Sequence record: PX880102.1
Length of the DNA: 64,000 bases
Source: a phage
Direction: 5' to 3' (one strand)
Shown here: positions 1-64,000 of the stretch, piece by piece
Position numbering within the stretch: position 1 is the stretch's first letter
Layout: each line of letters begins with the position of its first letter
The notes under the pieces: model-generated
What the model saw: the letters and a program-made list of their open reading frames with translations, nothing else
What the model was told of the DNA's origin: nothing
Database searches by the model: none
Position numbers and translations under genes: made by a program

Positions 1-196
1 TATTTCTGCGCCTGGCGCAGGGTCCGTGAACGGTATCTATAGCGGCGGTGGCGGTGGCGAAGTTGGCTCCGCAGGAGGTAGATGTAATATTCGTGGTCAA
101 GGATATGAATACGATGGCGGAGCTGCTGGTTATGCCGTCATAGGGTCTACACCGACATGGCAAAACGTTGGAGCAATATATGGTCCAAGAGTATAA
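1..196 (+). CDS. 38: 3' end of tail-fibre adhesin gene (gp38-like), partial at window edge
   Basis: Open frame in codon phase starting at nt 2 to TAA at 194-196; translation ...[51 protein letters not shown]; glycine-rich blocks as in T2-type gp38 adhesins; directly upstream of holin t as in T-even phages. Confidence 0.55.
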
Positions 197-198
197 TT

Positions 199-210
199 TG
201 AATAAATATC
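199..210 (+). promoter_or_regulatory. late-promoter-like box (AATAAATA, 7 of 8 match to T4 late consensus TATAAATA) upstream of t
   Basis: gaATAAATAtcc 18 nt upstream of the t ATG, followed by AAGGAGG Shine-Dalgarno. Confidence 0.35.
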
Positions 211-226
211 CTTAAAAGGAGGGTCT

Positions 227-883
227 ATGGCAGCACCTAGAATATCATTTTCGCCCTCTGATATTCTGTTGGGTGTTCTAGATCGCTTGTTCAAAGATAA
301 CGCTACCGGGAAAGTTCTTGCTTCCCGGGTAGCTGTCGTAATTCTTTTATTTATGATGGCGATTGTTTGGTATAGGGGAGATAGTTTCTTTGAGTACTAT
401 AAGCAATCAAAGTATGAAACATACAGTGAAATTATTGAAAAGGAAAGAAATGCACGCTTTGAATCTGTCGCCCTGGAACAACTCCAGATAGTTCATATAT
501 CATCTGAGGCAGACTTTAGTGCGGTGTATTCTTTCCGCCCTAAAAACTTAAACTATTTTGTCGATATTATAGCATACGAAGGAAGATTACCTTCGACAAT
601 AACAGAAAAATCACTTGGAGGATATCCTGTTGATAAAACTATGGATGAATATGCAGTTCATTTAAATGGACGTCATTATTATTCTGACTCAAAATTTGCT
701 TTTTTACCAACTAAAAAGCCTACTCCCGAAATAAACTACATGTACAGTTGTCCATATTTCAATTTGGATAATATCTATGCTGGAACGATAACCATGTACT
801 GGTATAGAAATGATCATATAAGTAATGACCGCCTTGAATCAATATGTGCTCAGGCGGCCAGAATATTAGGAAGGGCTAAATAA
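227..883 (+). CDS. t: holin (lysis-timing protein T), 218 aa
   Basis: Protein MAAPRISFSPSDIL...ARILGRAK is near-identical to my recollection of T4 holin T; single N-terminal TM segment; strong SD AAGGAGG. Confidence 0.95.
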   Translation: MAAPRISFSPSDILLGVLDRLFKDNATGKVLASRVAVVILLFMMAIVWYRGDSFFEYYKQSKYETYSEIIEKERNARFESVALEQLQIVHISSEADFSAVYSFRPKNLNYFVDIIAYEGRLPSTITEKSLGGYPVDKTMDEYAVHLNGRHYYSDSKFAFLPTKKPTPEINYMYSCPYFNLDNIYAGTITMYWYRNDHISNDRLESICAQAARILGRAK

Positions 884-1156
884 TTATTTGTTCGTATACA
901 TCTCTAGATATCGATATACACCCTCAAAACCCTCGTTGAATTCGTCGATGAGGGTTTTCTTATCTTCTTGAGTTAATTCAGAAACAATTTTACGGAATGA
1001 ATTCTGATTTAATTTTCTACCTTCATGCGTTACTCCAATCTCATTCAGAAATGCAATAAAATTAGCACGATTCTCAACAATATCTTCTCTGGAAAATTTA
1101 ATCAAAATAGACGCAACAGTAATAATTTCACGAACTGTATCAATATTTTTATTCAT
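884..1156 (-). CDS. asiA: anti-sigma70 factor AsiA, 90 aa
   Basis: MNKNIDTVREIITVASILIKFSREDIVENRANFIAFLNE... matches T4 AsiA. Confidence 0.93.
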   Translation of the reverse strand: MNKNIDTVREIITVASILIKFSREDIVENRANFIAFLNEIGVTHEGRKLNQNSFRKIVSELTQEDKKTLIDEFNEGFEGVYRYLEMYTNK

Positions 1157-1168
1157 TAACTATACCAC

Positions 1169-1321
1169 TCAATTAGTTGACTTTACTATAATATCATCAG
1201 ACGTTTGATTTGTAAACTGGTCTGTGGTATTTTCTTCAAAAATTTTTTCTACGAATTCCTTGAACGACTTACGTTCCTGAGCTGCATTATGCTCGATTAC
1301 TTTTTCAAGATTATGACTCAT
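1169..1321 (-). CDS. small hypothetical ORF (50 aa) between arn and asiA; contains the asiA early promoter
   Basis: ATG overlaps arn stop (ATGA); not in ORF track (<60 aa); coding status uncertain. Confidence 0.3.
   Translation of the reverse strand: MSHNLEKVIEHNAAQERKSFKEFVEKIFEENTTDQFTNQTSDDIIVKSTN
1186..1235 (-). promoter_or_regulatory. T4-type early promoter upstream of asiA
   Basis: minus-strand GTTTAC (plus 1212-1217), about 17-18 bp spacer, TATTAT-like -10. Confidence 0.45.
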
Positions 1322-1596
1322 TCGAAATAATCTTCAATTTCATAATCATGGACATAAATCATTATAGTTTTTAATACATCATCAATACTTTTTCCTGGAG
1401 CTGGAATTACGTAAAAATATCCCGCCTTTGAATTATCTTTATAAGTTCCAACCAAGAAATCATTATTCTCGAGATGTAGTTCTTCAACTAATTCATTAAC
1501 AATTGAGTGGTATAAATTTGGTAGTAACTTGTATAGCTTTTCTAGAATATCAATTTTGATTGTGTATTGAACCACAGACTGAGAATCAATAATCAT
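1318..1596 (-). CDS. arn: anti-restriction nuclease Arn, 92 aa
   Basis: MIIDSQSVVQYT.KIDILEKLYK.LPNLYHSIVNELVEELHLENNDF... matches T4 Arn. Confidence 0.9.
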   Translation of the reverse strand: MIIDSQSVVQYTIKIDILEKLYKLLPNLYHSIVNELVEELHLENNDFLVGTYKDNSKAGYFYVIPAPGKSIDDVLKTIMIYVHDYEIEDYFE

Positions 1597-1679
1597 AGAC
1601 CTTCCCCTTATGTTTCTGTTTGCGATTAGATTCTTTAAACGCTTTCTTCTTATCTTTATGGACAGAAGCTTTATTAAAA

Positions 1680-1898
1680 TTATGTTTTGCGACTAAATTG
1701 TTCATAGTGCTGAATTACCTCTCTCAAACATTTGCATGTGAATGAAAACTTTTTAGCTACACCACATTCAAATATATGTTCTCTTAAATCACATGTGTCA
1801 GTATATCCCATCTCAACAATAAAATGCCGTATTAGATTTTTATCTTTATCATTGAGAGAATTAAAATAATCGGATTTTGAATTAATTTCCCTGGCCAA
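1680..1898 (-). CDS. hypothetical protein (72 aa), Cys-rich
   Basis: ORF in early operon between arn and motA. Confidence 0.5.
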   Translation of the reverse strand: MAREINSKSDYFNSLNDKDKNLIRHFIVEMGYTDTCDLREHIFECGVAKKFSFTCKCLREVIQHYEQFSRKT

Positions 1899-2178
1899 AT
1901 TGAATCACCTTCAGTTGACGTTTTAGTTCTTTTATCATTTCTTCGTTCATCGCAATATAAAGATCTCGTAAAGCAGGTTTTAACATTCCATTTACTGGAG
2001 AACTAAATGGACATACATAATCTTTTCCTACGAGCTTTTTGGTGAATTCCATATTACAGAACTGAAATGCCGGTTCATTGGCATAAATTCCCCAATTAGT
2101 TGACATCATTTTATTGGCATATTCCAGTGCCTGGATTTGATTCATAATTCCATCAATTTGAAACTTTTTAATATTCAT
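1882..2178 (-). CDS. hypothetical protein (98 aa)
   Basis: ORF in early operon; start overlaps upstream stop. Confidence 0.5.
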   Translation of the reverse strand: MNIKKFQIDGIMNQIQALEYANKMMSTNWGIYANEPAFQFCNMEFTKKLVGKDYVCPFSSPVNGMLKPALRDLYIAMNEEMIKELKRQLKVIQFGQGN

Positions 2179-2639
2179 TAGTAAAGGTCCTCAGAGTAAA
2201 GTTCTTTTTCACTACCACCGCGTTCAATACGTACTTGACCAGCGTAAGTTGCAATAATCATTGCTTCTTCACGTGTCCAATAATTACTATATTGGTCAAT
2301 AAACCCTTGGTCATCATCACAAACTTGTTGAGTAACTAATTGAGGTTTAACTACATCTAAAACTTCTGCCATATCTTTAGAATAATGACGAGCACCCGTA
2401 ATAACAAGAGTTCGTCCATCTTTTAATTTAAAACGATTAGCTGCGCAAACAATTCGTCGTTGATATTTTTGGTTTTCGTCCCAATACGCAGTCTGCCAAC
2501 AGATTTCAGGAACTTCTGCAAGAATATCTTCTTCTGTGCATTTATAACCATGCGCTTTAAATTTTTCAACAAGACTTTCTGGAGTTTCACGAGATAAAGG
2601 CACATTCAGCATTTTTAAACGATTAATAAATGGGTTCAT
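2178..2639 (-). CDS. hypothetical protein (153 aa)
   Basis: ORF in early operon, translationally coupled to neighbours. Confidence 0.55.
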
Positions 2640-2965
2640 TTAAACCATCCTTTAATACGCTGCCACAAAGTTTTCTGTTGAGCTTTATTAACACCAATTG
2701 AACGAATAACTGGTTGAGATTCCTGGAATTCTTTATAATCGGCAAGGTAAATTTCGTAAGCTGCATCAGTAAATGAACTTATCGCTGCCATAAAATTATT
2801 GCGAATACCTACTGGAGCATCTTTACTTTCACGAATAATCATGTATTTACCAGTCTTAATCTTTACGATAGTTCCAAGATAAGCTCCGTGGTACCAAATA
2901 TCCCAACCCTCTTGAGTAGGTTCTGCGCAACGACGAAGTTCATTAACAATTTCTAACTTGTTCAT
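2636..2965 (-). CDS. hypothetical protein (109 aa), motA-proximal
   Basis: ORF in early operon; ATGA overlap with the downstream gene. Confidence 0.55.
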
Positions 2966-2975
2966 TATTTATTCC

Positions 2976-3611
2976 TCACAGTTCAGATGCTACAGTGATT
3001 ACTGCTTCAATGTTTTCTGCCGAACGTTTAATGTCAAGATACACATTACCGTTTTTAGCGATTTTACATGACATTCCGATGTCAGTAAATTTCTGAATAT
3101 GATGTTCCATCATTTTGTATCCAAAAATTCGCATATTTCCATTGTTGTTAATTTCAAAATTGCGAATTCCGTGAGTGCGTTTTTCTAAAATAGCGAGATA
3201 GTTACTGCGATAAGTTTCAACCTTTTTAAGAACAAATCCATTTTCATCTAAAAGTTTTAACATGAGGTCTTTATCTTCTTCCATATCGGAAGTAATCTCA
3301 CGAGCTTTACGAGTTGCTCGTTTTTTCAGTAGTTCCGGAGCATTTTCCTGTGCGTATAAAGTTGCTGCATTTGAAATAATATCCTGAGCTTCACCTGTAA
3401 TGATTAACCCATCACCAGATTTCTCCACTAGGCCTTTTTTGATCAATACCCCAATATTACTATTAACTACTGCGTTACCTAAATCTGGATGCACCTCACG
3501 AACTTCTGCAGCTGTAATGAAATCTTTCTTAGCAATGGTAATTAAAATCGCAGCAGTTTTTTCATTCAGAACATCGTTAGAAGCTTTGATGATGTAAGTT
3601 ACTTTAGACAT
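2976..3611 (-). CDS. motA: middle-promoter transcription activator MotA, 211 aa
   Basis: MSKVTYIIKASNDVLNEKTAAILITIAKKDFITAAEVREVHPDLGNAVVNSNIG... matches T4 MotA. Confidence 0.95.
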   Translation of the reverse strand: MSKVTYIIKASNDVLNEKTAAILITIAKKDFITAAEVREVHPDLGNAVVNSNIGVLIKKGLVEKSGDGLIITGEAQDIISNAATLYAQENAPELLKKRATRKAREITSDMEEDKDLMLKLLDENGFVLKKVETYRSNYLAILEKRTHGIRNFEINNNGNMRIFGYKMMEHHIQKFTDIGMSCKIAKNGNVYLDIKRSAENIEAVITVASEL

Positions 3612-3649
3612 TTTCTAATCTCCGTAATTCTGTATCAGTAGTTGATAGT

Positions 3650-3700
3650 TGTATAATACCACAGTATGCTTTGGTTGTAAACCGTTTTGTGAAAAAATTT
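3650..3700 (-). promoter_or_regulatory. T4-type early promoter upstream of motA
   Basis: minus-strand aaaattttttcacaaaacgGTTTAC...GTATTATAC; -35 at plus 3677-3682. Confidence 0.6.
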
Positions 3701-3732
3701 TAAAATAAAAAAGGGAGAGCCTCGGCTCTCCC
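3701..3732 (-). terminator. rho-independent terminator downstream of 52/52.1
   Basis: GGGAGAGC-loop-GCTCTCCC hairpin followed on the minus strand by TTTTTTATTTT. Confidence 0.65.
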
Positions 3733-3737
3733 TAAAA

Positions 3738-3887
3738 TTACTGCATGACTGTGATAACTGTCATGATAACACGTTGAATTCCAAACGCAAGAAGACCTCC
3801 TGCTACGGCTGGAACAACACCTAAACCCGCCAGTAAAATGCTACCGGATACTAATGCAGCGCTTGTAATACCTATGAATGGACTCAT
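3738..3887 (-). CDS. small membrane protein (49 aa), 52.1-like
   Basis: MSPFIGITSAALVSGSILLAGLGVVPAVAGGLLAFGIQRVIMTVITVMQ; ATG at 3887 overlaps the 52 terminus; not in ORF track. Confidence 0.5.
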   Translation of the reverse strand: MSPFIGITSAALVSGSILLAGLGVVPAVAGGLLAFGIQRVIMTVITVMQ

Positions 3888-5212
3888 TTGATTTCCTCTA
3901 AATCTTTGGTGTATTCTGTAACTACATCAGTAGTTTTCCAATATTCGTTTTCTTCTTTCTTAGCTTTAGCTTCTTCAGCAAGTTTCTTTGCTTCATCAGA
4001 AGTCATATGAAAAATATTCATACCAACTAGTTTATCAACATAAGAAGAATACATATCAATTTTAGAAAGTTCTTCAGTCAGTTCTTTACGAGTTTTACCC
4101 TGCACGACGATTTCACCTGAAATTACTTTCTTAATGAAATGCGCCTTGGCAAAGGCTAAACGAAAAGCTGATTCAGTTTCTTTGATTTTGTTGTCAATTC
4201 GTTTTTGGACATAAGTTTTACGAACTTCAACAAAGTCTTTAATTAAATCAACTACGTTATCGTAAACTTGTAGTTTTCCTTTCTCATTAATAACCGTAAT
4301 ATTCTGAGAACGACGCTCAATCAACCCGAAGTCTTTCATAATTTTCGCGTGACGTTCTTCTTCGTTATCGCTCAAAGCGTATTCTTTGCGGAATTTAACT
4401 TTAAAGCCAAAACCATGCTCACCACAAGCATCATCCCATGTAATGAAGCCTTTATCTTCAAGTGGGTCTAAGATTTTACTCACATAAGTTTCACGATCAT
4501 ACTTATACGGAATCTCAGTGATATGCATTTGAGTTCGTGAAGTAAACTTATATGTTCCACGAATTTCATATTGCCCATCAATTTCAACGACTTCACCACG
4601 AAATTCTGGGAATTCTACCTTTGGTTTAGTTACTTTCTTTCCTTGAAGAGCTTGCAGTACAGCTTTCTTAACAGAAGAAACGCTATGAGGAAGAATGTAA
4701 GTTGCATAACCAGTTGCAATACCGGAAACGCCATTAAGAAGAACAGTAGGAATAATAGGCAAATAGAAAGCAGGCGGAATGTGTTCTTTATCTTGATGTA
4801 CTGGAGCATATTCAGTATCTTTATATACGTTATAGAAATTTTTACTTACACGAGCAAAAATATAACGACTTGCCGCTGCCTTTTGGACAGTACGAGAACC
4901 AAAGTTTCCTTGACCATCTAACAAAGGAAAGTTATTATTCCAAGTGTTAGCCATCAAAGCCCCCGCATCTTGTGCAGAGTTTTCGCCATGGTGATATCCA
5001 AGGTCAGCTACACCACCTGCAATAGAAGCAAGTTTGTGAAACTTATCTTTATTTCCTCGTGCCAAATCAAGAGCTCGAGCAATAACAAATCGTTGGACTG
5101 GCTTAAATCCGTCAATCATATTTGGGATAGCACGATTTTCAACCGTGTACATAGCATAAGCCAATGCTTCATTATCAATGATACTTTTTAAATCGCGATT
5201 ATTCAGTTGCAT
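3884..5212 (-). CDS. 52: DNA topoisomerase II medium subunit (GyrA-like), 442 aa
   Basis: MQLNNRDLKSIIDNEALAYAMYTVENRAIPNMIDGFKPVQRFV... GyrA/ParC N-terminal motifs with catalytic Tyr region; T4 gp52-like. Confidence 0.95.
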   Translation of the reverse strand: MQLNNRDLKSIIDNEALAYAMYTVENRAIPNMIDGFKPVQRFVIARALDLARGNKDKFHKLASIAGGVADLGYHHGENSAQDAGALMANTWNNNFPLLDGQGNFGSRTVQKAAASRYIFARVSKNFYNVYKDTEYAPVHQDKEHIPPAFYLPIIPTVLLNGVSGIATGYATYILPHSVSSVKKAVLQALQGKKVTKPKVEFPEFRGEVVEIDGQYEIRGTYKFTSRTQMHITEIPYKYDRETYVSKILDPLEDKGFITWDDACGEHGFGFKVKFRKEYALSDNEEERHAKIMKDFGLIERRSQNITVINEKGKLQVYDNVVDLIKDFVEVRKTYVQKRIDNKIKETESAFRLAFAKAHFIKKVISGEIVVQGKTRKELTEELSKIDMYSSYVDKLVGMNIFHMTSDEAKKLAEEAKAKKEENEYWKTTDVVTEYTKDLEEIK

Positions 5213-5216
5213 AAAT

Positions 5217-5357
5217 TTACCATACTAGTGAATGTAGTGCCATAATAACATCAGAAATGAAAAGCACGACTTGAATTAATCCGAACATTACTCCATAATA
5301 TAGTGCTACCAATAAAGTAGCAAGGGCTAATGAATAGCCCAAGATTTTCTTAATCAT
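5217..5357 (-). CDS. small membrane protein (46 aa) at the T4 ac position
   Basis: MIKKILGYSLALATLLVALYYGVMFGLIQVVLFISDVIMALHSLVW; not in ORF track. Confidence 0.45.
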   Translation of the reverse strand: MIKKILGYSLALATLLVALYYGVMFGLIQVVLFISDVIMALHSLVW

Positions 5358-5508
5358 TAGTAGATAACAACACAAATGTTAAATATGCACACATACCCTG
5401 AGCTAAAGCTTGCGAAAACACACTGCTGGCATCAATACAGATAGTTAAAACACATGCTACTATCCAACAAATAAATGAAATAACTCCTAATAATTTTGCG
5501 ATATTCAT
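5350..5508 (-). CDS. small membrane protein (52 aa)
   Basis: MNIAKLLGVISFICWIVACVLTICIDASSVFSQALAQGMCAYLTFVLLSTND; SD GAGGAAAAT before the ATG; not in ORF track. Confidence 0.4.
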   Translation of the reverse strand: MNIAKLLGVISFICWIVACVLTICIDASSVFSQALAQGMCAYLTFVLLSTND

Positions 5509-5515
5509 ATTTTCC

Positions 5516-5596
5516 TCACTGGCGTCCGAAGACGCCTTTGATTTTAAGATTGTTACGATAAAACTGCATCACATGTTCGTTATGGAAATTACTCAT
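5516..5596 (-). CDS. stp: Stp peptide (suppressor of three-prime phosphatase), 26 aa
   Basis: [26 protein letters not shown] is near-identical to remembered T4 Stp; ATG overlaps the ndd stop (TAATG). Confidence 0.8.
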
Positions 5597-6054
5597 TAAT
5601 ATGCCTGTAAAACAAATTTAAAGTTATCAGCCAACATACGGTTCATTTCTTCAAGCGTTTGATACTCAGAATGATGGTTACGAGTAAACGCTAAAGCTAA
5701 CTGTCCTTTTCCAAATCCTGTCGTCAGAGGTTTCATCTTAGAAGCAGGCAGATAAAATACTGTGTATGGAACATTATTATTTGCAATAGTACGCGCAAGT
5801 TGAGACCGGCGTTGACGAATATGACTTAGAACTGCGCTGAATCCTTGCTTAGAACGTTGATTACCTACATAAAATCGTGCAGACACGCATGGATTACTAA
5901 ATGGACGACCATCTAATTTACTCACTAAAAAGTAAAATCCAGGTTTAGATAAAATGTCTTTATGTGGAGTTCCCAAAAACCACTCACCGCCCTTGATTGT
6001 ACCAATAACAGTAGCGCCCGCATTATTCAGATCAGTAACAGTCATATATTTCAT
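5596..6054 (-). CDS. ndd: nucleoid disruption protein Ndd, 151 aa
   Basis: [37 protein letters not shown]... matches T4 Ndd; ORF-track start trimmed to the ATG preceded by SD GAGGAAAT. Confidence 0.9.
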
Positions 6055-6114
6055 ATTAATTTCCTCTAAATTATTTTCTACTCCAAGGCCGCATGAATAC
6101 ACGCGGCCATTAAA

Positions 6115-6330
6115 TTAATCGTCGCAGTCGACGCTCAATTCCCAAAACTCTTCTACGGTATAAGTTTCAGTATCATTTTCAATACAGAAACGTTCATTAC
6201 TGTTATTTGCTAAAGTAGCGTTAACTGTCATTTTCTCGCTGGTGCTCTTAAGAGGTGAAATACGAATTAACTGATCACCGTTATCTAAACAGAAAATTTC
6301 ACCAACTTTTACATCTTTAAAGATTTTCAT
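6115..6330 (-). CDS. hypothetical protein (71 aa)
   Basis: ORF in the ndd-denB interval. Confidence 0.5.
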   Translation of the reverse strand: MKIFKDVKVGEIFCLDNGDQLIRISPLKSTSEKMTVNATLANNSNERFCIENDTETYTVEEFWELSVDCDD

Positions 6331-6445
6331 AATTCACCTCAAGGAGTATAAAATCCGAATGCAGTTGTTGACCATCCCATCCAATATGGGAAATTTGCAC
6401 CAATGTAAAACATAAGAATATAAAACCAACCGCTCAGTAAATTCA

Positions 6446-6664
6446 TCATTTTACACCATTCCAAATTGTTTCAACTACGGATTTTAAACCATTTTGATGA
6501 ATATCCATTCCGACTACCGCCATCAAATAGATTCCAACTACAACTGAACCTAAGGCAAAAATCAGCATGAAAATGAATAAAGCCGGAAAAATATTATCGA
6601 AAAACCATTCAATAAATGTAAAAGCACTGCGTTTACGCTTCATATTTTCCTCACATAAATCCAA
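6446..6664 (-). CDS. small membrane protein (72 aa)
   Basis: two predicted TM segments. Confidence 0.45.
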   Translation of the reverse strand: MDLCEENMKRKRSAFTFIEWFFDNIFPALFIFMLIFALGSVVVGIYLMAVVGMDIHQNGLKSVVETIWNGVK

Positions 6665-6764
6665 AGTAAACGTTTAATACATCAATCATTAAAACGATTG
6701 GGAATATACTCAAAACTATTAGTATTATAACTACATTCCATATAGCTTTAATAATCTTTTTCAT
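6651..6764 (-). CDS. small membrane peptide (37 aa)
   Basis: ORF-track 69-aa ORF trimmed to the ATG after the conserved leader GGAGGAACAGAAAATG; hydrophobic. Confidence 0.35.
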   Translation of the reverse strand: MKKIIKAIWNVVIILIVLSIFPIVLMIDVLNVYFGFM

Positions 6765-6789
6765 TTTCTGTTCCTCCGTAGTTGATAGA

Positions 6790-6845
6790 GTAATAATACC
6801 ACAGAGGAACAGTCTTGTAAACAACTTTTTAAAAATATTCGTAAT
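6790..6845 (-). promoter_or_regulatory. T4-type early promoter cassette
   Basis: minus-strand GTTTAC (plus 6817-6822), TATTAT -10, conserved leader ctccgtagttgatag. Confidence 0.55.
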
Positions 6846-7006
6846 AAATGTGAATACCAATCACTACTGCCGAAACTTGTGCAACCCACCACGCACAAGC
6901 AATAAGTACAGAATTAAAAATTTTCATAATAACCTCATCACAAAAGTAAATGTTAAACAAATTACTGGAATACTAATTAACCAAACAAAACACCACCATA
7001 GTGAAC

Positions 7007-7270
7007 TCATAGCTCAATCTCAGCGATTTTCATTTCATTACTATTAATAGCCGCTTTAAGACTATCTGAAAGAATTACATTCCAATGGTCATTCATATGA
7101 CCACTAACTAAGTGTGTAATTTCTTCAGGAGTTGAAAAATAAGGCGTATCAGACTCCCAATGCGATAGTCCCAAGCGAGTATAAATCATACCTTCATCAT
7201 CGCTAGAATATTCAACTGACACAAACTCATCAGTTATTTTATGTTTAGCATAATAAAATTTAAATTTCAT
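7007..7270 (-). CDS. hypothetical protein (87 aa)
   Basis: ORF-track start trimmed to ATG after leader GGAGGAACAGAAAATG. Confidence 0.5.
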   Translation of the reverse strand: MKFKFYYAKHKITDEFVSVEYSSDDEGMIYTRLGLSHWESDTPYFSTPEEITHLVSGHMNDHWNVILSDSLKAAINSNEMKIAEIEL

Positions 7271-7294
7271 TTTCTGTTCCTCCGTAGTTGATAG

Positions 7295-7350
7295 TTGTAT
7301 AGTACCACGGTCCTTGTGGTATGTAAACCGTTTTGTGAAAATTTTTAAAT
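7295..7350 (-). promoter_or_regulatory. T4-type early promoter cassette
   Basis: minus-strand aaaaattttcacaaaacgGTTTAC ataccacaaggaccgtg GTACTATAC; the spacer contains inverted repeat ACCAC...GTGGT. Confidence 0.6.
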
Positions 7351-7902
7351 GGAAAGATACCATCCGTTGTAGTTGCTTTTTCTTACAACCTTACGAAGGT
7401 CTTCTCTATCACCGATGAACTTCGGAGTGTACTGGATGACACCTGGATGAATTTCTTTAGTGTTGAATATAATTATACAGTCCGCGACTTGATGATTTAG
7501 AATGGGCCCTAGATTTATTCCAGAACCATATGGATACTCTCCGCTGCATCCCGTTGTTACCGAAATCCAACGCGAGTCAGTTTGATGTGTCTTAACTTCT
7601 ACACGGAGCCCACAGTATTTTGGATGTGCTAAAACATCCCATGCATACGTGTACGGATCATCGACATCTTCTTGGCCTTTATTGACATATCCGCTTAGCC
7701 AATCTGCCACCACATACTCGGCATACACTGCGATACGGCATCTTTCGATAACTTCTGCCTTATCCTGATTTGGGTTTTGTTTTAAAGAGTATCTCGCAGT
7801 ATCAGCAATTTTGACCTTCATTTCACTGGTCAAATCACTGTTCGATAGGGTAAATGTCGGAATCTGAAATAGTCTCTGTAACCCCGGATTCGTTTTCTGC
7901 AT
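7345..7902 (-). CDS. denB: endonuclease IV (DenB)-like, 185 aa
   Basis: position between the ndd cluster and rIIB plus length as recalled for T4 DenB; start may be the internal Met (MKVKIADTARY). Confidence 0.7.
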   Translation of the reverse strand: MQKTNPGLQRLFQIPTFTLSNSDLTSEMKVKIADTARYSLKQNPNQDKAEVIERCRIAVYAEYVVADWLSGYVNKGQEDVDDPYTYAWDVLAHPKYCGLRVEVKTHQTDSRWISVTTGCSGEYPYGSGINLGPILNHQVADCIIIFNTKEIHPGVIQYTPKFIGDREDLRKVVRKSNYNGWYLSI

Positions 7903-8164
7903 TTAGACTTTCCTTTTTACCGCTGAGATAAGCGTTATATACTTTAAGAGTACCATAATAAATTCGGTCATTTTCATCTAAAGACTCGAGGTCAAGTTCA
8001 TCGAGCTCCTTTTTATCCATGACTATAACATCATTACAGTAAAGAAACCCAAGTTTTTCGTGACCAAACTCAAATTTATTACAGTACACAATATTAGCGT
8101 GATGATTTCCGTGCAGTTTAATCTCTTTTATGTCGGAATCGCCGATATTCATACAATAAATCAT
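7835..8164 (-). CDS. hypothetical protein (109 aa)
   Basis: ORF overlapping the denB 5' end. Confidence 0.45.
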   Translation of the reverse strand: MIYCMNIGDSDIKEIKLHGNHHANIVYCNKFEFGHEKLGFLYCNDVIVMDKKELDELDLESLDENDRIYYGTLKVYNAYLSGKKESLNAENESGVTETISDSDIYPIEQ

Positions 8165-8174
8165 AATTTTTCCT

Positions 8175-8198
8175 TAAAACAAAAGGGCCGAAGCCCTT
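8175..8198 (-). terminator. GGGCCGAAGCCC hairpin terminator (UUCG loop in mRNA)
   Basis: hairpin at 8185-8196 followed on the minus strand by TTTTGTTTT. Confidence 0.6.
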
Positions 8199-8202
8199 TA
8201 TT

Positions 8203-8397
8203 TTACTTGAATTGTGCAATTCTTTTCTCTAGACATTCAGCATAAGATTTCATTGAGATGAACTGTGAAAGCAGCAGTTCTTGCTCAACTGTACTAACCG
8301 TTAGAAACTTCGTGCTTTCTAAAAATTTGCTCAGTGCATTAATTTTGAGCATTAATTGATCGTATTCTTCTTTTACTCGTGCTTGATAACCTAACAT
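8203..8397 (-). CDS. hypothetical protein (64 aa)
   Basis: ORF between rIIB and denB region, bracketed by hairpins. Confidence 0.5.
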   Translation of the reverse strand: MLGYQARVKEEYDQLMLKINALSKFLESTKFLTVSTVEQELLLSQFISMKSYAECLEKRIAQFK

Positions 8398-8413
8398 AAT
8401 TTTCCTTAGTTAA

Positions 8414-8425
8414 GGGCCGAAGCCC
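8414..8425 (-). other. GGGCCGAAGCCC hairpin immediately after the rIIB stop (RNA-stability element or weak terminator)
   Basis: identical 12-nt hairpin; no strong U tract on the minus strand. Confidence 0.4.
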
Positions 8426-9364
8426 TTATTTAAATTGTTCAGTAACGTCTTCAACTACTTCATATTGACAGGTACGCATTTTAGCATCGTTGTAATCAAT
8501 CGGAATTGATACTACATCACGCGGATGCACTTTAACTTTTACAACTCTACTGGTTGAACTACCAAAGTGACGAATATAAGATTTAGAACACACATGCAGA
8601 CCACGAGAACAAGTTTGTGTATCATCGTCATTCACACGAGTACGTGGCATTTTAACTACTTTACCAGGACTGTTATCAAAAGTATTTGAATGGCAGTCAA
8701 AGTAATTGCTGCGAACTACTTTCCAAGCATAGAAGTAGCCATCTTCTGTAATTTCAATATCGTTTGCTACCAAGAAATCAAAGAGTCGAGATACCGCTTT
8801 CTGGCTTGGGTTTTCCAGCAGATTTTCCAAGAACGGAAAATAAAATTCAAAGTTTTCGCCTTTTTCCATCGAATCAAGAATACGATCAACCAAACCAGAC
8901 CGCAATTCAATATTTTGATAGAACAAGCTTCCACCTTCAATTCGAACATCGCCGGAAATATATTTTTCAACAGCGCGACGAACATTAATTTTTTGTGCCG
9001 CTTCTTCTAACTTATCTGCTACGAGCAGATTAAGAATTTCCTGGAAGTTTGAATGAGTATTAGGTGTTGCATTATAAGTTACACCATCAACAGTAATCGA
9101 AATGAATTTTTTAGATGCATTCCAAATAATGTCAGATTTAGCAACTGGAGCAATAACTGCATCGCTATTAACTTTAACTGTAATATCACCGCTAATAGTA
9201 ATTTTAGAGTGTTTAGCTTCTTCAGCATTTTTCAAAACACGACGGATTGTATCAACCGATACACCTTGCCAATCAGCCAATTCCTGCTGAGTATAATTAC
9301 CGCTTGAATACAGTTTAACAATTTCAGCTTGTTCGTTTTTGGTCAGGCATTTAATATTGTACAT
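8426..9364 (-). CDS. rIIB: rIIB membrane-associated protein, 312 aa
   Basis: MYNIKCLTKNEQAEIVKLYSSGNYTQQELADWQGVSVDTIRRVL...; same length as T4 rIIB; adjacent to rIIA. Confidence 0.93.
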   Translation of the reverse strand: MYNIKCLTKNEQAEIVKLYSSGNYTQQELADWQGVSVDTIRRVLKNAEEAKHSKITISGDITVKVNSDAVIAPVAKSDIIWNASKKFISITVDGVTYNATPNTHSNFQEILNLLVADKLEEAAQKINVRRAVEKYISGDVRIEGGSLFYQNIELRSGLVDRILDSMEKGENFEFYFPFLENLLENPSQKAVSRLFDFLVANDIEITEDGYFYAWKVVRSNYFDCHSNTFDNSPGKVVKMPRTRVNDDDTQTCSRGLHVCSKSYIRHFGSSTSRVVKVKVHPRDVVSIPIDYNDAKMRTCQYEVVEDVTEQFK

Positions 9365-9375
9365 AATTTTCCTTA

Positions 9376-11553
9376 TTAGGCCGCAAGGGCCTTCATAGTT
9401 TTAGCGATTTGGGAGACTTCATCATCGCTTAAAGAGCTGCGATAACCGATGAAGTCGGAAACAATACGGAATTTCTTGGTAAACTCAGCAACCATTTTAT
9501 CACTGTTTTTTGAAGCATTATTTGATAATACATCAAAAAGATTAGTTACTGTCCAGATGTCATGACCGATGGTATCTTTTCCACCATTAAAATATACACC
9601 ACGCAGTGAACTAACTATATTAGCGAGTCGTGTATATTCTTCAGAAACTTCATCGGTACTGAAGTACTTCATCATAAAATCTAGTTCAGGATGCTTGATA
9701 ATTTTATCAATATATCGTTGAGCTGAACTTGAATAACCTACATACTTATCATAATCTACAGCATCAAAAGCATCTACATATAAATCACGCAAAGCTTCAA
9801 AAATACATTGGCACTGACCAAGCTCTTTTACCTTTTTCTGCAAAAGCGGACGAATAACATAAAATTCATTAATGCCAATAAGATTAGCCATACGAATCAA
9901 AATATTCATAGATGGATGACAAAGCGATGTAGTACCATCCATAGAGAAAATATCAGAACGATGCATGTACGCTACATAACCAGTAATTTCATCTGCTTCT
10001 GATGTAAGTGTAAATAGTTCCTCTTTTTCCCATCGCCCATCTTTAATTTCAAACTTAAATGCTGTAGCAGCTTTAGGACGAGGAGCTTTACTTTTAACTG
10101 CCTTCGGAATATAACTTTTAACTAAAGCTTCAATTTCTGACAAATAATGAATGTTAACTTCATCACTTTCAAACATTGCCATAATATCAGGGAGTAAATC
10201 AATCTGCGATTCTACTTCCGGATTAATAAACAAAAGACGCTCATTATGATGAATATTCAAAGTGTTATTAAATTCTTTATCATCTAACGCATGCGCTAAT
10301 CCACGGACAATATTAACGCGATTTTTAATATTATCAATAACGATATTAATTTTTGTTGTATTAATACCGAACAGACGATAACTTGATGCAACGGCTGAAG
10401 TTTCATGACTTTGCTTAATGCGTTTCAGTCGAGGGTCAAGATTTACTTCATACACAACTCCTGCATTGCATAGCTTACTATCTGGTTCAAACATGCTTTG
10501 CATCTTCTTATATGACAGATTTTTAGTCGTAAATTTGACTGAATTACTAATCATATAATCTCGAGCAGAATATCCCATCTTCATCAATTCACGGTATGTA
10601 TGACGAGGAGATGTAGATTCTTTAAATCGTTTTACATCTTCATTGAATGCCTTCTCACTAAGCTCTTTAACACGCTCAATAATATTTTTACGAGTACGAT
10701 CATCTAGTGAAAGAGCTTCGCGTGATGGAGCAATATCAAGTGAACCCATTGGAAACTTAATGTAATTCACTTCATTACGGATGCTTAACCAGTTACGGTC
10801 TCTAATAACACCATCGATAGGATAAACAATACCACCGTAGATAGCATATAATCCACCACGATCTGGCCAGTATCTTTCTGGATTTACACCGTAATAATCA
10901 TCAAAATCCGGAAAATAATCAATTTCGCGGTCAAGACCATTAATGATAGCTAAATCTTTGAATGGTCGCATGATATAAGAAACTTCATAAGCAAAGTTTC
11001 TAAAGTCTTTTTCTTCAACTGGAACTACGATTTCAATACCAGTTTTATCATCTGGACCCATTTCTTTCACGAATGTAGGTTTAATTTGTGGACCATCGCC
11101 ATCCATGTAAGCTACATAACCACGAATTTCACCTTTATGATACGAAGTAATACTAAATGTATCAGTATAACTAAACGGAGATTTAGAACCTAAACCAAAT
11201 CCGCCAATGAAATCGTTAGATTCGGCTTTAGATGAACTGAAATATGAATTATACAAACCAGAAGAATTATCATCACCTTGAATATCAAAATCACTCATAC
11301 CCGGACCAAAATCTCGGCAAACAAATCGTGGATCTAAACGTCCAGGAACTTGAATGATAAATTTTTCAGGATTTCCATTGAGAGCATGGGCATCAATCAT
11401 GTTGGTAATCAATTCACGGACTACTGCGCGAATCTTGTTTGTGTACAAATCAGATGATAGAATTTTAAATACTTTAGGAGATGCTGTGATGCTAAATGCT
11501 TTTGATTTAGAACCATTACCAAGAATTGTTTCTTTTTCAGTGGTGATAATCAT
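9376..11553 (-). CDS. rIIA: rIIA protein, 725 aa
   Basis: [56 protein letters not shown]... GHKL-type ATPase-like N-terminus; same length as T4 rIIA. Confidence 0.95.
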
Positions 11554-11563
11554 AATTTCCTCA

Positions 11564-11767
11564 TTAATTCATATTACGCTTAATAACTTCAGCAACTTCT
11601 AGTAGTTCGTCTTTAGTTGCGGTGTCGGATTGAATTTTATCTCTAATATCTTTAAAGCGGTTTTTAAATTCTTCGGCTTCTCCCATATCGAAAAAGCGTT
11701 GAATGATTCTATATTCTCGATGAACTGCTTTATCAAAAAGTTCTAAATTTACTTTATATGATTTCAT
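11564..11767 (-). CDS. rIIA.1: rIIA.1-like small protein (67 aa)
   Basis: position between 39 and rIIA; has its own early promoter. Confidence 0.65.
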
Positions 11768-11799
11768 TCCAATATCCTCATTTGCCCAATTAATTATAC

Positions 11800-11840
11800 C
11801 ACATCCTTGTGGTAAAGTAAACTACTGGCTCATCCATTCT
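11800..11840 (-). promoter_or_regulatory. T4-type early promoter upstream of rIIA.1
   Basis: minus-strand GTTTAC tttaccacaaggatgtg GTATAAT; perfect TATAAT; ACCAC...GTGG inverted repeat in the spacer. Confidence 0.6.
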
Positions 11841-13642
11841 TTACGAAGGTCAGCATTATCTCCCATGAGCATTTCAAAAAGCTCTTTCCAGTTCTCAGGA
11901 AGTTTAACAACATCATATACTGGGTTTTGAATCATCTCACGATATTCAGATTTTTCCAAAGAGCCAAGTCCCTTAATATAACGGATGCTATGTTTAGGTA
12001 GAGCATCTTTGGCACTCTCATATTCAGCGACTGTATAAAACCATTCTTGTTTTTTACCGACCTGAGCGATGATTACAGGAGTTTTGACAAAGCGAATTCT
12101 TCCTTGTTCAAACAGTTCTGGCCAATTACTAAAAAATCCGAGCAGAGAAGGATAAATGCTTCCTAAACCATCATGGTCAGCATCAGTCATAATAGCAATA
12201 TTATGATAATTCAAGTTTTCGGCTTTTTCACCGAGAACTAATCCCGTGATTGCGCAAATATCAAACAGTTCTTTGTTTTTAAGCATATCAGCATATGACA
12301 TACCCCAACTGTTGAGAACTTTACCACGCAATGGATAACCACCGTGAAGTTCTTTATCACGAACATCAATAAGATATCCGATAGCAGAATCACCCTCAGT
12401 CAAGAAAAGAGTAGTGTCAGCATCTTTACCACAAAGATTCGCTTTGATATGTTTATGAACCTTAGCTTTAGAAGCCTTTTTAGCTGCTTTAGTTTCTGCT
12501 GCTTTTTCTGCCGCTAATTTACGGGCCAAAGCAGCTTCAATAATCGGCATTAAAATTGCTTCATTATTTAGAATAGCGCGTGAAATCTTTTTAGCATCAA
12601 GCTGAATATGACTACGAATTTCACCAAAAGGAGAAGTAAGTCGTTCTTTAGTTTGAGAATCAAATCGCATGTTTTTCATATCACGAACAAACATAACGAT
12701 AGTCAAACATTCTTTGACACGTGCTTTAGTTACATCAATTTTGAACTTACGTTTGATTTGTGGAATAAGGTCTTCACAAATATCATCCATAACACAGTCA
12801 ATGTGATGGCCACCATTCTTAGTGTGAATGTTATTCACATAAGTTAATTGACGAAATCCATCCGGTGAACGACCAACAGCAATAGAACAATTTTCTTGTT
12901 CTTGAACAATAGCATGTTCATCATACTGTCGTGCATATTTCTTAAAATTGCCCTGAACCTTTTTACCATTAAAGGTAAATTGAATATCAGGATAAACAAC
13001 AGCAAGTGTCTGGAGACGATCTAGTGTAATGTCAAGATAAACTTGGGACAGCTCATTAGTTTCAAATGACATAAAATCTGGAATGAAAGTAACACGAGTT
13101 CCTTTCCATTTTCCAGGAATAGTTTCCCAGGATTTATTTTCCATGCCATTTGAACAACGAACTACAATATTATTTTGACCATCGCCAGTTTCACCGACAA
13201 ACATCACAGAAAAAATGTTAGTTAAACTAGAACCAACACCATTCATACCACCGGTGACACGTTCTTTATCATCACCGAAGTTACCACCTGCTTTTGGAAT
13301 AGTCCAGGCGGCAACAGGACCAGGAATTTCTTCACCAGTAGGTGTTTTAACCATCGCTTGTGGAATACCGCGACCGTTATCTTCAACTGTTACTTGATTG
13401 TTTTTAATAGTAACATTAATTTTATTCGCGAATTTAAACTTAGTACGAATACCTTCATCTACTGAGTTATCGATAATTTCATCAATAAGCTTAACAAGAC
13501 CAGGTACATACTGAACACTTTCCCATTTACCAAACAGAAAGCGCTCATGCATTTCATTAGCAGAAGAACCAATGTACATGCCGCTACGCTTTTTGATATG
13601 TTCAATATCGCTCAGAATTTTAATTTCATTCTTAATCATCAC
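11822..13642 (-). CDS. 39: DNA topoisomerase II large subunit (GyrB-like ATPase plus TOPRIM) as one ORF, 606 aa (39 and 60 fused)
   Basis: MMIKNEIKILSDIEHIKKRSGMYIGSSANEMHERFLFG... GHKL ATPase motifs; TOPRIM region; a single uninterrupted ORF. Confidence 0.95.
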   Translation of the reverse strand: MMIKNEIKILSDIEHIKKRSGMYIGSSANEMHERFLFGKWESVQYVPGLVKLIDEIIDNSVDEGIRTKFKFANKINVTIKNNQVTVEDNGRGIPQAMVKTPTGEEIPGPVAAWTIPKAGGNFGDDKERVTGGMNGVGSSLTNIFSVMFVGETGDGQNNIVVRCSNGMENKSWETIPGKWKGTRVTFIPDFMSFETNELSQVYLDITLDRLQTLAVVYPDIQFTFNGKKVQGNFKKYARQYDEHAIVQEQENCSIAVGRSPDGFRQLTYVNNIHTKNGGHHIDCVMDDICEDLIPQIKRKFKIDVTKARVKECLTIVMFVRDMKNMRFDSQTKERLTSPFGEIRSHIQLDAKKISRAILNNEAILMPIIEAALARKLAAEKAAETKAAKKASKAKVHKHIKANLCGKDADTTLFLTEGDSAIGYLIDVRDKELHGGYPLRGKVLNSWGMSYADMLKNKELFDICAITGLVLGEKAENLNYHNIAIMTDADHDGLGSIYPSLLGFFSNWPELFEQGRIRFVKTPVIIAQVGKKQEWFYTVAEYESAKDALPKHSIRYIKGLGSLEKSEYREMIQNPVYDVVKLPENWKELFEMLMGDNADLRKEWMSQ

Positions 13643-13691
13643 TTATCCTCGTTTGGTTTCGGGAATATTATACTCCGGCATTCATAAAGCT

Positions 13692-13709
13692 AAAGGCCCG
13701 AAGGCCTTT
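13692..13709 (-). other. AAAGGCC-CGAA-GGCCTTT hairpin
   Basis: 7-bp GC-rich stem; T-run on the plus side, weak U-run on the minus side. Confidence 0.4.
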
Positions 13710-13978
13710 TATTTAAAACGAATAGTTGAATCCTTAAAGAACAGCCCAGAACATACTGTTCCTTCTACTTTCTGCCCGGTAGGTCCAACAGCACGAAATC
13801 CAGTATGTTGGAAATCATTTTCAGAGCAACCGAACCAGTTATATCCAGTGATTTCAATATTCGTAAAACCACTTGATGATAAAATTTTAGTTGCATTATC
13901 AGCATCAGTACATCCTACTAAAGATACTGCTAATACTAATGCTGCGATAGAACGATTAACATATTTCATAATTTTCAC
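13709..13978 (-). CDS. putative lipoprotein (89 aa)
   Basis: signal peptide with lipobox-like LVGC. Confidence 0.5.
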   Translation of the reverse strand: MKIMKYVNRSIAALVLAVSLVGCTDADNATKILSSSGFTNIEITGYNWFGCSENDFQHTGFRAVGPTGQKVEGTVCSGLFFKDSTIRFK

Positions 13979-14349
13979 TTAAATTTAATGGCTTGAAGGA
14001 GACTAATAATTCTCAAACGGCTTCTTTCATCTTTAACTGTAAAAGAAAGAGGGTCGCCAGATTTCATGGTAATAGTGCATTCAAAATCAAAATCTTCAGT
14101 GACTTCTTCGAAGAAGTCAAATTCTTCATCATAAATTAGAACACTACTTTGCAGACTGTGAAGAGTTTTTCCAGCATTTCTGCTAACTGCTGTACTAATC
14201 ATTGTAACATTATGACCTTTCATATCTTCAACGATAAATTCACTAGTCAATATTACAGCATTAATAGAACTATTCCTATTACTAGCAGAAAGTAGAAATT
14301 TCTTTTCTTCGCCTTCGCGAATACGATACTTCTTACCAATTTTAAACAT
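13975..14349 (-). CDS. hypothetical protein (124 aa)
   Basis: ORF translationally coupled to neighbours. Confidence 0.5.
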   Translation of the reverse strand: MFKIGKKYRIREGEEKKFLLSASNRNSSINAVILTSEFIVEDMKGHNVTMISTAVSRNAGKTLHSLQSSVLIYDEEFDFFEEVTEDFDFECTITMKSGDPLSFTVKDERSRLRIISLLQAIKFK

Positions 14350-14351
14350 AA

Positions 14352-14528
14352 TTACCCTTTAAGTAAATCGTAAAATCCACCATTCACATGCTTAGGAGCA
14401 GAAGGCCGACGAGTAGACAAACGATGACATTTAGGACAAACATCATTTTCTCGTTCAGAAATCTTTTTAATTTTTTCATATTCATGCCCGCAATCTTCGG
14501 ATTGGCATGTATAATCATACATTGGCAT
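14352..14528 (-). CDS. zinc-ribbon protein (58 aa), FmdB-like CxxC...CxxC
   Basis: MPMYDYTCQSEDCGHEYEKIKKISERENDVCPKCHRL...; SD AAGGAATAA; not in ORF track. Confidence 0.5.
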   Translation of the reverse strand: MPMYDYTCQSEDCGHEYEKIKKISERENDVCPKCHRLSTRRPSAPKHVNGGFYDLLKG

Positions 14529-14530
14529 AA

Positions 14531-14956
14531 TTATTCCTTAAAATGGGCTTTCAGCATCTGATACAAAGACCACGCCTGTTCATTATTTTCAATAGTAACT
14601 TTCATGACCGGGAATTCTGTGAAATCTTCTATCTGTTCTTGCTCTTTCTCTTCCTGCTCTTGCTCTTCGGCTGCCTGGTATGGATTTTCCACTTCATCAA
14701 AGAACACAGCTTCGCTCGTTGAAAGCCAGATAAAATCTTCATCCAAAATATCTTTACCAGAAGATAACGCCAATTTTCCACTAGATGTCACAAGTTTAGT
14801 AGGACGACCAAGATAGTCAATATCTGTAACTCTAAAAGGTTCCATACCAAGACGACGTGCATAAATTCCGTTTTCAGTATGGTCCTTGATAAAATCTTCT
14901 TGAGCTTGTTTATTTTTAAATTGATACCATTTATTAACTTCAAATTTAATAGCCAT
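14531..14956 (-). CDS. goF: acidic protein (141 aa), GoF-like by position and size
   Basis: position after 39.x genes; [12 protein letters not shown] acidic stretch. Confidence 0.45.
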
Positions 14957-15171
14957 TAATAAGTTTCCTTCCAGTAAGTTGTGCCATCTTCAGTAATTTC
15001 ACGAAACACACCATAAATTGGTTGTTTATCACCAACCTTTTCATACACATAAACCGAAGTCAAGTGAGTAAACTTAACAGTATGTTCCTTTTGAACTACT
15101 ACCAAATCTGGATCGAATAATACATCTTCAAATTCGTCATTAGTGCAGTTCTGAACAATTTTACGTTTCAT
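14956..15171 (-). CDS. cef: hypothetical protein (71 aa), Cef-like by position and size
   Basis: position and length only. Confidence 0.4.
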
Positions 15172-15184
15172 TACAATTTCCTCA

Positions 15185-15454
15185 TTAATTGAACAGTGGA
15201 GCGATGCGTTTCAGAAGAGTAGCAGCACCTTTGGCGAATTTTACATCATGAAAAACAGTTTCTTCTTCTGTTACAACACGAGCTTTAATGTTTTCACAAT
15301 CCCAATTTTTGCGAACAATCTTCAAAAGCTGCAGTAAATCTTTACATTCAGCAATATCGATAACACATCCACGAGAATCTTCCATTATCGCACGATAACC
15401 GTAAGCCATACCATAATCGTTGAAAGATTGTTCGATGATAATTAAGTTTTCCAT
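15185..15454 (-). CDS. hypothetical protein (89 aa)
   Basis: ORF-track start (TTG) trimmed to the ATG after SD GGAGAATAAA. Confidence 0.5.
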   Translation of the reverse strand: MENLIIIEQSFNDYGMAYGYRAIMEDSRGCVIDIAECKDLLQLLKIVRKNWDCENIKARVVTEEETVFHDVKFAKGAATLLKRIAPLFN

Positions 15455-15494
15455 TTTATTCTCCAAGTTGTTTTCTGTATCAGTAGTTGATATT

Positions 15495-15550
15495 GATATA
15501 GTACCATAATCAACTACTGATGTATATAGTTTTATGAAAAAATTTTAAAC
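15495..15550 (-). promoter_or_regulatory. early-promoter-like cassette with degenerate -35
   Basis: minus-strand aaaattttttcataaaact ATATAC atcagtagttgattatg GTACTATAT, then conserved leader. Confidence 0.4.
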
Positions 15551-15551
15551 T

Positions 15552-16040
15552 TTATGCATAAAGAGCTTTGCTATAGTGTTTAATCCAGCTTTCAGGAATG
15601 ACTTTGTATGTTCCTAAAAATACCACATTATACAGCTTAACACCGTCTTCTACCCACTGATCGGTAATGTATGCGCACATAGCACGAGTATAAACAGCCA
15701 CACCATCATCTTTGATAAATTTAAATTCACAAGGAGCAATGAACTTAATAGCCTGACCGAGTTTCCACTTAAAGTCTACACCTACATGCGAAGTATCAAT
15801 CGTTTCAATTCCTTTAGCAGGAACAGCTTTCAAAAACGCAGACTCAAGAAATTTCGCACGAACATAGCCAAACTGAGGTTTAGACTTTCCATCTTTAGGA
15901 ATGATACGCACTTTTACTTCAGAATCTTCATCTTTAACGCCATGTTTAAGCTGAATGCTTACAATTTCAACCAATTTTCCTGCTGCTTTAGAGCGGGATT
16001 TATCAGATACACGAGCTAATTCACCAATATTAATAATCAT
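15552..16040 (-). CDS. motB: MotB-like protein, 162 aa
   Basis: length and position upstream of the goF/cef group; own early promoter. Confidence 0.65.
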   Translation of the reverse strand: MIINIGELARVSDKSRSKAAGKLVEIVSIQLKHGVKDEDSEVKVRIIPKDGKSKPQFGYVRAKFLESAFLKAVPAKGIETIDTSHVGVDFKWKLGQAIKFIAPCEFKFIKDDGVAVYTRAMCAYITDQWVEDGVKLYNVVFLGTYKVIPESWIKHYSKALYA

Positions 16041-16079
16041 AGTTATCTCTCACTTGTTAAAAAGATTTTATACTCCACA

Positions 16080-16135
16080 GGACCATTATACTCTGGTCCC
16101 AAGAGTTTGTAAACTATTAATTCAAAATAGCTACC
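16080..16135 (-). promoter_or_regulatory. T4-type early promoter upstream of motB
   Basis: minus-strand GTTTAC aaactcttgggaccaga GTATAATGG; -35 at plus 16107-16112. Confidence 0.6.
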
Positions 16136-16659
16136 ACTGCACTACGAGGTACTACACTAAAATCACCCGCATGAACAACGTTCAGAAGTTCAACACCATC
16201 TTCAATCCACTGGTCTGTTACCCAACCACAGACCGAAATAAATGGGGTCTTGATAGCTACAGCACGAGTTAGAAGGTCAGTAGGATCGCATTCTTGGAAG
16301 AGGATAAGCTCTGCTTCAAAGACTATAGTTTTAATTACTTCATCATTATCTAAGCGTTGTGCTCGAATCACGTAAGCTTTATTCTTATCATGCCAATTAC
16401 TTTTTGAAAAACTTTTAACCACAAACTCGCCTTCACCCAAAACACTGGTCAATGCTTTATAACCCAAACTTAGTTCAGTAGTTTTAATTTCAGTTTCAAC
16501 CAGTTTGTAGGTTTTGCCAATTTCGATGGTCCGAGCAGTCATAAAAGTTTCCTTAATTTCTAATGGTTTAACAAGAGTGCCGTACATGCTTGCTATATCC
16601 ATATCAAATATTTTATCTATAGGATTTGGGGTGTATTCAGGATTATAATTAAATTTCAT
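16117..16659 (-). CDS. hypothetical protein (180 aa) with C-terminal domain paralogous to MotB
   Basis: CGWVTDQWIEDGVELLNVVHAGDFSVVPRS aligns with MotB CAYITDQWVEDGVKLYNVVFLGTYKVIPES. Confidence 0.55.
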   Translation of the reverse strand: MKFNYNPEYTPNPIDKIFDMDIASMYGTLVKPLEIKETFMTARTIEIGKTYKLVETEIKTTELSLGYKALTSVLGEGEFVVKSFSKSNWHDKNKAYVIRAQRLDNDEVIKTIVFEAELILFQECDPTDLLTRAVAIKTPFISVCGWVTDQWIEDGVELLNVVHAGDFSVVPRSAVVAILN

Positions 16660-16661
16660 AA

Positions 16662-17165
16662 TTATCTCATTTCAATAAAATCTACAAGTTCAGCATGGGA
16701 TTTGCGGAACATTACTTGATGCCCGCCAATGATAACTTGGTCATCTGGCACTTCGTATACAGCAAGATAAAATCCTTTAGAAGATAATTCTTCACGCTCT
16801 TCTCGTGTGAACCATCTCATCATATCATATTCACTAGCGAAAGCAAAATGATACAATGCAATAAACCATCCTGGAATATGATATTCTACGCCTACATATT
16901 CTTCTTTCTCAAATTTAGTATTAATTGCTATATTAGCATTTTTAACTAATAATTTGTCTTCGCGTGGAAGAGGAATTCTTTTGTTATCATTACTATGATG
17001 CATAAAATTAGGTCTATCATAACCTACGTGTAATAACCACTCTTCGCTCCATGAATCTATTATACTCCTGTATGGCGTTATTTGAACACAAAGATTTCGA
17101 CGTATTGTTATAGCATCTTCACAATTAAGAATACTAAAAGATGATTCAACACGATAAATTTTCAT
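16662..17165 (-). CDS. hypothetical protein (167 aa)
   Basis: ORF-track start trimmed to the ATG after SD GAGGATAATAAA. Confidence 0.5.
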   Translation of the reverse strand: MKIYRVESSFSILNCEDAITIRRNLCVQITPYRSIIDSWSEEWLLHVGYDRPNFMHHSNDNKRIPLPREDKLLVKNANIAINTKFEKEEYVGVEYHIPGWFIALYHFAFASEYDMMRWFTREEREELSSKGFYLAVYEVPDDQVIIGGHQVMFRKSHAELVDFIEMR

Positions 17166-17189
17166 TTTATTATCCTCAGTAGCTATGGT

Positions 17190-17245
17190 GTTATAGTACC
17201 ACAACTAACCGAGGAAGTAAACAACTTTTTATCGTTTGGTTGGAA
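17190..17245 (-). promoter_or_regulatory. T4-type early promoter
   Basis: minus-strand GTTTAC (plus 17217-17222), -10 TACTATAA. Confidence 0.55.
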
Positions 17246-17912
17246 GAGATAGAGGATCGCACTCTTCCTCTGACGGAGCATCTTCAAGACCCATAGCATA
17301 TCGCAAAGCATACTTCATCATCAGGATGTCTTTCGCACAATCATGAATAGAATCATGCGCAACGAATCCGTCTAAAGTTCCCTTTGGAAGAGGACATGTG
17401 GTCATATCACGAACAAGCAGAAGTGCTTCAATTCTGGTACGAATATCACGCTGATTCCAGAATTTACATGGTTCTAACTTAAATGTATCAAGCTCATTCT
17501 CAGAAACGCCGTTAAAACGTTGAATATCGCGAATGAGATCAACTAAAATTGGAAAATCAAACGACATTCCACGGCACCAGCCTTGAGATTTCCAAGGATC
17601 GATGTTATGTGCATTGATGTAATCATTAAATTTTGCAATACCATCGATAGTGCTTACATCTTCATCCGATGGTGCAATATTTTTTCGAGCTTCAGGAGAT
17701 TGATTTTTCCACCATTCGATAGTGCTTTTAGTAAAAAGACGATGTCCTTTTTGGCTTTTTAAATCAAACTTGATTTTAATGCCGCGTGAAACTAATTCAT
17801 CAAATGTTTCAACTACTTCTGGATTAGGGTCAAAGGCAATAACAGCCAAATCAATAACAGCTGCCTTTTCACCGCTTCCCATTGTTTCAAAATCTATAAT
17901 AAAATCAAACAT
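17229..17912 (-). CDS. dexA: exonuclease A (DEDDh 3'-5' exonuclease), 227 aa
   Basis: MFDFIIDFETMGSGEKAAVIDLAVIAF... DEDD exonuclease motif I (DFET); same length as T4 DexA. Confidence 0.88.
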   Translation of the reverse strand: MFDFIIDFETMGSGEKAAVIDLAVIAFDPNPEVVETFDELVSRGIKIKFDLKSQKGHRLFTKSTIEWWKNQSPEARKNIAPSDEDVSTIDGIAKFNDYINAHNIDPWKSQGWCRGMSFDFPILVDLIRDIQRFNGVSENELDTFKLEPCKFWNQRDIRTRIEALLLVRDMTTCPLPKGTLDGFVAHDSIHDCAKDILMMKYALRYAMGLEDAPSEEECDPLSLPTKR

Positions 17913-18187
17913 TAAATTTTCCTCGCTAAATCGCGAATTTGACCTACAGTATAATCTTGGATATAAACTTTATTAATGGGCTCATCAATAAATTTTGCCA
18001 TAGATTCAATATCTTTTTGTATCTCTTCAAGACTGTATACTATCTTTAAAGCTTTTTCGCGAATAGTAACATTATCAGGTCCTGGATTTTCTTGAATGAC
18101 AGCTTTAACATTTGTCATAAGAGATTTAAACTGCTGCAAACTTAATTCAATCATTAATAACCGCCTTATAAAGATGGCTAATTTCAC
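17912..18187 (-). CDS. hypothetical protein (91 aa)
   Basis: ORF; paralogous to the next ORF. Confidence 0.5.
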   Translation of the reverse strand: MKLAIFIRRLLMIELSLQQFKSLMTNVKAVIQENPGPDNVTIREKALKIVYSLEEIQKDIESMAKFIDEPINKVYIQDYTVGQIRDLARKI

Positions 18188-18407
18188 CTAAAACATAATC
18201 ACTGATTGTAACAGTTTTCACTTCACCGCAAAAGAATTCTAATGCAATCAAATCTCGTTCAATTTCTTCCAATTGAAGCATTAACTTGCCTGATTCAATT
18301 TTCACGTTTTTGCGATTTTTACTATAAGCTATTTCATAAATTTCGCTCACTTTATCTTGAAGCAGATAAAACTGGTCTTTAGTTATTTCCACGAATAGCT
18401 TCCTCAA
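18147..18407 (-). CDS. hypothetical protein (86 aa)
   Basis: ORF; LEEIERDL...ISDYVLGEI resembles LEEIQKDI...IQDYTVGQI of the neighbour. Confidence 0.5.
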   Translation of the reverse strand: MRKLFVEITKDQFYLLQDKVSEIYEIAYSKNRKNVKIESGKLMLQLEEIERDLIALEFFCGEVKTVTISDYVLGEISHLYKAVIND

Positions 18408-18639
18408 ATTTAATCAGCAGCTTACAGACACTTTCATCTAGCGTAATTACCGTGTCTGTATTACTGTGATATGATTGTTTTTCAATTCGTTTAATTGCTA
18501 GTATAGTATCACTTATAAGATTAAGCTTATAAAGGAGCTCAGCTCCTGTTACCATAACACTGAGGTTATCTTGCTTATCAGTATGCTTCTTTATACCATC
18601 TATTAGACGATTTAAATATTTTGAATTGATGTTAATCAT
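18379..18639 (-). CDS. hypothetical protein (86 aa)
   Basis: ORF upstream-coupled to dda. Confidence 0.5.
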   Translation of the reverse strand: MININSKYLNRLIDGIKKHTDKQDNLSVMVTGAELLYKLNLISDTILAIKRIEKQSYHSNTDTVITLDESVCKLLIKFEEAIRGNN

Positions 18640-18645
18640 ATATCC

Positions 18646-19965
18646 TCACACATAAAACACATCATAACGACCACGAGTGACACCAACATAAAGAAGCTGC
18701 TGAGCCAATTCAGCATCTGCATAATGAATACAAGGCGTATAGATGAAAGCACGGTCTACAGACATGCCCTGAGCTTTATGGAATGTTGATGCAGGAAGTG
18801 CTTTCACTTTACTAAACTGTGATTTAGCATCCCAAAAATCACTCCACGGAGCTTTTCCACCTTTATTCCAATTTTTATACGTTTCTGCCGTTTTACCTAA
18901 AAATAAGTTAAACTTATACAGCTCTTCATCAGATGAAATTATTTTAATCTTTTCACGATAATATTCATCATCGCCGTAAGTTTCTACTGTTAAATCCCAA
19001 TGACGAATTAGATATTCTCCAGAAACACCACGAGCTTTAACAAATGTTGATGTATACTCTGCTTCTATAATACGAACTAATTGTCCATTATTAAAAATAA
19101 TTTCTGACACAGGCTTTCCATCAATTTTATATGTTTTAATTAATGGTTCCTGCATTACAATAATTTCACCAACGATAAAATCTTTATCAGTTTCAAAAAT
19201 CTTTTTGCGAATAATGCTATTTAACTTGTCGACAGATTTATTCGTAAATGCCATTACGCGATTTTCAAACAAATCATCTAATGATTTTACGATTGAAAAA
19301 TAATTTACCATAAAATCGCGTAAAGCGGTATCACCAGTAAATCCACGTACTCCGTGCCCGTCAACAACTTTATCATAAATCCACTTACCGTTGCGAACAT
19401 CAGTAGCTACATCAATAATAGGAGCATTACTGCGTTTAACTTCAGTGAGTTCACACTGATAAAAATCTTTATGCGTAAAGAATGGACTGATATAAGCAGT
19501 GTTTTCTCCTGGGTCAACAGGTCTAATTTGCTTATTATCGCCTATTCCAATTATAGTACACCACGGCGGGATAGTTGAAAGCAGAATTTTAAATAGCTTT
19601 CTATCATACATTGACACTTCGTCGCAGATTAATACTCTGCATTTAGCTAAATCCGGTACTTCTTTTTGTTCAAAAAGAACGTTTTCTTCATATGTTACCG
19701 GGTTAATTTTGAGAATACTGTGAATAGTACTCGCTTCTTTCCCTGACAGTTTAGAAAGAATCTTTTTAGCTGCATGTGTAGGAGCTGCCAAAATGATACC
19801 AGTTTCGCCCGTAGATATTAAAGCTTCAATGATGAACTTAGTAAGAGTAGTCTTACCAGTACCAGCAGGTCCATTAATAGTTACATGATGTTTCTTTTCT
19901 TTAATAGCCCTCATAACGATGTTAAAGGCATTTTTTTGACCTTCGGTCAAATCATCAAATGTCAT
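18646..19965 (-). CDS. dda: Dda DNA helicase (SF1B), 439 aa
   Basis: MTFDDLTEGQKNAFNIVM.AIKEKKHHVTINGPAGTGKTTLTKFIIEALISTGETGIILAAPTHAAKKIL... near-identical to T4 Dda. Confidence 0.96.
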   Translation of the reverse strand: MTFDDLTEGQKNAFNIVMRAIKEKKHHVTINGPAGTGKTTLTKFIIEALISTGETGIILAAPTHAAKKILSKLSGKEASTIHSILKINPVTYEENVLFEQKEVPDLAKCRVLICDEVSMYDRKLFKILLSTIPPWCTIIGIGDNKQIRPVDPGENTAYISPFFTHKDFYQCELTEVKRSNAPIIDVATDVRNGKWIYDKVVDGHGVRGFTGDTALRDFMVNYFSIVKSLDDLFENRVMAFTNKSVDKLNSIIRKKIFETDKDFIVGEIIVMQEPLIKTYKIDGKPVSEIIFNNGQLVRIIEAEYTSTFVKARGVSGEYLIRHWDLTVETYGDDEYYREKIKIISSDEELYKFNLFLGKTAETYKNWNKGGKAPWSDFWDAKSQFSKVKALPASTFHKAQGMSVDRAFIYTPCIHYADAELAQQLLYVGVTRGRYDVFYV

Positions 19966-20273
19966 CGTAAATTCCCTGCAATTGGTATACTAACAATACG
20001 CCCAGTATCTAAAATTCGCCGATATAATCTTTGTGTGTCTACATCAGGCTTAACGTGTTTAACTTCTATTTTATTAAACCAAAACTTGCGTGGAGTTTCA
20101 ACTAATCTTGGAATTCCCATACCTAAAGCTAGTCGATACTGCTCTTTAAGAGTGGTAAATACTCTATCAGCAATCTCCCTTTCAAAAAATACAGCAGGAC
20201 GATGTTCATCAAGAGGAACAGGCACCGCAAATCCATCTTTATCTCTATACACTATCGCATATACATAAACCAT
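19962..20273 (-). CDS. hypothetical protein (103 aa), dda.1-like
   Basis: ORF with ATGA coupling to dda. Confidence 0.5.
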   Translation of the reverse strand: MVYVYAIVYRDKDGFAVPVPLDEHRPAVFFEREIADRVFTTLKEQYRLALGMGIPRLVETPRKFWFNKIEVKHVKPDVDTQRLYRRILDTGRIVSIPIAGNLR

Positions 20274-20274
20274 A

Positions 20275-21030
20275 TTATCCTCGGATAAGTTTAAAAATTG
20301 AACAATTCAGCGGGTATCCTCTTTTCAGTTTAAGTTTATCAATAAAAGACAAGTTTTGATACCGCTCTACACCTTGAATAATTTTATCACACATATCATA
20401 TTGCATTTCTGCTTCTGACAACTTTTTCACAATTTTCCAATCCGAGCCTTTAAGAAGAACGTTCAATTTAACAACTTCAGCGCCTTCTGCTATGCGAGAA
20501 CCATCAATACGAGCTTTAAGTGCTATAATCGTTAGCTTAACGTCAGAAGTTTGTTTTGATTTAGAAAGCTGAGAAATGTGCTCAATTCGGTTTTCACGTT
20601 TTTTCTGTATAGCTTTAATTTGATTATAAGTCTTTTTGATTTTAGCCCATTTCTTTTCATCTAAATTTAATTTATGAACTTTTTTCGCAGATGAACGACC
20701 AATTCGCAAAGCAAATAAATCACGCTTTTCAATCAACTCTTCTAAAGTATAATCAGAACGAAATGTATTATACTTTTTCTTTACTGCAATAACGTTCCCT
20801 TTAATGTATCCAACGTTATTATCAAAACGTTCTAATGATAATTTCTCTCCTTCAATACGATTATCAAAAGGTTCTCCTGAATAGGCACAAACTTTTTGAT
20901 CTAAAATGTTCTTAATGTAATTGAAGTCTAAGTTAAAATCTTTAGAACGTCTTTTTGCAGATGCCTGAGTGTGCTCTAAACGACGTTTAATTTTACGAAT
21001 TTGATTATTAGACATATTATGCAGTTTCAT
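20275..21030 (-). CDS. srd: basic protein (251 aa), Srd-like by position and size
   Basis: position between dda.1 and modA; lysine-rich; sequence identity not verifiable from memory. Confidence 0.45.
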   Translation of the reverse strand: MKLHNMSNNQIRKIKRRLEHTQASAKRRSKDFNLDFNYIKNILDQKVCAYSGEPFDNRIEGEKLSLERFDNNVGYIKGNVIAVKKKYNTFRSDYTLEELIEKRDLFALRIGRSSAKKVHKLNLDEKKWAKIKKTYNQIKAIQKKRENRIEHISQLSKSKQTSDVKLTIIALKARIDGSRIAEGAEVVKLNVLLKGSDWKIVKKLSEAEMQYDMCDKIIQGVERYQNLSFIDKLKLKRGYPLNCSIFKLIRG

Positions 21031-21059
21031 ATTTTTCTCACATCTTACGGACGGTTGAC

Positions 21060-21115
21060 TACTATACTATAACATTTTTACCTTAGCTTGTAAACAACTT
21101 TATGCAAAAATGCTT
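21060..21115 (-). promoter_or_regulatory. T4-type early promoter upstream of the srd-like gene
   Basis: minus-strand GTTTAC aagctaaggtaaaaatg TTATAGTATAGT. Confidence 0.5.
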
Positions 21116-21152
21116 TAAAAATTTCATGGTATAATGAATCTAAGTCCTTCCA

Positions 21153-21755
21153 TTATAGATTAAATCCTTCAAAATCAAGAGTATAGATAGTGTATGTTGA
21201 ATACTTTTTATACTCATATCTATCTGCAATTCTAAATACACTTCCAGCTGGTATCATTACTTCTTGTTCATCTGAAACTAATTCCATATTACGATAACGA
21301 TGGCTATCCGGAAACTTAAAGTTTGGATTGTATTCTTTACAGCGTAGAGCTTTTATAGCATACTCCTGGAAATTGAATACCATAGGAGCTTTGAATTCAA
21401 AAATAACCTGTGTGTTATACTCTAAACCAGAAGCAAAATGTAGAGCTATATTTTTATCATATGAAGCTGATACGACTTTATCAAATGTAATAATATCAAT
21501 TCCTTGATTTAACACCTGCTTAGTCTCAGCTGGAACACCTCTCCAAAGAGGTTTATCGTTTGGAACCAAACGAGATTTGATTATTTCATTTAACCAAGTA
21601 TGGTCATCTGGTTTGTTGGTAATACAATGAATTAAAAGTTCAATTTCAGATAAATTAAACCCTTCAGAAAGTAATTCTTCACGAATAGAAGCACGCACCG
21701 ATGCATCCATTGATTTTATTTTAAAATCTTTTAGTTGCATTACTGAGTATTTCAT
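21153..21755 (-). CDS. modA: ADP-ribosyltransferase ModA, 200 aa
   Basis: R-S-ExE ADP-ribosyltransferase signature (PLWRG...SAS...EQEVMIP); length and position as T4 ModA. Confidence 0.8.
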   Translation of the reverse strand: MKYSVMQLKDFKIKSMDASVRASIREELLSEGFNLSEIELLIHCITNKPDDHTWLNEIIKSRLVPNDKPLWRGVPAETKQVLNQGIDIITFDKVVSASYDKNIALHFASGLEYNTQVIFEFKAPMVFNFQEYAIKALRCKEYNPNFKFPDSHRYRNMELVSDEQEVMIPAGSVFRIADRYEYKKYSTYTIYTLDFEGFNL

Positions 21756-22375
21756 TCAACTACCTCAATATCATAAACTTTAAATGTTCCAAATGAATCG
21801 TGTAATTTTTCTTTTGAAATAGAAGTTATTCTATACTTTCCAATTGGAATCATCCATTCTTGTTCACGCACAATCATCATTAAGTTATCAGTACGCTCTG
21901 AATCTAACCCATCAGTATCTTCATATGTATACTTAAACTCAGTATTAGGAGAAGAAAGTATAATATCGCTGATATGGTCAGAGTAATTAAAAGCTTTATC
22001 AGTTTTTAAGCGAAGTATTGTTTCAGTGAAATATTCAGCATAAGAAAAAGAACACGCTGTATGCAAACTAGTAGTAAATGAATCTACCCTGTTCGTTGAA
22101 AACACTTCTCCAACTTGTAAATCTTTAATGAGTTCTTTTGTCGATTTTGATATACCACGATATAATTGATAAGGCGATTTAGTTAAATGCTTTTTAATGA
22201 TTTTATTCAACTGTCTGTGAAGAGCTTCATTCTTTTTGGCTTCCATACATTGCCAAAGAATTGACTGTTCAAAGTCAGTAAATTTTTCACAGACCTTTTT
22301 ATACATATCATATTGAAAATCAACGCTTTCGGCTTTTATAGATAACTGTTCAACATCTGCAAGATTAATAATCAT
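21752..22375 (-). CDS. modB: ADP-ribosyltransferase ModB, 207 aa
   Basis: QLYRGIS...FSTN...EQEWMIP signature; length and position as T4 ModB. Confidence 0.8.
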   Translation of the reverse strand: MIINLADVEQLSIKAESVDFQYDMYKKVCEKFTDFEQSILWQCMEAKKNEALHRQLNKIIKKHLTKSPYQLYRGISKSTKELIKDLQVGEVFSTNRVDSFTTSLHTACSFSYAEYFTETILRLKTDKAFNYSDHISDIILSSPNTEFKYTYEDTDGLDSERTDNLMMIVREQEWMIPIGKYRITSISKEKLHDSFGTFKVYDIEVVE

Positions 22376-22399
22376 GATAGCCTCCGTATACTTCAGAAG

Positions 22400-22455
22400 C
22401 TATCATATCATCGTTAGAAAGGAAAGTAAACAACTTTTTGAATTATTTTGCCCAG
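22400..22455 (-). promoter_or_regulatory. T4-type early promoter upstream of modB
   Basis: minus-strand GTTTAC (plus 22426-22431), TATGAT -10, SD GGAGG. Confidence 0.5.
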
Positions 22456-22625
22456 GGAGCCCAAGGCGGAGGGTCAAGATGGTATGAAGCTAGTTCTTCT
22501 AGAAGAGCATCTGGGGCTTCAATTCCATAATTCTGTAATACTATACGGTACTCTTTCTTATAATCACTAGAATCATTCTGGATATTCGTAGAATGATTAT
22601 CTTCTAACATCTCAAATAAATCCAT
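22443..22625 (-). CDS. hypothetical protein (60 aa)
   Basis: ORF. Confidence 0.4.
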   Translation of the reverse strand: MDLFEMLEDNHSTNIQNDSSDYKKEYRIVLQNYGIEAPDALLEELASYHLDPPPWAPWAK

Positions 22626-22633
22626 ACTAATTC

Positions 22634-23104
22634 CTAGCGATAAAAACCAAATTGACGATTAGCTTCAATAATCTTTCTTTCTTCTTCGGACATTCTCCAG
22701 CGTAGTCCAACATCAAAATGAGCCCAGACCATCTTAACAAATGCATTTATATCCTTAATATCTTCAATAATGAATGTTTTACTTTTAGAAGATTGACTCG
22801 CTAATTTAACTTTATCGTCTTCAAACAGGTCAAAAAGACTATATTCATGAGCTCTTTTATAGCCTTTAATAGTTAAAGCTTCGGAAGAAGAAAACGGCGA
22901 ATCAGTATTCTGCAAAATATCTTCAGTATGCTTTATAATTAGAATAACATTTTCTGGATATTTTCTTTCTTTTATATCTTTAATTAAAATATCCGGATTT
23001 TCTGCTAAAGGAATAATTAATGAGCACTTTTTATCAAGTGTATTTACTGATTTACCTTCTTTAGACATAAATTCTATTGAATAATGTTTTGCTACTTCAA
23101 TCAT
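22634..23104 (-). CDS. hypothetical protein (156 aa), mrh-region
   Basis: ORF; position analogous to T4 mrh genes. Confidence 0.5.
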
Positions 23105-23257
23105 GTGATTTCCTTTTGCCTACTAATGGACCGTCAGGAATTTTATTTTCCTGAATGTATTTCTCATTTTCTTCCATCATTTTACTGCCAATTTTAAGAA
23201 GCAAATCCATTGCTTCATTTGCTTTAGCCTTGGCCTCTTCCAGCGTCATATCTTTGT

Positions 23258-23461
23258 TCATGATTTATCACCATAGATGTCTCTCATCAATTTAAGCGCT
23301 GAGCGTTCTAATTTCTTTTCTTTCTCAGCACTAATCATTGATTTCATCCATTCTTCTGATTCGTTCTGCATTTCTTTATTTGCTTGTTCAACCCAACCAT
23401 CATCAATATACATTGAGTTTGGTCTATTAAACCATTCAAGAATCTTCTTGAGAGCTTTCAT
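23258..23461 (-). CDS. hypothetical protein (67 aa)
   Basis: ORF. Confidence 0.45.
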
Positions 23462-23933
23462 TTATTTTACCTAAAACAATAGTATGGACACCGTCAAATT
23501 TATGAATTTTTAGCAAATTAGGATTTAAATTATTCCATAAAGAGGTAATAAAATATGATAGCGCACTTTCGTCCGTAATTATAAATTTATTTCCCTTATC
23601 AATTTTCCAGTCATATATTGAATCATATGAATAGAAGGATAACGGTTTATTGTTATAGTATGCTTCAGCAACATCAATATAGTTAGATTTAGTAAATGCT
23701 TGAATTGCCATAAATGGAGAATTTTGTACAGTTTCAATAATTCCGATCTTTTTAAGTTTTATTTCAACATCTTCTGGAACTGGCATTGAAATAAAATCTT
23801 CTACTAGATACATGTTATTGTCATATCTTTTATCAATCATTACTGCTACGGTAATTGGAACATCCTTGACAAACGCCATACTAATACTATTGATAGACAT
23901 TTCAAACAAAATTGCTTCCATAATTTTCCTCAA
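23436..23933 (-). CDS. hypothetical protein (165 aa)
   Basis: ORF. Confidence 0.5.
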
Positions 23934-24271
23934 TCACAAGATGTAGATGAACAACTAGAATCACAAGAACTTCCACATGAATCACCTGCCCATACATGAA
24001 CAGGAACATTAGTATCATATGAATCAGAACTAGACTGTGTATTCTGTGCATTAGATGATGTAGTAGGTGTTGACCAGCGCCAAGGATTTTTATAATATTC
24101 TTGGGCTTCTTCATAAGTCATAGTAACTGCTTCTACTGTTCCATCTCCCATATAAACATATTCAACTACAGTTAAAGGAAGATAGTCATTTGAAATAGGA
24201 ACTACACCTTCTCCGGGAGTTGTAGAGAAAAAATCTGTAAAGAAATTTTTAAACCAATTAAAGATAAACAT
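23930..24271 (-). CDS. hypothetical protein (113 aa) with Cys/Ser-rich C-terminal tail
   Basis: ends ...[20 protein letters not shown]. Confidence 0.5.
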
Positions 24272-24477
24272 TACAAAAAGCCTCTTTTGAATTCGACTTG
24301 TTTATCGCCATAATCATATCGAATCTCTGCGTTAAATTCAACAGAACCATCTGCGTACATCATAAATGAATGCACAACAACTTCTGTAGACCATGGTTGC
24401 AATTCATATTTCTTCATTACATGCCGTGAAATGATAATATCTAAATCTTCATTTGGTTTAATCCAACGATTTAACAT
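24271..24477 (-). CDS. hypothetical protein (68 aa)
   Basis: ORF behind an early promoter. Confidence 0.5.
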   Translation of the reverse strand: MLNRWIKPNEDLDIIISRHVMKKYELQPWSTEVVVHSFMMYADGSVEFNAEIRYDYGDKQVEFKRGFL

Positions 24478-24499
24478 AGTGCTCTCCTCTATAAGATAA

Positions 24500-24555
24500 T
24501 TCTATTATACCATACTCATTTTGGAAAGTAAACCGGTAAAATGAAAAAAGGACTC
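24500..24555 (-). promoter_or_regulatory. T4-type early promoter
   Basis: minus-strand GTTTAC (plus 24528-24533), spacer, GGTATAATAGA with perfect TATAAT. Confidence 0.55.
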
Positions 24556-24570
24556 CCGAAGGAGTCCTTG
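24541..24570 (-). terminator. rho-independent terminator downstream of soc
   Basis: AAGGACTCC-uucg-GGAGTCCTT hairpin followed on the minus strand by TTTTTTCATTTT. Confidence 0.7.
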
Positions 24571-24575
24571 AATTA

Positions 24576-24812
24576 TTAACCACCTATTTCTGTGGGTGTA
24601 AACATTGCAGCATTCTTAGTTTTCCAGTCAGCTGCATCAGAAACTACAGTAGAATATGCCGCCTTTTCAGAAGGAAAGGTCTGATAATGAGAATCTGCAA
24701 TACGATGCTCGTTAGAATAAATTTCAAACGGAACAGAAACTTCCATACCTTTAACTTCTTTGCCTTCACCTGCTGGATGAGTAAAGGTCTTGATGTTAAC
24801 GAAACCACCCAT
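24576..24812 (-). CDS. soc: small outer capsid protein Soc-like, 78 aa
   Basis: ...HYQTFPSEKAAYSTV... matches remembered T4 Soc core; preceded by a perfect late promoter. Confidence 0.8.
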   Translation of the reverse strand: MGGFVNIKTFTHPAGEGKEVKGMEVSVPFEIYSNEHRIADSHYQTFPSEKAAYSTVVSDAADWKTKNAAMFTPTEIGG

Positions 24813-24843
24813 AATAAACTCCTTTATTGTTTAATTACAGGTG

Positions 24844-24851
24844 TATTTATA
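24844..24851 (-). promoter_or_regulatory. T4 late promoter TATAAATA upstream of soc
   Basis: plus-strand tatttata is TATAAATA on the minus strand, about 32 nt upstream of the soc ATG. Confidence 0.7.
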
Positions 24852-24993
24852 ACTTACAATTTAGCGGCTTTCCAGAGTTGTTCAATAATCTCTTGGTCTA
24901 TTTCTTTAGTTATTTCATTACGTAATAAAGCAGTAAGGGCTTTCGCCCTTTTCTTATTCAACTTTTTGAGTTGGCGTTTATTTAAACGGGACA
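24852..24993 (-). CDS. small lysine-rich ORF (about 46 aa) between 56 and soc
   Basis: MSRLNKRQLKKLNKKRAKALTALLRNEITKEIDQEIIEQLWKAAKL; coordinates approximate; overlaps the late promoter; coding status uncertain. Confidence 0.25.
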
Positions 24994-25512
24994 TTAATAA
25001 CCTCGGTCTTGACGTGCGAAATTTTCAGCATTTTTCAGATAATAAAGTTTAAAGATTTCTTCCGCTGTAAGACCAAGACCCTGGAACATATTCAGAACGA
25101 AATGAAGAATATCAATCATTTCAAATTTAATTTCTAACTGGTCTTGTGGAGACAAATCAGTAATCAGAGTTTCACGACGTTCACCATGCTGCGACTTCCA
25201 AGGTTTCCATACAGCAGATGCGTCTTTTTCACCATTACTCATACCACCAAGAGAAGTCAGAAGTTCACGGAATTCATCGTCAATATAATCTTTCTGATTA
25301 CGCAACCAATCAACAACTTCACCGGCAGTAGCTAAGTCATCAGGATGACGATTATATTCAGGTTTATCTTTAGCTAAACGAACCTGCAAAGATTTCTGCA
25401 TATCAAGCATTACCTGCAGCGGGTCTTTTTCATCGCCGAGAATATCCCAATATTCATTTTGAGCTTTATCAGCGCCTTCAATCAGTTGTGAACATTCGTT
25501 AAAGTAAGCCAT
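24994..25512 (-). CDS. 56: dCTP pyrophosphatase (MazG-like dCTPase/dUTPase), 172 aa
   Basis: MAYFNECSQLIEGADKAQNEYWDIL... MazG-type NTP pyrophosphohydrolase helices; ORF-track start trimmed to the ATG after SD AAAGGA. Confidence 0.85.
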   Translation of the reverse strand: MAYFNECSQLIEGADKAQNEYWDILGDEKDPLQVMLDMQKSLQVRLAKDKPEYNRHPDDLATAGEVVDWLRNQKDYIDDEFRELLTSLGGMSNGEKDASAVWKPWKSQHGERRETLITDLSPQDQLEIKFEMIDILHFVLNMFQGLGLTAEEIFKLYYLKNAENFARQDRGY

Positions 25513-25552
25513 TATTTTTCCTTTCAATTCATGGGTTAGTAGATTAATTATA

Positions 25553-25568
25553 CAATAAATATATAAAG
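25553..25568 (+). promoter_or_regulatory. late-promoter-like box (AATAAATA / TATATAAA) upstream of the plus-strand ORF
   Basis: cAATAAATAtataaa 22 nt upstream of the ATG at 25584. Confidence 0.3.
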
Positions 25569-25583
25569 CAATAAGGAGGACAT

Positions 25584-25784
25584 ATGGTACAAAAATTAAT
25601 GGCACTTGTTAATGCCATCAAAGGTAATAAGAAACGTATAGCTTTTACTATTTCTGCTATGGTAGGAATTTTACTCTGGAACTTTATTTTATCACCAATT
25701 GCAATTGCGCATGGTGTTAATATTCCAGTAGTTACTCTTGATACATTCGTAGATCTAGCATTTGCTTTAGTTGGGTTGATTTAA
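25584..25784 (+). CDS. small membrane protein (66 aa) on the opposite strand to the surrounding early genes
   Basis: strong SD AAGGAGG 6 nt before the ATG; two hydrophobic segments; fills the gap between 56 and 61. Confidence 0.5.
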   Translation: MVQKLMALVNAIKGNKKRIAFTISAMVGILLWNFILSPIAIAHGVNIPVVTLDTFVDLAFALVGLI

Positions 25785-26809
25785 ATCTTAGCATATTTAG
25801 ATAGCCGCATTTTAGCCATCAACCCCTGGGCAATATTATTTTTCATATATTCCATAATTTGTTCAGGGGTTGCACCTTCCTTTCTAATCATATCATTAAC
25901 ATCTTTAGATTTCCAGGGAGATTTATCCCAAAACATAACCCTTTCTCCTGCATCAACTAATTTAGTCATTCGTTTGATAGTGTCAGGGTGACGAGGTTCA
26001 TTATCTAAAACCCACACTCGTCTATCTTTAAATGGAACAATTTCTAGGTCTAATTGACCACCCGTAATAGCTATACCATTTTCAATAAAAAGTGAATCTA
26101 TAGGTCCTTCTAGAACATATACATCGCCATCTTTAACTCGTTCGACTCCATAGATTTTTGTTGCCTCAGGATAAGCTTTAATGGTGATATATTTTTGAGG
26201 AGCATTTTTCTTTAATGCACGCCCTTGAAACGACTCGGCTTTTCCGTTAGCATTATAAATTGGAATAACAAGACGAGGCTCAGGTATTTCCTTTTTATAT
26301 GTTCCCGGTGCTATGCTATTAACCAATTTAGGCCATTCGGTTGTAAACCAAAGATATTTCCATTTATCCTTTGGAATACAACGAGCTTTTACGTATTTTA
26401 TAATTGGATGGTCTTCCGCCAGTTTATCTAATCTAACACATGACGGAAGAGATTTAATTATTTTCTTCTCAGGTTGTTTAGGAAGTTCTTTAGGTTTTTC
26501 TACTGGACGACTTTTACCTTTTTCTTTTCTTATTTCAAAGATATACTCACGATATAAATCAGGTTCAAACTCCTTTAAATATATTCCGATTGGTGCGTGA
26601 TAGTTACAGTTATAACAATGAATATTTCCTTCATTATTATCACCATAATACCATCCACGAGCTTTATTCTGGTCGGTTTTTGAATCTCCACAAACGGGGC
26701 ATCTAAACCGCAATTTAAAAGTTGAACTATTATTTACTTGTGTGAATTTAGGTAAATGAGCCAATGCACGATACGCAAACTCATTATCAATCCAAGGTAT
26801 TGATGACAT
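25781..26809 (-). CDS. 61: DNA primase (zinc ribbon plus TOPRIM), 342 aa
   Basis: MSSIPWIDNEFAYRALAHLPKFTQVNNSSTFKLRFRCPVCGDSKTDQNKARGWYY...; same length as T4 gp61. Confidence 0.95.
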   Translation of the reverse strand: MSSIPWIDNEFAYRALAHLPKFTQVNNSSTFKLRFRCPVCGDSKTDQNKARGWYYGDNNEGNIHCYNCNYHAPIGIYLKEFEPDLYREYIFEIRKEKGKSRPVEKPKELPKQPEKKIIKSLPSCVRLDKLAEDHPIIKYVKARCIPKDKWKYLWFTTEWPKLVNSIAPGTYKKEIPEPRLVIPIYNANGKAESFQGRALKKNAPQKYITIKAYPEATKIYGVERVKDGDVYVLEGPIDSLFIENGIAITGGQLDLEIVPFKDRRVWVLDNEPRHPDTIKRMTKLVDAGERVMFWDKSPWKSKDVNDMIRKEGATPEQIMEYMKNNIAQGLMAKMRLSKYAKI

Positions 26810-26811
26810 TT

Positions 26812-26976
26812 TTACTCTTCTTTTTCTTTAGATTCCTCTTTTTTCTTTTTAGGAATCTGTTCAGGACCTTTATTTACTACAGCACCTGATGTTGTTCCAG
26901 TAGAGATATTTTCAGGATTACCACCTGAATCTCCAGCAACCATATCTTCTTTAATAAATTCTTTATATGTTTTCAT
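26812..26976 (-). CDS. small acidic/lysine-rich ORF (54 aa)
   Basis: MKTYKEFIKEDMVAGDSGGNPENISTGTTSGAVVNKGPEQIPKKKKEESKEKEE; not in ORF track; low-complexity. Confidence 0.35.
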   Translation of the reverse strand: MKTYKEFIKEDMVAGDSGGNPENISTGTTSGAVVNKGPEQIPKKKKEESKEKEE

Positions 26977-26977
26977 A

Positions 26978-27334
26978 TTAACCTCTATTCATAAAAGCAT
27001 TAAAAATTTGGTCATCAATCGATGGAATAGCAACTTTTTCTGCATCATTTAGCAAATCATTAATTTCATCAGATAGCATAACACATGTACCTTTATTTCC
27101 TGTAATTGTTACTGCACAATTACGAACGTTTTCTTTATTAAATTTTAGGTTAATATTTTCGTAATGAAAATCCTTTAATGCTGAATATATTTTTAAAATA
27201 AAATTGTCTTTTACTACAATAAACCCAACCTCACTATTAAAACGTGGTTCATGGAAACTGTAATAAACCTTTTCATCTATAAAATCGTATGAAATTTTTT
27301 CCATTTTTAAATATGAAAATTCAGAACTATACAT
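26978..27334 (-). CDS. hypothetical protein (118 aa), VKDN-repeat family
   Basis: shares C-terminus IDDQIFNAFMNRG and a VKDN segment with the next gene. Confidence 0.55.
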   Translation of the reverse strand: MYSSEFSYLKMEKISYDFIDEKVYYSFHEPRFNSEVGFIVVKDNFILKIYSALKDFHYENINLKFNKENVRNCAVTITGNKGTCVMLSDEINDLLNDAEKVAIPSIDDQIFNAFMNRG

Positions 27335-27335
27335 A

Positions 27336-27977
27336 TTAACCTTTATTCATAAAAGCATTAAAAATTTGATCGTCAATAGAAACTTTTACTTTAGGATGTT
27401 CTTCAAACGGTAATTCATATCCACATATTACAATTTTGTGATCGATACCAAAATACACAGAAGCAATATGATTAATATTATTTTCAGTGAAATCTAAATC
27501 AACATCAATATCTTTTTGACTAACGCTCAAAGGATAATTAATACGAATAATTCGATTATCTTTAACAAAGATTCCACCGACATACTCTGTGTTGCGTTTA
27601 AAGTTTACACGTTTCCTAAATGAAAAATATTCAGGTTCTTTATGAGCCCGACTCATAGGACACAATGAGTAGCTAGAATAAGAGATGTCAAATCCTACAC
27701 CTTCAATATGAGCCAACGTGTCATGATTAAACCAATTATAATCATATGCCAAATCCATTATATTGTAATATGTGAAAGGCACCGGATTAACATCATATAT
27801 TGTACCTTTAAAATCTGCCCAGGCAACGATTTCATTATCTTTAACAATTACAAAAATTGTGCCAATAAGATATCCACGGTTATTTTCATCAGGCGTTATA
27901 TTATAACATTGCGCATCAGGAAATTTACCGTATTTAAACGGTGGATTTTTGTGCATATAATAAATCATATTATTCAC
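27336..27977 (-). CDS. hypothetical protein (213 aa) with two internal VKDN repeats
   Basis: IFVIVKDNEIVAW and GIFVKDNRIIRINY repeats; C-terminus IDDQIFNAFMNKG. Confidence 0.55.
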   Translation of the reverse strand: MNNMIYYMHKNPPFKYGKFPDAQCYNITPDENNRGYLIGTIFVIVKDNEIVAWADFKGTIYDVNPVPFTYYNIMDLAYDYNWFNHDTLAHIEGVGFDISYSSYSLCPMSRAHKEPEYFSFRKRVNFKRNTEYVGGIFVKDNRIIRINYPLSVSQKDIDVDLDFTENNINHIASVYFGIDHKIVICGYELPFEEHPKVKVSIDDQIFNAFMNKG

Positions 27978-28263
27978 CTGTGATTTCGGTTACGATATCT
28001 TTGTTATCAAAATTAGGGTCACAATACAAAACATAGTTATACTGCATCACACCACCTGATTTAAGCTGTTTTTGTACTTCAACTTTCATATTGGGACGAT
28101 CACGCTCAACGATATTCATAATATCCGCTTCAATTTGAGTTTCAACTTCAGTCTGATCTGCAGTCATAGACCATTCACACAAATCTTTATCATAACCTGC
28201 CATAGCAGGCTGAGCAGCACAAGAAGCTAAAGCAAAAATTGCAGCAAAGATAAATTTTTTCAT
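27970..28263 (-). CDS. secreted/periplasmic small protein (97 aa)
   Basis: signal peptide MKKFIFAAIFALASCAAQPAMA. Confidence 0.55.
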   Translation of the reverse strand: MKKFIFAAIFALASCAAQPAMAGYDKDLCEWSMTADQTEVETQIEADIMNIVERDRPNMKVEVQKQLKSGGVMQYNYVLYCDPNFDNKDIVTEITGE

Positions 28264-28289
28264 GATAATCTCCTCAGTAGTTTATGTTT

Positions 28290-28345
28290 ATATAGTATCT
28301 CAATTTCCAACAAAAGTAAACAGCTATTTTAAAACTTCTGCATAA
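28290..28345 (-). promoter_or_regulatory. T4-type early promoter
   Basis: minus-strand GTTTAC (plus 28316-28321), -10 TACTAT, SD GAGGAG. Confidence 0.5.
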
Positions 28346-28581
28346 TCACATGTTACAAACTGTTTCTCTAACTTGACGATTTTACGAAAATACCTTTTAC
28401 ACTGACGAATCTGTCGCTTCGTAGGACGTACAGCAAACTTAATAAATTCCACTCGACCAAATGGAGGACTTTCTTCTGCTGGAATATCTAGCACCAATTC
28501 CCACGTATCTGCAATAAGTGCTTTGAATTGCGTATTTTTCCTGACGTTATACGGAGTAGGTTTAAATAAAACAATATGCAT
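28324..28581 (-). CDS. hypothetical protein (85 aa)
   Basis: ORF-track start trimmed to the ATG after SD GAGGATAAT, adjacent to the dmd stop. Confidence 0.5.
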   Translation of the reverse strand: MHIVLFKPTPYNVRKNTQFKALIADTWELVLDIPAEESPPFGRVEFIKFAVRPTKRQIRQCKRYFRKIVKLEKQFVTCDYAEVLK

Positions 28582-28582
28582 A

Positions 28583-28765
28583 TTATCCTCGGCAATCCAC
28601 TTCGCACACTTTCTTGTCATCAATGAAAGCTTCAACTAATGCTTTATTAACTTCAGCATATTGAGTAGTAGCCCATTGAACGTCATCTTTCATCATTGTG
28701 GTTTCTTTAGTAAACATGCTTTCATTCTTAAACCACCCCATAAAAACTACCTTTACCAATTCCAT
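28583..28765 (-). CDS. dmd: Dmd (discriminator of mRNA degradation; antitoxin against RnlA/LsoA), 60 aa
   Basis: MELVKVVFMGWFKNESMFTKE.TMMKDDVQWATTQYAEVNKALV.AFIDDKKVCEVDCRG near-identical to remembered T4 Dmd (gene 61.5). Confidence 0.9.
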   Translation of the reverse strand: MELVKVVFMGWFKNESMFTKETTMMKDDVQWATTQYAEVNKALVEAFIDDKKVCEVDCRG

Positions 28766-28789
28766 AACAATCTCCTCATTTAACCAACA

Positions 28790-28845
28790 AGACTACTATA
28801 CCATAGTCTTGTCAGCTTGTAAACTAAAATTTTAATTCATTTGCC
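28790..28845 (-). promoter_or_regulatory. T4-type early promoter upstream of dmd
   Basis: minus-strand GTTTAC (plus 28818-28823), -10 TATAGT. Confidence 0.5.
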
Positions 28846-30251
28846 AAAGCATCTAACTGAGCTCGAGCTGATTCGTTTCTTTGATAGCGATTCTGTTCAG
28901 CCTGAATCTGCTGTGAACCTGCTACTTCACTCACTTCGGTTGGAGTAGAATCTTGTTCAATTTCTACCCATTTTTGATTTCCTTTTTGAACACCCATCAA
29001 AAACTTATTCCACTTATTCTTATCACCATATCGTGATTTGATTTGCTTAATGAGTTGTTGTTCAGCAGCTGCTAGCTCCTCGGTTTCAATGACCGCAAGC
29101 ATAAAATCAGCTGTTGCTGGAAGACCAGCAGATTCTGCAATATCGCTCATGTTAACATCGGAAGAGTCCCAAGCTTGTTTACCGACCTGTGCTGCAGTCC
29201 AAAGAACAGTTTCTGTTTCAACAGCCAGAGCACGTAATTCCTCTGCAATAGCTTTAACAGTTGTGTAACTATTTTCTGAATAAACTCTAATGCGGCAAGA
29301 TTTACAAATACCTAGATAGTCGACAATAATGATTGTTGGAACAAAATTCTTTTTGAGCTTCAATTCATTCAAGAGAGACCTGAATGTGTTAGCGTCTGCT
29401 CCACCAGTAGGATATTGCTTAACGATTAAACGACCGAGAGTAGATTTCTCACGCCATTTTTCCATTTTTCCTTTATACTCGGCATAAGAAATATGTCCAT
29501 CATCAATATCGTCAAGAGAAACATCGAGCATGTTAGCATCAATACGTTTAGCACAGACTTCTTCTGCCATTTCCATGGAGATATAAAGAACGTTATGACC
29601 AAGCTGCAAATAATCTGCTGCTAATGAACAAAGTCCTAATGATTTACCAACGTTAACGCCAGCCATTAAAACGTTCAGTGTTCCAGTCTCAGCTCCGCCT
29701 TTAGTAATTTTGTTTAGAATTCTGAGTTTAAATGGAACCTTACGAGCTTTATTCATATAAGATAGCCAACGCGCTTCATAGTCATCCATCCAATCATGAC
29801 CAACGTAGCTATCAAATGAAATTGATAATGCTTGGCGCATGATGTCAGGAATAGCACCTACATCTGGCATTTTCTTATTTCGTTTTTCCGGAGGAAGCTC
29901 AGCATTAGTTTGAATTTCGATTATTTTAGACGTAGCATTAAACATCGCCCTTTGCTGAACATATTTTTCTGTTTCTTTTACTAACCAGCTGTGGTCTTCT
30001 GGAGAATCAGTCAGTTTTGAAATAAGTGTTTTTACACCAGAATATTCTGTTTCAGTAAATGAACTATTTTCTAATGCAACATTTAACGCATTAATAGATG
30101 GAACGCTATGATACTCGTTGACATGAGATTTAATTAATTTGAATGTATTTTTAGCTGGACCACTTTCAAAATATTCTGAATCCATATATGGCCAAACTTT
30201 TGAAAAATAAGCTTGATCAAATATAAGATGAGAAAGAATAATTTCTACCAC
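28824..30251 (-). CDS. 41: replicative DNA helicase (DnaB-like), 475 aa
   Basis: Walker A GVNVGKS, DnaB-family motifs; same length as T4 gp41. Confidence 0.95.
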   Translation of the reverse strand: MVEIILSHLIFDQAYFSKVWPYMDSEYFESGPAKNTFKLIKSHVNEYHSVPSINALNVALENSSFTETEYSGVKTLISKLTDSPEDHSWLVKETEKYVQQRAMFNATSKIIEIQTNAELPPEKRNKKMPDVGAIPDIMRQALSISFDSYVGHDWMDDYEARWLSYMNKARKVPFKLRILNKITKGGAETGTLNVLMAGVNVGKSLGLCSLAADYLQLGHNVLYISMEMAEEVCAKRIDANMLDVSLDDIDDGHISYAEYKGKMEKWREKSTLGRLIVKQYPTGGADANTFRSLLNELKLKKNFVPTIIIVDYLGICKSCRIRVYSENSYTTVKAIAEELRALAVETETVLWTAAQVGKQAWDSSDVNMSDIAESAGLPATADFMLAVIETEELAAAEQQLIKQIKSRYGDKNKWNKFLMGVQKGNQKWVEIEQDSTPTEVSEVAGSQQIQAEQNRYQRNESARAQLDALANELKF

Positions 30252-30260
30252 ACTTACTCC

Positions 30261-30599
30261 TTAAAAGAATTTAAATTTTTTCTTTGACCTTTTATTAAAT
30301 GCATCTTGTAGTTGCATTGTAATACATTTTTCTACATGAGGAGCTAACTCAGCTTTTCTTTCTTGGTCAAGAACAGCAAAGTCCATTACAACCTTTCCAT
30401 TAACCCAATCTAATTTTGTTACATACACAATGTGTGTAGAACCATCTTCTAGTTTAATGACAATCTCCTGGATAACATTTTCCATGGCAGATTTAATTAT
30501 CTTAAGAGATTCATTAAAAAGACGTTCTTTTCTTTCTTCTTCCCCCTCCGAAGAGGGGGATTCATCGATAATTTCTAAATCTAAATCATCTTTACTCAT
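30261..30599 (-). CDS. 40: gene 40-like protein (112 aa) between 41 and uvsX
   Basis: position; start taken as the ATG overlapping the uvsX stop; acidic N-terminus. Confidence 0.5.
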   Translation of the reverse strand: MSKDDLDLEIIDESPSSEGEEERKERLFNESLKIIKSAMENVIQEIVIKLEDGSTHIVYVTKLDWVNGKVVMDFAVLDQERKAELAPHVEKCITMQLQDAFNKRSKKKFKFF

Positions 30600-31773
30600 T
30601 AAATTCTTCCATATCACTTAACTGCTCGAGGTCAGTTTCTAAATCAGCTGCTGATTTACTTTTACTTTCTGGGGATTTAAATTTTTCAACCTTTGAGTTA
30701 ATCAATTCATCAACTTCAGCTTCAACAATTTCATTACTATCAATAGCACCTAACTGATAAGCACGTTTAATAGCATCTCGGAATGGTTGATGCTTAAATA
30801 AAGGACCCCAGAATGTAGTGCAGTTAGTATCTTTTGCACGCCAAGATTTTTCTTCGCGAATCATCTCACCGGTTTCTTCGTCAAGAAATTCACGAGCATA
30901 CCAACCATTTTTAGGTTTTACTACAAATCCTAATTCTAGGGCCATATCTAACAATCCAGAATAAGGATCGATACCACCGTCAAATTTAACATCAATAAAG
31001 AATTTACTTTTTTCTTTAACAGTACGAGATTTTTCTACATTTAGAACAAATTGATACCCCTGAAGATCAGAACCATCTTTAATCTGACGCTTACCGATAA
31101 TGAATACAGTATCAGCCGAATACATTACGCCTGTACCACCTGTCATCACGGTTTTACTAAACATTTCAATTGTTTCAATTGTATGGTTAACCGCAACGCA
31201 TGGAATATTTTTAATGCTAAAGTAAGGAGTAACAATACGGAATAATGACTTCAGCGATTTAGCACGAGTCATATCTGCCACAGATTTTTCATTCAAGGCA
31301 TCTTCCGTTTCTTTCTTAGAAGCCATATTACCGATTGAGTCGATGAATACAATAACTTTTTCACCACGCTCAATAGCTTCAAGCTGGTTCACCATATCAA
31401 TTTTCAGCTGTTCAACTGACTGGATTGGCGTATGAATTACTCGTTCCGGGTCAACTCCCATGGATCGCAAATAAGCTGGAGTAATACCAAATTCGCTATC
31501 ATAGAATAGACAAACCGCGTCAGGATATTTGTTCAAATATGCCGCAACCATAGTCAAAGACATATTTGATTTAAAGTGTTTAGAAGGCCCTGCGAAAATA
31601 GTTAAACCAGACTGCATACCGCCATCAATCGCACCAGAAATAGCAATATTAAGCATTGGGATTTTTGTACGGATTACATCCTTTTCATTAAAGAATTTAG
31701 ATGTAGTCAGTTCAGCAGTCATTTTAGAAGTGGAAGCTTTAATCAAACGGGATTTTAAATCTGCAATAGACAT
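30592..31773 (-). CDS. uvsX: UvsX recombinase (RecA-like), 393 aa
   Basis: MSIADLKSRLIKASTSK.TAELT.SKFFNEKDV.RTKIPM.NIA.SG... near-identical to T4 UvsX. Confidence 0.96.
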   Translation of the reverse strand: MSIADLKSRLIKASTSKMTAELTTSKFFNEKDVIRTKIPMLNIAISGAIDGGMQSGLTIFAGPSKHFKSNMSLTMVAAYLNKYPDAVCLFYDSEFGITPAYLRSMGVDPERVIHTPIQSVEQLKIDMVNQLEAIERGEKVIVFIDSIGNMASKKETEDALNEKSVADMTRAKSLKSLFRIVTPYFSIKNIPCVAVNHTIETIEMFSKTVMTGGTGVMYSADTVFIIGKRQIKDGSDLQGYQFVLNVEKSRTVKEKSKFFIDVKFDGGIDPYSGLLDMALELGFVVKPKNGWYAREFLDEETGEMIREEKSWRAKDTNCTTFWGPLFKHQPFRDAIKRAYQLGAIDSNEIVEAEVDELINSKVEKFKSPESKSKSAADLETDLEQLSDMEEFNE

Positions 31774-31825
31774 TCATTTTTTCCATAGGCATCATTATAT
31801 TTTCCTCACTGGTTAAAGATAGAGT

Positions 31826-31851
31826 AATTATAACACAATAAATTTAGGCAT
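31826..31851 (-). promoter_or_regulatory. candidate MotA-dependent middle promoter upstream of uvsX
   Basis: minus-strand aaTGCCTAA (MotA-box-like, one mismatch to TGCTTNA), 12 nt, TATAAT. Confidence 0.35.
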
Positions 31852-32693
31852 TAATCAACTGCTATTGGATGAATAGCATTAAACTTATGAAATGCTTCTG
31901 ATTTTTCTTTACGCGAAACGCACATGCGAAGAACCTTTAGTGGTTCATCTTCTTCACCCAACGATTTTCGTTTTTCAATATTAGAAGTTTTCCAACGAGC
32001 TTGCTCTGGAAACTCTCTATTGATTTGTTCAAGCGCTCTATTATGTTTAGAATTACTACGAATTGAACTACATCCGCCAGGAGCTTGTGCTTTTCCAGAT
32101 ACAACTAGATATTTGAACAAGGCCAAATGCGGATAACCTTGATTAATTAAATTGAGAAATGCATACATATCTTCGCATAAATCAATTTTTCCATACCCAA
32201 TTTGTTCTGTCGTAAGTTTTCCGAGGTCATACCATGTATTCGTGAATCCATATGAATTTTCACGATAATTACCCCAAGATGAAGTAATTTTAAAAATTGG
32301 TAGACGAGCATGGCCATGATAATACCCGCAATCCATGGCATCTTCAACGTATTGAATTAATTCATAGAACTGTTCACGAGTTAATTGATTAACTTTATCT
32401 ACGCAGCGACGATCATCTCTCTTTCGCATTGAACTCATACGAATAGTAGTATCATCGTCAATCATCCAGATTCGTTGACCTGCATACATATCAGTAATTG
32501 CTTTACGAGTTCCAGCAATTCCGTTTACATCATCAGGAATAGTTATAATTTTAGCTCTAGACCCATAGGCATCATAATAAGCTTTTTCTTCATGCTCACG
32601 CACTACAATATGTGGTTCATAATCAGTCGGAAACATATCAAGGGCAGAAACTGCCCCGACACGCTGATAGCTTGGAATTACGAATTGAATCAT
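31851..32693 (-). CDS. DNA glycosyltransferase candidate (GT-A-like, DxD), 280 aa, at the beta-gt locus
   Basis: position between uvsX and 42 where T4 has beta-glucosyltransferase; WMIDDDTTIR DxD-type motif; start trimmed from the GTG of the ORF track to the ATG. Confidence 0.5.
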   Translation of the reverse strand: MIQFVIPSYQRVGAVSALDMFPTDYEPHIVVREHEEKAYYDAYGSRAKIITIPDDVNGIAGTRKAITDMYAGQRIWMIDDDTTIRMSSMRKRDDRRCVDKVNQLTREQFYELIQYVEDAMDCGYYHGHARLPIFKITSSWGNYRENSYGFTNTWYDLGKLTTEQIGYGKIDLCEDMYAFLNLINQGYPHLALFKYLVVSGKAQAPGGCSSIRSNSKHNRALEQINREFPEQARWKTSNIEKRKSLGEEDEPLKVLRMCVSRKEKSEAFHKFNAIHPIAVD

Positions 32694-33430
32694 TTCCACT
32701 CACCGTTATAATCTTTTTTCACAATATGAGTTTCGCCAGTATTCCACCAATGATCAACCAAGTAAAAATGACGAGAATATACATGAAGACTTCCAACATT
32801 CCATATAATAGAACCTGCTTTATACTGACGAGTTGAATCGCCTGCATTCAAATCAGATACTAATTTATCTAATACGTATTTTTGCCATGCATAATCATTA
32901 CGGAATCCGAAGACCACGTCATTTGAGCGCATGCTTACTACTGCATTGACTTTCTTATCACGAATCAGGTATTGTACTGTATTCGTGCACATGAAATCTG
33001 ACATGCCGTCTTTGCTGTAGTCAAACTGCATAGATGGACGAGTATAAATCATGATACCACGTCGAGAATCAGGATTTTGACCAAGTTCAGCTAAACACAT
33101 ATCATACTGAGCATAGTTATCTTCTGACCAGATAGCCCAACCATAATTCGAGTTAATTTCGCCTTTAGAAGATGCTACCTGCTGCCAAATCTTTGGTGTT
33201 TCACCTGGAATATCTTTGACAAACAGACTTTGAGACTTGTACCATTCAAGTTCACGCTGAATGTATTCATCATTAAGAGCGCCAAAAATAAACGGTTCAT
33301 CTGCTACAAATGATGCGCCAATAATTTCAATAGTTTTAACGCCGGTTTTATCAACTACGAAATCTTTTTCCTTTAATGCAAGCCCCAAATGAAGACGGAT
33401 TTCTTCAACTGTCATAGAGTCACTAATCAT
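32690..33430 (-). CDS. 42: dCMP hydroxymethylase, 246 aa
   Basis: thymidylate-synthase-like fold; same length as T4 gp42. Confidence 0.93.
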   Translation of the reverse strand: MISDSMTVEEIRLHLGLALKEKDFVVDKTGVKTIEIIGASFVADEPFIFGALNDEYIQRELEWYKSQSLFVKDIPGETPKIWQQVASSKGEINSNYGWAIWSEDNYAQYDMCLAELGQNPDSRRGIMIYTRPSMQFDYSKDGMSDFMCTNTVQYLIRDKKVNAVVSMRSNDVVFGFRNDYAWQKYVLDKLVSDLNAGDSTRQYKAGSIIWNVGSLHVYSRHFYLVDHWWNTGETHIVKKDYNGEWK

Positions 33431-33437
33431 TTAAACC

Positions 33438-33587
33438 TCAATTGATACATTCATATTTAACTTGTAACAGTAATAAACCCCAACCTAAAATAATAGTTGG
33501 AATCATAAGAGGAACCGTTACACTATAGTATATACTTATTATAATCATCAAGATTAAAAGCAACACTGCTATAATTTTGCTTTTCAT
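33438..33587 (-). CDS. small membrane protein (49 aa), imm.1-like
   Basis: MKSKIIAVLLLILMIIISIYYSVTVPLMIPTIILGWGLLLLQVKYECIN; ATGA overlap with the imm stop; not in ORF track. Confidence 0.45.
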   Translation of the reverse strand: MKSKIIAVLLLILMIIISIYYSVTVPLMIPTIILGWGLLLLQVKYECIN

Positions 33588-33835
33588 TCCTTCTCTCTGA
33601 TGATAATTACCTGATTTGGTTGTGCAGACTTTTTGGTTTCACCCGCAATTGACCAAATAAATGTAATAAACCAACCAATAATTGACCAGTTAAACAGTAA
33701 AGATGTGAAAAAGATTCCTACTGTCGATTTTGACCCACGCATCAAGGCGATGAACCATGGAAGCATGTATATAATAATAGCCAACACACCTGAAACTAAA
33801 ACCATAAAAATTGAACCTGCTACTAAAGTTTCCAT
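33584..33835 (-). CDS. imm: superinfection immunity membrane protein Imm, 83 aa
   Basis: two TM segments; same length and position as T4 Imm. Confidence 0.75.
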   Translation of the reverse strand: METLVAGSIFMVLVSGVLAIIIYMLPWFIALMRGSKSTVGIFFTSLLFNWSIIGWFITFIWSIAGETKKSAQPNQVIIIREKE

Positions 33836-33842
33836 CTTTTCC

Positions 33843-34223
33843 TCACTTAGTCAAATTTTTTACGCATGAATTATAAGAATTCACTACATACTCCATCGGA
33901 GCATTTTTACCAGTACGCCATTGGTAATTATTAGCCCAATTAGCCCAAAGTTCAGCGCAGTAGTTTTCAATTTTTTCTTCGCGTGTAATTACATCTGAAT
34001 TACGATATGCTTGGGCAGATTCATCTGGACGAATAGCTTCATCAAAATTCGCCTGCATTTGTTCTACTGTCTGTTTTGGAGCTTCTTTATAACACTTGAC
34101 GTTAGGATTATAAAATTTGCTTGAACAGTTTACAATTTTTCCTACATCAGACTGATTTACTACCGGTCCTTGAGCTACACAGCCAGTAAGACCCAATGCA
34201 ATAACCAAAATAGCGATTTTCAT
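33843..34223 (-). CDS. putative lipoprotein (126 aa)
   Basis: signal peptide with lipobox LTGC. Confidence 0.5.
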   Translation of the reverse strand: MKIAILVIALGLTGCVAQGPVVNQSDVGKIVNCSSKFYNPNVKCYKEAPKQTVEQMQANFDEAIRPDESAQAYRNSDVITREEKIENYCAELWANWANNYQWRTGKNAPMEYVVNSYNSCVKNLTK

Positions 34224-34233
34224 AACAATTTCC

Positions 34234-34470
34234 TCAAATACAAGTAGTAATTACTCCAGTGGTGCTTACACAGGTATTACCTAATTGAACACCCAGCGTT
34301 CCATTAGTATTCATATGAAGATTATCATCAATTTTTGTTGATACTTTACCATTCATGTGAATAACAGTATTAGATTCAATCACATTCTGAGTATCATTTT
34401 CAATATCAATAAATGAAACAGCTGCTAATGCAACTAAACACACTGCTAAGCAACCATAAACAATTTTCAT
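34234..34470 (-). CDS. secreted small protein (78 aa)
   Basis: signal peptide; ORF-track start (TTG) trimmed to the ATG after the conserved leader. Confidence 0.5.
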   Translation of the reverse strand: MKIVYGCLAVCLVALAAVSFIDIENDTQNVIESNTVIHMNGKVSTKIDDNLHMNTNGTLGVQLGNTCVSTTGVITTCI

Positions 34471-34509
34471 TTTATTCTCCAAATCCGTATCAGTTGATAG
34501 TTGTATAGT

Positions 34510-34570
34510 ACCACAGAGGAACAGTCTTGTAAACAGTTTTGTGAAAAATTTTTTAGGGAATTCTAAAGGT
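34510..34570 (-). promoter_or_regulatory. T4-type early promoter cassette
   Basis: minus-strand GTTTAC (plus 34538-34543), -10 TACTATAC, leader near-identical to the cassette at 60921-61000. Confidence 0.55.
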
Positions 34571-34651
34571 CCAGAATCATCTGTTTTTCATAAGTATAGA
34601 TTTATATTACTTGTATGAAAAAGGGACCCGGAGGTCCCTAGATTTATTCTA

Positions 34652-37348
34652 TCAGCCAAACAGGAAGTCTAACGAAGCTTTTTCTTCATAGTCCATACCA
34701 GCCGATTCACACATGCCCGCAAGCGGTTTAACAAACGATTTTTGGAACAAAGTTGAGTAGTCAATCCAAGACAGTACGTCAGAACGAATTTCTTTTGGAA
34801 GTTCTGTGCCTGATGGCCAAGCAATGCACTTGTCACCAAATGGATTTCCTTCACGTAATGGAAGAACCATTACCTTATTTCCATCCAAAATTGGAGCTAC
34901 ACCTAAACCGCTAACAGCTCGACGATAAGTTAGCACGCCACGAATATGGAACGGACATTTAAATCCTGGCCAACCTTTATCATCATATTTCGCTATATCG
35001 TTCGCAGTTTTTACTTCAGCAATAACTTTATAGTCAAGTTGACGATATTCTTTCTCAAAGTTCTTGTAGTATTCTTGGACAGACTCTTCGCCTTCCTGAA
35101 GAATACGACGAATACTTTCTTCGAGAGCTTCTTGCACTGCTTTTGGTGTTGAACTCTGCTGAGTTTCCATACCCATGATTTTTAGATGCGGTTCAGCAAA
35201 TCGCTTATCTTCCATATCATAAACGTTCAGAGCATAACGTTTTTTCGCTTTCCAAAATCCACCAACACCCTTTGAACCAAGCGGAGGGCAAGAAATAGCT
35301 TCACGGTCCATATGCATCAGATGCTCGCGGTTATTCATATAATCACATAACTCACGATATGCAACATCAATCATAGGTTCCATCTTTTTCTTACCAAACT
35401 GATTCATGAATTCAACTAAATCATTTTGTTCTTTAAAGCGGTCAAGACCTACTTTTTCAATTACTTTATCTACACAAACATATACCGAATCAGTATCACC
35501 TGCTGCGATGAAATCTTCACCATTAGTTCCACATACTTTATTCAGATATTCATTAATTTTGCGAGCAATCCATTGAATACCAACTTGACCGAAAATTGTG
35601 ATAGCAGTAGCATTTCGCAAATCATAGTAACGGAAATGAATATTACCAAGAGCACCATAAAGACTGTTAATAAGAATTTTACGGTTCAGCTGATTTGTGT
35701 TAGCAAGTGTAGCGGCTTTTTCACATTCTTCAATCAGACTATTGAGAACAGATTCGGTGTAATTCGATAATTCGTTTAAGAAATCATCACTGAACTTAAC
35801 ATATCGTTCAACTTCTGGTTTAGTTGAACAAGACCCTGCACCTTTCATAATAATCTTTTTAATAGCTTCGGCATTCATTTCTTCCGCGAACATTTTCTTT
35901 TTCCAATCTTTACGCTGGAAAAATACTTTAGCGATTTCCTTTGGAATGATACCTTCTTGGTGCTTATCATACATCCATCCATTCGGAGAGCAAGAATATT
36001 CATCACTTGGCTTAGGAGCTGTTCCTGCGATATATTCATGAATTGGATGAACTTTAAATTGCCCACGAATAGTCTCAGGACTAATGTTAACCTGACGAAT
36101 AATGCTAGGATACAGAGACGTCAAGTCAAAACTCATAATGTATCTACGAGCAATCGGTTTAGGTTCAAACACAAATGCACCTGGAAAACTCTGTTTAACG
36201 TGCGAACCTTGTTGAGGAATAACCTTATGTTCACCTTTCAGTGAGTTAAAAATAATAGCATCCCAAGTTTTAATAGGACTCATTACACCAGAAAAAGGCA
36301 TTTTAGCGTAATAAGACATACTTAAAACTAGATCGATAAACCCACGAATTTTATCAATTGCTTGAACTGATTCTACGTCAATGATGTTATAACTAATGTA
36401 TCGTTGATGATTAGTCTCACGAAGTTTATTAATAGGACCATCGTACGGCAATTTACCTTTTTTGGTTTCATGTTGAGCAACTGATTCCAAAGAGAATGAT
36501 GGCAAATTAGTAAATGCGAATTTCTTGTACAAATCTAAATAATCAAGAATAGATACGCCATCAATAGAATAAATTTCTTTGCTACCGTACATATTTTGAA
36601 TTAGTTTAGATTTTACTCGACCGATTGGAGAGAAGCGCTTCATACTACGTTCACCGAGAACCATTTTAACGCGATTCATAATATACGGAACGTCAAATCC
36701 CTCAATATTCCAACCAGTAAAAATAGCAGGTCGTTTCTGTTCCCAGAGATTAATATATTCCATGAGCATATCACGCTCATTATCAAATGGCATATAAATT
36801 ACTCGGTCAAGAATTTCTTGAGGAACTTCATCACCACCTTCGCAGTCGAGCTTAGCAGCTAACTTTGCATCCCATTTTGATACTGAACCGTACATCGAAT
36901 TCAACAAATCAAAGACGTAAAAACGATCGTCAATTGAATCATAATGAGTGATAGCATCAATTTCATATTCTGCTTTCATTGGGTCAGGAAATTTATCACC
37001 AGTAACCTCAATGTCACAGTTAGCTACACGAACAAATTTTCGATCATAAACAATTTCTGAACCATATGTATCACTGATATAAGCGAGTTTAAAATCGTTC
37101 ATACCGAGAGCTTCGAGACCGATGTCTTCCATTCGCTTCATCCAGTCTCGTGCATCTTTCATTGATGGAAATTTTTGAGGAGCGCAATTTTTACCATAAA
37201 TGTCTTTGTATTTTGACTCTTCCTTACAATGTCTAAACATAGTCGGAAGATATTCTACTTCACGAGTACGTTCCTTTCCGTTTTCATCAATATAACGCTC
37301 AACAATATTATTTCCGACTGTTTCGATAGAGATATAAAATTCTTTCAT
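34652..37348 (-). CDS. 43: DNA polymerase (family B) with 3'-5' exonuclease, 898 aa
   Basis: exonuclease motifs and polymerase motif YGDTDS (AAGDTDSVY); same length as T4 gp43. Confidence 0.97.
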   Translation of the reverse strand: MKEFYISIETVGNNIVERYIDENGKERTREVEYLPTMFRHCKEESKYKDIYGKNCAPQKFPSMKDARDWMKRMEDIGLEALGMNDFKLAYISDTYGSEIVYDRKFVRVANCDIEVTGDKFPDPMKAEYEIDAITHYDSIDDRFYVFDLLNSMYGSVSKWDAKLAAKLDCEGGDEVPQEILDRVIYMPFDNERDMLMEYINLWEQKRPAIFTGWNIEGFDVPYIMNRVKMVLGERSMKRFSPIGRVKSKLIQNMYGSKEIYSIDGVSILDYLDLYKKFAFTNLPSFSLESVAQHETKKGKLPYDGPINKLRETNHQRYISYNIIDVESVQAIDKIRGFIDLVLSMSYYAKMPFSGVMSPIKTWDAIIFNSLKGEHKVIPQQGSHVKQSFPGAFVFEPKPIARRYIMSFDLTSLYPSIIRQVNISPETIRGQFKVHPIHEYIAGTAPKPSDEYSCSPNGWMYDKHQEGIIPKEIAKVFFQRKDWKKKMFAEEMNAEAIKKIIMKGAGSCSTKPEVERYVKFSDDFLNELSNYTESVLNSLIEECEKAATLANTNQLNRKILINSLYGALGNIHFRYYDLRNATAITIFGQVGIQWIARKINEYLNKVCGTNGEDFIAAGDTDSVYVCVDKVIEKVGLDRFKEQNDLVEFMNQFGKKKMEPMIDVAYRELCDYMNNREHLMHMDREAISCPPLGSKGVGGFWKAKKRYALNVYDMEDKRFAEPHLKIMGMETQQSSTPKAVQEALEESIRRILQEGEESVQEYYKNFEKEYRQLDYKVIAEVKTANDIAKYDDKGWPGFKCPFHIRGVLTYRRAVSGLGVAPILDGNKVMVLPLREGNPFGDKCIAWPSGTELPKEIRSDVLSWIDYSTLFQKSFVKPLAGMCESAGMDYEEKASLDFLFG

Positions 37349-37406
37349 AGATATTCCTTAGTTTATAGCCCGAGTTATTAGGCTCTTGATATATTATACT
37401 CCAAAT

Positions 37407-37424
37407 AAGGGGCCGAAGCCCCTT
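37407..37424 (-). other. AAGGGGCCGAAGCCCCTT hairpin upstream of gene 43
   Basis: 7-bp GC stem with UUCG loop in the mRNA sense; weak U tract. Confidence 0.45.
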
Positions 37425-37426
37425 GC

Positions 37427-37648
37427 TTAAATTAATACCACTTGTCGGTGAAAAATTGTCAATCCATCTGCATTAATTGACTTAACCACTGCTGTAAAGT
37501 GTTTTTGTTCTGGGTGAACTAATTTTTGAAATTCTACCTGAAATTTTAGTTGGAGGTTTTCCGGTAAATCAAAAAGTGTTTCTGTTGCAGAAAGATTATA
37601 TTTTTCTTTAAGAGACGCCATGTATTCTTGCGAGGTTATAGCAGTCAT
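37427..37648 (-). CDS. hypothetical protein (73 aa)
   Basis: start taken as the ATG immediately after the regA stop. Confidence 0.45.
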   Translation of the reverse strand: MTAITSQEYMASLKEKYNLSATETLFDLPENLQLKFQVEFQKLVHPEQKHFTAVVKSINADGLTIFHRQVVLI

Positions 37649-37649
37649 A

Positions 37650-38018
37650 TTAATTACCAATCGTATATTTGGGAACGAGTTTCCATTCGTGTTTTTGTTT
37701 AAAAGAAATAACTCGGAAGTTATTAGTTAAATCTTTCATAAAAGTTCTTTGACCAGGAACGATTTCAATCAATCCCCAATCTTCTAATAGCCATGCAATC
37801 GAATCACGACGAACTTCATCTTCTTCTGTCATTTCAACCTGGCGACCATCCATACGAAGCATTTCTTTAAAATGAACGATATAGTATAGTCCTTTTTTCT
37901 GAAGAATGTGGCAGGACTGATACAGAACTTTATCTTTATTATTAGCAATTCCCATACGAGTCAAAGTTTCTTTTACTTTCAGAAAATCTTCAGGTTTTTT
38001 AAGAGTAATTTCAATCAT
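37650..38018 (-). CDS. regA: translational repressor RegA, 122 aa
   Basis: MIEITLKKPEDFLKVKETLTRMGIANNKDKVLYQSCHILQKKGLYYIVHFKEM... matches T4 RegA. Confidence 0.92.
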   Translation of the reverse strand: MIEITLKKPEDFLKVKETLTRMGIANNKDKVLYQSCHILQKKGLYYIVHFKEMLRMDGRQVEMTEEDEVRRDSIAWLLEDWGLIEIVPGQRTFMKDLTNNFRVISFKQKHEWKLVPKYTIGN

Positions 38019-38019
38019 T

Positions 38020-38583
38020 TTACCATTCCAATGCTAGTTTTTTGAGTTGTTTCTGTTCTTTTACATTCTTAGTCACTTCTTTCAAAAAATCATCCGTGAC
38101 TAAACCTTTTAGTTCTTTTAATACTAAAGGAAGTTTTCCATTTTTAGTAAGAATTGATTTATAGTTAATTGCATCATTTGTATTAACTTGATACCGCTTA
38201 GCAAGTAACTTAATAATCAATACTTCAGTAGAATCTTCGACCAGTTTTGCCCATTTACCATATCTTTTACCACGAGGAACAGCAGCCATCAGATAATTAA
38301 AATGGGCTTCATCGCTTAAACCTGATCCAATTAAATTCATAGCATATACAGCTGGCATGCATTCAGGAAATTGTGATAATGCATTCTCAACCATGTATTT
38401 TGAATAATCTTTTTGAGCAATAGAGCATTTAGTTTTATTATTAATAGCTCCAATTATTTCAAAAAATTCATTTTCAGCTTTTTCCTTAAAAGAATCAGCA
38501 GCAGATTGGACAGCTGTCCAATCTTTTGAATACCAAGCGACTTGATGCTCGTTTAATTGAATATCATCTTCAAATAAGCTCAT
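38020..38583 (-). CDS. 62: clamp loader small subunit, 187 aa
   Basis: same length and position as T4 gp62. Confidence 0.9.
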
Positions 38584-38584
38584 A

Positions 38585-39544
38585 TCACTTCCACTGCATT
38601 TCGCATGCTAATTGAATGAAAAGATATGCTAAATGTAATTCCGTATTAGCCGCAATTCCGTGATACTGGTTATTTTCACCAACAATTTCATACATACGAA
38701 TAATACTTTGCGGAGTTACGCGTGTATAGATTTCTTCGGCAAGTTTACCTACGAACCACGAATAATCAGCTGCATATTTTGGCGCTAAAGCTCTAAGCTG
38801 TTTAACATCTTTATTTTTGAGAGATTCAAGAACATCATCAATAGCACCACGATCGTTAGTAACCAGTGATAAAATACCAGCATCCAAAACACCTTTAGAT
38901 GAATAACTATCGAGCTCACCAATAGTTTTACGAAAATCAGGAAAATTCTTTTTAACCAAAGCTGCTACAACTTTCATATCAGCTATAGCAATTCCTTCAT
39001 GCTTGCAGATTTCAGTCAATCGACGAATCATCTGCTTCATCATTTCAATTTTATCTTCATCGGTCGGTTGACCGAATGTAATAACTCGGCAGCGTGACTG
39101 AAGCGGTTTAATAATACCATCAATATTGTTAGCAGTAATAATAATACTACAGTTTGAACTATAAGCTTCCATAAAGGAACGAAGATGTCGCTGAGACTCT
39201 GCTAACCCTGAGCGGTCAAATTCATCAATAACAATTACTTTTTGACGACCATCAAATGAAGCTGCACTAGCAAAATTAGTCAAAGGACCGCGAACGAAAT
39301 CAATTTTACAGTCTGATCCATTCACAAACATCATATCAGCATTTACATCATGACACAATGCTTTTGCTACAGTTGTTTTACCTGTTCCTGGAGAAGGAGA
39401 ATGAAGAATAATATGTGGAATTTTACCTTTACTTGTAATAGATTTAAAGGTTTCTTTATCAAAGGCGGGAAGAATACATTCATCGATAGTAGATGGACGA
39501 TATTTCTGTTCAAGAATGTGTTCTTTTTCATTTACAGTAATCAT
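38585..39544 (-). CDS. 44: clamp loader ATPase subunit (AAA+), 319 aa
   Basis: Walker [11 protein letters not shown]; start trimmed from the TTG of the ORF track to the ATG after SD GAGGAAATT. Confidence 0.95.
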
Positions 39545-39575
39545 AATTTCCTCATTCAAGTTTTAGTGTAAATTT

Positions 39576-39591
39576 AAGGGCCGAAGCCCTT
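39576..39591 (-). other. GGGCCGAAGCCC hairpin between 45 and 44
   Basis: identical 12-nt hairpin; UUCG loop in mRNA. Confidence 0.45.
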
Positions 39592-39593
39592 TA

Positions 39594-40280
39594 TTAAAAA
39601 TCGTGGGTAGAATCAGCTTCAAGAGCTACTACATAATTCGCGTGTTCACCTTCAAATTTAGCAGCACCCTGTTTACCTTTTGCCCAAAGCAGAAGTTTGT
39701 AATTTCCTGGTTGCATTTTCATATTTGCCATATTGATAATGAAATTAAATGTATTTTCACCATCATAATCACCAAGAGTCAAAGAATATTTAACGCGGGT
39801 CAAAGCAGAATCTTCTACTTTATTAAAACCGTTAATTACGATTTTACCTTCTTTTACTGTGATAGCAATTGTATCAATCTGCAGACCGCGAGATACACGC
39901 AACAGCTGCTGAAGGTCTTCAGCTTTAATTTCAGTAACAACAGATGCTACCGGGAATGGAATTGGTTTATTAGGAGCAACTACTGTGCTCGGATCGGCTG
40001 CTGGCCAAAAAATTGTTGAACGAGCATCAGCAATTTTAATATTTCCATCTTCTGACTGGGAAATTTCTGCATCGTCATTAACTAGAGACAGAATACCGAG
40101 AAAACCGTTCAAATCGTAAATTGCTACATCAAAATCAATAGTGTCAGAAATATTTGCTTCCGCATAAGTTGTACCATTAACTGCGCGAGTCATAATAAAT
40201 TGACCAGATTTAAGCATAATGCCAGAGTTAATAGTAGCGAAATTTTTAAGCAGAGCAGTAGTATCTTTAGACAGTTTCAT
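39594..40280 (-). CDS. 45: sliding clamp, 228 aa
   Basis: MKLSKDTTALLKNFATINSGIMLKSGQFIMTRAVNGTTYAEANIS... near-identical to T4 gp45. Confidence 0.96.
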   Translation of the reverse strand: MKLSKDTTALLKNFATINSGIMLKSGQFIMTRAVNGTTYAEANISDTIDFDVAIYDLNGFLGILSLVNDDAEISQSEDGNIKIADARSTIFWPAADPSTVVAPNKPIPFPVASVVTEIKAEDLQQLLRVSRGLQIDTIAITVKEGKIVINGFNKVEDSALTRVKYSLTLGDYDGENTFNFIINMANMKMQPGNYKLLLWAKGKQGAAKFEGEHANYVVALEADSTHDF

Positions 40281-40309
40281 GTAATTTCCTTCAATTCAAA
40301 TGAGATTTA

Positions 40310-40336
40310 ATTTTATAACTAATTTAATAAAGCAAT
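40310..40336 (-). promoter_or_regulatory. candidate MotA-dependent middle promoter upstream of 45
   Basis: minus-strand TTGCTTTA (MotA box), about 10-11 nt, TATAAA. Confidence 0.4.
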
Positions 40337-40725
40337 TAACGATTAAAATCGGCAGCAATTGTTTCCGCAACAATTTGAGCAGCAACAATTAGACGTTCAT
40401 CTGCATTGCCACAATAATCGTCTTCAAGGCGTTCACCACATGAAGTCATAATAAATTTAGCACCAGCATTTAAAGATTCTGTCGTATGTTTGCGCATTAG
40501 TTCAATCCATTTATTACTTACTTCACGATCGATAGCTTCATAATACGCATGACGAGCAGGTGCAGATTTAATTTTGTTCTGAATAACTTCCATCGCGTTA
40601 TCAGAAAGAGACAAAACCCATGCTCGACGAATTTTATTTTGGTTTTGTGGATTTGATTCAGAACGCACGTGTTTTGGCTGAATATCTTTTACATCAACAG
40701 TATAATTCACAGTAATTTTAGTCAT
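40336..40725 (-). CDS. rpbA: RNA polymerase binding protein RpbA-like, 129 aa
   Basis: position between 46 and 45; length as T4 RpbA. Confidence 0.7.
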
Positions 40726-40734
40726 AATACACCT

Positions 40735-40923
40735 TTAGTCATAATAATCAGTAACAGTCCAAGCTTCATTTCTGTTGGACATTATTTTCGTATATTCTGC
40801 TTTAAATGCATTCTTAAGCATAGATTCAGTAACTATATGCTCTTCATTAGAAAAATTATTTCTCAGAATATATCGTTTTATTTCAGGAATAGTTAATAGA
40901 TGCTGTCCAGTTGAATATTCCAT
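40735..40923 (-). CDS. hypothetical protein (62 aa), 45.2-like
   Basis: ORF. Confidence 0.5.
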   Translation of the reverse strand: MEYSTGQHLLTIPEIKRYILRNNFSNEEHIVTESMLKNAFKAEYTKIMSNRNEAWTVTDYYD

Positions 40924-40978
40924 GTTTTTCCTCCATAGAGATTATACTCTAATAAATTAAAGCATAATCTCTTATAAA

Positions 40979-42661
40979 TTAAACCATTACAGTAAATCGA
41001 CCAACTTTCTTCATTTGAAGATGCTGACCATATTCTTGTGGGTCATGGTCTTTATGCGAAATTATAAAAACATTAGTATTTTTCATTGAATTTATAATAT
41101 TAGCTACACCTTTAATACCTTCGGAATCAAATGACCCATCAAACACTTCATCAAGAATTAATGTACTAATACTAACACCAGATACGATAGAAGCAATATC
41201 ACGCCAAGTAAATAAAAGAGCAATATCGATTCGTGCTTTTTCACCTTCACTAAATGAAGCATAACTAAAATCTTCACGACCGCGGGATTTAATTGTCTCA
41301 TTAAATTCTTCATCTAATGTAAACACATAATCCGCTTCCATTATTTTAAGATAATGGTTAATCTGCTTATTAAATAATGGAATGTACTTTTTAATAATAG
41401 CACCTTTAATACCAGAATCTTTGAGCATATCAGTCAAAATTCCTCTGTGGTATTTTTCCATTACTAAATTAGTTTTTGTCTTAACAATTTTATCAAGTTC
41501 TTCTTGAAGCAGTGCTATTTCATCAGCATGGTCAATAAACTCAGATGATGCTTTTTCTATAGCTGCTTTAACTTTTTTAGCTTTATCTACCGTCGTGATT
41601 AGAGATTGCTTTTTATTGCGAATATCATTTGCCAACGACTGTTGGGTTTTAATATTATCTCGGTATTCATCAACAAGAACTTTTAAATTATCACGATGTG
41701 TTGAAAGCTGTTCAAACGAATGCGTACATTCAGAAACTTTATCTTTAATTTTAGAAACAACTTTATCACCGGAACTTAATTGTGACAAACAGGTTGGACA
41801 TAATCCACCTTCGTGATACATATTAATGACTTTATTATACGAGTCAATTTTTGATTTAATTAAAAATGCTTCTTGACCGATTTTATTAAATGCATCAGTC
41901 GGGTCTTCATCCAAAACAATATTAACTAATCTTTCATTAGCTTCTTCTATTTCCGATTTTAGCGTTCTAGCTTCTTTTGCCAAATCATCATACATATTCT
42001 GTAGACGAGTAAGGTTATCACCAGTTAATTTTTTCTGGCGTTCAACGTTATCATTATATATTTTAATTTGTTGGATAATACTATCTTTTTTAACATCAAG
42101 CACTTGGTTTTGTGAATTTAATTCACGTATTAGTGCTTTATTAAGCTTATCCATTTCAGCTAATGTTCCTACCTCGAGCAGGTCTTCCACAAGCTTTCTT
42201 CGTGCAGGGGTCGACAAACCCATGAAAGGGGTATACCCTGCTGTACCAAGGACAACAATCTGCTTGAAACTGGCATATGACATTCCGATAAGCTGTTCAA
42301 ATTCTGCTTGGAAATCTTTACTGCTGGCAGATTCATTAAGACGTGTACCGTTAACGGTGATTTCGAAAACGTTTGGTTTTTGTCCTCTTTTGATATAGTA
42401 CTTTTTCTCATCATATTCCATCCACAGTTCAACTAAAAGTTCTTTCTTATTTGTGCTGTTTATTAATTGACCTTTCTTTACATCACGAAATGGCTTGCCA
42501 AAAAGCCCAAATGTGATGGCTTCTAACATAGTAGACTTACCACCGCCATTTCGTCCAGTAATAAGAGTTTTTTGAACCTTATCTAATTGAATGTCAATAG
42601 GATTTCCACCTACTGACATTATATTTTGATACCTAACTCGGTTTAATTTAAAATTCTTCAC
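40979..42661 (-). CDS. 46: recombination endonuclease subunit (Rad50/SbcC-like ATPase), 560 aa
   Basis: Walker A GRNGGGKST, central coiled coil with CPTC zinc hook, C-terminal Walker B; same length as T4 gp46. Confidence 0.95.
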   Translation of the reverse strand: MKNFKLNRVRYQNIMSVGGNPIDIQLDKVQKTLITGRNGGGKSTMLEAITFGLFGKPFRDVKKGQLINSTNKKELLVELWMEYDEKKYYIKRGQKPNVFEITVNGTRLNESASSKDFQAEFEQLIGMSYASFKQIVVLGTAGYTPFMGLSTPARRKLVEDLLEVGTLAEMDKLNKALIRELNSQNQVLDVKKDSIIQQIKIYNDNVERQKKLTGDNLTRLQNMYDDLAKEARTLKSEIEEANERLVNIVLDEDPTDAFNKIGQEAFLIKSKIDSYNKVINMYHEGGLCPTCLSQLSSGDKVVSKIKDKVSECTHSFEQLSTHRDNLKVLVDEYRDNIKTQQSLANDIRNKKQSLITTVDKAKKVKAAIEKASSEFIDHADEIALLQEELDKIVKTKTNLVMEKYHRGILTDMLKDSGIKGAIIKKYIPLFNKQINHYLKIMEADYVFTLDEEFNETIKSRGREDFSYASFSEGEKARIDIALLFTWRDIASIVSGVSISTLILDEVFDGSFDSEGIKGVANIINSMKNTNVFIISHKDHDPQEYGQHLQMKKVGRFTVMV

Positions 42662-42873
42662 AAAAGATTCCTTTTAATGTATCTTTTAGACCATTCTATC
42701 ATATCATCATAATCTAAAAAGTATTCATCAAATTCAGCCATGCAAACAACGCCTTGTGCTGTTTTTGATGTAATATAAATTATTCCAACATATCTAGAAT
42801 CTTCTTCGGTGTAATCAATATTTGCTATGAATTCATCGTTAATGTCAAATGTCGAAAACTTCACAGTATGCAT
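42658..42873 (-). CDS. hypothetical protein (about 71 aa), 46.1-like; start uncertain
   Basis: ORF-track ORF trimmed to the internal Met. Confidence 0.35.
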   Translation of the reverse strand: MHTVKFSTFDINDEFIANIDYTEEDSRYVGIIYITSKTAQGVVCMAEFDEYFLDYDDMIEWSKRYIKRNLL

Positions 42874-43108
42874 CCTTAATACAAGATACAGCCATATCTT
42901 GTAATGATTTAGGTGTATCATTATCTAAAATGTTGAAGTTAAAAGATACAGCCCAGTCAGTGCAGACCGTAACCTTTTTAATACAATTATCTTCAACCTC
43001 TAGCGGTTCAAACCAATATTCAATAATTTCTTTATGCCCAATATCATCTTTTACTTCGCATTCAAAATGCTGACTCATCATAACATTTTTAAATTCATCA
43101 AAAGTCAT
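42845..43108 (-). CDS. hypothetical protein (87 aa), 46.2-like
   Basis: ORF coupled to 47. Confidence 0.5.
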   Translation of the reverse strand: MTFDEFKNVMMSQHFECEVKDDIGHKEIIEYWFEPLEVEDNCIKKVTVCTDWAVSFNFNILDNDTPKSLQDMAVSCIKDAYCEVFDI

Positions 43109-44124
43109 TGTGTTGCCTCTACATATAACTGATTTGCATATTGAATAAGTGCTTCACGGTCAGAATCAGTGATGTCTGGAATTGCATTAATGTATTCTTC
43201 CATCAACGTCTGAAGCGATTGAACTTCAACTTCTTCACTGTCATCTGACTCGACAGAGTTATCAATCTTTGACACAACTCGTAATGAATGCACAACTTTT
43301 TCTAGTTCAGATTCGAACTTCGTCAGATTTTTGTCTACTTCAGTTACTATAACACGTACTGATAGATTTGTAAAATCTTTATAGTCAATTTTTCCTTTAA
43401 ATGGATAATGAATTCTACGATGCCAGGTAGTATTATTTGGAATAAATTCCATTCGTTCTGTTTCTGTATCAAACATCCAGAACCCACGAGGGTCATTCTC
43501 GTCACCTGCAGTTAGTGTCCATGGTGTCCCAATATATCTGACGTTTGCAGCCTCAGAAATAGTATGGAAGTGACCAGACCACACTTCTTTATAAGTCTTA
43601 AGGAAATCAGGTTCAAGACCGTGAGATTTCATTCCTTTATAAAAATAAAATCCATTCAGTTCCCAGTGACCAACACAAAAAGAAGCAGATGAAGTTTTGA
43701 TGTGCTCAAGAATTTCACCAGTATTTTCTTCGCACATCCAAGGAATTAAATCAATTAAACATCCGTCAAAATCTACTGTAGTAGGCTTATCATATACTTT
43801 AACATTAGGATATTTAGCCAAAAGCTCAGTAGAGGCATTTGGAGTTAAAGTATTTTTAAAATGCATATCATGGTTTCCTACAACAGTATGTAGGGTAATA
43901 CCAGCATCATCAAGCATTTGAACTATTTCACGAGCAAACTCCATAGTTTTATGCGTAATTGCTTTTCGCACATCAAAAATATCGCCGTATTGAATCCAGG
44001 TAGTAATTCCATTTTTCTTAGAATATTCTATCGCTTGCTTAATTCCATCCAACTGAATGGATTGAACCCATTCATCATCGGCTTTAACGCCTAAATGCCA
44101 ATCACCTAAATTTAAAATTTTCAT
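43105..44124 (-). CDS. 47: recombination nuclease subunit (Mre11/SbcD-like phosphoesterase), 339 aa
   Basis: calcineurin-like phosphoesterase motifs (GDWH, GNHD, GHxH); same length as T4 gp47. Confidence 0.95.
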   Translation of the reverse strand: MKILNLGDWHLGVKADDEWVQSIQLDGIKQAIEYSKKNGITTWIQYGDIFDVRKAITHKTMEFAREIVQMLDDAGITLHTVVGNHDMHFKNTLTPNASTELLAKYPNVKVYDKPTTVDFDGCLIDLIPWMCEENTGEILEHIKTSSASFCVGHWELNGFYFYKGMKSHGLEPDFLKTYKEVWSGHFHTISEAANVRYIGTPWTLTAGDENDPRGFWMFDTETERMEFIPNNTTWHRRIHYPFKGKIDYKDFTNLSVRVIVTEVDKNLTKFESELEKVVHSLRVVSKIDNSVESDDSEEVEVQSLQTLMEEYINAIPDITDSDREALIQYANQLYVEATQ

Positions 44125-44261
44125 ATATCAAAAACCGTCATTGAAATGCAAAATAAAATTATTGAAATAAATCCATCTGGAGTGCTAAAGAACCCAATCC
44201 AACATGCTCTAGTGAATAGATAAAATGCGAGAAAAAGTATCACATATCCAAGAAATATCAT
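44121..44261 (-). CDS. small membrane protein (46 aa)
   Basis: MIFLGYVILFLAFYLFTRACWIGFFSTPDGFISIILFCISMTVFDI; ATGA overlap with 47; not in ORF track. Confidence 0.4.
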   Translation of the reverse strand: MIFLGYVILFLAFYLFTRACWIGFFSTPDGFISIILFCISMTVFDI

Positions 44262-44284
44262 TATATCAAACTCCGTATAAAGCT

Positions 44285-44302
44285 AAAGGGCCGAAGCCCT
44301 TT
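44285..44302 (-). other. AAAGGGCCGAAGCCCTTT hairpin downstream of agt
   Basis: GC stem with UUCG loop; stronger T-run on the plus side. Confidence 0.45.
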
Positions 44303-45503
44303 ATTTTGTAATAATGTCAAACTGTTCTTTAAAGCAGAAGCTTGAATCTTGATGCTGATACAAAAATTCATATGCTTTTTCTCGCTCACGGTCATAAAGA
44401 GCTCGGTCAGATGACAGTTCTTTAATACGTTCAAATGTTGATTCCATGTCATTTTCATCAAACCAAATGATACCGCTATCATGCGAGGTCAAAGGAGTAT
44501 TATCAACACGGAATTTTAAATTTTCGCCAGTAGATTTCCAAAATACCGGAATTGTTCCACATGCACCAAGCTCGAGATGAGTATATTCTAAAGAGCGCTG
44601 TAGATATTTTTTATCCAACTTACTCAGCTGATAACCAAAACCGGATTTACTCATACGTTCAAGCATTTCGCTATTTACATAACGGTCAAGAATTTGCGTT
44701 GGCAAATTAGGAGCAATTTTAATTTGGTCTACTTGATGAAGACGATAATACTCGTATGGAATTCCTTTTTCATTAATAGGAATGAACGCTGGAGAACGTT
44801 CCAGACCTTCCATAATAGTACTTAGCCCAACAGGTTTAAGATGTTTTTCGTGAAAATCAAACATCTGATAAAAACCTTTCCATGTAGTCGTACGACCAAT
44901 CCAACGGTTGACATTCATGTTAATTTCAGAAACATCTTTCCAGTAGGTTGATCGAACCTTCGCAATATCCATAGGAGGCTGAAAGTTGTATACAGTCGGT
45001 GCTTCTTCAATATCATCAAACAGAGAAACTGTTTCTGGATACCATTCTTTCATCAGAACTTTATTAAAATCGCCATTATCAGAATGACTAAAAATAACAT
45101 CAGCTCGACGAACAGTTTCTTCTAATCCCAAATTTCGGCGCAAAGAAAGAGAAGAATGGTCATGTTGATAAACTACAACACGAACCGAAGGTTTAATGTT
45201 ATCAATAATTTTTTTATAGTTATTAATAGTGTCTTCTTCAACTGAAGTAGCAGGAACTGAATTGATAATTAGAATATCACAATCATTTACCAGCTTAAGT
45301 GTTTTATCGTATTCTTTTGCCAATAAAACCGGAATTGAAAATGATTTATAATCATGCGCACAGTTACGAGTAAATGATTTATCTTTAGCATAAACCAAAG
45401 TTACTTCATGACCATTTTTAATAAACCAATCACGTTGCTCAAGAGAAAATTTAGTTACACCACAACCTTCAAGACCTCGAGCCATAAAAATACATACTTT
45501 CAT
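44301..45503 (-). CDS. agt: DNA alpha-glucosyltransferase, 400 aa
   Basis: M.ICIFMARGLEGCGVTKFSLEQRDWFIKNGHEVTLVYAKDKSF... near-identical to T4 alpha-gt. Confidence 0.95.
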   Translation of the reverse strand: MKVCIFMARGLEGCGVTKFSLEQRDWFIKNGHEVTLVYAKDKSFTRNCAHDYKSFSIPVLLAKEYDKTLKLVNDCDILIINSVPATSVEEDTINNYKKIIDNIKPSVRVVVYQHDHSSLSLRRNLGLEETVRRADVIFSHSDNGDFNKVLMKEWYPETVSLFDDIEEAPTVYNFQPPMDIAKVRSTYWKDVSEINMNVNRWIGRTTTWKGFYQMFDFHEKHLKPVGLSTIMEGLERSPAFIPINEKGIPYEYYRLHQVDQIKIAPNLPTQILDRYVNSEMLERMSKSGFGYQLSKLDKKYLQRSLEYTHLELGACGTIPVFWKSTGENLKFRVDNTPLTSHDSGIIWFDENDMESTFERIKELSSDRALYDREREKAYEFLYQHQDSSFCFKEQFDIITK

Positions 45504-45552
45504 TTAATATCCTCATTGTTTTGGTTTATTTTACCAAAAATTTATAAAGCAA

Positions 45553-45572
45553 TATAGGAGCCGAAGCTCCTA
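45553..45572 (-). other. ATAGGAGC-CGAA-GCTCCTAT hairpin upstream of agt
   Basis: 8-bp stem overlapping the stop of the upstream small ORF. Confidence 0.4.
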
Positions 45573-45743
45573 TCCGCATAATACGCCATACAGAGGCTCA
45601 TTAGAACTTTTAAATTTTATGCGCTTATATTTTATAGTTCCTTCTGCTTTAGCTTTATCATGAGACTCTTTAAAGAGTCTCATCATTTCCTCTTTAGAGG
45701 AACGAATTTTATTATAATCTATTTCAGAAGTCTGGGTGTTCAT
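45570..45743 (-). CDS. hypothetical protein (57 aa) containing a 24-bp perfect palindrome
   Basis: MNTQTSEIDYNKIRSSKEEMMRLFKESHDKAKAEGTIKYKRIKFKSSNEPLYGVLCG; not in ORF track. Confidence 0.4.
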   Translation of the reverse strand: MNTQTSEIDYNKIRSSKEEMMRLFKESHDKAKAEGTIKYKRIKFKSSNEPLYGVLCG

Positions 45744-45746
45744 CTT

Positions 45747-45953
45747 TCATAACTGCCACCATTTTTTAACTTGATAAGAATCAACCCACACTTTCATATT
45801 AGGGTCTGCTCTTACAATAGGAGGATTAACTTCTTTAATTGAACTATCATGGTATTCTTTTTCAGAAATTTTCACACAAAGATGACCATTCAAAGATTCA
45901 GTAAATCCTGCATTAATTTTAAGACGCTTGAATTTTACGTGTGTAAGCATCAA
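45747..45953 (-). CDS. hypothetical protein (68 aa)
   Basis: ORF. Confidence 0.5.
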   Translation of the reverse strand: MMLTHVKFKRLKINAGFTESLNGHLCVKISEKEYHDSSIKEVNPPIVRADPNMKVWVDSYQVKKWWQL

Positions 45954-46236
45954 TCATATCCTCAATCTGCGATCTAGTAGTCTTCCAAAGAATACTGATG
46001 AGTTCATCGTTATATGGCTGTTTTAGAATATCCCGACTTTTCTTGATAGCATATTCGTATTGAGCAAAATTATTATTTTCAGCTGCAATCTGAGCGTGCT
46101 TATAAAGACGATTCAGTTCGCGTTTGTTTTTAGACAATAACTTATTTGCTTTTCTTTCTGCTTCAAGACGGTTCTTTTCTTCAATAGAAGAAATAAGCTT
46201 TTCCACTTCATCATTAATTTCGGGTTTATCAGTCAT
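45919..46236 (-). CDS. hypothetical protein (105 aa)
   Basis: ORF. Confidence 0.5.
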   Translation of the reverse strand: MTDKPEINDEVEKLISSIEEKNRLEAERKANKLLSKNKRELNRLYKHAQIAAENNNFAQYEYAIKKSRDILKQPYNDELISILWKTTRSQIEDMIDAYTRKIQAS

Positions 46237-46237
46237 A

Positions 46238-46456
46238 TTATTTCTCTAATATAAAATAAAAATCATCATCTGTTAAATGATACCGATAGTTTAATTCTAC
46301 ACCATTAGATTTAAAAGCGGTATCATACGGATTTTCTGGATCAATATCAATGTCAAGAGCTAAAACTTCCCTGAGATACATTTTAAGTAAATAGGGAATA
46401 GCTTCAACTTCAGGTATTTCTTCCAAGAATCCGGAGAGGTTAATCGTTAGCCTCAT
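46238..46456 (-). CDS. hypothetical protein (72 aa)
   Basis: ORF. Confidence 0.5.
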
Positions 46457-46997
46457 ATAAAAAATCCAAACTAGGAGAATCGTCTACAACACTTTTCTTT
46501 TCAGCCCCCGGTGTTCTATAGGTTGATTCTTCGTAATGCGTCATTTTATCGTAGATGTCTTGAATAAAAGTTTCATCTACTAACGCAACCATATCGTCGT
46601 CACGACTGTCATAGACATTGTGAACGAAGTAACTATATTTCTTTGCAACTTCCTTACGTTCTTTTTTAATACGTTGGACGAATGCATTAAAACAAGCTTG
46701 AGTTATATACGCATGTGGGTTTTTATATTTCGTTTCATCAAAATTATGAAGCCCCTTAATAGAAGCTTCTATACCATCTGCAATCATTTCTTGTTTCCAA
46801 GACTGGGTGTATCCTGAAAAGTTGAAACGTTTAGATAAGCCTTCTGCAATAAGCATAATGGCTAATCCGATAGTATCATTTTGACGAACTACTTTATTTG
46901 GGTCTTTATTATTTGCTAATTCTGTTTTCCAATCAATAATAGCTTGTAAAAGCTCTTTATTGTTTACGTAATTATATTTAGGCTTAGTTTCTGACAT
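46440..46997 (-). CDS. 55: late-transcription sigma factor gp55, 185 aa
   Basis: [24 protein letters not shown]...; ORF-track GTG start lies inside SD AAGAGGTG, so the ATG two codons later was used. Confidence 0.9.
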
Positions 46998-47075
46998 TTT
47001 CACCTCTTAGCTCAATTCATAGATCTATTATATCATAATATTTGAAGATCTATCTTAAAGCATAGAGGATATCAG

Positions 47076-47345
47076 TTATCTAAGTAAGCAGTATGCTTGG
47101 AACACTTTCTCCATCATCTTTTTAAATTCATGAATATCTATATAATGACTAGTTAAATCAGCATGATATAAAAAGTCTAAAAACTTTTCATGTGTGCTAA
47201 CATATTCACTTTCATTTAATTCAGAAACATGACTTTCCCAATATCCAACACCAGTCTTATTTGGGAAAAATGAAATTTTCATGTATTGGTCAACATAGAA
47301 AATGCCATAATTTTCAATAGTAATAGAAATATTAATAAATTTCAT
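47076..47345 (-). CDS. hypothetical protein (89 aa)
   Basis: ORF. Confidence 0.5.
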   Translation of the reverse strand: MKFINISITIENYGIFYVDQYMKISFFPNKTGVGYWESHVSELNESEYVSTHEKFLDFLYHADLTSHYIDIHEFKKMMEKVFQAYCLLR

Positions 47346-47563
47346 ACATTCATCAACTTAGCCGCTTCAAGAGCTGCATCTAGTGAATCAAATTGATCAA
47401 CATATTCAATCAATTCGCCATAATTGGCATATAACCACCATTGGCTAAATTCATACTCAAGGATGAATCCGTTTCCTTCAATTTGAGTTAAACCAATGCC
47501 ATTTGTATTTACTTCATATCCGGCAAGACGCAAATCGTTAATAAGAGCTTCGTTCATATTCAT
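47342..47563 (-). CDS. hypothetical protein (73 aa)
   Basis: ORF. Confidence 0.5.
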   Translation of the reverse strand: MNMNEALINDLRLAGYEVNTNGIGLTQIEGNGFILEYEFSQWWLYANYGELIEYVDQFDSLDAALEAAKLMNV

Positions 47564-47886
47564 ACCTTAGCAATTTTCAGGTCTGCAAATTTTTTCTTGC
47601 GTTGATTTTTCATGCGACGAATAGTTTTATCGGAAATTTCATGCTTTTGATAAGCTTTAGATTCTACACCAAAAACTTTAACATCAAATTCTGACAAGAT
47701 ATATTGAACCAACAATTCACGGACAGTATTGCGTCCAATCTTCTGATCATTCTGTTTCATCGTCTGATGAAGCTCTTTTTCCCATTTATCCAAAATTTGA
47801 GGAGTTACAATATCGTCTTTTTCTAGCAAAGAAACTACTTTATCATATGCATAAGAATTGATGGCGTTTTTAATTTGAATAGTCAT
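47560..47886 (-). CDS. hypothetical protein (108 aa)
   Basis: ORF. Confidence 0.5.
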   Translation of the reverse strand: MTIQIKNAINSYAYDKVVSLLEKDDIVTPQILDKWEKELHQTMKQNDQKIGRNTVRELLVQYILSEFDVKVFGVESKAYQKHEISDKTIRRMKNQRKKKFADLKIAKV

Positions 47887-47917
47887 ACATTATCCTCAAT
47901 TACATTAAAATTTTATT

Positions 47918-47939
47918 ATCCAAAAAAGGGCCGAAGCCC
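47918..47939 (-). terminator. rho-independent terminator
   Basis: GGGCCGAAGCCC hairpin at 47928-47939 followed on the minus strand by TTTTTT. Confidence 0.65.
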
Positions 47940-48140
47940 TTAGCTAAACTTTTTGGCACCCTTCCAGCCTTCGTACATCATTGCGGCTGATATTAATATT
48001 GCTCCTGAGCAACTTGAATATTTGTGATTCCAAAACCAGTTTAGAAAAACTTCGTCATCAATACCTTGGGCTATCATATTTTCAAAGAACTGACGACGAG
48101 CTTCAGCAATTCGTTGCGATAATTTAGATTCAGGATTCAT
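47940..48140 (-). CDS. hypothetical protein (66 aa)
   Basis: ORF. Confidence 0.45.
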   Translation of the reverse strand: MNPESKLSQRIAEARRQFFENMIAQGIDDEVFLNWFWNHKYSSCSGAILISAAMMYEGWKGAKKFS

Positions 48141-48272
48141 TTAAATTTTCCAGTTACCATTTTCATCAATAAATTTAATCCAGTCATTTACTGACCACTT
48201 AGTCGTATCGCCTTTTGGAGCAACATTTAAAGTGTATAATCCTTGTTTAAAAAGCATGCGTTTGATATTCAT
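48141..48272 (-). CDS. hypothetical protein (43 aa)
   Basis: ORF-track ORF trimmed to the ATG after SD GAGGAAAAT. Confidence 0.4.
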   Translation of the reverse strand: MNIKRMLFKQGLYTLNVAPKGDTTKWSVNDWIKFIDENGNWKI

Positions 48273-48279
48273 ATTTTCC

Positions 48280-48573
48280 TCAGCTATAACGATAACACTC
48301 GTTTGATTTACGCTTAGCAACTCGTTGAGAAGTATTGTAATCAAAATCATCGTCAATGTAAACTGATTTTTTCAACTTTCTTACTTCACCGCGTAATTGA
48401 CGATTTAACTCATCTTTAACTTCTGAATCAATGCCTTTCATTCTACGCCATTTATCTGAGCGAAAAATGTTTTCAACCATATCTTTATGACTTACACCAT
48501 CAGGAGCTTTACGCTTTCCAAAATAGTCATAATCACGCACTTTTAAGTCTTTACGACGATACGTTTTACCCAT
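48280..48573 (-). CDS. basic protein (97 aa)
   Basis: trimmed to MGKTYRRKD after SD AAGGAAA. Confidence 0.45.
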   Translation of the reverse strand: MGKTYRRKDLKVRDYDYFGKRKAPDGVSHKDMVENIFRSDKWRRMKGIDSEVKDELNRQLRGEVRKLKKSVYIDDDFDYNTSQRVAKRKSNECYRYS

Positions 48574-48748
48574 GGAGTTTAATTTCCTTAGCAACTGAAC
48601 TAAATACAGCACGATCACAAATCATCTGTTTATGTAACTTGAGTATAAGATAATAAACTTCAAAACCGTTTACATAAGTAACACGAACAACATTACCATT
48701 AATGAGATAATACTGTCCCTTTTTAATTTCTTTATCAACCACAACCAT
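48566..48748 (-). CDS. hypothetical protein (60 aa)
   Basis: ORF behind an early promoter. Confidence 0.5.
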   Translation of the reverse strand: MVVVDKEIKKGQYYLINGNVVRVTYVNGFEVYYLILKLHKQMICDRAVFSSVAKEIKLHG

Positions 48749-48779
48749 ATCAATTCCTCAAAGGCAATTCATGTGTTAA

Positions 48780-48835
48780 TAATACCACAGTTTGAGCTCG
48801 TTGTAAACAACTTTGTGAAAATTATTTTAGGGAAT
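48780..48835 (-). promoter_or_regulatory. T4-type early promoter
   Basis: minus-strand GTTTAC (plus 48803-48808), -10 TATTAT. Confidence 0.5.
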
Positions 48836-48906
48836 GATAAGAAGGGAACGATAGCTTAGAATGGTAATATACAGAATGTAAGAAAGAAAGGCCCAGAGGG
48901 CCCGTC

Positions 48907-49230
48907 TTAGTCTTCTATGATATCTCTATCATATCCAAGTGAAATGAGAGTTTCTTTGAATTGTTTAATGTTCTTTTGTCTAGAATCATTAATGAAAATG
49001 ACAGGATACCGAATATTAAGAGATGTGAATCCGGCGCGTTTGGCAAGAGATACAATCAATGGGCGATCGTACTCAATCTTACCATTATTAGTAAGAACTT
49101 TATAGAAAGTAAAAGGAGCATTGAGCTCCTTTAGAAGTTTTGTAACTGATTGACATCCAGGACAACGACCTACTTCATCTGGAATTCCATAGACTTCAAT
49201 CTTATTCTTTAAGTTCGAGTTTTGTTCCAC
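48907..49230 (-). CDS. nrdH: glutaredoxin-like protein (CPGC), NrdH-like; start uncertain (GTG proposed)
   Basis: ...KIEVYGIPDEVGRCPGCQSVTKLLKELN... thioredoxin-fold signature; no in-frame ATG near the N-terminus; SD AAGGAA 9 nt before a GTG. Confidence 0.5.
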   Translation of the reverse strand: MEQNSNLKNKIEVYGIPDEVGRCPGCQSVTKLLKELNAPFTFYKVLTNNGKIEYDRPLIVSLAKRAGFTSLNIRYPVIFINDSRQKNIKQFKETLISLGYDRDIIED

Positions 49231-49513
49231 GAGAAATAATTCCTTGATAAGCCCAGTATGGCGGGTTAACAGAATCCTCACCAGAGTTTTCTTCAGGAAA
49301 ATAAACCTGGATAACGAAGCCGGATTCATCAAAGGTGAAATAAGTAGTAGGCAATTCACCTAACAAATCGGCACGAGCATTAATTTCTTCGAGGTCTTGT
49401 TCACGTCCAGCCCAGAAGCTTGGGTTCAGACTACATTCATAGAAATAATAGTCATTACCGAACATATCAAAACCATTCCAACTCTCTACTACATACCGCT
49501 CAAAACTAATCAT
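49202..49513 (-). CDS. hypothetical protein (103 aa)
   Basis: ORF; overlaps the proposed nrdH start. Confidence 0.5.
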   Translation of the reverse strand: MISFERYVVESWNGFDMFGNDYYFYECSLNPSFWAGREQDLEEINARADLLGELPTTYFTFDESGFVIQVYFPEENSGEDSVNPPYWAYQGIISRGTKLELKE

Positions 49514-49515
49514 AA

Positions 49516-49731
49516 TTAAGCCTTTTTATCAAGAACAGCATTCAGCTTGTTAGTAATTTTATCCAGACGCTCATTGAACTCACTAGAAGATAAGCCCTTT
49601 TCTGGAGAAATTAAACTAATAACGAAAAATACAACAATAAAAGGAATAAGGAAAATAGCTCCAACTGCCATAAACAGAAAGAATGTTACAGTTGTAAGAA
49701 AATCAGCTAAACCTTTACGAAATTTATACAT
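49516..49731 (-). CDS. small membrane protein (71 aa)
   Basis: one or two TM segments. Confidence 0.5.
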   Translation of the reverse strand: MYKFRKGLADFLTTVTFFLFMAVGAIFLIPFIVVFFVISLISPEKGLSSSEFNERLDKITNKLNAVLDKKA

Positions 49732-49846
49732 ATTTTACCCTTAATTGATTAACCAAGCATTGATAAGCACTAAACTATATTGCGAATAAAATTCTGGACC
49801 AAAATGAAAAATCATATCATTTATAGTATCAATAATGTAATTCAAT

Positions 49847-50317
49847 TTAATCATGTGTCCACACCCCATCGGTATTTGACCAAAGTCGCTGATTATCTGA
49901 TCCTCGCCACAGCTTTTTAGTCGGAAGATTTTTTTCATACTTCCCATCAATAATAACATCAACATATTTAAGCATTTCTAGTTGTTTAATATCTTCAAAC
50001 TTATATCCTGTCCACAACCAAATGCTTTTATTGGGATAAAGATTTTTTACTGTTTGAACCACAGAGTGAATCACGTCTCTGTTATCAGGATAAAGAGGGT
50101 CACCCCCAGTTATAGTTAATCCTTCTATATAATCATTATTCAAACATTCAATTAATTGTTCTAGTGTTTCACCAGTGAATGGAACACCATTTCTGGCATT
50201 CCATGTTGATTTATTATAACACCCTTCACATTTATGCAAACAACCTGTAACGAAAAGAACGACCCTGCAACCAGGGCCATTCACAAAATCGCAAGGATAA
50301 AATCTATCATAATTCAT
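49847..50317 (-). CDS. nrdG: anaerobic ribonucleotide reductase activating protein (radical SAM), 156 aa
   Basis: CxxxCxxC radical-SAM motif (GCLHKCEGCYN); same length as T4 NrdG. Confidence 0.9.
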   Translation of the reverse strand: MNYDRFYPCDFVNGPGCRVVLFVTGCLHKCEGCYNKSTWNARNGVPFTGETLEQLIECLNNDYIEGLTITGGDPLYPDNRDVIHSVVQTVKNLYPNKSIWLWTGYKFEDIKQLEMLKYVDVIIDGKYEKNLPTKKLWRGSDNQRLWSNTDGVWTHD

Positions 50318-52131
50318 TGGTGTTTAACCCTATGCATGATTTCTTTATTTTTACCGAGATTAAATCCGCGTTCGTTCGGATTTCCCAAATAACCGCATGT
50401 TCTTCTTATGGTATTCATCTTTTTAGGATCAGTTTCTCCACAAATAGAACAAACAAATCCGTTTTCAGTAGGAGTCATTTCATGGGTACTTCCGCATGTA
50501 AAACATTTATCTACTGGCATATTAACACCAAAATAATCTAAATGTTGTGCAGCATAATCCCACACGGCCTCAAGACCTTTTAAGTTATTTTTCATATCAG
50601 GAAGTTCAACATAAGAAATGTGACCACCTGTCGCAATGAAATGATATGGTGCTTCGCGAGAAATCTTTTCAAACGGAGTAATATTTTCTTCTACTGAAAC
50701 ATGGAAACTGTTAGTGTACCAACCTTTATCGGTAACATCCTTTACACTTCCATATTTTTCGGTATCAAGTTTACAGAAGCGATAACAAAGGTTTTCAGCA
50801 GGAGTAGAATACAAGCTAAAAGCAAACCCAGTTCTTTCAGTCCACTGCTTAAGACGAGCATTCATTTTAGTTAAAATTTCCTGTCCAATATCACGACCGA
50901 CAAGAATATTCAATTCGTGAATACCAATGTATCCTAGAGACACTGAACTTCTGCCATTTTTAAATAACTCAATTATGTCGTCATCAGGTTTAAGACGAAC
51001 CCCGAATGCGCCTTCTTGGTAAAGAATAGGAGCAACAGTCGCTTTAACTCCTTTTAAGGAACTAATTCTACACATCAAAGCTTCAAAACACAAATCCATT
51101 CGTTCATTGAATAATTCAACAAATTTCTGTTCATTGAATTGTGTTCCAATATAAGAATCTAACGCGATGCGAGGAAGATTCAGTGTTACAACGCCAAGAT
51201 TATTACGTCCATCAAGAATTTCATTACCAGTCGAATCTTTCCATACGCTCAAGAAACTACGGCAACCCATTGGAGAAACAGGAATAGATGAGCCGGTGAT
51301 AACTTTATTGTTCTTAGCTGAAATAATATCAGGATACATTCTTTTGCTTGCACACTCTAAAGCAAGCTGCTTAATATCATAGTTCGGATCGTCTTTATAA
51401 AGATTAACACCTTCTTCAACGAACATAACAAGCTTAGGGAAAATAGGAGTTATCCCATCACGACCAAGACCTTTAATACGATTTTTCAGAATTGCTTTCT
51501 GAATCATTCGTTCAGTCCAGTCAGTTCCTGTACCAAATGTAATTGTTACAAAAGGTGTTTGTCCGTTTGAGCTAAAGAGAGTATTTACTTCATATTCATA
51601 AGCTTGGAATGCATCGTATACATCTTTTTCTGTTTTAGATTGAGCATAATTCAACGCATCAGCGATTTGCCATTTTTCTGCATCCTCAATATGTTTTGCA
51701 TAGGTGCGTTTAACATAAGGAGAAAGTACTTTATCTACATTAGCAAAAGTCGTTCCGCCGTATTGATGGGAAGCAACCTGTGCAGTAATTTGTGCCATAA
51801 TTGCAGTAGCAACACCGATTGATTTAGGAGTTTCAATCTGTGCATTACCAAGCTTAAATCCGTTCTCAAGCATTCCTTTTAAATCTACTAAACAACAATT
51901 AGTAAATGGAAGAGCAGGGGAATAATCAATATCGTGGAAATGAATAATTCCGCTTTCATGCGCTTTCATAATAAAAGACGGGACCATATTTTTGGCAATG
52001 TGTTTAGACACAATACCAGCCATAAGGTCCCGTTGAGTTGGAAAAACACGAGAATCTTTATTAGCATTCTCGTTTAAAAGGTCTTTATTAGTTTTATGAA
52101 TCAATCCTTCAATTTCTTTTTCAATTGTCAT
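50314..52131 (-). CDS. nrdD: anaerobic ribonucleoside-triphosphate reductase, 605 aa, uninterrupted
   Basis: glycyl-radical C-terminus (...RTCGYLGNP...), C-terminal Cys cluster; a single 605-aa ORF. Confidence 0.95.
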   Translation of the reverse strand: MTIEKEIEGLIHKTNKDLLNENANKDSRVFPTQRDLMAGIVSKHIAKNMVPSFIMKAHESGIIHFHDIDYSPALPFTNCCLVDLKGMLENGFKLGNAQIETPKSIGVATAIMAQITAQVASHQYGGTTFANVDKVLSPYVKRTYAKHIEDAEKWQIADALNYAQSKTEKDVYDAFQAYEYEVNTLFSSNGQTPFVTITFGTGTDWTERMIQKAILKNRIKGLGRDGITPIFPKLVMFVEEGVNLYKDDPNYDIKQLALECASKRMYPDIISAKNNKVITGSSIPVSPMGCRSFLSVWKDSTGNEILDGRNNLGVVTLNLPRIALDSYIGTQFNEQKFVELFNERMDLCFEALMCRISSLKGVKATVAPILYQEGAFGVRLKPDDDIIELFKNGRSSVSLGYIGIHELNILVGRDIGQEILTKMNARLKQWTERTGFAFSLYSTPAENLCYRFCKLDTEKYGSVKDVTDKGWYTNSFHVSVEENITPFEKISREAPYHFIATGGHISYVELPDMKNNLKGLEAVWDYAAQHLDYFGVNMPVDKCFTCGSTHEMTPTENGFVCSICGETDPKKMNTIRRTCGYLGNPNERGFNLGKNKEIMHRVKHQ

Positions 52132-52601
52132 TTTAAACTCTTTCTAAGCTGCTTCTTAAATGAAGCTATTAGTTGTGTTTTAGTGTCAGATTCATTATAT
52201 TCAAATCCTCTTTGAAGCATCTCGGCCATCATTTCCTCTTTTCCTAAACGAGAAAATTCCTTTGATTTATCTCCAACAAAGTTAGGGTGAATATTATTTT
52301 GGGTGTAATCGGATTTTAAATAAGTAAGTAAATTTTCTAACCATTCAAGATAATCAACACCTTGTCCCTTTAAGCCAGAACGATTAAATTTATGCTTCAT
52401 TTGACCTTCTGCGGCATTGCAGAGATTACAAAGCAATCCACGTACCTTTCCTGCTTTTGGTCCATTTAATTCATGGTCATGGTCAAGGTGATTAGCTTGA
52501 ACATCAGGATTTAGTTCTCGTTGGCAAATTAAGCATTTACCGTTTTGTGCATCATAAAATTTCTGTTTTTCTTCTTTATATAATTTGCCAGTCAATAACA
52601 T
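52128..52601 (-). CDS. 49: endonuclease VII (Holliday junction resolvase), 157 aa
   Basis: CLICQREL...HLDHDH...LLCNLCN zinc and catalytic motifs; same length as T4 gp49. Confidence 0.92.
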   Translation of the reverse strand: MLLTGKLYKEEKQKFYDAQNGKCLICQRELNPDVQANHLDHDHELNGPKAGKVRGLLCNLCNAAEGQMKHKFNRSGLKGQGVDYLEWLENLLTYLKSDYTQNNIHPNFVGDKSKEFSRLGKEEMMAEMLQRGFEYNESDTKTQLIASFKKQLRKSLK

Positions 52602-52642
52602 AATAAACCCTTACCTTAAATAGATAAGGGTATTTATTATTT

Positions 52643-53128
52643 TCAAGTATTGTAAAACATTTGATGCAATCGCTTATATTGCCGAATCTTTTGGTCAGAA
52701 AAAGAAATTTGAGTTTCAAGCCATTCAATGTACTCTGCGGCAGCTTGCATCAGGTTACCTTCATAGCCATCGTTATTTTCTTGTGCAGCTAATTTAGCTA
52801 ATGCGTATGAAATACGTTCACCTTGAAAATCAGCTTTAGGCTTCTGAACAGCTTGATTAGTTCTCTCTACAACTTCTTCAATTTCGCCATTTTCTACTGA
52901 TTCAGTATTCCATAAGCACCAATACGTAATTGGCTTATCGTAGATGTTAATAATCTTTCCATCAGAAAGTTCAATTTCAATAATTCCAGTATCAGGTTCT
53001 ATATCATCTTCACATTCTTTTGCAAGTTCACGAACTTTAAAGACAGCACCTGCACTAAGTTCCGGCCAGTAATTACATAGCCCTGTATCAGCACGATTAA
53101 TTCTAAACCACTTATCTACTGTAATCAT
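52643..53128 (-). CDS. pin: PinA-like protein (Lon protease inhibitor), 161 aa
   Basis: position after 49 and length; ORF-track start trimmed to the ATG after SD GGAG. Confidence 0.55.
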   Translation of the reverse strand: MITVDKWFRINRADTGLCNYWPELSAGAVFKVRELAKECEDDIEPDTGIIEIELSDGKIINIYDKPITYWCLWNTESVENGEIEEVVERTNQAVQKPKADFQGERISYALAKLAAQENNDGYEGNLMQAAAEYIEWLETQISFSDQKIRQYKRLHQMFYNT

Positions 53129-53250
53129 GTCCCATCTCCATATCAATTAAGTCATTTATCGTTGGTTCATTATATACTGTTTCTTCATCAGTGTAAACCG
53201 GTTCTTCCGGCTCTGGCTCTACAGTTTCCCATCTAGCCGCCCACCAGGGT

Positions 53251-53640
53251 TTAACCCCGAAGCTTATTAAGTTCTTCATAATCAATCCAGGATTCTAATC
53301 CTGATGGCAAATCAGATTCAATTTCCCAAAGAAGCTCTTCAATTTTCTGAAGACGATCTAGTTCTTCAGCTGGAATAGTAACCATTGATGGAGTTCTTGA
53401 TACACTAATATCGTAAATCATATTTACCCCCAGTTTGACCATGCAATCACCGTATTTCCACTTAGAAATAGACTTTTCACCATTAGAATAATAAACTTCG
53501 AGTTTAGCACGATTATTTTTAATTTGAATAACCTTGGCTGTCATCAAAGTTCCATACCCATAATAAACTGCAACTTCATCACCTACATATACCGCGCTTC
53601 CGCGGTAATCATGGATATAATCAGTTCCTTCGAGCATCAT
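53251..53640 (-). CDS. hypothetical protein (129 aa)
   Basis: ORF. Confidence 0.5.
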   Translation of the reverse strand: MMLEGTDYIHDYRGSAVYVGDEVAVYYGYGTLMTAKVIQIKNNRAKLEVYYSNGEKSISKWKYGDCMVKLGVNMIYDISVSRTPSMVTIPAEELDRLQKIEELLWEIESDLPSGLESWIDYEELNKLRG

Positions 53641-53900
53641 TTAAAGTATTCCCGCAATTGGTCAAATCCACCAATATGACTTCCATCAGGAGCAAATACT
53701 TGAGGCATCGTCAAGCCAATTTGAGTATCACGACCCAGTTTAGTCAGAAGCTCAGCGATTTTCTCATCATCAAAAACACCTTTTTCCGGCATAATGTTGA
53801 TAAATTCAAACGGCTGTTTCTTCACAGTCAAAAGACGTTTTGCATTATCGCAGTACACACATTTGTGGATGTTGCTATCATAACCATATACTTTAAACAT
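53637..53900 (-). CDS. nrdC: glutaredoxin (thioredoxin-fold, CVYC), 87 aa
   Basis: MFKVYGYDSNIHKCVYCDNAKRLLTVKKQPFEFINIMPEKGVFDDEKIAELL... matches T4 NrdC. Confidence 0.92.
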   Translation of the reverse strand: MFKVYGYDSNIHKCVYCDNAKRLLTVKKQPFEFINIMPEKGVFDDEKIAELLTKLGRDTQIGLTMPQVFAPDGSHIGGFDQLREYFK

Positions 53901-53901
53901 A

Positions 53902-54144
53902 TTATTCCTTAATTCCTAGTACTTGTTTAAAAGTCTCGTCGTAATCAAGACTTTGGCCCGTTTGTTCTTTATGTTTGTACATAATATCACTTACTTCTGA
54001 TAGCATATTTTTATATGAACGAGTTAAAGCAGATTTAAGCACGCTGTATCTATCAGGAAATTTACCATGTTCATTATAATAAGCTATTGCTAATTCACGG
54101 ACTGCCTTTTCAGCAGTCTCCATATATTCTTTACGCTTGGTCAT
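53902..54144 (-). CDS. hypothetical protein (80 aa)
   Basis: ORF-track ORF trimmed to [15 protein letters not shown], adjacent to the upstream stop. Confidence 0.45.
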
Positions 54145-54145
54145 T

Positions 54146-54535
54146 TTAATCCAAAATATTATTAGGCATTGGTTGAACACTCGCAAGTTCTTTAAAGAAC
54201 TCAGTAGAGTCAGGTAATTTAACCATTTCCGGAGCATGCTTGCTAAATTTGTGTTTACAATGACGGCATTTATATTCAAGTTCCGGTTTACGCCAATTAA
54301 TTAATTGAACCTGTTCAGTACCGCATTCAGGACAATTAGGAACGTTTTTAGAAGCCCTTTCGCGACGTTCAACCATAGCCATAATAGCATCCCAGGCTGG
54401 AGGTTTAAAGTCTAAATCATCACAACCATGAATCTTTCCACGCATTTCCAGATCGTCTTCTTCACCAGCCATAATAATTTTAATTAGACTGGAATTACTT
54501 GAAGCTGCAATATCTTCTAATAGACGCTTTTTCAT
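54146..54535 (-). CDS. zinc-ribbon protein (129 aa)
   Basis: CPECGTEQ...CRHCKHKF four-Cys ribbon. Confidence 0.5.
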
Positions 54536-55461
54536 TTCAATACCTCAATAGCATTACGTAAACCATTTGCTTTCGCATTAAGAGCTTTTAACAATTTGGT
54601 GTGTTCGGCAATCTGGGCTTCAACTTCAATCAAACGAGCATTGAGATATTCACGTTCTTCGCTCAAGTTATCAATCTTTTCTACTTTAGGCTCTTTTACA
54701 ACTGTCTTATATGTATTAGGGTTCTTCAGTTTAATTAGAATACGTGAACTGTATAACATTGAACCATTATCTTCGATTTCATCATACATTTCTACTACGT
54801 CCATGATTTTTAACATCATGCGGAGTTTATAAGACAACGAACGAATAGTTTTGTTGTGCTTATTAATTTCTTTAGAGTTCATGGTGCCAAGATTACGTGA
54901 GTAATAATAAGGAACCTGGATATTAATTAACACTGATGAACCACCTGGCTTGTGTGTTACTTCATCAGCAATAACCCAATCCTTAACATGAACTGTATTT
55001 GTACGGTCATCACCAGCAGTAAATAGTTTGCGAGCATGCTTAAAAAGCATATTCACTTGGTCATTGAATTGACAAGCAAATTTATCAGCAAATTTAGTTT
55101 CAGGAATGGTAGATAACCAATCAGCCAAGTGGGTCTTTTTAACATCGTTAACAATAGTAAATTCAACCAAATCGGTTATAGATGTTGCAGATTTAATGAA
55201 GCTCGGCTTCATTAAGTTTTTAATGTTATCGCGAGCTACAGTAGAAGATAACATACGAGAACGTTTAAACCATTCAAGCAAATTGCCTAACGAATGAGAA
55301 TAAGCGTTTTGAGTATCTTTACAGATATGATTTTCCTGACCAACATATTGAAGGAAATCACGAAGAATATTATTGATTACTGCTCTGTGTCCGATTTGAT
55401 AATTACGGTGTTTAGTAATAAGACTGTCAAAATAATCAATATAATGTTTACGAGTTTTCAT
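54532..55461 (-). CDS. hypothetical protein (309 aa) with C-terminal coiled coil
   Basis: N-terminal MKTR motif; C-terminal heptad-rich segment ...[40 protein letters not shown]. Confidence 0.55.
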   Translation of the reverse strand: MKTRKHYIDYFDSLITKHRNYQIGHRAVINNILRDFLQYVGQENHICKDTQNAYSHSLGNLLEWFKRSRMLSSTVARDNIKNLMKPSFIKSATSITDLVEFTIVNDVKKTHLADWLSTIPETKFADKFACQFNDQVNMLFKHARKLFTAGDDRTNTVHVKDWVIADEVTHKPGGSSVLINIQVPYYYSRNLGTMNSKEINKHNKTIRSLSYKLRMMLKIMDVVEMYDEIEDNGSMLYSSRILIKLKNPNTYKTVVKEPKVEKIDNLSEEREYLNARLIEVEAQIAEHTKLLKALNAKANGLRNAIEVLK

Positions 55462-55513
55462 GTTCTTCTCACTTGGTTAATGATTTATACTCCGAGCCAT
55501 CCTTGGCTTTAAA

Positions 55514-56515
55514 TTACTTAATTAACTGTAAAGCTTGTTCAAGACGATCCAGGCGATTAACAGATTCTTCCCAAATCCTTTTAGCCTGCTCATATTCTTT
55601 CTGCGCTTTATTAGAAATTTCTAGAGCTTCTTTATAAGCTTTTTCTAGTGCAATAACTTCTGGACGAATTTCTATCGGTTCAGGTGAATCGTCAAGACAT
55701 TCCATTAGTTCCTCAAGGGTAGTTTCTTCTTTAAGAGTATTCACAATTTCATCACATTTTTGCTGGTAAATTTCTTTATCAGTCGGTGAGTACGCACACT
55801 TTACTTCACGAAGACTAATTATAATTTTATATCCTTCCCATTCACACATATTTTTGAAAGGATATGTATGAATACTTTTTACAGTTTCCATACAGCCCAA
55901 AGCCGTCTCTAATTGATGAGTTATAGTGCTAGCAATTGAGAAAAATTTATTAATGTTCTTTTGATTAGCTGCTGGTGTAAAAAATCCATAATTCACAAAA
56001 ATAGCTACTTTATTTTTATCAAGCTCATATTCTTTTACGATAATCATATCAGAAGCCAAAGGATGAATTTGACGATAATCGCCATAACATAATTTAGAAG
56101 CTGATTTTAGAATTTGTCCTTTGAAAAGTCTGAAATTACTAATCCAACGACGAGTAAAAATATTCTCAGGGTCTTCTTTAATATTAAGATGATAAGAATT
56201 AACATCACCGAACCAATTATATCCTACTACATCTTTAGTTCGTTTAATTTCTTTCCCAAATTTACCAAGAATATCCCTATTAACCAAATATGAAAGAAGA
56301 CGAGACCCTTTAAAGGTTTTCTTAATGGCATCTTTATCTGTACGACTAGAAATTTCACGAACTTCATGAATAAATTTGCCGGAAGAAACAATACTTGCAT
56401 CAGTATTATTGAGCCATTGATTGATAATAGAAAGAACGCTATTTTGGCCAAACATCGGTATAGCTTTATCATCAATAACGCTATTGAATGATTTGATATA
56501 TTCGTTACGAGTCAT
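55514..56515 (-). CDS. hypothetical protein (333 aa) with C-terminal coiled coil
   Basis: trimmed to MTRNEYIKSF after SD GAGGAG; C-terminal ...EKAYKEALEISNKAQKEYEQAKRIWEESVNRLDRLEQALQLIK. Confidence 0.55.
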   Translation of the reverse strand: MTRNEYIKSFNSVIDDKAIPMFGQNSVLSIINQWLNNTDASIVSSGKFIHEVREISSRTDKDAIKKTFKGSRLLSYLVNRDILGKFGKEIKRTKDVVGYNWFGDVNSYHLNIKEDPENIFTRRWISNFRLFKGQILKSASKLCYGDYRQIHPLASDMIIVKEYELDKNKVAIFVNYGFFTPAANQKNINKFFSIASTITHQLETALGCMETVKSIHTYPFKNMCEWEGYKIIISLREVKCAYSPTDKEIYQQKCDEIVNTLKEETTLEELMECLDDSPEPIEIRPEVIALEKAYKEALEISNKAQKEYEQAKRIWEESVNRLDRLEQALQLIK

Positions 56516-56539
56516 AATAATCTCCTCAGTAGAAAGTAA

Positions 56540-56595
56540 AAACATTATACCACATCCTTGTGGCAAAGTAAACTAGTTCAGTGCATTTAGTGCAT
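56540..56595 (-). promoter_or_regulatory. T4-type early promoter
   Basis: minus-strand GTTTAC tttgccacaaggatgtg GTATAAT; ACCAC...GTGG inverted repeat in the spacer. Confidence 0.6.
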
Positions 56596-57592
56596 TGTTC
56601 AGTTTAGAACGTTGCTTCGTGAGATTTTTGACTTTTTCTTGAGCTTTTTCTAGCATCTTTTCAGCTTCTAGCACTTCATTGGTCGCTTTAACGAGTTCAT
56701 CATCTACTGCCTTGATAGACTTCTCAATCGCATCCGCGTGCCATTTTTCAACAGGTTTAAGACTCGGATTTTCAATAGGAAGAAAATTCACTTTATTGAA
56801 TTTCCATGCATCTTTATTGCCTGAACTATACATCCAAAATTTAGGATCGTTTGATGAGTAATTAGATAAATTTAAGTTATCTTGCACTTCCTGCTTTTTC
56901 TCTTGCGGGACTTCGTCCTTTCTCAAAAAATCGTATTTAAATGAAACGATCATATCAAGTTCATATGTTGTTGTATGTTCCCAATTTCGCTCAAAACGAG
57001 GTAAAATCTTAGAATGAACAGCGGCAACAACATCCATATACTTAAATGCTTCTGTCAACTGCGATTTAAGGCATTCGCAAATTGAAAGAGAATTTTTTGT
57101 ATTAGGTTTAAAGCTAATTCGTGCAGTTCTGTTATTTTCTTTTAATGGTCTTACTTCCATCTGAAGAGTATAACCATCAAATTTCAGGTTCTTTAAGTTA
57201 ATGTCAGAACCTTTTAATCGACTAGCCGTTGACAAAATTTGCTTTAATTGTTTACGGAATAGAGCAATAAATCTCCATTCAATACGATAATGATTTGGAT
57301 TAAAAAATCCAGATGATAAATCGACCTTACTCTGACCAACGCCCTGAACAAATAGAGGATTTTTATAATCAATAGTTTTACAGAAATCGGTGAGCTGCTC
57401 ACGAGCCGTCATTTGTGTAATATACCCCGCTTTACTAAAATGACGTAACCATTCACTGCTATTCATATATTTAAAGTGAATATCACGATTAACTTTATCA
57501 GGATCTAAATTATTTTGGCACAAAAATGTCATAACATCACGAGTATAGCTGGCATTACGAACCATATCTTCAATTTGAGAACGAGTTTTCAT
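56573..57592 (-). CDS. hypothetical protein (339 aa) with C-terminal coiled coil
   Basis: N-terminal MKTR motif; C-terminal ...AIEKSIKAVDDELVKATNEVLEAEKMLEKAQEKVKNLTKQRSKLNNALNALN. Confidence 0.55.
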   Translation of the reverse strand: MKTRSQIEDMVRNASYTRDVMTFLCQNNLDPDKVNRDIHFKYMNSSEWLRHFSKAGYITQMTAREQLTDFCKTIDYKNPLFVQGVGQSKVDLSSGFFNPNHYRIEWRFIALFRKQLKQILSTASRLKGSDINLKNLKFDGYTLQMEVRPLKENNRTARISFKPNTKNSLSICECLKSQLTEAFKYMDVVAAVHSKILPRFERNWEHTTTYELDMIVSFKYDFLRKDEVPQEKKQEVQDNLNLSNYSSNDPKFWMYSSGNKDAWKFNKVNFLPIENPSLKPVEKWHADAIEKSIKAVDDELVKATNEVLEAEKMLEKAQEKVKNLTKQRSKLNNALNALN

Positions 57593-57600
57593 GGTGTTCC

Positions 57601-58488
57601 TTAAGATTTAAGTAAATCAACAATTTTAATTAATTTTTCACGTTCAGATTTAGCTTTACTACTCAATCCAGATAGTCTGAAAATTTCATCGTCATATTGT
57701 TGAATAGAAATATTCAGCTCTTCAATTTGCTTATTAAAATAATCAATTTGCTCAGAATGTTTTTCATTACTGCGAACTGGTACAGGTTTTGTAGGCAATT
57801 TAGTTAAACTGGATTCATCCGGGCGATAAATTAAAATACAACTTGAACCAATCGGGCATTTAACACCAGACACATATTCTAATGTTCCGGCTTCTTTTAA
57901 AACTTCAAAAGCTAAACAGAGATGATGCCCCATATTAACATAATCTGTAGAGCGAGCTCTGACATAATAATCATCTCCGCGAATACTAAATTTAAAGCAT
58001 TTAAGGTCTTCTGTATTATTGGTCTTAAAAATCATTTGTTTATCTAGACCTTTAGCTAATCGAGCGCCTAATGCTAATAATCGTCGTTGATTTTCCCACA
58101 AATCTGCGATCATTTGGTCAAATGATAATTTCGGCATTAGTCGACCATAAAGATCATAGCCTTTATTATAATTGCGAAGAATTTCACTCGCGTTAATACG
58201 AGACAATGCTCCAATTTTATTAAGGGCTTTCATAATGCGATTAGATAAACCCATTCCAGACCCGTTTGTTCGCTGCAAATGTTTTTCTAATCCAAATCCA
58301 ATATCAACTTTAAACTTATCTAAAATTTCTGCATGAACATCTCTGTCAATAACATTCAAATCCAAAGTTGGGTTAAATCTATGAAAAAATTTATCTGGCT
58401 CTCCACGACGAAGTACAGTCCATTCATTCATTTTTTTATTAACTAAAGATTTAATTACTGTATTGACATTATTAATTACTACTGACAT
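57601..58488 (-). CDS. hypothetical protein (295 aa) with C-terminal coiled coil
   Basis: trimmed to MSVVINNV after SD GAGGAAAAT; C-terminal ...QIDYFNKQIEELNISIQQYDDEIFRLSGLSSKAKSEREKLIKIVDLLKS. Confidence 0.55.
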   Translation of the reverse strand: MSVVINNVNTVIKSLVNKKMNEWTVLRRGEPDKFFHRFNPTLDLNVIDRDVHAEILDKFKVDIGFGLEKHLQRTNGSGMGLSNRIMKALNKIGALSRINASEILRNYNKGYDLYGRLMPKLSFDQMIADLWENQRRLLALGARLAKGLDKQMIFKTNNTEDLKCFKFSIRGDDYYVRARSTDYVNMGHHLCLAFEVLKEAGTLEYVSGVKCPIGSSCILIYRPDESSLTKLPTKPVPVRSNEKHSEQIDYFNKQIEELNISIQQYDDEIFRLSGLSSKAKSEREKLIKIVDLLKS

Positions 58489-58495
58489 ATTTTCC

Positions 58496-58903
58496 TCACT
58501 CAATTTCAATTTTACTAAATACACAGAATATGATGGAAAAGACTATATAAGCACCGCATACAGATTGAACTAATACCATTCCAAAGAACCAAACAATATT
58601 ATCAAACAATGTCTGTTTTACGTCGAAAGGACGTAAACTTACAGTAATATTATCGCCTTTTTCTATTGATGAATAGATCTCTGGTGAAATATATTCGCTA
58701 AATCTATAACCGTCATTTAGTTCATATACGGCAATAAACGATAAACTAGACCCCTTTCCTTGTGTTCCTGTAATGGTATTAACTACAGTAACATCATAAT
58801 CTTTATAATGCATATAATCATTAATTGCGTAATAACCATATGCAACTACTACACATAAACAACATATCAATAAATTCAATCTTTTAATTATCAACCGTTT
58901 CAT
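58496..58903 (-). CDS. membrane protein (135 aa)
   Basis: N- and C-terminal TM segments. Confidence 0.5.
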   Translation of the reverse strand: MKRLIIKRLNLLICCLCVVVAYGYYAINDYMHYKDYDVTVVNTITGTQGKGSSLSFIAVYELNDGYRFSEYISPEIYSSIEKGDNITVSLRPFDVKQTLFDNIVWFFGMVLVQSVCGAYIVFSIIFCVFSKIEIE

Positions 58904-58958
58904 AATAATCTCAATTAAAAGGGCTTAAAACCATTATACCATCCTTGGTATAAAGCGG

Positions 58959-59486
58959 TTATGCGAGTACCGTCTTTAACCGTTCTTCAAACTTCCGAAG
59001 AGTATTTTGGCGTTCAGCTCTTTGCTTTTTGTAAGTTTCAATACGCTCTGAAATGAGAGTGTATCGTTCATTTACTGATTCTTTCATAAAATCAGGAATT
59101 TCACGAGAAGCTTTAATCTCGTCAAATTTATCAATAACAGCTTGCTCTTCAGCAATTAAGTTATCATACATCAAAATATCTTTCTTGATGAACTCAATAT
59201 CTTCTTGAGTTACACGAGATAACTTAGATGCTTTATCCTTTTTGTACTGTTCGTTAGTATCACGAGACCAGTGTAATGTACGATTTTTATTCGTATTCTT
59301 GTAAATTTCTACAATACCAATCTCATCAATAATAACGATCCAATTCCAACGGGATTTGTAAATTTGTCCTCCATCAACCGTGATTTCACCTCCGATTGAG
59401 ATGTCATTAAAGAACTTGCTTTGTGCTTCAGATTTAAATTTACCATCGTTGTAATTTACCAGGTTGAAAATATCTTTAGCGTTCAT
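58959..59486 (-). CDS. hypothetical protein (175 aa) with coiled-coil C-terminus
   Basis: ORF behind an early promoter. Confidence 0.5.
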   Translation of the reverse strand: MNAKDIFNLVNYNDGKFKSEAQSKFFNDISIGGEITVDGGQIYKSRWNWIVIIDEIGIVEIYKNTNKNRTLHWSRDTNEQYKKDKASKLSRVTQEDIEFIKKDILMYDNLIAEEQAVIDKFDEIKASREIPDFMKESVNERYTLISERIETYKKQRAERQNTLRKFEERLKTVLA

Positions 59487-59509
59487 TTTGTGTTCCTCCG
59501 TAGTTGATA

Positions 59510-59570
59510 GTTGTATAGTACCACAGAGGAACAGTCTTGTAAACCACTAAAAGAAACTTCTTTCACAATT
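59510..59570 (-). promoter_or_regulatory. T4-type early promoter cassette
   Basis: minus-strand GTTTAC (plus 59538-59543), -10 TACTATAC, conserved leader ctccgtagttgatag. Confidence 0.55.
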
Positions 59571-59861
59571 TTTTCCACTGAACCAGGCGCTCACTGCTTT
59601 CTTAGTCTCAGGAGCGGTGTTATCCATAAACCATTCAAAGGCAGCCTTTTTATGATTCTGGAGGGCTTCTCGGGCTTTAATCTGCTCACGGTCTATTAAC
59701 ACTAACATATGAGCCTTTCTTGTCACCATGGGCTTCTTATGATTTTTTGAATACTCCCAATCATTTGTCCATCGCATCGTTGTTGCGAATTGAAGTACAG
59801 CTTCTTTAATCTTAGTTTCGTAAATTTCACGAGCCTTTGAGTATAACATCACTACCTCCAT
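59547..59861 (-). CDS. hypothetical protein (104 aa)
   Basis: ORF. Confidence 0.5.
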   Translation of the reverse strand: MEVVMLYSKAREIYETKIKEAVLQFATTMRWTNDWEYSKNHKKPMVTRKAHMLVLIDREQIKAREALQNHKKAAFEWFMDNTAPETKKAVSAWFSGKNCERSFF

Positions 59862-59951
59862 TTACCAGTTTAATTCTAGTCATCTTTTTAATGGCAGTCC
59901 ATATAATCTATTTCTGAACTGCCTTTTTTGTCTTAGAAGGCCTCTTATGAA

Positions 59952-60920
59952 TTATTTCAGAAGAGTAACCTCAGCGATTTCTTCCCAACCGTTTTTGTCG
60001 GTCATAATAAAGTCAGCAAGATAAAGAGCAGTACGCAGTGAAACATTGCGTAAACGATTAACATTGACTTTCATCCATGATAGTGCTTTATAAGTTTCTT
60101 CATCAGAAAGACCGCGCTTTTGCATCATGTCAGTTGAAAGAATAACATCTTCAACCCTGACCATAATTTCTTCATTAGTGTGAACACCCAAATCCAAATA
60201 AACTGAGCGGGACACTAATGCTTGTAAATGTGGAGCAAGTTTAGTACCACGGTCTAATTCGCGGTCAATGTCAACGTTTGTGATAAAAACAATCGTTCCT
60301 TTAAATTCAAACTCACGCTCAATGCCTTTTTCTTCTAAGTAAGAAGACGCAGTGCTCCAGCAGACTTTACGGGTCTCTCCGGTGTCCAGAGCAGCTTTTA
60401 GAAGATTAAGAATGTCCATATCAGAGAAAACATCCACATCATCAATCAAAAGGACAGAATTCTCTTCACGATTATTCCAAAGCTGCTCATAAAGACCAAT
60501 ACCAGAGATTTTACCATTAATGCTTTTATATTCAATGTATCCAATATCATTTGCTTTATTCAAAGCTTTATCTAAAGAATACGTTTTACCAATACCTGCT
60601 GCGCCAGAGATAATTAATGAACGAATATTTCCATTAATAATACCATTCGTCATCATTCCCATAACATTAAATCTTTTATTAATGCGGGTTTTCATATCTT
60701 CATATGATTCTTTAACTTCTTCAACTTTTACACCATCATATGAAATATCTGATTTGTAAACCCAAACACCGCGACGCTTACCGTCAATTTCAACAAAAAC
60801 TTTACCATCTCCTTGTGCATCTACCGGAGCATTATCTGGGAACCATTCGCCTAAGAGCTCAAAAGTTCCAGAGATTTCTTTACCGAAGTAGATACCCTTA
60901 TTGATAGTTACAGTTTTCAT
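59952..60920 (-). CDS. P-loop ATPase (Walker A GAAGIGKT, Walker B LLIDDVD), 322 aa
   Basis: motifs read directly; ORF-track start (TTG) trimmed to the ATG after the conserved leader. Confidence 0.55.
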   Translation of the reverse strand: MKTVTINKGIYFGKEISGTFELLGEWFPDNAPVDAQGDGKVFVEIDGKRRGVWVYKSDISYDGVKVEEVKESYEDMKTRINKRFNVMGMMTNGIINGNIRSLIISGAAGIGKTYSLDKALNKANDIGYIEYKSINGKISGIGLYEQLWNNREENSVLLIDDVDVFSDMDILNLLKAALDTGETRKVCWSTASSYLEEKGIEREFEFKGTIVFITNVDIDRELDRGTKLAPHLQALVSRSVYLDLGVHTNEEIMVRVEDVILSTDMMQKRGLSDEETYKALSWMKVNVNRLRNVSLRTALYLADFIMTDKNGWEEIAEVTLLK

Positions 60921-60949
60921 TTTATTCTCCAAATCCGTATCAGTTGATA

Positions 60950-61010
60950 GTTGTATAGTACCATAAAGCTTTATGCTTGTAAACCGTTTTGTGAAAAAAT
61001 TTTGAAATAA
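60950..61010 (-). promoter_or_regulatory. T4-type early promoter cassette
   Basis: minus-strand aaaattttttcacaaaacgGTTTAC (plus 60978-60983), -10 TACTATAC. Confidence 0.6.
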
Positions 61011-61032
61011 AAAAGGGAGCCCGAAGGCTCCC
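61005..61032 (-). terminator. rho-independent terminator downstream of the nucleotidyltransferase-like gene
   Basis: GGGAGCC-uucg-GGCTCCC hairpin followed on the minus strand by TTTTTTATTT. Confidence 0.7.
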
Positions 61033-61034
61033 TA

Positions 61035-62048
61035 TCATTTATAATAACTTCGGTGGTTTTCAAGATAAACCCTCTCAAGGAAGTCATCCCAGAAACCCAT
61101 ATCTACTTTTTGCTGCATACCGTTCTTAGAAGCTTCAATGGATGCTGCTTCTACTTGATCGACCACATCTTCCAAAAACTCTTGAACTGTTTTAAACGGA
61201 TGTTTACCCAACTTCACGTCGAGAATAAATGGAGCATCTTGAAGTGGATAAATCAAGTCGCCAGTTTTATAAATTTCCAATAGTTGAAGTCCACCACGAC
61301 AAGCATGACTCAAAGCTTTCCAGTCAATGCCCTCATTCGCTTCAGCCTTACGAGCACGTTCGCCGTATTCAGCATCAAGTTTATTCAAAGATTGCTTAAG
61401 CTCAATAAGAGAAAGCGTTGTCTGATATTTACGACCCAACACTGTGTAAAACGTCTGTGGGCCTGTTTTCTCATGATTATGAAATACCCATTCACAGAAT
61501 TCGTTCTCTGGAAGACGATGCTTAATATCTTCAATCTTAGTTCGACGTTGCTTAATGGAACCGTCTTCTTGATAATCAACCCACTGATCAGGGATTTGAT
61601 TAACTACTTTCAATACATCACGTAATGCGGCCAAACGAGAACCCTTGACGCCGTATTTAGAAGCTTGCTTGCGAACATATCCTAAATAGGATTTCATGTT
61701 AGTCGTATAAAAACGAGAACGGTTGTCTTGAATAAACTTCCATACATCAGGCAAATCAGATTTAACTACTAGTTCCGGTGGAGTGTGGAGCATATCCAAT
61801 GCTACAGTTTCACCATCTGCTGCTAATTTAAAGAAATACTTAAGACTGTATAGTTCATGGTCAATATCATCTTTAGTGTTTTTAGATGATGTGTTGTTAG
61901 TGTTTTTACTCATATGCTCTTTAACATTTCCGATAAGAATATCACGAGCAGGAGGAACAAAGATTTCTTTAAAATCTACATCAGATTCTGGAGTAGAAGT
62001 TCCATAAAGATGACTACCAAAATAGCTTTTCATTACTGTTTTCATCAT
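61035..62048 (-). CDS. nucleotidyltransferase-fold protein (Pol-beta superfamily motif GS-x10-DVD), 337 aa
   Basis: N-terminal YFGSHLYGTSTPESDVDFKEIF matches hG[GS]-x9-13-Dh[DE]h; candidate third acidic residue in VALDML. Confidence 0.55.
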   Translation of the reverse strand: MMKTVMKSYFGSHLYGTSTPESDVDFKEIFVPPARDILIGNVKEHMSKNTNNTSSKNTKDDIDHELYSLKYFFKLAADGETVALDMLHTPPELVVKSDLPDVWKFIQDNRSRFYTTNMKSYLGYVRKQASKYGVKGSRLAALRDVLKVVNQIPDQWVDYQEDGSIKQRRTKIEDIKHRLPENEFCEWVFHNHEKTGPQTFYTVLGRKYQTTLSLIELKQSLNKLDAEYGERARKAEANEGIDWKALSHACRGGLQLLEIYKTGDLIYPLQDAPFILDVKLGKHPFKTVQEFLEDVVDQVEAASIEASKNGMQQKVDMGFWDDFLERVYLENHRSYYK

Positions 62049-62506
62049 TCAGCCTTATATTCAATAACAGGACATACTTTAGCTTTACGAGCTTTTAAAA
62101 ATTCGACGATAATCGATTTCTTGGGTTGAATAGGAGGTAAACCTTTATACGCTCTATCAATATTTTCTACGTGTAAAGCATAATCCTTTTTCCATTTATA
62201 ATCTTTATATTTTTCATGCAAATGTGCAGGAATAACAAATGAACCGATAATAAGTAAAACAACCAAAAGCGCAAGTATAAATGCCGATGGAAGAAGAGTC
62301 CATAAACTACCGAAAATAAGCCAACGTTGTAGGCTTTCTGCACAAATAATTGTTAGCCCTACAAGTATAGCACATCCAAAAATAGAAACGAAAAATGTAG
62401 GAATGGCAATAGACCAAAAATATGCGCATAGTGTCTTAGGTCGTTGCCATTCATCGTTAAACAATTTGAATAATTTATAATGCCAAGAGTTTTCATTAAT
62501 AATCAT
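62045..62506 (-). CDS. membrane protein (153 aa, about 3 TM)
   Basis: hydrophobic segments; ATGA coupling to the downstream nucleotidyltransferase-like gene. Confidence 0.5.
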   Translation of the reverse strand: MIINENSWHYKLFKLFNDEWQRPKTLCAYFWSIAIPTFFVSIFGCAILVGLTIICAESLQRWLIFGSLWTLLPSAFILALLVVLLIIGSFVIPAHLHEKYKDYKWKKDYALHVENIDRAYKGLPPIQPKKSIIVEFLKARKAKVCPVIEYKAE

Positions 62507-62508
62507 AA

Positions 62509-63030
62509 TTATCCTTTCATTGAAGGCGTAACAGTTGTTAAATACTTAATCATAGCTTCAGCTTCTGATTTTGATAATGAAATTTCTCCATTGTTTTGAC
62601 GAATAGAAATAAAATCCGGATGACGGTCACCACCAGCTTTTAAAACACACATATAAGTATCAACTTCATCTTCAATATTTGAAATGATTGAAGCAGTTCC
62701 ACATGAATGCGGTTTTTGATAAATCAATGCAGCTTTTCTTCCGCCATTTGACTGTTCATAAACTTTTAATACATCAAACAAATCACTTCTTTTATCAATA
62801 GCTAAAATGTTATTTTCATCTTCAATGTTAAATCCTTCGGATACTTCATAAAGTGTCACCCATAAATCGCCAATATCAATAACAGCGTTCACTTTTCCAT
62901 GACTTTCAAGAGCATGACAAATTTTCTTGATTTCGTCATAACTCATTTTAATAATATCATCTCCTTGACTAAGAAAGATGTCATTTTTAAATTCAACACG
63001 AATTAAACCACTTCCACTTGAAATAAACAT
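62509..63030 (-). CDS. hypothetical protein (173 aa)
   Basis: ORF; paralogous C-terminus to the next gene. Confidence 0.5.
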   Translation of the reverse strand: MFISSGSGLIRVEFKNDIFLSQGDDIIKMSYDEIKKICHALESHGKVNAVIDIGDLWVTLYEVSEGFNIEDENNILAIDKRSDLFDVLKVYEQSNGGRKAALIYQKPHSCGTASIISNIEDEVDTYMCVLKAGGDRHPDFISIRQNNGEISLSKSEAEAMIKYLTTVTPSMKG

Positions 63031-63036
63031 ATTTCC

Positions 63037-63594
63037 TCACTTTGAAATCATAGTTGGAATGACAGAATCAAGATAAGTCTTTAGCGCAATAGCTTCGTCT
63101 TTGGTAAATGTGACAATATGCGATCGAAAATCATCAATTTGACGAATAGTTAAGACATCACCATCTTCATAGCATTTTGATACGTTTAAAACAGTTTCAT
63201 CATTCTGATTGCAAGCGTTAGTAATAATAGCATTGCAATTTTTAAGCCATTTTAAACTATGTTTTCTTTCATTAGAATAATAAAAATATTTAATCTTAGC
63301 TATAAAACTATCCCAATGGATAACTGATAAACACATTGACTCACTGTTAATATTAAATCCTGGGCATGAAGAATAAAAATGAATTTTGTGCTCATCATTG
63401 ATGCTTACTATTTTATCAGTATAAGGATATTCAATTTGGGTTAAATGAATGATTTCACTAGGCGTAAAATATAGCATATCGTCTTCTTGCGTCAAACGAT
63501 ACATGTTATTTACTTTTTCTATAGCCAATTCGCCAAAAAGCGGACTAACTTCTAATACTAATCGTTTCATATTGATTCTCTTCGACTCACTCAC
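63037..63594 (-). CDS. hypothetical protein (185 aa); GTG start with SD AAAGGAG
   Basis: ORF; C-terminus VTFTKDEAIALKTYLDSVIPTMISK resembles ISLSKSEAEAMIKYLTTVTPSMKG of the neighbour. Confidence 0.5.
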   Translation of the reverse strand: MSESKRINMKRLVLEVSPLFGELAIEKVNNMYRLTQEDDMLYFTPSEIIHLTQIEYPYTDKIVSINDEHKIHFYSSCPGFNINSESMCLSVIHWDSFIAKIKYFYYSNERKHSLKWLKNCNAIITNACNQNDETVLNVSKCYEDGDVLTIRQIDDFRSHIVTFTKDEAIALKTYLDSVIPTMISK

Positions 63595-63729
63595 AATTAC
63601 ATACTCCTTTGAATAATATCAATAATGTTGTTCACCAGATTATAAGTAAACATTGGGTAATTATATTGAATCATCACATACACAACAAACAAAACTTTCA
63701 TTCTCTTCTCCTTGGCAGTTGACAAGATT

Positions 63730-63785
63730 ACTATACCATAACCTTGCCAACTTGTAAACTATTAAATGACGTTTTCAATAAAATT
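63730..63785 (-). promoter_or_regulatory. T4-type early promoter
   Basis: minus-strand GTTTAC aagttggcaaggttatg GTATAGT. Confidence 0.5.
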
Positions 63786-63935
63786 CTGAAGCTTTGTGTG
63801 AGCATCAACCATGATTTTCATTTCTTCCTTTGCGAAAGCTGTACCTCTTTCTCGAGCAGAATATTCATAGTCAGAAACTGCATTAGCATATTCTTCAATT
63901 AGCTTCATTAAAAACATCTGCTTTTCAGTTTTCAT
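63765..63935 (-). CDS. hypothetical protein (57 aa)
   Basis: MKTEKQMFLMKLIEEYANAVSDYEYSAREGTAFAKEEMKIMVDAHTKLQNFIENVI-like ORF with SD GGTGGA; not in ORF track. Confidence 0.4.
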
Positions 63936-64000
63936 TATTCCACCTAATCATTTCAAGGTATTGAACTAACTTAGCTTTGGATTTATCCAAATCCTTTTTA

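Follow-up and report, generated by a model that had tools for sequence, protein, structure and literature searches.

The window (the whole 64-kb stretch of DNA that was analysed) is a portion of a T4-like phage genome of the genus Tequatrovirus. Genes 56 and 61 lie on its minus strand and are separated by 267 bp (25514-25780), an interval that a preliminary description of this DNA had put at about 270 bp. That description had also placed in the interval a lone 66-aa ORF on the plus strand, against the direction of its neighbours and behind a strong Shine-Dalgarno sequence, and both features are confirmed: the minus strand carries every long ORF around the small one and the sequence AAGGAGG stands just before its start. 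The stop codons of the ORF and of gene 61 overlap by 4 nt. The features of the locus are listed below.

24994-25513, minus strand: gene 56 (dCTPase/dUTPase), left neighbour, named from annotated relatives
25547-25572, minus strand: MotA-type middle promoter of gene 56 (ATTGCTT, 13 nt, TATAAT, as read on the minus strand)
25554-25561, plus strand: late-promoter-like box AATAAATA, the A(-13) variant of T4 TATAAATA
25573-25579, plus strand: Shine-Dalgarno sequence AAGGAGG, read directly, 4 nt upstream of the ATG
25584-25784, plus strand: small-protein ORF with ATG start, 66 codons (66 aa) and TAA stop
25591-25621, minus strand: hairpin with a T-run behind it, resembling a terminator for transcripts that leave gene 61, within codons 3-13 of the ORF
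25781-26809, minus strand: gene 61 (DNA primase), convergent right neighbour, named from annotated relatives
25820-25872, plus strand: stable stem-loop (z = -3.4), 36 nt past the stop of the ORF and inside the 3' end of gene 61

Between 24900 and 26900 the window has the same sequence as Escherichia phage vB_EcoM-UFV09 (100% identity), and about 260 other records match it at 95-99%. The ORF is already catalogued as a hypothetical protein (QWT77004.1 in UFV09, and so entered in newer records of T4 and its relatives) and is largely ordinary for the T-even phage group. It is without annotation in the T4 reference records NC_000866.4 and AF158101.6, and likewise in the 1984-87 records X01416 and K03113.

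Compared over its length with UFV09 (MZ291552.2), the window is a mosaic, identical over 24900-26900 and only 95-98% identical elsewhere. Several short stretches have no match to MZ291552.2, for example 16236-17133, 37429-37649 and 54674-55194.

Conservation of the ORF

Homologues of the ORF were found by tblastn in 693 phage records, where the frame is open; 190 of these show less than 60% identity. The product matches PHROG 2024 (function unknown) over its full length, residues 2-66 aligning with positions 1-65 of the 65-position profile (E = 1.5e-31). A profile search of 1.84 billion representative proteins returned nine clusters, all of them small proteins of T4-like phages, and added four more distant small proteins that led to Karamvirus, Jiaodavirus, Kanagawavirus and related phages. 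The ORF is present in at least six genera of the Tevenvirinae (Tequatrovirus, Mosigvirus, Gaprivervirus, Karamvirus, Jiaodavirus and Kanagawavirus). At all the loci that we fetched, from the six genera and three metagenomic lineages, the gene lies on the strand opposite to its neighbours and converges on the primase gene, and a GGAG-type ribosome site is found at the equivalent position in all the homologues.

One metagenomic T4-like phage (ENA ERZ27245996) carries two tandem, overlapping paralogues of the ORF (locus L015, 2805-3008 and 3001-3198). A late-type box (CATAAATA) is present only before the first copy.

Between Tequatrovirus, Mosigvirus, Gaprivervirus and the metagenomic lineages the synonymous divergence pS is 0.6-0.85, which is saturated, and the non-synonymous divergence pN is 0.16-0.37; against the most distant genera pN is about 0.5. 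Thirteen positions are invariant in 18 diverse sequences, including W32, N33, F34, P38, G44 and P48, and D57 is nearly so. Saturated pS set against low pN, together with the invariant residues, is the signature of a protein-coding gene. Many lineages have kept the frame open and under purifying selection, so that the ORF is not a mere product of chance.

The frame might instead be open because minus-strand signals, namely the terminator hairpin and the 56 or dam promoters, constrain the DNA, and the minus-strand hairpin and the gene-56 middle promoter do overlap the 5' end of the ORF and its leader. The hairpin at 25591-25621 is an annotated terminator in phage fPS-65. However, it is confined to the Tequatrovirus lineage and is not conserved in other genera, and therefore cannot explain why the frame is conserved. 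The constrained residues, moreover, are concentrated in the central part and the 3' two thirds of the ORF, and the pattern of pN and pS is that of coding sequence. That the ORF is not a gene is effectively refuted by these data and has next to no chance of being correct. Judged by its pattern of conservation, the ORF is a true gene that the T-even phages (Tevenvirinae) have inherited vertically.

The dam slot beside the ORF

The gene order in T4 (NC_000866), all on the minus strand, is 56 (16270-16785), dam (16846-17625) and 61 (17935-18963). The preliminary description was thus correct that T4 carries dam between 56 and 61. Its statement that dam is absent from this locus also holds: no ORF homologous to T4 Dam (DPPY motif) lies in the 267 bp between 56 and 61 in the window, and a tblastn search with T4 Dam gave no match in the 64-kb window or in the complete UFV09 genome (best E = 0.8 and 1.6, respectively). 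UFV09 was used for the genome-wide check as the closest relative at the locus, identical over 24900-26900.

The contrast that had been implied, with the ORF standing where T4 has dam, does not survive the comparison with T4. Although dam is present there, as expected, so is the same plus-strand ORF (17738-17938), inside the 309-bp gap between dam and 61. The T4 ORF encodes a 97% identical protein, and it has the same ribosome site as the ORF in the window and a GATAAATA box upstream. Since T4 has both, the ORF is no stand-in for dam. Among phage records the ORF is found at 90% identity or more in about 503, whereas T4-type dam is found in 184, so that the state without dam is the commoner one; dam is absent from about two thirds of the close relatives. 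The finding is largely ordinary in this respect because a missing dam is the usual state in this phage group. In an alignment the T4 dam gene is flanked on one side by the MotA box that belongs to the gene-56 middle promoter and on the other by the late box of the ORF. We conclude that dam is an optional cassette in this phage group and that its absence is a separate matter from the ORF, and no surprise.

The slot beside the ORF is a recurrent cargo site. It is occupied by homing endonuclease genes in some Tequatroviruses (H28 and H31), by a mazG-like gene in Kanagawavirus KLB31 (locus L019, 1653-1946) and by an unannotated ORF of similar size to that mazG-like gene in Karamvirus CkP1 (locus L017, 1672-1977). 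The slot in Jiaodavirus (Klebsiella phage PKO111) holds a gene for a 495-aa GIY-YIG (LEM-3-like) protein and three ORFs (locus L035, 1391-4135); one of the ORFs in the PKO111 slot is labelled 'DNA methyltransferase', a label without support from Pfam. In Gaprivervirus DK-13 the ORF and 61 have a homing endonuclease gene between them (locus L005, 2872-3621).

Cassettes flanked by promoter/stem-loop (PeSL) sequences have been described as shuffling genes in T4-type phages (PMC2839356, PMC4122927). By analogy, the gain and loss of cargo at the slot fits this model: a stem-loop and promoter sequences bound a slot that contains dam in some phages and lacks it in others, aattataca(a/t) is a motif found ahead of both dam and 56, and the dam slot carries other cargo in other genera. 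The PeSL model accounts for the difference in dam but not for the small ORF.

The putative late-promoter box and the overlapping control region

The T4 late promoter TATAAATA spans positions -13 to -6 (PMC1524935). Of 50 listed T4 late promoters 32 are perfect, and nine have A at -13, which is the commonest accepted variant (PMC2988020). The box at 25554-25561 is this A(-13) variant and, with the box at -13 to -6, transcription is therefore predicted to start at about A25567. This is the placement of a TATAAATA-type box, for which no -35 element is needed, and an A+T-rich segment (tataaagcaataa) follows directly. No sigma-70-like promoter was found on the plus strand near the ORF.

A box of the form NATAAATA, or a one- or two-base variant of it, is located 14-22 nt upstream of the ATG in all 11 independent lineages. 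The NATAAATA form is found 16-22 nt before the ATG in nine of 12 upstream regions; variants in the same place are ATTAAATA in Karamvirus and TATTAATA in one metagenomic lineage, and the twelfth region belongs to a gene directly behind its paralogue, which carries the box. The distance between box and ATG has been kept although the flanks are otherwise unalignable and the promoter on the opposite strand shifts. The late box lies in the spacer of the gene-56 middle promoter in the window, overlaps its MotA box in Gaprivervirus and is 0.9 kb away from it in T4.

The ATAAATA core occurs six times in the 64-kb window, both strands counted, in comparison with 39.4 +/- 5.1 times in shuffled sequences. 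This 6.5-fold depletion suggests that the motif is avoided where it is not wanted. The copies are as follows.

202-208, plus strand: ATAAATA
348-354, minus strand: ATAAATA
2966-2972, minus strand: ATAAATA
24844-24850, minus strand: ATAAATA
25555-25561, plus strand: ATAAATA
52631-52637, minus strand: ATAAATA

Four of the six are located 18-31 nt upstream of a Shine-Dalgarno sequence and ATG, those of t, soc, gene 49 and the small ORF. The first three of these genes have late promoters in T4, and the soc promoter is annotated in T4 record X01416. The ORF resembles them in having a TATAAATA-type box at this distance and a short leader; the box of soc is TATAAATA itself, and those of t and gene 49 in the window are the same AATAAATA variant as that of the ORF. 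The promoters of soc, t and gene 49 have mapped transcripts in T4, whereas the promoter of the ORF is predicted from sequence. Unlike these genes, the ORF is oriented opposite to every neighbour and is convergent with gene 61.

A CATAAATA box at 347-354 on the minus strand is antisense inside the holin gene t and has no ORF behind it; it may be a late antisense start or a chance survivor. At 2965-2972, also on the minus strand, a AATAAATA sequence abuts the ATG of a 109-aa ORF. It forms the spacer between GAGG and the start codon and is therefore probably not the promoter of that gene.

The preliminary description had proposed two late-promoter boxes. The conserved placement and the depletion of the motif support AATAAATA; the second box, TATATAAA (25560-25567), lacks conservation in relatives and probably has no relevance. 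Counting against a late promoter, the boxes of T4 (GATAAATA) and Gaprivervirus (CATAAATA) are G and C variants at -13, and Nolan et al. list no plus-strand late promoter for RB69 at the position of the ORF. A T4 dRNA-seq preprint (Wolfram-Schauerte et al., bioRxiv 10.1101/2024.04.04.588121) gives 150 phage start sites, 22 of them antisense. The comparison of upstream regions suggests that the ORF is probably switched on late in infection from AATAAATA.

The middle promoter of gene 56, which we compared with the mot-box and -10 region that T4 record X01416 annotates, corresponds to T4 P(M)16.53, the primer promoter at oriA. A compact two-way control region of 33 bp (25547-25579) is formed here, within which the minus-strand gene-56 promoter overlaps the plus-strand late box, the predicted start and the ribosome site.

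At the other end of the ORF, a hairpin is found 0-90 nt after the stop codon in all eight lineages examined. It is within 61 where the stop codons overlap, and GC-rich and intergenic where they do not. A convincing U-rich tail follows this hairpin in only about five of the eight lineages, a clean U-tract being absent in the window and two others. The stem-loop at 25820-25872 is a candidate 3' end or terminator of the putative late message.

This arrangement raises the possibility that a late antisense RNA is the main product of the locus, pairing with early read-through transcripts of 61-56 and aiding their shut-off, and that the peptide is secondary. The ORF and gene 61 are convergent, their stop codons overlap in most lineages, and the predicted message reaches about 90 nt into gene 61. 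However, the amino acid sequence is under purifying selection, with residues invariant across genera. Additionally, three lineages have a terminator hairpin in the gap that separates the ORF from gene 61, and hence no overlap with that gene, and in DK-13 the homing endonuclease gene parts the two. We consider it improbable that the RNA is the main product, and give a role at the RNA level against gene 61 transcripts just as little weight.

The predicted membrane protein and its possible role

Two hydrophobic segments had been claimed for the product. Two hydrophobic stretches are indeed present, but analysis of the family and an AlphaFold model (18-sequence alignment; mean pLDDT 75) indicate a single spanning helix. 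The model has helices at residues 2-12, 16-42 and 52-63, of which the second would span the membrane. The C-terminal stretch corresponds to the short 12-residue helix at 52-63, and in distant relatives the C-terminal tail is too short and too polar for a membrane crossing. The layout of the family is constant. A basic N-terminal region (net charge +1 to +6; +5 in the protein of the window) leads into a single hydrophobic core of 23 residues, centred on W-N-[F/Y/L], with a Pro five residues after this motif. After the core come [H/N]-G, a turn containing Pro, an acidic residue and finally a tail some 14 residues long, whose net charge is 0 to -2. The C-terminal 24 residues of the protein in the window are hydrophobic, with a net charge of -2 and no basic residues. 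From the distribution of charge and the positive-inside rule we therefore predict that the product crosses the inner membrane once, with the N-terminus in and the C-terminus out.

The same region has some features of a Sec signal peptide, with an n-region of +5 and A-I-A at -3 to -1. The protein could thus be a precursor that is cut by signal peptidase I after Ala42, freeing a hydrophobic, acidic periplasmic peptide of 24 residues. The motif P-x-A-x-[A/S/T] followed by [H/N]-G is conserved just after the hydrophobic helix, and the positively charged N-terminal region would suit such a precursor. However, the h-region is about 23 residues long, in comparison with about 7-15 in signal peptides, and a 23-residue hydrophobic core is typical of an anchor and not of a cleaved signal peptide. 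Mosigvirus, in addition, has Leu at -3. Cleavage is for these reasons very unlikely, and we retain the uncleaved, single-pass protein.

Taken together, the data suggest that the ORF is a genuine gene, that it is expressed late and that it encodes a membrane protein; we put the probability of all three holding at roughly 0.7.

Searches for a match of known function gave none in Pfam (E <= 10), NCBIfam, PDB sequences, the BFVD fold search or the 1.84 billion representative proteins. NCBIfam returned only a sub-threshold match to AaeX (E = 0.013) for one remote family member, and the BFVD search recovered only the family of the ORF itself. A search of the literature on ribosome profiling, unannotated T4 genes and a named gene at the site of the ORF found nothing relevant.

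One family member is named 'Holin' in UniProt, and the product could be a holin or a pinholin-like lysis protein as that entry has it. It is a small membrane protein, and its late box is the same AATAAATA variant, in the same geometry, as that of the holin gene t in the window. The name, however, is an untested label. There is no match to any holin family in Pfam or PHROG, the only PHROG match being of function unknown, and the BFVD fold matches to proteins named holin all have E > 5. The class II holins and pinholins (such as S68 of phage 21) are likewise late phage membrane proteins of 60-70 residues, the lateness of the ORF being a prediction from its box. They have two transmembrane helices and a charged cytoplasmic C-terminus, in contrast with the one helix and the hydrophobic, acidic tail of the ORF family, and they give no family match to its product. 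The genes for lysozyme and spanin are not adjacent to the ORF. Finally, lysis fails in t mutants of T4, which means that T4 has no second holin acting independently. A holin function is, on balance, hard to credit.

A looser likeness is to the small inner-membrane proteins of T4: Imm (83 aa), Ac (51 aa) and the RI antiholin (97 aa, with a signal-anchor-release domain). These act at the envelope and appear similar to the ORF product in size and in having one or two hydrophobic helices. They have no detectable sequence or profile similarity to it. Imm and Ac are early genes, unlike the probably late ORF, and RI has a folded periplasmic domain, which the ORF product does not.

We propose the following sequence of events for a late membrane protein. 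RNA polymerase carrying gp55 (the late sigma factor) would start at about A25567 from the AATAAATA box, so that the ORF would be transcribed separately, as a short plus-strand unit among the surrounding early genes of the minus strand. Ribosomes would load at AAGGAGG. The hairpin at 25820-25872, which lies within the 3' end of gene 61, would terminate or protect the message of about 0.3 kb. The protein would enter the inner membrane with its Lys/Arg-rich N-terminus in the cytoplasm, a single helix of 23-27 residues bearing the invariant Trp-Asn-Phe and the Pro five residues later, and the 24-residue acidic, hydrophobic tail on the periplasmic side. In the weakest step of the scheme, the helix would pair either with a second copy of itself or with a different membrane protein. 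Where an invariant Asn stands midway along a membrane helix, it is usually a sign that helices associate, and it is the buried invariant Asn that leads us to propose this pairing. The outcome would be a late role at the envelope, which may lie in lysis timing or lysis inhibition, in late exclusion or in membrane-bound assembly.

A late envelope role through helix-helix binding is our best guess from the conserved features of the family, and a role specifically in lysis has a slender chance. A more detailed form of the proposal is that the product is an overlooked late component of the inner membrane whose invariant-Asn helix binds a transmembrane segment of a phage or host membrane protein, for example the T holin. 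The cytoplasmic and periplasmic parts of the T holin have known partners, RIII and RI. If the helix bound T, the protein would tune lysis timing or lysis inhibition. Stated in this detail, the proposal is unlikely.

The early region has very few plus-strand units, of which the ORF is one; it is probably of the late class, like the holin gene. The only point of wider interest is that the reference annotation of T4 misses a conserved, probably late, membrane-protein gene. Because the T4 reference records lack the ORF, transcriptomic, proteomic and knock-down screens built on them are blind to this gene. The practical value of the finding is small but real.

Follow-up and report, generated by a model that had tools for sequence, protein, structure and literature searches.

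Two adjacent minus-strand genes of a T4-like phage (Tequatrovirus) end in almost the same 49 nucleotides, and the question that this locus raises is whether the direct repeat is the scar of a recent duplication or a conserved element that has been kept alike for another reason. The repeat lies in a 64,000-nucleotide stretch of DNA (hereafter, the window), which over this region shares 99.9% identity with Escherichia phage vB_EcoM-UFV09 and its siblings. A repeat search of the window located the two copies at 26974-27022 and 27332-27380, confirming, with a shift of 2 nt, the positions given by an earlier sequence-only reading (about 26972-27021 and 27330-27379). The copies are identical at 45 of 49 positions (92%), and their start-to-start distance is 358 nt. 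They share a perfect 25-nt core, TATTCATAAAAGCATTAAAAATTTG. With up to three mismatches allowed, the 64-kb window still contains just these two occurrences, against a chance expectation of 0.00 (100 shuffles).

The repeat sits at two gene junctions of an anti-toxin island

The gene order on the minus strand is gene 41, dmd, 61.4 (tifA), sp, a gp61.2 homologue, a 118-aa ORF, 61.1, and gene 61 (primase), which bears out the earlier placement of the locus in the accessory interval between genes 61 and 41. Three of these genes, dmd, tifA, and adfA, form a described anti-TA island (PMC9391042). The features of the locus are the following:

26812-26976, minus strand: gene 61.1 (54 aa), which starts with the ATG that closes repeat copy B
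26974-27022, minus strand: repeat copy B, in which the 14 final codons of the short paralogue (SIDDQIFNAFMNRG) are followed by TAA, a single base, and the 61.1 start codon ATG
26978-27334, minus strand: short AdfA-like paralogue (118 aa; RB32ORF033c, ar1_036, phrog_4122), homologous to AdfA residues ~111-210
27332-27380, minus strand: repeat copy A, in which the 14 final adfA codons (SIDDQIFNAFMNKG) are followed by TAA, a single base, and the ATG that starts the short paralogue
27336-27968, minus strand: adfA (gp61.2, anti-DarT factor A; 210 aa), Pfam PF23813 with E 1.5e-136
27970-28263, minus strand: sp (spackle); its junction to adfA is also of the TAA-T-ATG type
28324-28581, minus strand: tifA (61.4, DUF7279), ToxN inhibitor, in the published anti-TA island context (PMC9391042)
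28583-28765, minus strand: dmd (61.5), antitoxin against RnlA, in the published anti-TA island context (PMC9391042)

Read on the coding (minus) strand, each copy consists of 14 sense codons and TAA, then a single base and the start codon (ATG) of the following gene. It encodes the peptide S-IDDQIFNAFMN[R/K]G, in which the family-wide C-terminal peptide is SIDDQIFNAFMN(R/K)G. The sequence-only reading had placed the Shine-Dalgarno sequence between the genes; the spacer is in fact a single base, and the GAGG (AAGG in the upstream copy) is contained in the two final codons of the preceding gene. In copy B, the GAGG stands 5 nt ahead of the ATG, and in copy A, the Shine-Dalgarno sequence is weakened to AAAGGT. 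The 358-nt spacing of the copies corresponds to exactly one gene unit, which is the 118-aa ORF with its stop codon plus the spacer of 1 nt. The junction AGA GGT TAA T ATG has the layout of a coupled junction, with stop and start close together and the Shine-Dalgarno sequence within the upstream coding sequence, and is predicted to couple translation of the neighboring genes.

The long gene matches AdfA over its full length

The long gene matches the Pfam AdfA family PF23813 from end to end (profile positions 1-211 of 211, 452.9 bits with a gathering cut-off of 27). By this match, we identify its product as AdfA, the gp61.2 of T4, an identity that was absent from the sequence-only reading. AdfA inhibits the toxin DarT (LeRoux et al. 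2022, as described in PMC11257639/PMC11825919 and PMC9391042), and neutralization of DarT1 needs a His at position 164 of the RB69 protein (PMC11257639). Allowing for a 4-aa earlier start and a 1-aa indel, this position corresponds to His167 of the window AdfA (in NINHIAS), which is the DarT1-neutralizing state. The protein had been read as 213 aa from a GTG at 27977; it likely has 210 aa and starts at the ATG at 27968 (MIYYMHKN...), one base past the sp stop, as annotated in relatives.

Two internal VKDN repeats had also been proposed for the long protein. Comparison of the N-terminal and C-terminal halves of AdfA gave no significant sequence similarity (BLASTP E 0.097; HHalign probability 12%) and thus lends the proposal little support. 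In the AlphaFold model of AdfA (pLDDT 69, moderate confidence), the N-terminal half has strands at 38-43, 46-51, and 57-64 followed by a helix at 67-77, and the C-terminal half has strands at 126-136, 139-146, and 151-159 followed by a helix at 162-173. The VKDN motif lies at a beta-hairpin turn in each unit of the AlphaFold models. The predicted order of secondary structure elements, from a model of moderate confidence, is thus parallel between the two halves, which makes an ancient internal duplication within AdfA plausible. The AdfA family is tiny, with five representatives among 1.84 billion proteins; word-indexed protein searches returned close relatives only, and a search of NCBIfam found nothing.

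The short gene is best described as a half-size paralogue

The sequence-only reading had left room for a likeness between the two genes that was limited to the 13 C-terminal residues. The similarity reaches far further, and the two are true paralogues. BLASTP aligns the short protein with AdfA at 37% identity over 106 aa (E 5e-11; AdfA residues 114-213 in the 213-aa numbering), HHalign gives a probability of 97.7% over 95 columns, and the match to PF23813 scores 34.4 bits (gathering cut-off 27) and covers profile positions 113-211 only. The record of phage RB51 already annotates the short gene as "similar to gp61.2". The short protein lacks the N-terminal half and hence the ~210-aa two-half architecture of AdfA, it falls into a separate PHROGs family (phrog_4122), and its Asn72 aligns with AdfA His167, the specificity residue. 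Because it has neither the full architecture nor the key His, the short gene is not AdfA proper and is best described as a half-size paralogue of the C-terminal half of AdfA.

The AlphaFold model of the short protein (pLDDT 76.5) shows strands at 34-42, 45-51, and 56-64 and then a helix at 67-78. No known fold was matched for these proteins, and a Foldseek search of viral models returned the family itself and one 118-aa viral protein with 23% identity, which is possibly the short paralogue itself. Comparisons of the short gene with diverged orthologues gave dN/dS of 0.19-0.29, indicating purifying selection. Judged by homology, purifying selection, and gene neighborhood, the product of the short gene most likely acts as a toxin binder resembling AdfA, but with a single domain and a different specificity.

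The repeat bounds a cassette of exactly one gene

Three layouts of the locus occur in nature: adfA only (T4), adfA followed by the short gene, and the short gene only (T2 type). In T4, adfA abuts 61.1, and there is a single copy of the repeated module; in T2-type genomes, the short paralogue directly follows sp. Records of the phage collection carry the N-terminal half of adfA in 487 cases, the adfA-to-short junction in 158, and the sp-to-short junction of the T2 type, without adfA, in 141; the two junction counts add up to the 299 records in which the short gene was found at ≥60% identity. An apparent four-copy array, which may not be real, occurs in phiD1. Presence and absence are also seen in Gaprivervirus, where one contig (L004) has the short gene and another (L044) does not.

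Global alignment of T4 with slur03, both of which have the T4-type adfA allele, shows a single 358-nt gap at 96.3% identity, and alignment of contig L006 with the window, which share the window-type allele, likewise shows a single 358-nt gap at 96.6% identity. The position of the gap within the repeat is arbitrary for either pair. The 358-bp cassette is made up of the short paralogue and one repeat copy. Recombination at the repeat, which the sequence-only reading had suggested, is supported by this exact presence or absence between close relatives, and differences of exactly one period point to homologous exchange between the shared gene ends (hereafter, tails).

The codons within the tails agree with such exchange. 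The tail of L006 is chimeric, with adfA-type codons at its 5' side (GAC GAT) and 61.1-linked codons at its 3' side (AGA GGT), which locates the crossover inside the 25-nt perfect core. Every gene that precedes 61.1 has AGA GGT as its last two codons, and the adfA genes that precede the short gene end in AAA GGT or AGA GAT (9 of 9 genomes, on both allele backgrounds). The last two codons thus track the downstream gene, as tail-to-tail crossovers would yield. We also considered the T4 junction as a chimera of the two copies in the window and rejected this, since its GAT GAC codons are those of the T4-type adfA 3' allele.

We consider it probable that the repeat is a conserved tail shared by old AdfA-family paralogues, which brackets an exchangeable cassette. 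On this reading, the repeat is the 3' module of two anciently diverged tandem genes in the anti-toxin island, each copy of which specifies a conserved C-terminal peptide (a predicted helix) while its last two codons double as the Shine-Dalgarno sequence of the next gene. Purifying selection on the peptide and on the initiation signals keeps the copies alike, as their conservation across three genera shows, and recombination would occasionally homogenize them, as excess codon identity and chimeric tails suggest. As a by-product, 25-40 bp of perfect homology bracket exactly one gene, and homologous exchange between the copies would remove or add the 358-bp short-paralogue cassette, a mechanism that we infer from natural variation. 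We propose that Tequatroviruses with and without the cassette exist because of this exchange. Recombination in T4 is reportedly efficient at ~50 bp of homology, as described by Singer and colleagues in 1982. T4 also recombines readily at homologies of 6-10 bp (PMC9391042).

The tail is shared by three gene families

We surveyed the tail in 59 fetched loci. It reads (S/A/D)(I/V)DDQIFNAFM(N/K)(R/K)(G/D), followed by TAA, TGA, or TAG, one base, and ATG, and is carried by three groups of genes: the AdfA of Tequatrovirus and RB69-like phages, the short family of Tequatrovirus and Gaprivervirus, and a 145-aa family (phrog_8539; VR7ORF039c, JS98 ORF030c-like). The latter aligns with AdfA and the short family over the last 15-17 residues only, and no homology of phrog_8539 to either was detected beyond the tail. 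The phrog_8539 gene and the short gene are neighbors in Gaprivervirus, each with the tail, which reproduces the direct-repeat geometry of the window. Four different downstream genes are joined to the module, namely the short gene, 61.1, a tifA-like DUF7279 gene, and an RB69-ORF033c-like gene. The tail-coding pattern had no match in 185,579 bacterial and archaeal species genomes, and in IMG/VR and metagenomes, it was found in T-even contigs only.

Tails of different genera differ at synonymous positions (CAA/CAG, GCT/GCC/GCA, TTT/TTC, ATT/ATA, and AGA/CGA), which indicates that the primary constraint is on the peptide. The tail forms the terminal helix in both AlphaFold models (residues 198-207 of AdfA and 106-115 of the short protein), with scores there of only ~60.

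A broader and rather unlikely reading is that the tail is a portable joint at which T-even phages swap, stack, or drop anti-toxin cassettes between sp and 61.1, and thus a coding counterpart of the PeSLs, which are boundary motifs of T4-type phages (PMC2839356; Comeau et al. 2014, PMC4122927). It draws on the three tailed families, one of which is otherwise unrelated, on the four downstream genes, and on the signs of homogenization within genomes. As part of this broader reading, the bodies of unrelated inhibitors might also have acquired the tail as a common helix for docking.

Codon identity suggests occasional homogenization of the tails

A conserved tail bracketing a cassette, our preferred reading, has to be weighed against protein-level constraint alone, under which the same C-terminal helix and an AT-rich codon usage would suffice to make the tails alike. 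The repeat would then have played no part in recombination, and the cassette differences would have arisen by other routes. The AT-biased codon usage indeed already predicts identical codons at 7.5 of the 13 residues shared by the two tails of the window, so that the observed 10 of 13 are unexceptional when taken alone (P = 0.12), and the variation between genera is ordinary synonymous variation. However, identical codons are far more frequent in the tail than among identical residues of the gene bodies (10/13 versus 7/24 in the window; Fisher p = 0.0075). The tails of RB51 use identical codons at 11 of 13 residues (P = 0.033), and those of slur03 do so at all 13 (P = 4e-4).

The same tendency is seen between genes that are not detectably related elsewhere. 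In contig L010, the tails of the phrog_8539 gene and the short gene share a perfect run of 37 nt, despite bodies without detectable relationship, and comparison with the orthologues in VR7 and MN01 shows that each of the two tails bears codons typical of the other. A 24-nt core (CAA ATT TTT AAT GCT TTT ATG AAT) is present in all examined Tequatrovirus tails, whichever family they belong to. Constraint alone is also at odds with the chimeric tail of L006 and with indels whose length, on either adfA allele background, is precisely one repeat period. Peptide constraint explains most of the tail identity, but it explains neither the contrast between tail and body nor the exact indels, and as a sufficient account, it appears quite unlikely. 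The excess codon identity, seen at the few sites that 13 codons offer, suggests that the tails are homogenized by occasional gene conversion or crossover.

The junctions show no sign of an RNA or regulatory element

The 49 nt could alternatively act at the nucleotide level, as an RNA structure, a nuclease site, or a translational operator for the downstream genes. Such a role would fit a module that contains the Shine-Dalgarno sequence and start codon of the next gene and whose 24-nt core does not vary among the Tequatrovirus copies. It is very improbable in view of the predicted mRNA-sense folds of the two junctions, which are no more stable than those of shuffled sequences (z +1.37 and +0.06). 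An Rfam search of the junctions gave no match at E ≤ 1. A scan for terminator-like sites came up empty, and neither repeat copy is overlapped by a promoter-like site on the coding strand. In addition, the variation between genera falls on synonymous third positions, as is the case for coding constraint.

The two paralogues diverged long ago

The earlier view that the duplication is recent does not hold. In the gene bodies outside the tail, the same codon is used at 7 of 24 identical aligned residues, below the 12 expected from the codon usage of the window, and synonymous sites are saturated; near-identity of the duplicated units along their whole length is thus not found. Full-length orthologues of the short gene are present in Gaprivervirus (VR7, MN01, and related contigs) at ~46% identity, among them the VR7 short protein, which is a full-length member of phrog_4122 (E 1.3e-54). 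The short genes of the window and VR7 differ with a dS of 2.2 and a dN/dS of 0.19. These orthologues are nearer to the short gene (46%) than is adfA in the same genome (37%), which implies that the split between adfA and the short gene predates these genera. That the 3' half of gp61.2 was duplicated in tandem recently, leaving ends that have not yet diverged, is suggested by the adjacency of the paralogues and by a repeat spacing of one gene unit, but we give it hardly any credence given bodies of 37% aa identity, codon identity below random expectation, closer orthologues in another genus, and the same tail on RB69-like AdfA and the phrog_8539 family.

Comparison with known systems

The long gene agrees with described AdfA in its full-length profile match and in the His at the DarT1-neutralizing position. 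The short gene resembles AdfA in that the C-terminal half of the profile is matched above the gathering score, in the common tail, and in its location in the dmd-tifA-adfA island; it differs in the missing N-terminal half, the Asn at the specificity position, and the assignment to a separate family (phrog_4122). Published surveys count T2-like phages, which have the short gene only, as lacking adfA. The short paralogue is found in ~300 sequenced T-even phages, inside the anti-toxin island, and its product is a candidate for inhibiting some DarT variant or a different toxin. Differences among T-even phages in sensitivity to defense systems could be explained in part by this gene.

The repeat and PeSLs are both short conserved motifs of tens of bp whose copies stand at gene boundaries within a plastic part of T4-type genomes, and both flank gene insertions and deletions between close relatives, here visible as the exact 358-nt gaps. 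They differ in content: the repeat consists of coding sequence with a Shine-Dalgarno sequence, stop, and start, whereas a PeSL consists of a strong sigma-70-like early promoter and a stem-loop terminator, and the repeat has neither. PeSLs are also dispersed through the genome, whereas the repeat is confined to one gene family at one locus. We therefore rejected the classification of the repeat as a PeSL, as it contains neither promoter nor stem-loop.

As a general phenomenon, the ends of tandem paralogues can undergo concerted evolution or gene conversion. The locus conforms to it in that the bodies are highly diverged and, within genomes, one segment is more similar than those bodies would lead one to expect. 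It differs in the length of the tract, which is only ~45 nt here and limits the statistical support.

Recombination at short homologies in T4 has been described in the same neighborhood, where anti-toxin genes are gained and lost via short direct repeats (Srikant et al. 2022, PMC9391042). Those events were seen in the laboratory and relied on microhomologies of 6-10 bp that were present by chance. Here, the homology is provided by a conserved module of 49 bp, of which 25-40 bp match perfectly, and natural variation is what points to the events.

AdfA itself was already known, and the paralogy of the short gene is hinted at in GenBank notes. The genetics are ordinary and involve no new principle. 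What is added is that the repeat is a conserved functional terminus and not the scar of a recent duplication, that it bounds a recurrent presence/absence polymorphism of one gene, that a third family shares the tail only, and that T2-type phages, described as lacking adfA, carry the short paralogue. The repeat-bounded cassette is a tractable natural example of how a single counter-defense gene may be gained or lost by exchange at conserved gene ends, and it offers a useful lead for work on anti-defense genes.

Shine-Dalgarno state of the tail and the downstream gene

The last 14 codons shared by neighbouring genes of the island, hereafter the tail, end in a Shine-Dalgarno sequence (GAGG) lying within the final two codons. 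We compared the two tails of the window (27336-27345 and 26978-26987, minus strand) with those of relative loci (L002, L008, L022, L023, L047, L049, L050, L057, L004, L005, L009, L010, and L053) and found that GAGG is broken in the upstream tail wherever the next gene is the short AdfA-like gene (118 aa in the window). The last two codons are then AAA GGT or AGA GAT in Tequatrovirus genomes, and in those of Gaprivervirus they are CGA GAT. It is intact in tails preceding other genes, with a single exception (relative locus L044). Linkage of the Shine-Dalgarno sequence to the gene that follows accounts for most of this pattern. Alternatively, the fact that two genera break GAGG by two different substitutions might be a sign that weak initiation is selected for in the short gene. 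The junction between the spackle gene (sp) and adfA (27966-27977) reads GGT GAA TAA T ATG and has the same TAA-T-ATG layout; the mechanically called adfA ORF begins at GTG 27977 and shares 8 nt with sp, and this GTG is probably not the true start.

Variation at the repeats and within adfA

In Yersinia phage phiD1 (HE956711, L047:1100-2900), the 49-nt repeat that spans the tail and the next start codon occurs four times, and the short gene is present in two identical copies, alongside a 194-nt partial copy containing Ns. This array reflects either genuine tandem amplification at the repeats (or a mixed stock) or mis-assembly across them. The short paralogue of Escherichia phage FL12 (PP400786, L023:1190-2190) has a frameshift and is annotated only as a 102-nt ORF, and the repeat spacing is 357 nt instead of the usual 358 nt. 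AdfA of the same phage has Asn, not His, at the DarT1-specificity position (NINNIAS).

The N-terminal half of adfA falls into two classes, about 62% identical to each other, one occurring in 255 phage records and the other in 230. Comparison of the phage PE37 gene (L030:1866-2501) with those of the window (27336-27968) and of a relative locus (L001:2133-2759) revealed a mosaic, window-type in its N-terminal half and T4-type in its C-terminal half.

Other occupants of the slot and genomes without adfA

A 145-aa family (phrog_8539; VR7ORF039c, JS98 ORF030c-like) occupies the same slot after sp:

L004:1559-1996, phrog_8539 family member; further members at relative loci L005, L009, L010, L016-L021, L044, L053, and L055

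The 14-aa tail is the only part that this family has in common with AdfA and the short gene; its hairpin-like motif VDSDDRIV faintly resembles VKDNEIV. Phage PP01 (NC_054930, L028:1860-2470) has two additional genes between sp and 61.4, one annotated as a goF mRNA metabolism modulator, which is more cassette-level variation within the same island.

In phage T2 (L003:1985-2005) and 140 other records, adfA is absent and sp is followed directly by the short paralogue. Of the 12 nt in the spacer between them (TTAGAGGTTAGT), 10 agree with the end of the tail module (ATAGAGGTTAAT), and the spacer looks like a leftover of a deleted adfA. Published work gives T2 as a phage without an adfA homologue.

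Follow-up and report, generated by a model that had tools for sequence, protein, structure and literature searches.

A gene in the position of the T4 beta-glucosyltransferase that very probably encodes a T2/T6-type beta-glucosyl-HMC-alpha-glucosyltransferase

Which enzyme is encoded where phage T4 carries its beta-glucosyltransferase gene, and what sugar would it place upon the phage DNA? The question is raised by the window examined here, i.e., the whole 64,000 nt stretch of phage sequence record PX880102.1, in which a first-pass annotation had reported a 280-aa ORF with the motif WMIDDDTTIR between uvsX and gene 42, replacing the 351-aa T4 beta-GT. The coordinates, length, motif and flanking genes it gave were all correct; comparison with the T4, T2 and T6 genomes placed the ORF at the T4 b-gt position and confirmed that the matching T4 slot holds segA and the 351-aa b-gt. 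The genes considered are the following.

31851..32693, minus strand: ba-gt (ggt/TAGT), predicted beta-glucosyl-HMC-alpha-glucosyltransferase, 280 aa plus TAA
30592..31773, minus strand: uvsX, ORF forming the downstream flank of ba-gt, in synteny with T4, T2, T6 and TB37
32690..33430, minus strand: gene 42, dCMP hydroxymethylase, source of the hmC precursor; 96% identical to T4 gp42; Pfam thymidylate synthase family
44301..45503, minus strand: alpha-gt (a-gt), which makes the alpha-glucosyl-hmC acceptor; PF11440 (AGT), 781.9 bits; 396 of 400 residues identical to TB37
24994..25512, minus strand: gene 56, dCTPase/dUTPase, clearing the pool of dCTP; 73% identical to T4 gp56 over 171 aa

The ba-gt reading frame was intact on the minus strand, opening with an ATG at 32693 and closing with a TAA at 31853-31851, with the WMIDDDTTIR motif at residues 76-85 (window 32439-32468); a GTG two codons upstream of the ATG provides an alternative start that would yield 282 aa. 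The start codon shares bases with the gene 42 stop in an ATGA overlap, the arrangement expected of translationally coupled genes, and 77 bp (31774-31850) separate the gene from uvsX. A sigma-70 promoter scan around ba-gt gave 16 sites, compared with 13.2 expected, and was thus uninformative. When the phage collection was searched by megablast, ba-gt was found in 475 records, all at full length and at least 90% identity, most of them Tequatroviruses of Escherichia, Shigella and Yersinia; the common annotations were beta-glucosyl-HMC-alpha-glucosyltransferase, beta-alpha-glucosyltransferase and glucosyl transferase. The ORF is clearly a real gene, because identical or near-identical proteins are encoded by hundreds of phages.

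Several features of the surrounding DNA were observed in passing. Two homing endonuclease genes of T4 were absent from the 64-kb window: segA, which in T4 lies between uvsX and b-gt, had no homologue by tblastn with T4 segA and was missing from the spacer to uvsX, and no homologue was found of segF, which adjoins gene 56 in T4. A 49-aa hydrophobic ORF (33438-33587, minus strand) occupies the interval between imm and gene 42; its counterparts in AndreasVesalius, TB37 and BGP are annotated as hypothetical or phage proteins, and the T4 annotation is empty in the corresponding 153-bp gap. A stable RNA hairpin (32632-32665, minus strand; -19.3 kcal/mol, z = -3.2) lies about 30-60 nt inside the ba-gt coding region, just past the gene 42 stop. 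A simple scan scored it as terminator-like with a weak U-tract, and the record of Yersinia phage fPS-65 annotates a terminator within its stretch matching ba-gt; the hairpin might have a part in controlling read-through or translation of ba-gt.

The genomes of T2 and T6 each carry an ORF of equal size in the corresponding gene 42/uvsX slot, and the window protein was identical to these at 278/280 residues (T2) and 276/280 residues (T6), i.e., 99% in both cases. In further records of T2 and T6 (MH751506 and MH550421) this ORF is called ggt, beta-glucosyl-HMC-alpha-glucosyl-transferase. The window protein was identical over 280/280 residues to that of AndreasVesalius (Bas42, a BASEL phage, MZ501050), annotated "hmC beta-alpha-glucosyltransferase ba-gt", and to that of the Durham phage TB37 (OZ035850); both share its synteny and differ by about 2-3% silent DNA changes. 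It matched PHROG 842 (beta-glucosyl-HMC-alpha-glucosyltransferase) at 299 bits and the Pfam family TAGT (TET-associated glycosyltransferase, PF20691) at 38.9 bits against a gathering cutoff of 27.5, over all but the first of the 205 profile positions (2-205; residues 3-207). TAGT was the only family returned by the Pfam search, and NCBIfam holds no model for this protein nor for that of a-gt. The first-pass annotation had proposed a glycosyltransferase of T2/T6 type, to be doubted if the protein proved close to T4 beta-GT or belonged to a family that does not act on DNA; instead it was close to the T2 and T6 enzymes, the best BLASTP match to T4 beta-GT had E = 2.2, and PF20691 and PHROG 842 represent a DNA-modifying glycosyltransferase family.

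We conclude with high confidence that the ORF encodes the T2/T6-type ba-gt (ggt; Pfam TAGT), a small GT2-like enzyme of GT-A fold making gentiobiosyl-hmC. The observed part of this explanation consists of the orthology and synteny, the family assignment, the fold of the model and the complete gene set; transfer from UDP-glucose to alpha-glucosyl-hmC is predicted from the orthology together with the literature on T2/T6 and TB37.

The fold and the residues likely to matter for catalysis were assessed within the wider family. When 1.84 billion representative proteins were searched by profile, 2144 relatives of ba-gt were returned at E <= 1e-3. The family alignment was built from 124 relatives plus the window protein (125 members, with identities down to about 16%), all of which match PF20691. 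Only five positions were invariant in the 125 members (R11, D80, D175, G186 and G207), and the window protein carries each of them; I6, P7, R63, D79, D81, L180, G206 and R212 were conserved in at least 90%. The motifs that contain the charged invariant residues are located as follows.

32451..32459, minus strand: codons for D79-D80-D81, DxD-type motif; D80 invariant, D79 and D81 in at least 90% of 125
32661..32663, minus strand: codon for R11 of the N-terminal motif IPSYQR; invariant (10/10 and 125/125 members); His in T2
32169..32174, minus strand: codons for E174-D175, the "ED" motif; D175 invariant in 125

An AlphaFold2 model prepared from the 125-sequence alignment (pLDDT 93.9, pTM 0.92) superseded an earlier, moderately confident model from 10 sequences (pLDDT 69.9). 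The modelled protein is a single GT-A domain with a Rossmann-like alpha/beta/alpha arrangement, in which D79-D81 directly follow the strand at 74-78, as a DxD-type motif after the fourth beta-strand, and the DDD lines up with LDDD in AvpGT, a GT2 enzyme. The GT-A-like reading with a DxD motif, suggested beforehand from the letters, was thereby borne out by both the model and the conservation of the DDD. An AlphaFold3 model of the T6 TAGT has been described as a GT-A fold, sister to GT2 (PMC13216743). Among predicted viral structures the top match was the beta-glucosyl-HMC-alpha-glucosyl-transferase of Klebsiella phage PKO111 (TM 0.95), followed by TAGT-annotated proteins. No solved structure within the family was found, phmmer giving nothing meaningful and the 125-member profile reaching at best E = 0.09 against solved chains; that best match was a marginal one to GT2, and polycystin matches were rejected as spurious.

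The known product has a beta linkage formed from UDP-alpha-glucose, and the ba-gt mechanism is for that reason taken to be inverting. Inversion fits with GT2-like neighbours that are mostly inverting, and this makes the E174-D175 motif a plausible catalytic base and D79-D81 a plausible metal/diphosphate site. On the model and by analogy with GT2 enzymes, the metal and UDP-sugar diphosphate are probably bound by the DDD, E174-D175 probably supplies the candidate catalytic base, and R11 within IPSYQR probably contacts the nucleotide. The GT2-like GT-A enzymes used for comparison (AvpGT, 9jma; PcManGT, 6yv7; TarP, 6h1j; BcsA, 9fmv) are only 8-15% identical to ba-gt and act upon lipid, glycan or protein acceptors, whereas ba-gt is a soluble, single-domain protein acting upon glucosylated DNA. 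The TAGT family is named for members that adjoin TET/JBP dioxygenases in other phages; here, by contrast, a dCMP hydroxymethylase resembling thymidylate synthase supplies the hmC, and the enzyme's acceptor is a sugar carried by the base.

The first-pass annotation had also listed gene 42, gene 56 and alpha-gt (at 44301-45503) as pathway partners, and this set was complete within the window. Acceptor supply is provided for by these three genes without beta-GT, which was not found anywhere in the 64-kb window by tblastn with T4 b-gt. As a side observation, gp42 is much closer to its T4 counterpart than is gp56, a contrast that suggests mosaic divergence among the genes of the hmC pathway; the mechanically called gene 56 ORF (24994-25605) starts 31 codons before the homologous Met (25512). 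T4 and BGP have dam between genes 56 and 61; the window lacks it, with a gap of just 268 bp at that place (25513-25780), and, as in TB37, a 66-aa hydrophobic ORF lies there on the opposite strand (25584-25784).

In the proposed pathway gp56 would clear dCTP from the nucleotide pool and gp42 would make hm-dCMP, to be incorporated into phage DNA at replication. The alpha-GT would then put glucose on hmC in alpha linkage, and ba-gt would move a second glucose from UDP-glucose to the 6-OH of the first, with inversion (beta-1,6), giving gentiobiosyl-hmC.

How much gentiobiosyl-hmC is made varies among phages with this gene. T2 DNA was reported to contain 5% gentiobiosyl-hmC (with 70% alpha-glucosyl) vs 72% in T6 (PMC11078745, PMC6024577); after deletion of ba-gt from T6, the authors state that only alpha-glucosylated hmC was left, presumably at about 75% of cytosines (PMC11078745, Nature 2024). 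Homologues of both T4 a-gt and T2 ba-gt have been found in twelve RB phages (PMC6024577, 2018), and phages encoding these glucosyltransferases commonly combine a TAGT with either alpha-GT or beta-GT (PMC13216743). The synteny seen here, with TAGT at the T4 beta-GT position and alpha-GT present, has been described as well (PMC13390438, AEM 2026). In that study HPLC/MS of TB37 and six other Tequatroviruses gave about 1/3 5-hmdC and about 2/3 alpha-gentiobiosyl-mdC, with alpha-glucosyl-mdC at background only, whereas in BGP, EL and Geo the ratio of hmdC to alpha-glucosyl to gentiobiosyl was about 1:2:2; phages with the a-gt plus ba-gt set had no beta-glucosyl-hmC and retained about 1/3 bare hmC (PMC13390438). 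Among the Durham phages, the presence of dam co-occurs with the intermediate glucosylation pattern (PMC13390438).

The level of modification in the present phage is a matter of inference, and gene presence alone does not set it, because T2 has ba-gt yet makes about 5% gentiobiosyl-hmC and phages of the BGP type are intermediate. The hypermodification of T2/T6 type that had been foreseen for this phage held for gene identity and gene set; the term itself needs refining, as it covers both the T2 and the T6 level, and T6-like is the better description. This preference follows from the ba-gt allele, which is that of TB37 and has neither of the two T2 changes, R11H and P251S. Given the gene identity, a TB37/T6-like pattern is the best prediction and a likely one. 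Because both glucosyltransferase alleles match those of TB37, gentiobiosyl-hmC is predicted to make up about 2/3 in the virion DNA and bare hmC 1/3; mono-alpha-glucosyl-hmC should be scarce and beta-glucosyl-hmC absent.

It is unlikely that ba-gt works as weakly here as in T2, leaving mostly mono-alpha-glucosyl-hmC with a few percent gentiobiosyl-hmC. That outcome is suggested by T2 itself, whose gene is 99% identical and whose DNA is nevertheless mostly alpha-glucosylated, by the intermediate state of BGP, EL and Geo, and by the window protein having fewer differences from T2 (2) than from T6 (4). However, both T2-specific changes are missing from the window protein, one of them at the family-invariant R11, and the protein is identical to that of TB37, for which about 2/3 gentiobiosyl-hmC was measured. 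The a-gt is likewise TB37-like (4/400 residues differ, vs 36 for BGP, whose ba-gt differs at 7 residues), and dam is missing between genes 56 and 61, as in TB37 but unlike BGP, where it lies between genes 61 and 56.

Two further readings depart from the T2/T6 reaction altogether. The enzyme might take hmC itself as its acceptor, or a donor sugar that is not glucose, so that the modified base would differ from that in T2/T6; the TAGT family is large and diverse, as the 2144 representatives indicate, and some TAGTs occur with beta-GT or alone, implying other specificities elsewhere in the family. We consider this very improbable, given that phages in which gentiobiosyl-hmC was measured encode a protein 100% identical to this one, that the T6 enzyme, characterised genetically, matches it at 99% identity, and that no sugar-nucleotide biosynthesis genes were seen adjoining its gene. 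The shared genomic slot might alternatively mean a functional replacement of T4 beta-GT, i.e., a mono-beta-glucosyltransferase for those hmC sites that a-gt leaves bare, and this we regard as extremely improbable. Although T4 b-gt has the same position, uses UDP-glucose and forms a beta linkage on phage hmC DNA, it acts on bare hmC, whereas ba-gt extends alpha-glucosyl-hmC. Identity with T4 beta-GT was rejected, the sequences not being similar and the model showing a single GT-A domain rather than the two-domain GT-B fold (PF09198; PMC13216743), and beta-glucosyl-hmC was not seen in phages carrying these genes, where bare hmC still made up about 1/3. Gentiobiosyl-hmC formation by a T2/T6-type ba-gt is accordingly the reading we retain.

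The T2 and T6 genes share with that of the window the length, slot, partners (a-gt, 42 and 56) and the DDD, ED and IPSYQR motifs, apart from lesions peculiar to each. T2 has H11 and S251 in place of R11 and P251; codon 11 lies at L003:5092-5094 of T2 (AP018813), corresponding to window 32661-32663. Both changes are present in all T2 records and in SV76, and the exact T2 haplotype around codon 11 was found only in seven T2 records and SV76 among 50,697 phage records. In T6 record AP018814/NC_054907 (L004:4135-4974) one GAT is lost from GAT-GAT-GAT by a 3-bp deletion that converts DDD to DD, and the protein has N40, G55 and H106 where the window has Y40, D55 and R106. The DD variant occurs in only 3 of the 50,697 phage records, which marks DDD as the norm. 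The other T6 record, MH550421 (L007:4138-4987), keeps the DDD and has an amber TAG at codon 10 (Q10), its CDS being annotated in shortened form from a downstream Met. A scan of IMG/VR returned five loci, too small a sample for population statistics, and none of them had R11H or the DDD deletion. The T6 lesions may be real stock differences or sequencing errors; a different lesion in each of two sequenced T6 stocks suggests that ba-gt is under relaxed selection in laboratory passage.

In the published work found, no cause is attributed to the difference in gentiobiosylation between T2 and T6. R11H may be a candidate cause of the low level in T2, because R11 is among the five residues invariant in the 125-member family. 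We tentatively propose, as a possibility about which considerable doubt is warranted, that the allele shared by the window, TB37 and AndreasVesalius is the fully active natural form, and that the contrast between T2 and T6 stems from a T2-specific hypomorphic change (R11H plus P251S) rather than from gene content or a-gt. If true, T6-like gentiobiosylation would be the default of Tequatroviruses with a-gt and TAGT, and T2 would be the outlier.

The finding is the correct recognition of a known gene, one commonly met with in T4-like coliphages; nothing new in biology is added, since earlier papers already describe the gene and where it lies, the class of fold and the product (PMC13390438, PMC13216743, PMC11078745, PMC6024577). 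It bears upon host defence, as the type of sugar on hmC decides which defences can attack the phage DNA. According to published work, glucosylated DNA is protected from McrBC and McrA. Brig1 excises alpha-glucosyl-hmC, whereas gentiobiosyl-hmC DNA was not degraded in vitro, and DNA of the T6 ba-gt mutant became Brig1-degradable in vitro (PMC11078745). It has been published that BapA does not remove glucose from gentiobiosyl-hmC, and that GmrSD and BrxU still target gentiobiosyl-hmC. Recognition of the T6/TB37-type gene set helps to predict host range and to choose enzymes with which to handle the phage DNA.

Follow-up and report, generated by a model that had tools for sequence, protein, structure and literature searches.

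Repeated early-promoter cassettes in the early region of a Tequatrovirus and the predicted RNA hairpins that span a subset of them

Along a 64,000-nt stretch of phage DNA (record PX880102.1; the whole stretch is called the window), an element carrying GTTTAC recurs upstream of minus-strand genes. What are these elements, why do their sequences agree, and what do the inverted repeats found around some of them do? An earlier note had read them as early promoters in at least 18 copies, had called the copies at 34481-34560 and 60921-61000 nearly identical, and had suggested a search with a position weight matrix (PWM).

The repeated promoters

With ~95-97% identity to T4 relatives, the window represents a Tequatrovirus early region; its A+T content is 65%. 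We employed a 72-nt PWM with a site cut-off of >10 bits and dinucleotide-preserving shuffles as the null, obtaining 21-22 sites on the minus strand, none on the plus strand and 0.23 in the shuffles. Strong matches to the consensus of T4 early promoters number 21 and lie without exception on the minus strand (~0.2 expected; Table 1), and a copy is present at each of the ten locations that the note had listed.

The matches share an A/T-rich UP tract, GTTTAC, a 17-18 bp spacer, TGn and TAnnnT. The pattern GTTTAC-N15-19-TAnnnT occurs 23 times, compared to 4.5 ± 2.1 in shuffles, while GTTTAC-N18-TAnnnT is found 20 times on the minus strand and never on the plus strand; this exact form is present in 20 of the 21 copies, the remaining one (site 15527) having ATATAC. 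An extended -10 TGn is present in 17 copies, and the 30 nt upstream of the -35 are 57-87% A+T in 20 copies (65% across the window), with the consensus aaaaa.tttcA.aaAgT. An SD and an ATG open a reading frame 25-61 nt downstream of every site, and the genes so placed include asiA, motA, motB, motB.2, srd, modB, dmd and sp. The conserved positions fall on the RNA polymerase contact elements.

This arrangement matches the published T4 early promoter consensus of UP, -35 GTTTAC, TGn and -10 (Hinton 2010, PMC2988021; Nolan 2006, PMC1524935), and together with a uniform orientation and start-codon spacing it bears out the early-promoter reading. Agreement with T4 extends to GTTTAC at -36 to -31, the A-rich UP-like tract, the GT-rich or TGn bases 5′ of the -10, TAnnnT, the placement just 5′ of early genes and the predicted use of unmodified host σ70 polymerase. 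Nothing essential differs, the window belonging to the same genus, although a few window copies precede ORFs lost from T4. T4 has orthologous sites in front of motA, dmd, motB, modB and other genes, and sites are kept upstream of orthologous genes in T4, RB69 and JS98. Among T4 early promoters cited as mapped is that of dmd-tifA (PMC9391042); in the T4 GenBank record, promoter features were sought and none is annotated. Judged by sequence, the copies are well supported as T4-type σ70 early promoters with predicted start sites, +1 being assumed to lie 7 nt after the -10. Two weak sites without TGn, 48363 and 53198, may not fire, and 48363 is the least certain member of the 21. The early-promoter identity of the repeats is already known: they are textbook T4 early promoters, the subject reportedly of Liebig & Rueger in 1989 and of Miller et al. 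in 2003.

The inverted repeat ACCAC...GTGG, said to occur often in the spacer, was overstated: it is present in 3 of the 21 copies (7328, 11822 and 56573), and its GTGG or ATGG half is the extended -10. The near-identity of the two named copies is confirmed by an exact 50-nt run (TGGTAC...ATGAAAA) and 88% identity over 94 nt. The two N-termini suspected of being spurious are indeed leader read in frame, MENKMK from TTG GAG AAT AAA ATG AAA and STTEEQKMK from TCA ACT ACG GAG GAA CAG AAA ATG AAA; removing such extensions and correcting the start codons is useful for annotation.

Table 1. Predicted early-promoter copies in the window, named by downstream gene and site, with PWM scores in bits, predicted hairpins and upstream terminators.
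Copy	Coordinates	Strand	Promoter and leader	Further features
asiA homologue (ATG 1156)	1154..1247	-	early promoter and leader; GTTTAC-N18-TATTAT, TGa; 40.7 bits	-10 to ATG 31 nt; T4 orthologue -35 at 161211; singleton apart from consensus positions
motA (ATG 3611), site 3682	3609..3712	-	early promoter and long leader; 57.2 bits	long-leader family member; terminator-like AGGGAGAGC-cgag-GCTCTCCCT and T-run ending 29 nt before -35; SD GGAGATTAGAA, 10/11 of RegB consensus; promoter-spanning hairpin sought, none (z 0.2)
37-aa ORF, site 6822	6762..6852	-	early promoter, leader A (acggaggaacagaaaATG)	SD-occluding hairpin: 5′ arm 6812-6798 (CTGTTCCTCTGTGGT, spacer) with 3′ arm 6782-6768 (ACTACGGAGGAACAG, SD); ΔG -23.2, z -5.6 (T4 orthologue z -4.8); RNA from own predicted start unstructured
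87-aa ORF absent from T4, site 7328	7268..7358	-	early promoter, leader A; 61 bits	spacer inverted repeat TACCAC-aaggacc-GTGGTA
rIIA.1 homologue, site 11822	11765..11852	-	early promoter	spacer inverted repeat TACCACA-agga-TGTGGTA; core 97% identical to 56573 (family D9)
89-aa ORF, site 15527	15452..15557	-	cassette with degenerate -35 ATATAC	hairpin around -10: 13-bp inverted repeat ATCAGTAGTTGAT/ATCAACTACTGAT, arms 15521-15503 and 15497-15479; ΔG -20.2, z -4.9; GGAGAATAAAA, perfect RegB site (11/11)
motB, site 16114	16038..16144	-	early promoter	hairpin enclosing -10, SD outside: arms 16106-16095 and 16084-16072; ΔG -22.1, z -3.6 (T4 z -3.4); JS98 orthologue has AGAGCCAT...ATGGCTCT at the equivalent place
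motB.2, site 17222	17163..17252	-	early promoter	SD-occluding hairpin: spacer TCCTCGGTTAGTTGTGGT (17215-17198) with ACCATAGCTACTGAGGA (17189-17173); ΔG -23.7, z -5.7
srd homologue	21028..21125	-	early promoter; 38 bits; ATG 35 nt after -10	hairpin sought by folding, none (z 1.2)
modB, site 22431	22373..22461	-	early promoter	hairpin pairing -10/discriminator with SD and AUG: TATGATAGCTTCTG with CGGAGGCTATCATG; 14 bp, ΔG -18.0, z -3.7
mrh.2 homologue, site 24533	24475..24563	-	early promoter; 33 bits	upstream terminator CAAGGACTCC-ttcg-GGAGTCCTTT and T-run, ending 13 nt before -35
sp (spackle) homologue	28261..28351	-	early promoter; 38 bits	no hairpin in the window copy (z 1.4); JS98 and RB69 sp promoters do have one
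dmd, site 28824	28763..28854	-	early promoter	hairpin enclosing -10: arms 28817-28805 and 28794-28782; ΔG -18.9, z -4.3; paralogous to 63759, with compensatory differences
78-aa ORF, then imm.1, site 34534 (focal copy)	34468..34564	-	early promoter, leader B; chimeric cassette	terminator AGGGACC-tccg-GGTCCCT 87 nt upstream; GGAGAATAAAA, 11/11 RegB; junction with T4 at ATGAAAAT
55.4 homologue, site 48363	48270..48393	-	weaker promoter-like site; GTTTAC-N18-TACAAT, no TGn; 24.8 bits	within upstream open frame; leader 61 nt
55.6 homologue, site 48808	48746..48838	-	early promoter; 49 bits	upstream terminator GGCCC-tct-GGGCC and T-run 81 nt upstream; UP tract like long-leader family
pin homologue, site 53198	53126..53228	-	promoter-like; GTTTAC-N18-TATAAT, no TGn; 21.5 bits	G+C-rich upstream; adjoins 49.2/49.3 replacement
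nrdC.4 homologue, site 56573	56513..56603	-	early promoter	spacer inverted repeat CCACA-agga-TGTGG
nrdC.8, site 59544	59484..59574	-	early promoter, leader A	SD-occluding hairpin: CTGTTCCTCTGTGGT with ACTACGGAGGAACA; ΔG -20.8, z -5.4 (T4 z -4.9); SD nucleotides 4/4 paired with nucleotides upstream of predicted start
nrdC.10, site 60984	60918..61014	-	early promoter, leader B; 57.8 bits	upstream terminator ATAGGGAGCC-ttcg-GGCTCCCTTT and T-run, ending 27 nt before -35; RegB match 11/11; hairpin sought by folding, none
mobD.2 homologue (34 aa), site 63759	63699..63789	-	early promoter	hairpin enclosing -10: arms 63752-63740 and 63729-63717; ΔG -19.0, z -4.9 (T4 z -5.5)

Families of copies, their leaders and recombination

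The resemblance between copies has two sources, polymerase contacts (UP tract, GTTTAC, TGn and the -10 hexamer) in all 21 and true homology in 7-8. Clustering gave one cluster of 8, two pairs and otherwise singletons at background identity; promoters outside the long-leader family have an identity of 0.31, compared to 0.28 expected, when polymerase-contact positions are excluded. In the long-leader subfamily (7-8 copies), homology extends over ~75-95 nt, through the initial transcribed region and into the leader. The idea that the copies align as one family holds for these members, whereas the others align only at polymerase-contact positions; likewise, the conserved leader, in its long form (ctatcaact...), is present in the same 7-8 copies and the other copies are without it. 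Direct repeats are formed by 6822 and 7328, 506 bp apart, and by 59544 and 60984, 1440 bp apart.

The leaders are probably conserved because each would serve both as a ribosome-binding site and as a target of the RegB/S1 endonuclease, which inactivates early mRNAs. Leader B, GGAGAATAAAA(tg), coincides exactly with the RegB/S1 cleavage site published as optimal, given for T4 as GGAGAAUAAAA (PMC1702504). Scored against the RegB consensus GGAGRAYARAA (11 positions), the copies at 15527, 34534 and 60984 match at 11/11 and those at 3682, 17222 (with GGAU) and 63759 at 10/11, giving six copies with at least 10/11; leader A (GGAGGAACAGAAA) matches at 9/11. GGAG is present in 14 of the 21 leaders and GGAU in two, and leaders begun at the proximal promoter have predicted folding energies of 0 to -2.5 kcal/mol. 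The T4 leader sites have the same form, an SD of GGAG/U and then an A-rich heptamer, with motA, motB.2, nrdC.8 and modB among those tested in T4 (PMC1702504; Uzan & Miller 2010, PMC3014915); the motB.2, nrdC.8 and modB sites are reportedly cleaved in vivo, with moderate cutting at nrdC.8 (PMC1702504). The window sites were compared with these by sequence, and leader A fits less well. The conserved leader would thus be a ribosome-binding site fused to an optimal RegB/S1 site, so that promoter, translation start and mRNA-inactivation signal travel together.

The cassettes are chimeric, all four combinations of spacer type and leader type being present. The focal copy joins the spacer of 6822/59544 to the leader of 60984, and has therefore lost the hairpin (z 0.8). 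One gene, the 87-aa ORF, carries leader A in the window and leader B in other phages, and at this locus T4 has the same spacer but with leader B, which is fused to the ORF's 3′ end at ATGAAAATCGCT. Among T4-like contigs, the cassette is found upstream of at least nine different genes. Compared to T4, the window has ~21 differences, three of them with a junction in the shared leader/ATGAAAAT; the other 18 lie elsewhere, seven being homing-endonuclease or intron insertions, and one of the three junction indels is an internal deletion in T4, within the 89-aa ORF at 15527. The junctions consist of 8-nt microhomologies rather than crossovers from one cassette to another, and T4 recombination at 6-10 bp microhomologies is known (PMC9391042). 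An enrichment of indel boundaries at cassettes appeared under a uniform null (p = 0.012, long-leader family) and was gone under an intergenic-only null (p = 0.50). We also set aside a movement of the small ORFs between loci: the 78-aa ORF missing in T4 (326 phage records) and the 87-aa ORF (618 records) occupy one place per genome, at the same syntenic locus, and therefore show presence or absence at a fixed site, with T4 as the loser. The earlier suggestion of gene shuffling stands insofar as there are chimeric cassettes and three indel junctions, and falls short in that those are 3 of 21 differences, with no enrichment over the intergenic null. Long homologous copies would be substrates of the phage's homology-driven recombination, which would account for the chimeric cassettes and for the few ORFs gained or lost where the leader meets ATGAAAAT.

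The earlier note had placed the copies among promoter-early stem-loops (PeSLs), in which a terminator stem-loop lies just upstream of an early promoter (Arbiol 2010, PMC2839356; Comeau 2014, PMC4122927). As in PeSLs, a unit of ~70-100 bp with an early promoter and SD/ATG is repeated between small non-essential ORFs, and its copies would recombine, PeSL crossovers having been located in the interval from the -10 to the ATG (PMC2839356, PMC4122927); the PeSL description explicitly covers the T4/PST pair, with the consensus TTTACW-N17-TAYWAT. The label is apt for promoter, SD and ATG as a unit, conserved past the core only in the 7-8 long-leader copies. The defining terminator, however, is present in only 5 of the 21 copies (3682, 24533, 34534, 48808 and 60984; 3% of random 110-nt windows). 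A terminator was sought upstream of the remaining 16 and none was found, 13 of them abutting the upstream stop codon. The spacer stem-loop to which the note had pointed is present in three copies and is a different feature from the PeSL terminator, and the stem-loops that span window promoters are undescribed in the PeSL papers. The PeSL/shuffling idea itself is already published and is not new.

Could the conservation be explained by mobility itself, the cassettes being primarily PeSL elements, composite units of terminator and promoter at which recombination of one copy with its neighbour cuts out and inserts ORFs (as mini-circles, for instance)? Such mobility is published for RB49/phi1 and extended to T4/PST (PMC2839356, PMC4122927), and the direct-repeat pairs, the chimeric cassettes, their presence before at least nine genes and the three ORF indels abutting long-leader copies all agree with it. 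We nevertheless consider it rather unlikely as the primary explanation: few copies have the terminator, 13 are alike only in polymerase contacts, most T4 differences lie elsewhere without enrichment over the intergenic null, the indel ORFs stay at a single syntenic position across 326 and 618 genomes, and the junctions are microhomologies. That the repeats are no promoters at all, and instead a dispersed repeat without function or a consequence of A/T-richness, is hardly credible. Short A/T-rich hexamers are common in a genome of 65% A+T, but the shuffles yield 0.23 sites where 21-22 are observed, the copies keep to the coding strand and to a fixed distance from start codons, and the conserved positions are polymerase contacts retained in T4, RB69 and JS98 orthologues. 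The best explanation overall, and one that very probably holds, combines σ70 early promoters, leaders that join ribosome-binding and RegB sites, recombining long copies and an inferred layer of hairpins.

Hairpins that span the promoters

Eight of the 21 promoters lie within sense-strand RNA hairpins (z < -3.6), and RNA begun at their own predicted start folds at ~0 kcal/mol. The stems have 11-19 bp, the repeats are centred on the -10, and all eight have their 5′ arm upstream of the predicted start, given +1 at 7 nt after the -10. The four SD nucleotides are all paired at 6822, 17222, 22431 and 59544 (ΔG -18 to -24), whereas the hairpins of 15527, 16114, 28824 and 63759 end short of the SD, and therefore occlusion cannot be the mechanism of these four. 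Since 13 promoters are without a hairpin, it is the property of a subset.

The pairing exceeds chance by several measures. Spacer-leader duplexes are stronger than those of spacer shuffles in seven copies (p ≤ 0.002), and a permutation of self versus non-self pairs gave p < 0.0002 when every copy was included and 0.005 when the long-leader family was left out. At z < -3, hairpins are found at 20% of promoter genes and 2% of other genes (Fisher p = 0.012). At the same threshold, in a comparison made without selecting hairpins on the sense fold, eight sense and two antisense structures were observed, none of them antisense only, with 2-4 G-U pairs per hairpin. The same architecture is present at 7 of 19 T4 sites and also in RB69 and JS98. 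Hairpin and upstream terminator are mutually exclusive (0/5 versus 8/16, p = 0.063). An Rfam gathering scan of the window returned no family.

The hairpins are maintained across lineages. At motB.2, 11 of 11 pairs persist, the two variable ones having changed on both sides, counted over JS98-type and RB69-type rows only, because the T4-type helix has a register three columns away and no single structure string applies. Occlusion at motB.2 is kept in JS98-type phages (TTCTCCTCATG/CATGAGGAGAA), in RB69 (TTCTCCTCTGG/CCAGAGGAGAA) and in distant homologues. RB69, JS98 and homologues at 35% identity retain the modB hairpin with compensatory changes, and distant MotB.2 and ModB homologues (34-36% identity) achieve the same occlusion with other sequences. 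This covariation comes from few independent lineages, with two compensatory pairs in one helix and register shifts elsewhere.

Co-variation of the spacer variant ...GTTCTTCCATGG with leader B was considered and rejected, the duplexes scoring at background level (z -0.1 to -0.9). Such spacers still form their better pairing with leader A and resemble remnants in decay since the leader was swapped.

Transcript origin and translation

What would such hairpins do? Host RNA polymerase would use the promoters in the first minutes of infection, each driving a short leader with an SD and start codon at its end. At the eight hairpin promoters, the leader has its complement in the spacer or the -10/discriminator, and a transcript reading through from upstream would form the 11-19 bp hairpin, burying the SD of motB.2, modB, nrdC.8 and the 37-aa ORF (and the AUG of modB), while a transcript from the embedded promoter would lack the 5′ arm and stay open. 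Translation and RegB access of the gated genes would then be limited to the promoter-proximal, immediate-early mRNA. We infer that the hairpins gate translation by transcript origin.

Two other readings take the same inverted repeats differently. The hairpins may be real RNA structures without silencing, either coupling translation of the downstream gene to that of the upstream ORF, the 5′ arm being melted by a ribosome that terminates there, or acting on the upstream mRNA as 3′-end stabilisers or processing signals after a RegB or RNase E cut in the leader. An upstream ORF stops -1 to 24 nt from the -35 in 8 of 8 cases, the SD is free in four hairpins (63759, 28824, 16114 and 15527), and RegB-type SDs lie just downstream of hairpins. 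A terminating ribosome covers roughly 9-10 nt; three SD-free hairpins start 6-10 nt past the stop codon and are within its reach, but the four SD-occluding ones start 13-35 nt past the stop, beyond its cover. Moreover, a U-run follows none of the hairpins, and stems of 11-19 bp are short for RNase III, for which reason we set RNase III processing aside. On this evidence, we give a non-silencing role a minor share of the probability. Alternatively, the repeats could act on DNA, as sites of a dimeric repressor for early shut-off or as cruciforms cut by endonuclease VII that stimulate recombination. By published accounts, how early promoters are shut off is still to be explained (PMC3014915, PMC2988021) and the repeats are centred on the -10, yet the arms differ in sequence at every promoter, so that there is no common operator, and the eight-to-two strand asymmetry includes G-U pairs that are C-A mismatches on the other strand. 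Complementarity also tracks the SD sequence across lineages. Palindrome and repressor-site readings were accordingly set aside, and action on DNA is very improbable.

We return to gating by transcript origin. A known counterpart exists in the T4 e, soc, 49 and I-TevI hairpins, where a helix occludes the SD/AUG and its 5′ arm is encoded upstream of the proximal promoter, so that long transcripts are closed and proximal ones open. There the embedded promoter is late (gp55, TATAAATA) and the effect is 'late only'. In the window hairpins, an early σ70 promoter is embedded instead; its own spacer or -10/discriminator supplies the 5′ arm, and expression is predicted to be 'immediate-early only'. Because the embedded promoters are σ70 and not late promoters, these hairpins would be a variant, not a member, of the e/soc/49/I-TevI type. 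We found no description of an early-promoter gating hairpin in the literature, in a search that stopped short of Liebig & Rueger 1989, Miller 2003 and Mosig 1998.

We tentatively propose, as a possibility that we still hold to be doubtful, a read-through gate built from the promoter itself, its spacer or -10/discriminator being the anti-SD. It would act on motB.2, modB, nrdC.8 and small ndd-region ORFs as the mirror of late-only gating, be kept by compensatory change in Tequatrovirus, Mosigvirus, Dhakavirus and more distant T4-like phages, and be carried on recombining cassettes. Gated genes would be readable only from mRNA of their own promoter, and not from upstream early or middle promoters. 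A stable in vitro structure is reported for T4 modB RNA (PMC1702504), and gating may explain why this RNA is RegB-resistant in vitro yet cut in vivo. Durand et al. 2006 explain in vivo cleavage of modB and motB.2 by cutting of nascent RNA before it folds (PMC1702504); the cleavage fits proximal transcripts and also nascent RNA.

Promoter-spanning hairpins exist in T4 itself, and the proposal is directly testable in the best-studied phage system. MotB is reportedly highly toxic. If the translation block is true, the hairpins would provide a cis-encoded confinement of toxic host-takeover proteins such as ModB and MotB to the first minutes of infection.

Early promoters and the long-leader family

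We found 23 matches to GTTTAC-N15-19-TAnnnT in the window, compared to 4.5 ± 2.1 in dinucleotide-preserving shuffles, and all 20 sites with the dominant N18 spacing were minus-strand. A 72-nt weight matrix recovered 21–22 minus-strand sites above 10 bits, no plus-strand site and 0.23 sites per shuffled window; leave-one-out scores mostly stayed high. All ten places listed in the earlier note as promoter copies upstream of minus-strand genes carry one, and each site lies 25–61 nt 5′ of an SD and ATG that open an ORF. Its early-promoter reading is well supported too: the consensus coincides with that published for T4 early promoters, in which GTTTAC at −36 to −31 is joined by an A-rich UP-like tract and by a TAnnnT −10 preceded by GT-rich or TGn bases. 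Such UP/−35/TGn/−10 promoters win against host promoters in T4 (Hinton, PMC2988021), RB69 and other relatives carry the motif 5′ of novel ORFs as well as early genes (Nolan et al., PMC1524935), and PMC9391042 cites dmd-tifA as having a mapped early promoter. Gene order shared with T4 identifies the downstream genes as asiA, motA, a 37-aa ndd-region ORF, rIIA.1, motB, motB.2, srd, modB, mrh.2, sp, dmd, 55.4, 55.6, pin, nrdC.4, nrdC.8, nrdC.10 and mobD.2, while three more copies sit 5′ of ORFs absent or truncated in T4.

The spacer repeat ACCAC...GTGG exists, but 'often' overstated it: only the copies at 7328, 11822 and 56573 have it, and GTGG, as one half of it, represents the extended −10 (TGn), an element of 17/21 copies. 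Likewise, only 7–8 copies form a true repeat family, beside which there are two pairs (28824/63759 and 11822/56573); with polymerase-contact positions removed, identity among the other promoters is at background (0.31 versus 0.28 expected). The long-leader family comprises 3682, 6822, 7328, 15527, 34534, 59544 and 60984, with 28321 and 48808 belonging in part, and its members are homologous from the UP tract (AAAATTTTTTCACAAAAC) across TACTATACAACTATCAACT and on into leader A (acggaggaacagaaaATG) or leader B (gatacggatttggagaataaaATG). The near-identity of 34534 and 60984 was borne out: 50 consecutive nt are the same in both, starting at TGGTAC, taking in the leader and ending at ATGAAAA. The N-termini thought spurious are leaders translated in frame. 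In substance the observation is right and not new: these are T4 early promoters, of which a subfamily loosely matches the published idea of promoter-early stem-loop (PeSL) cassettes.

The SD is GGAG in 14/21 leaders and GGAU in 2. Leader B, GGAGAATAAAA(tg), matches the consensus of the RegB/S1 endoribonuclease system, GGAGRAYARAA, at 11/11 positions and is identical to the T4 RegB optimum GGAGAAUAAAA given by Durand et al. (PMC1702504); six leaders match at ≥10/11. The leader would therefore double as ribosome-binding site and inactivation signal for early mRNAs.

Hairpins spanning the promoters

We folded all 21 cassettes over the −35-to-ATG interval, in the form carried by a transcript arriving from upstream. 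Eight (6822, 15527, 16114, 17222, 22431, 28824, 59544 and 63759) form hairpins of −18 to −24 kcal/mol with z < −3.6, the −10 lying in or beside the loop, and RNA beginning at each promoter's own predicted +1 folds at ~0 kcal/mol. The spacer is the predicted anti-SD in 6822, 59544 and 17222 (CTGTTCCTCTGTGG / ACGGAGGAACAG; TTCCTCGG / CTGAGGA); at the modB promoter, 22431, the −10 and discriminator TATGATAGCTTCTG are predicted to pair with CGGAGGCTATCATG, burying the SD and AUG. Spacer–leader duplexes outdo spacer shuffles in seven copies (p ≤ 0.002), and a promoter's own spacer pairs better than those of other promoters (permutation p < 0.0002 overall, 0.005 outside the long-leader family). When a fixed geometry that ignores promoter position was applied, 20% of promoter genes reached z < −3, compared with 2% of the 85 others (Fisher p = 0.012). 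Of the two non-early-promoter exceptions, one resembles a MotA-box middle promoter within a hairpin. The strongest control-set match, upstream of the 45.2 homologue (ATG 40923; duplex dG −20, z −6.8), is middle-promoter-like (MotA box atGCTTTA, 11 nt, TATAAT) and lies inside the hairpin AGAGATTAT/ATAATCTCT, which ends just before the SD.

Scored alike on both strands, the cassettes reach z < −3 in 8 sense and 2 antisense folds, none of them antisense-only, and most hairpins contain 2–4 G-U pairs; the promoter-spanning structures belong to the sense strand. Hairpin and upstream terminator never occur together (0/5 versus 8/16, p = 0.063). In the focal copy 34534, the anti-SD spacer of leader A is fused to leader B, the hairpin is lost and a terminator lies upstream.

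T4 has promoter-spanning hairpins at 7/19 sites. The predicted motB.2 occlusion is kept in four lineages by different sequences (see Table). Within the JS98-type and RB69-type rows only, all sequences keep 11/11 pairs, variation is confined to two pairs, each changed on both sides, and slid registers fall to 42–70% paired. The modB hairpin is kept in T4-type phages, RB69, JS98 and homologues at 35–36% identity, with compensatory changes (AGCTTC/GGAGGCT versus GACCTT/GGAGGTC), and the motB arms are GGACCA/TGGTCC in the window and AGAGCCAT/ATGGCTCT in JS98. In the distant T4-like contig IMGVR_UViG_3300045988_154884, the segment from the −10 to the ATG is almost identical in the motB.2 and modB homologues (TATGAT-g(g/a)ccttcacttac...ggaggtcatcATGctt; L034, about 50–112, and L113, about 190–256); it is a paralogous cassette that includes the predicted occluding hairpin.

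Positions of window features and predicted arms of the motB.2 hairpin
Feature	Window position	Arms or remark
motB.2 hairpin, T4-type		TTCCTCGG / CTGAGGA
motB.2 hairpin, JS98-type		TTCTCCTCATG / CATGAGGAGAA
motB.2 hairpin, RB69		TTCTCCTCTGG / CCAGAGGAGAA
motB.2 hairpin, two homologues at 34% identity		−10/discriminator pairs with SD and AUG instead
Near-identical stretches of 34534 and 60984	34481-34560; 60921-61000	
45.2-homologue site	40860-40935	minus strand
Intrinsic terminator family	~8175, 8404, 13685, 37400, 39568, 44278, 47918	near-identical
Loci of difference from T4	11822-13642; 24851-24994; 25552-25573; 31761-32708; 45494-45519; 50297-50317; 51593-51596; 62049-63012	genes missing versus T4, 39/60, b-gt replacement
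Tandem duplication	26974-27380	49-nt end segments 26974-27022 and 27332-27380
118-aa ORF	26978-27334	
129-aa ORF	53252-53636	
Cassette-free small insertions versus T4	7916-8112, 13971-14347, 18416-18646, 37430-37650, 47070-47331, 49206-49531	

Cassette exchange and differences from T4

The PeSL idea was published for RB49/phi1 and later widened to T4/PST (consensus TTTACW-N17-TAYWAT), its stem-loop being a terminator directly upstream of the promoter (PMC2839356, PMC4122927). Such a terminator precedes five promoters (3682, 24533, 34534, 48808 and 60984). Most promoters lack one, even though five is well over the 3% background, and 13 lie directly against the upstream stop codon. The window also holds an intrinsic terminator family that reads AAGGGC-UUCG-GCCCUU plus a U-run on the minus strand, with a UUCG tetraloop; Arbiol et al. 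(PMC2839356) connect its GGGC...GCCC motif with Mosig's mapped deletion end points.

The suggested modular gene shuffling is partly visible. All combinations of spacer and leader type occur (S1, the spacer type of 6822, 59544 and 34534, with A in the first two and with B in 34534; other spacers with A in 7328 and with B in 60984), the 87-aa ORF downstream of 7328 has leader A in the window and leader B in other phages, and T4-like contigs place the long-leader cassette in front of at least nine different genes. Extra ORFs at the imm.1 and ndd.6 loci are flanked by the shared leader plus ATGAAAAT, and the 8-nt junctions resemble those T4 uses experimentally (PMC9391042). The extra ORFs are found at one syntenic locus each in 326 and 618 phage records, and T4 is therefore the derived state; the cef/motB difference is a deletion of an ORF interior in T4. 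However, only 3 of ~21 window–T4 differences have a boundary inside a long-leader cassette, and boundary enrichment at cassettes (p = 0.012 against a uniform null) vanishes against an intergenic-only null (p = 0.50). Shuffling at cassettes is thus plausible, yet not the main source of the difference.

A 10-kb piece of the window matches 976 phage records, 495 of them over most of its length at ~95–98% identity, all T4-type coliphages (Tequatrovirus). The window is collinear with T4 160197–168903, then 1–58000, and covers the prereplicative region (asiA/motA, rIIB/rIIA, 39, motB, dda, modA/B, 41, uvsX, 43, 45, 46/47, 55, and nrdD to the nrdC/mobD cluster), with essentially all genes on the minus strand. 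Homing-endonuclease or intron insertions of T4 make up 7 of the ~21 indels or replacements; missing from the window phage are mobA/60.1, segF, dam, segA, mobB, mobC, mobD and the nrdD intron with I-TevII. Genes 39 and 60 form a single 606-aa ORF, hence without translational bypass, and the b-gt locus holds a 282-aa ORF annotated in relatives as beta-glucosyl-HMC-alpha-glucosyltransferase. A 358-bp-period tandem duplication (ends 92% identical) created the extra 118-aa ORF beside the 61.1/61.2 homologues. The unrelated 129-aa ORF replaces T4 49.2/49.3, and the boundary falls 54 nt 5′ of the pin promoter; the same exchange in phage PST was ascribed to non-PeSL recombination (Comeau et al. 2014, PMC4122927). 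Six more small ORF-sized insertions have an early-promoter cassette at neither boundary, and most gene-content differences from T4 therefore arise independently of cassettes.

Proposed role of the hairpins

Transcripts running in from upstream early or middle promoters would contain both arms and have a closed ribosome-binding site, while those from the embedded promoter would contain only the 3′ arm and be open to ribosomes and RegB. The same arrangement is known for the T4 late genes e, soc, 49 and I-TevI (PMC3014915), although there the embedded promoter is late and here it is early. In T4, Durand et al. (PMC1702504) found the motB.2, nrdC.8 and modB sites cut in vivo; the explanation they offered was cleavage of nascent RNA.

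Translational coupling is an alternative to occlusion. The four SD-occluding helices begin 13–35 nt past the upstream stop codon, beyond the footprint reach of a terminating ribosome, which favours occlusion over coupling for these four. The other four hairpins leave the SD free and would need another role, such as coupling, 3′-end protection or processing.

Hairpins spanning early promoters receive no mention in the open literature consulted (PMC2988021, PMC3014915, PMC1524935, PMC2839356, PMC4122927, PMC6070864) or in full-text searches. A conserved sense-strand hairpin spanning about one-third of these promoters, and present in T4 as well, is of specialist interest.
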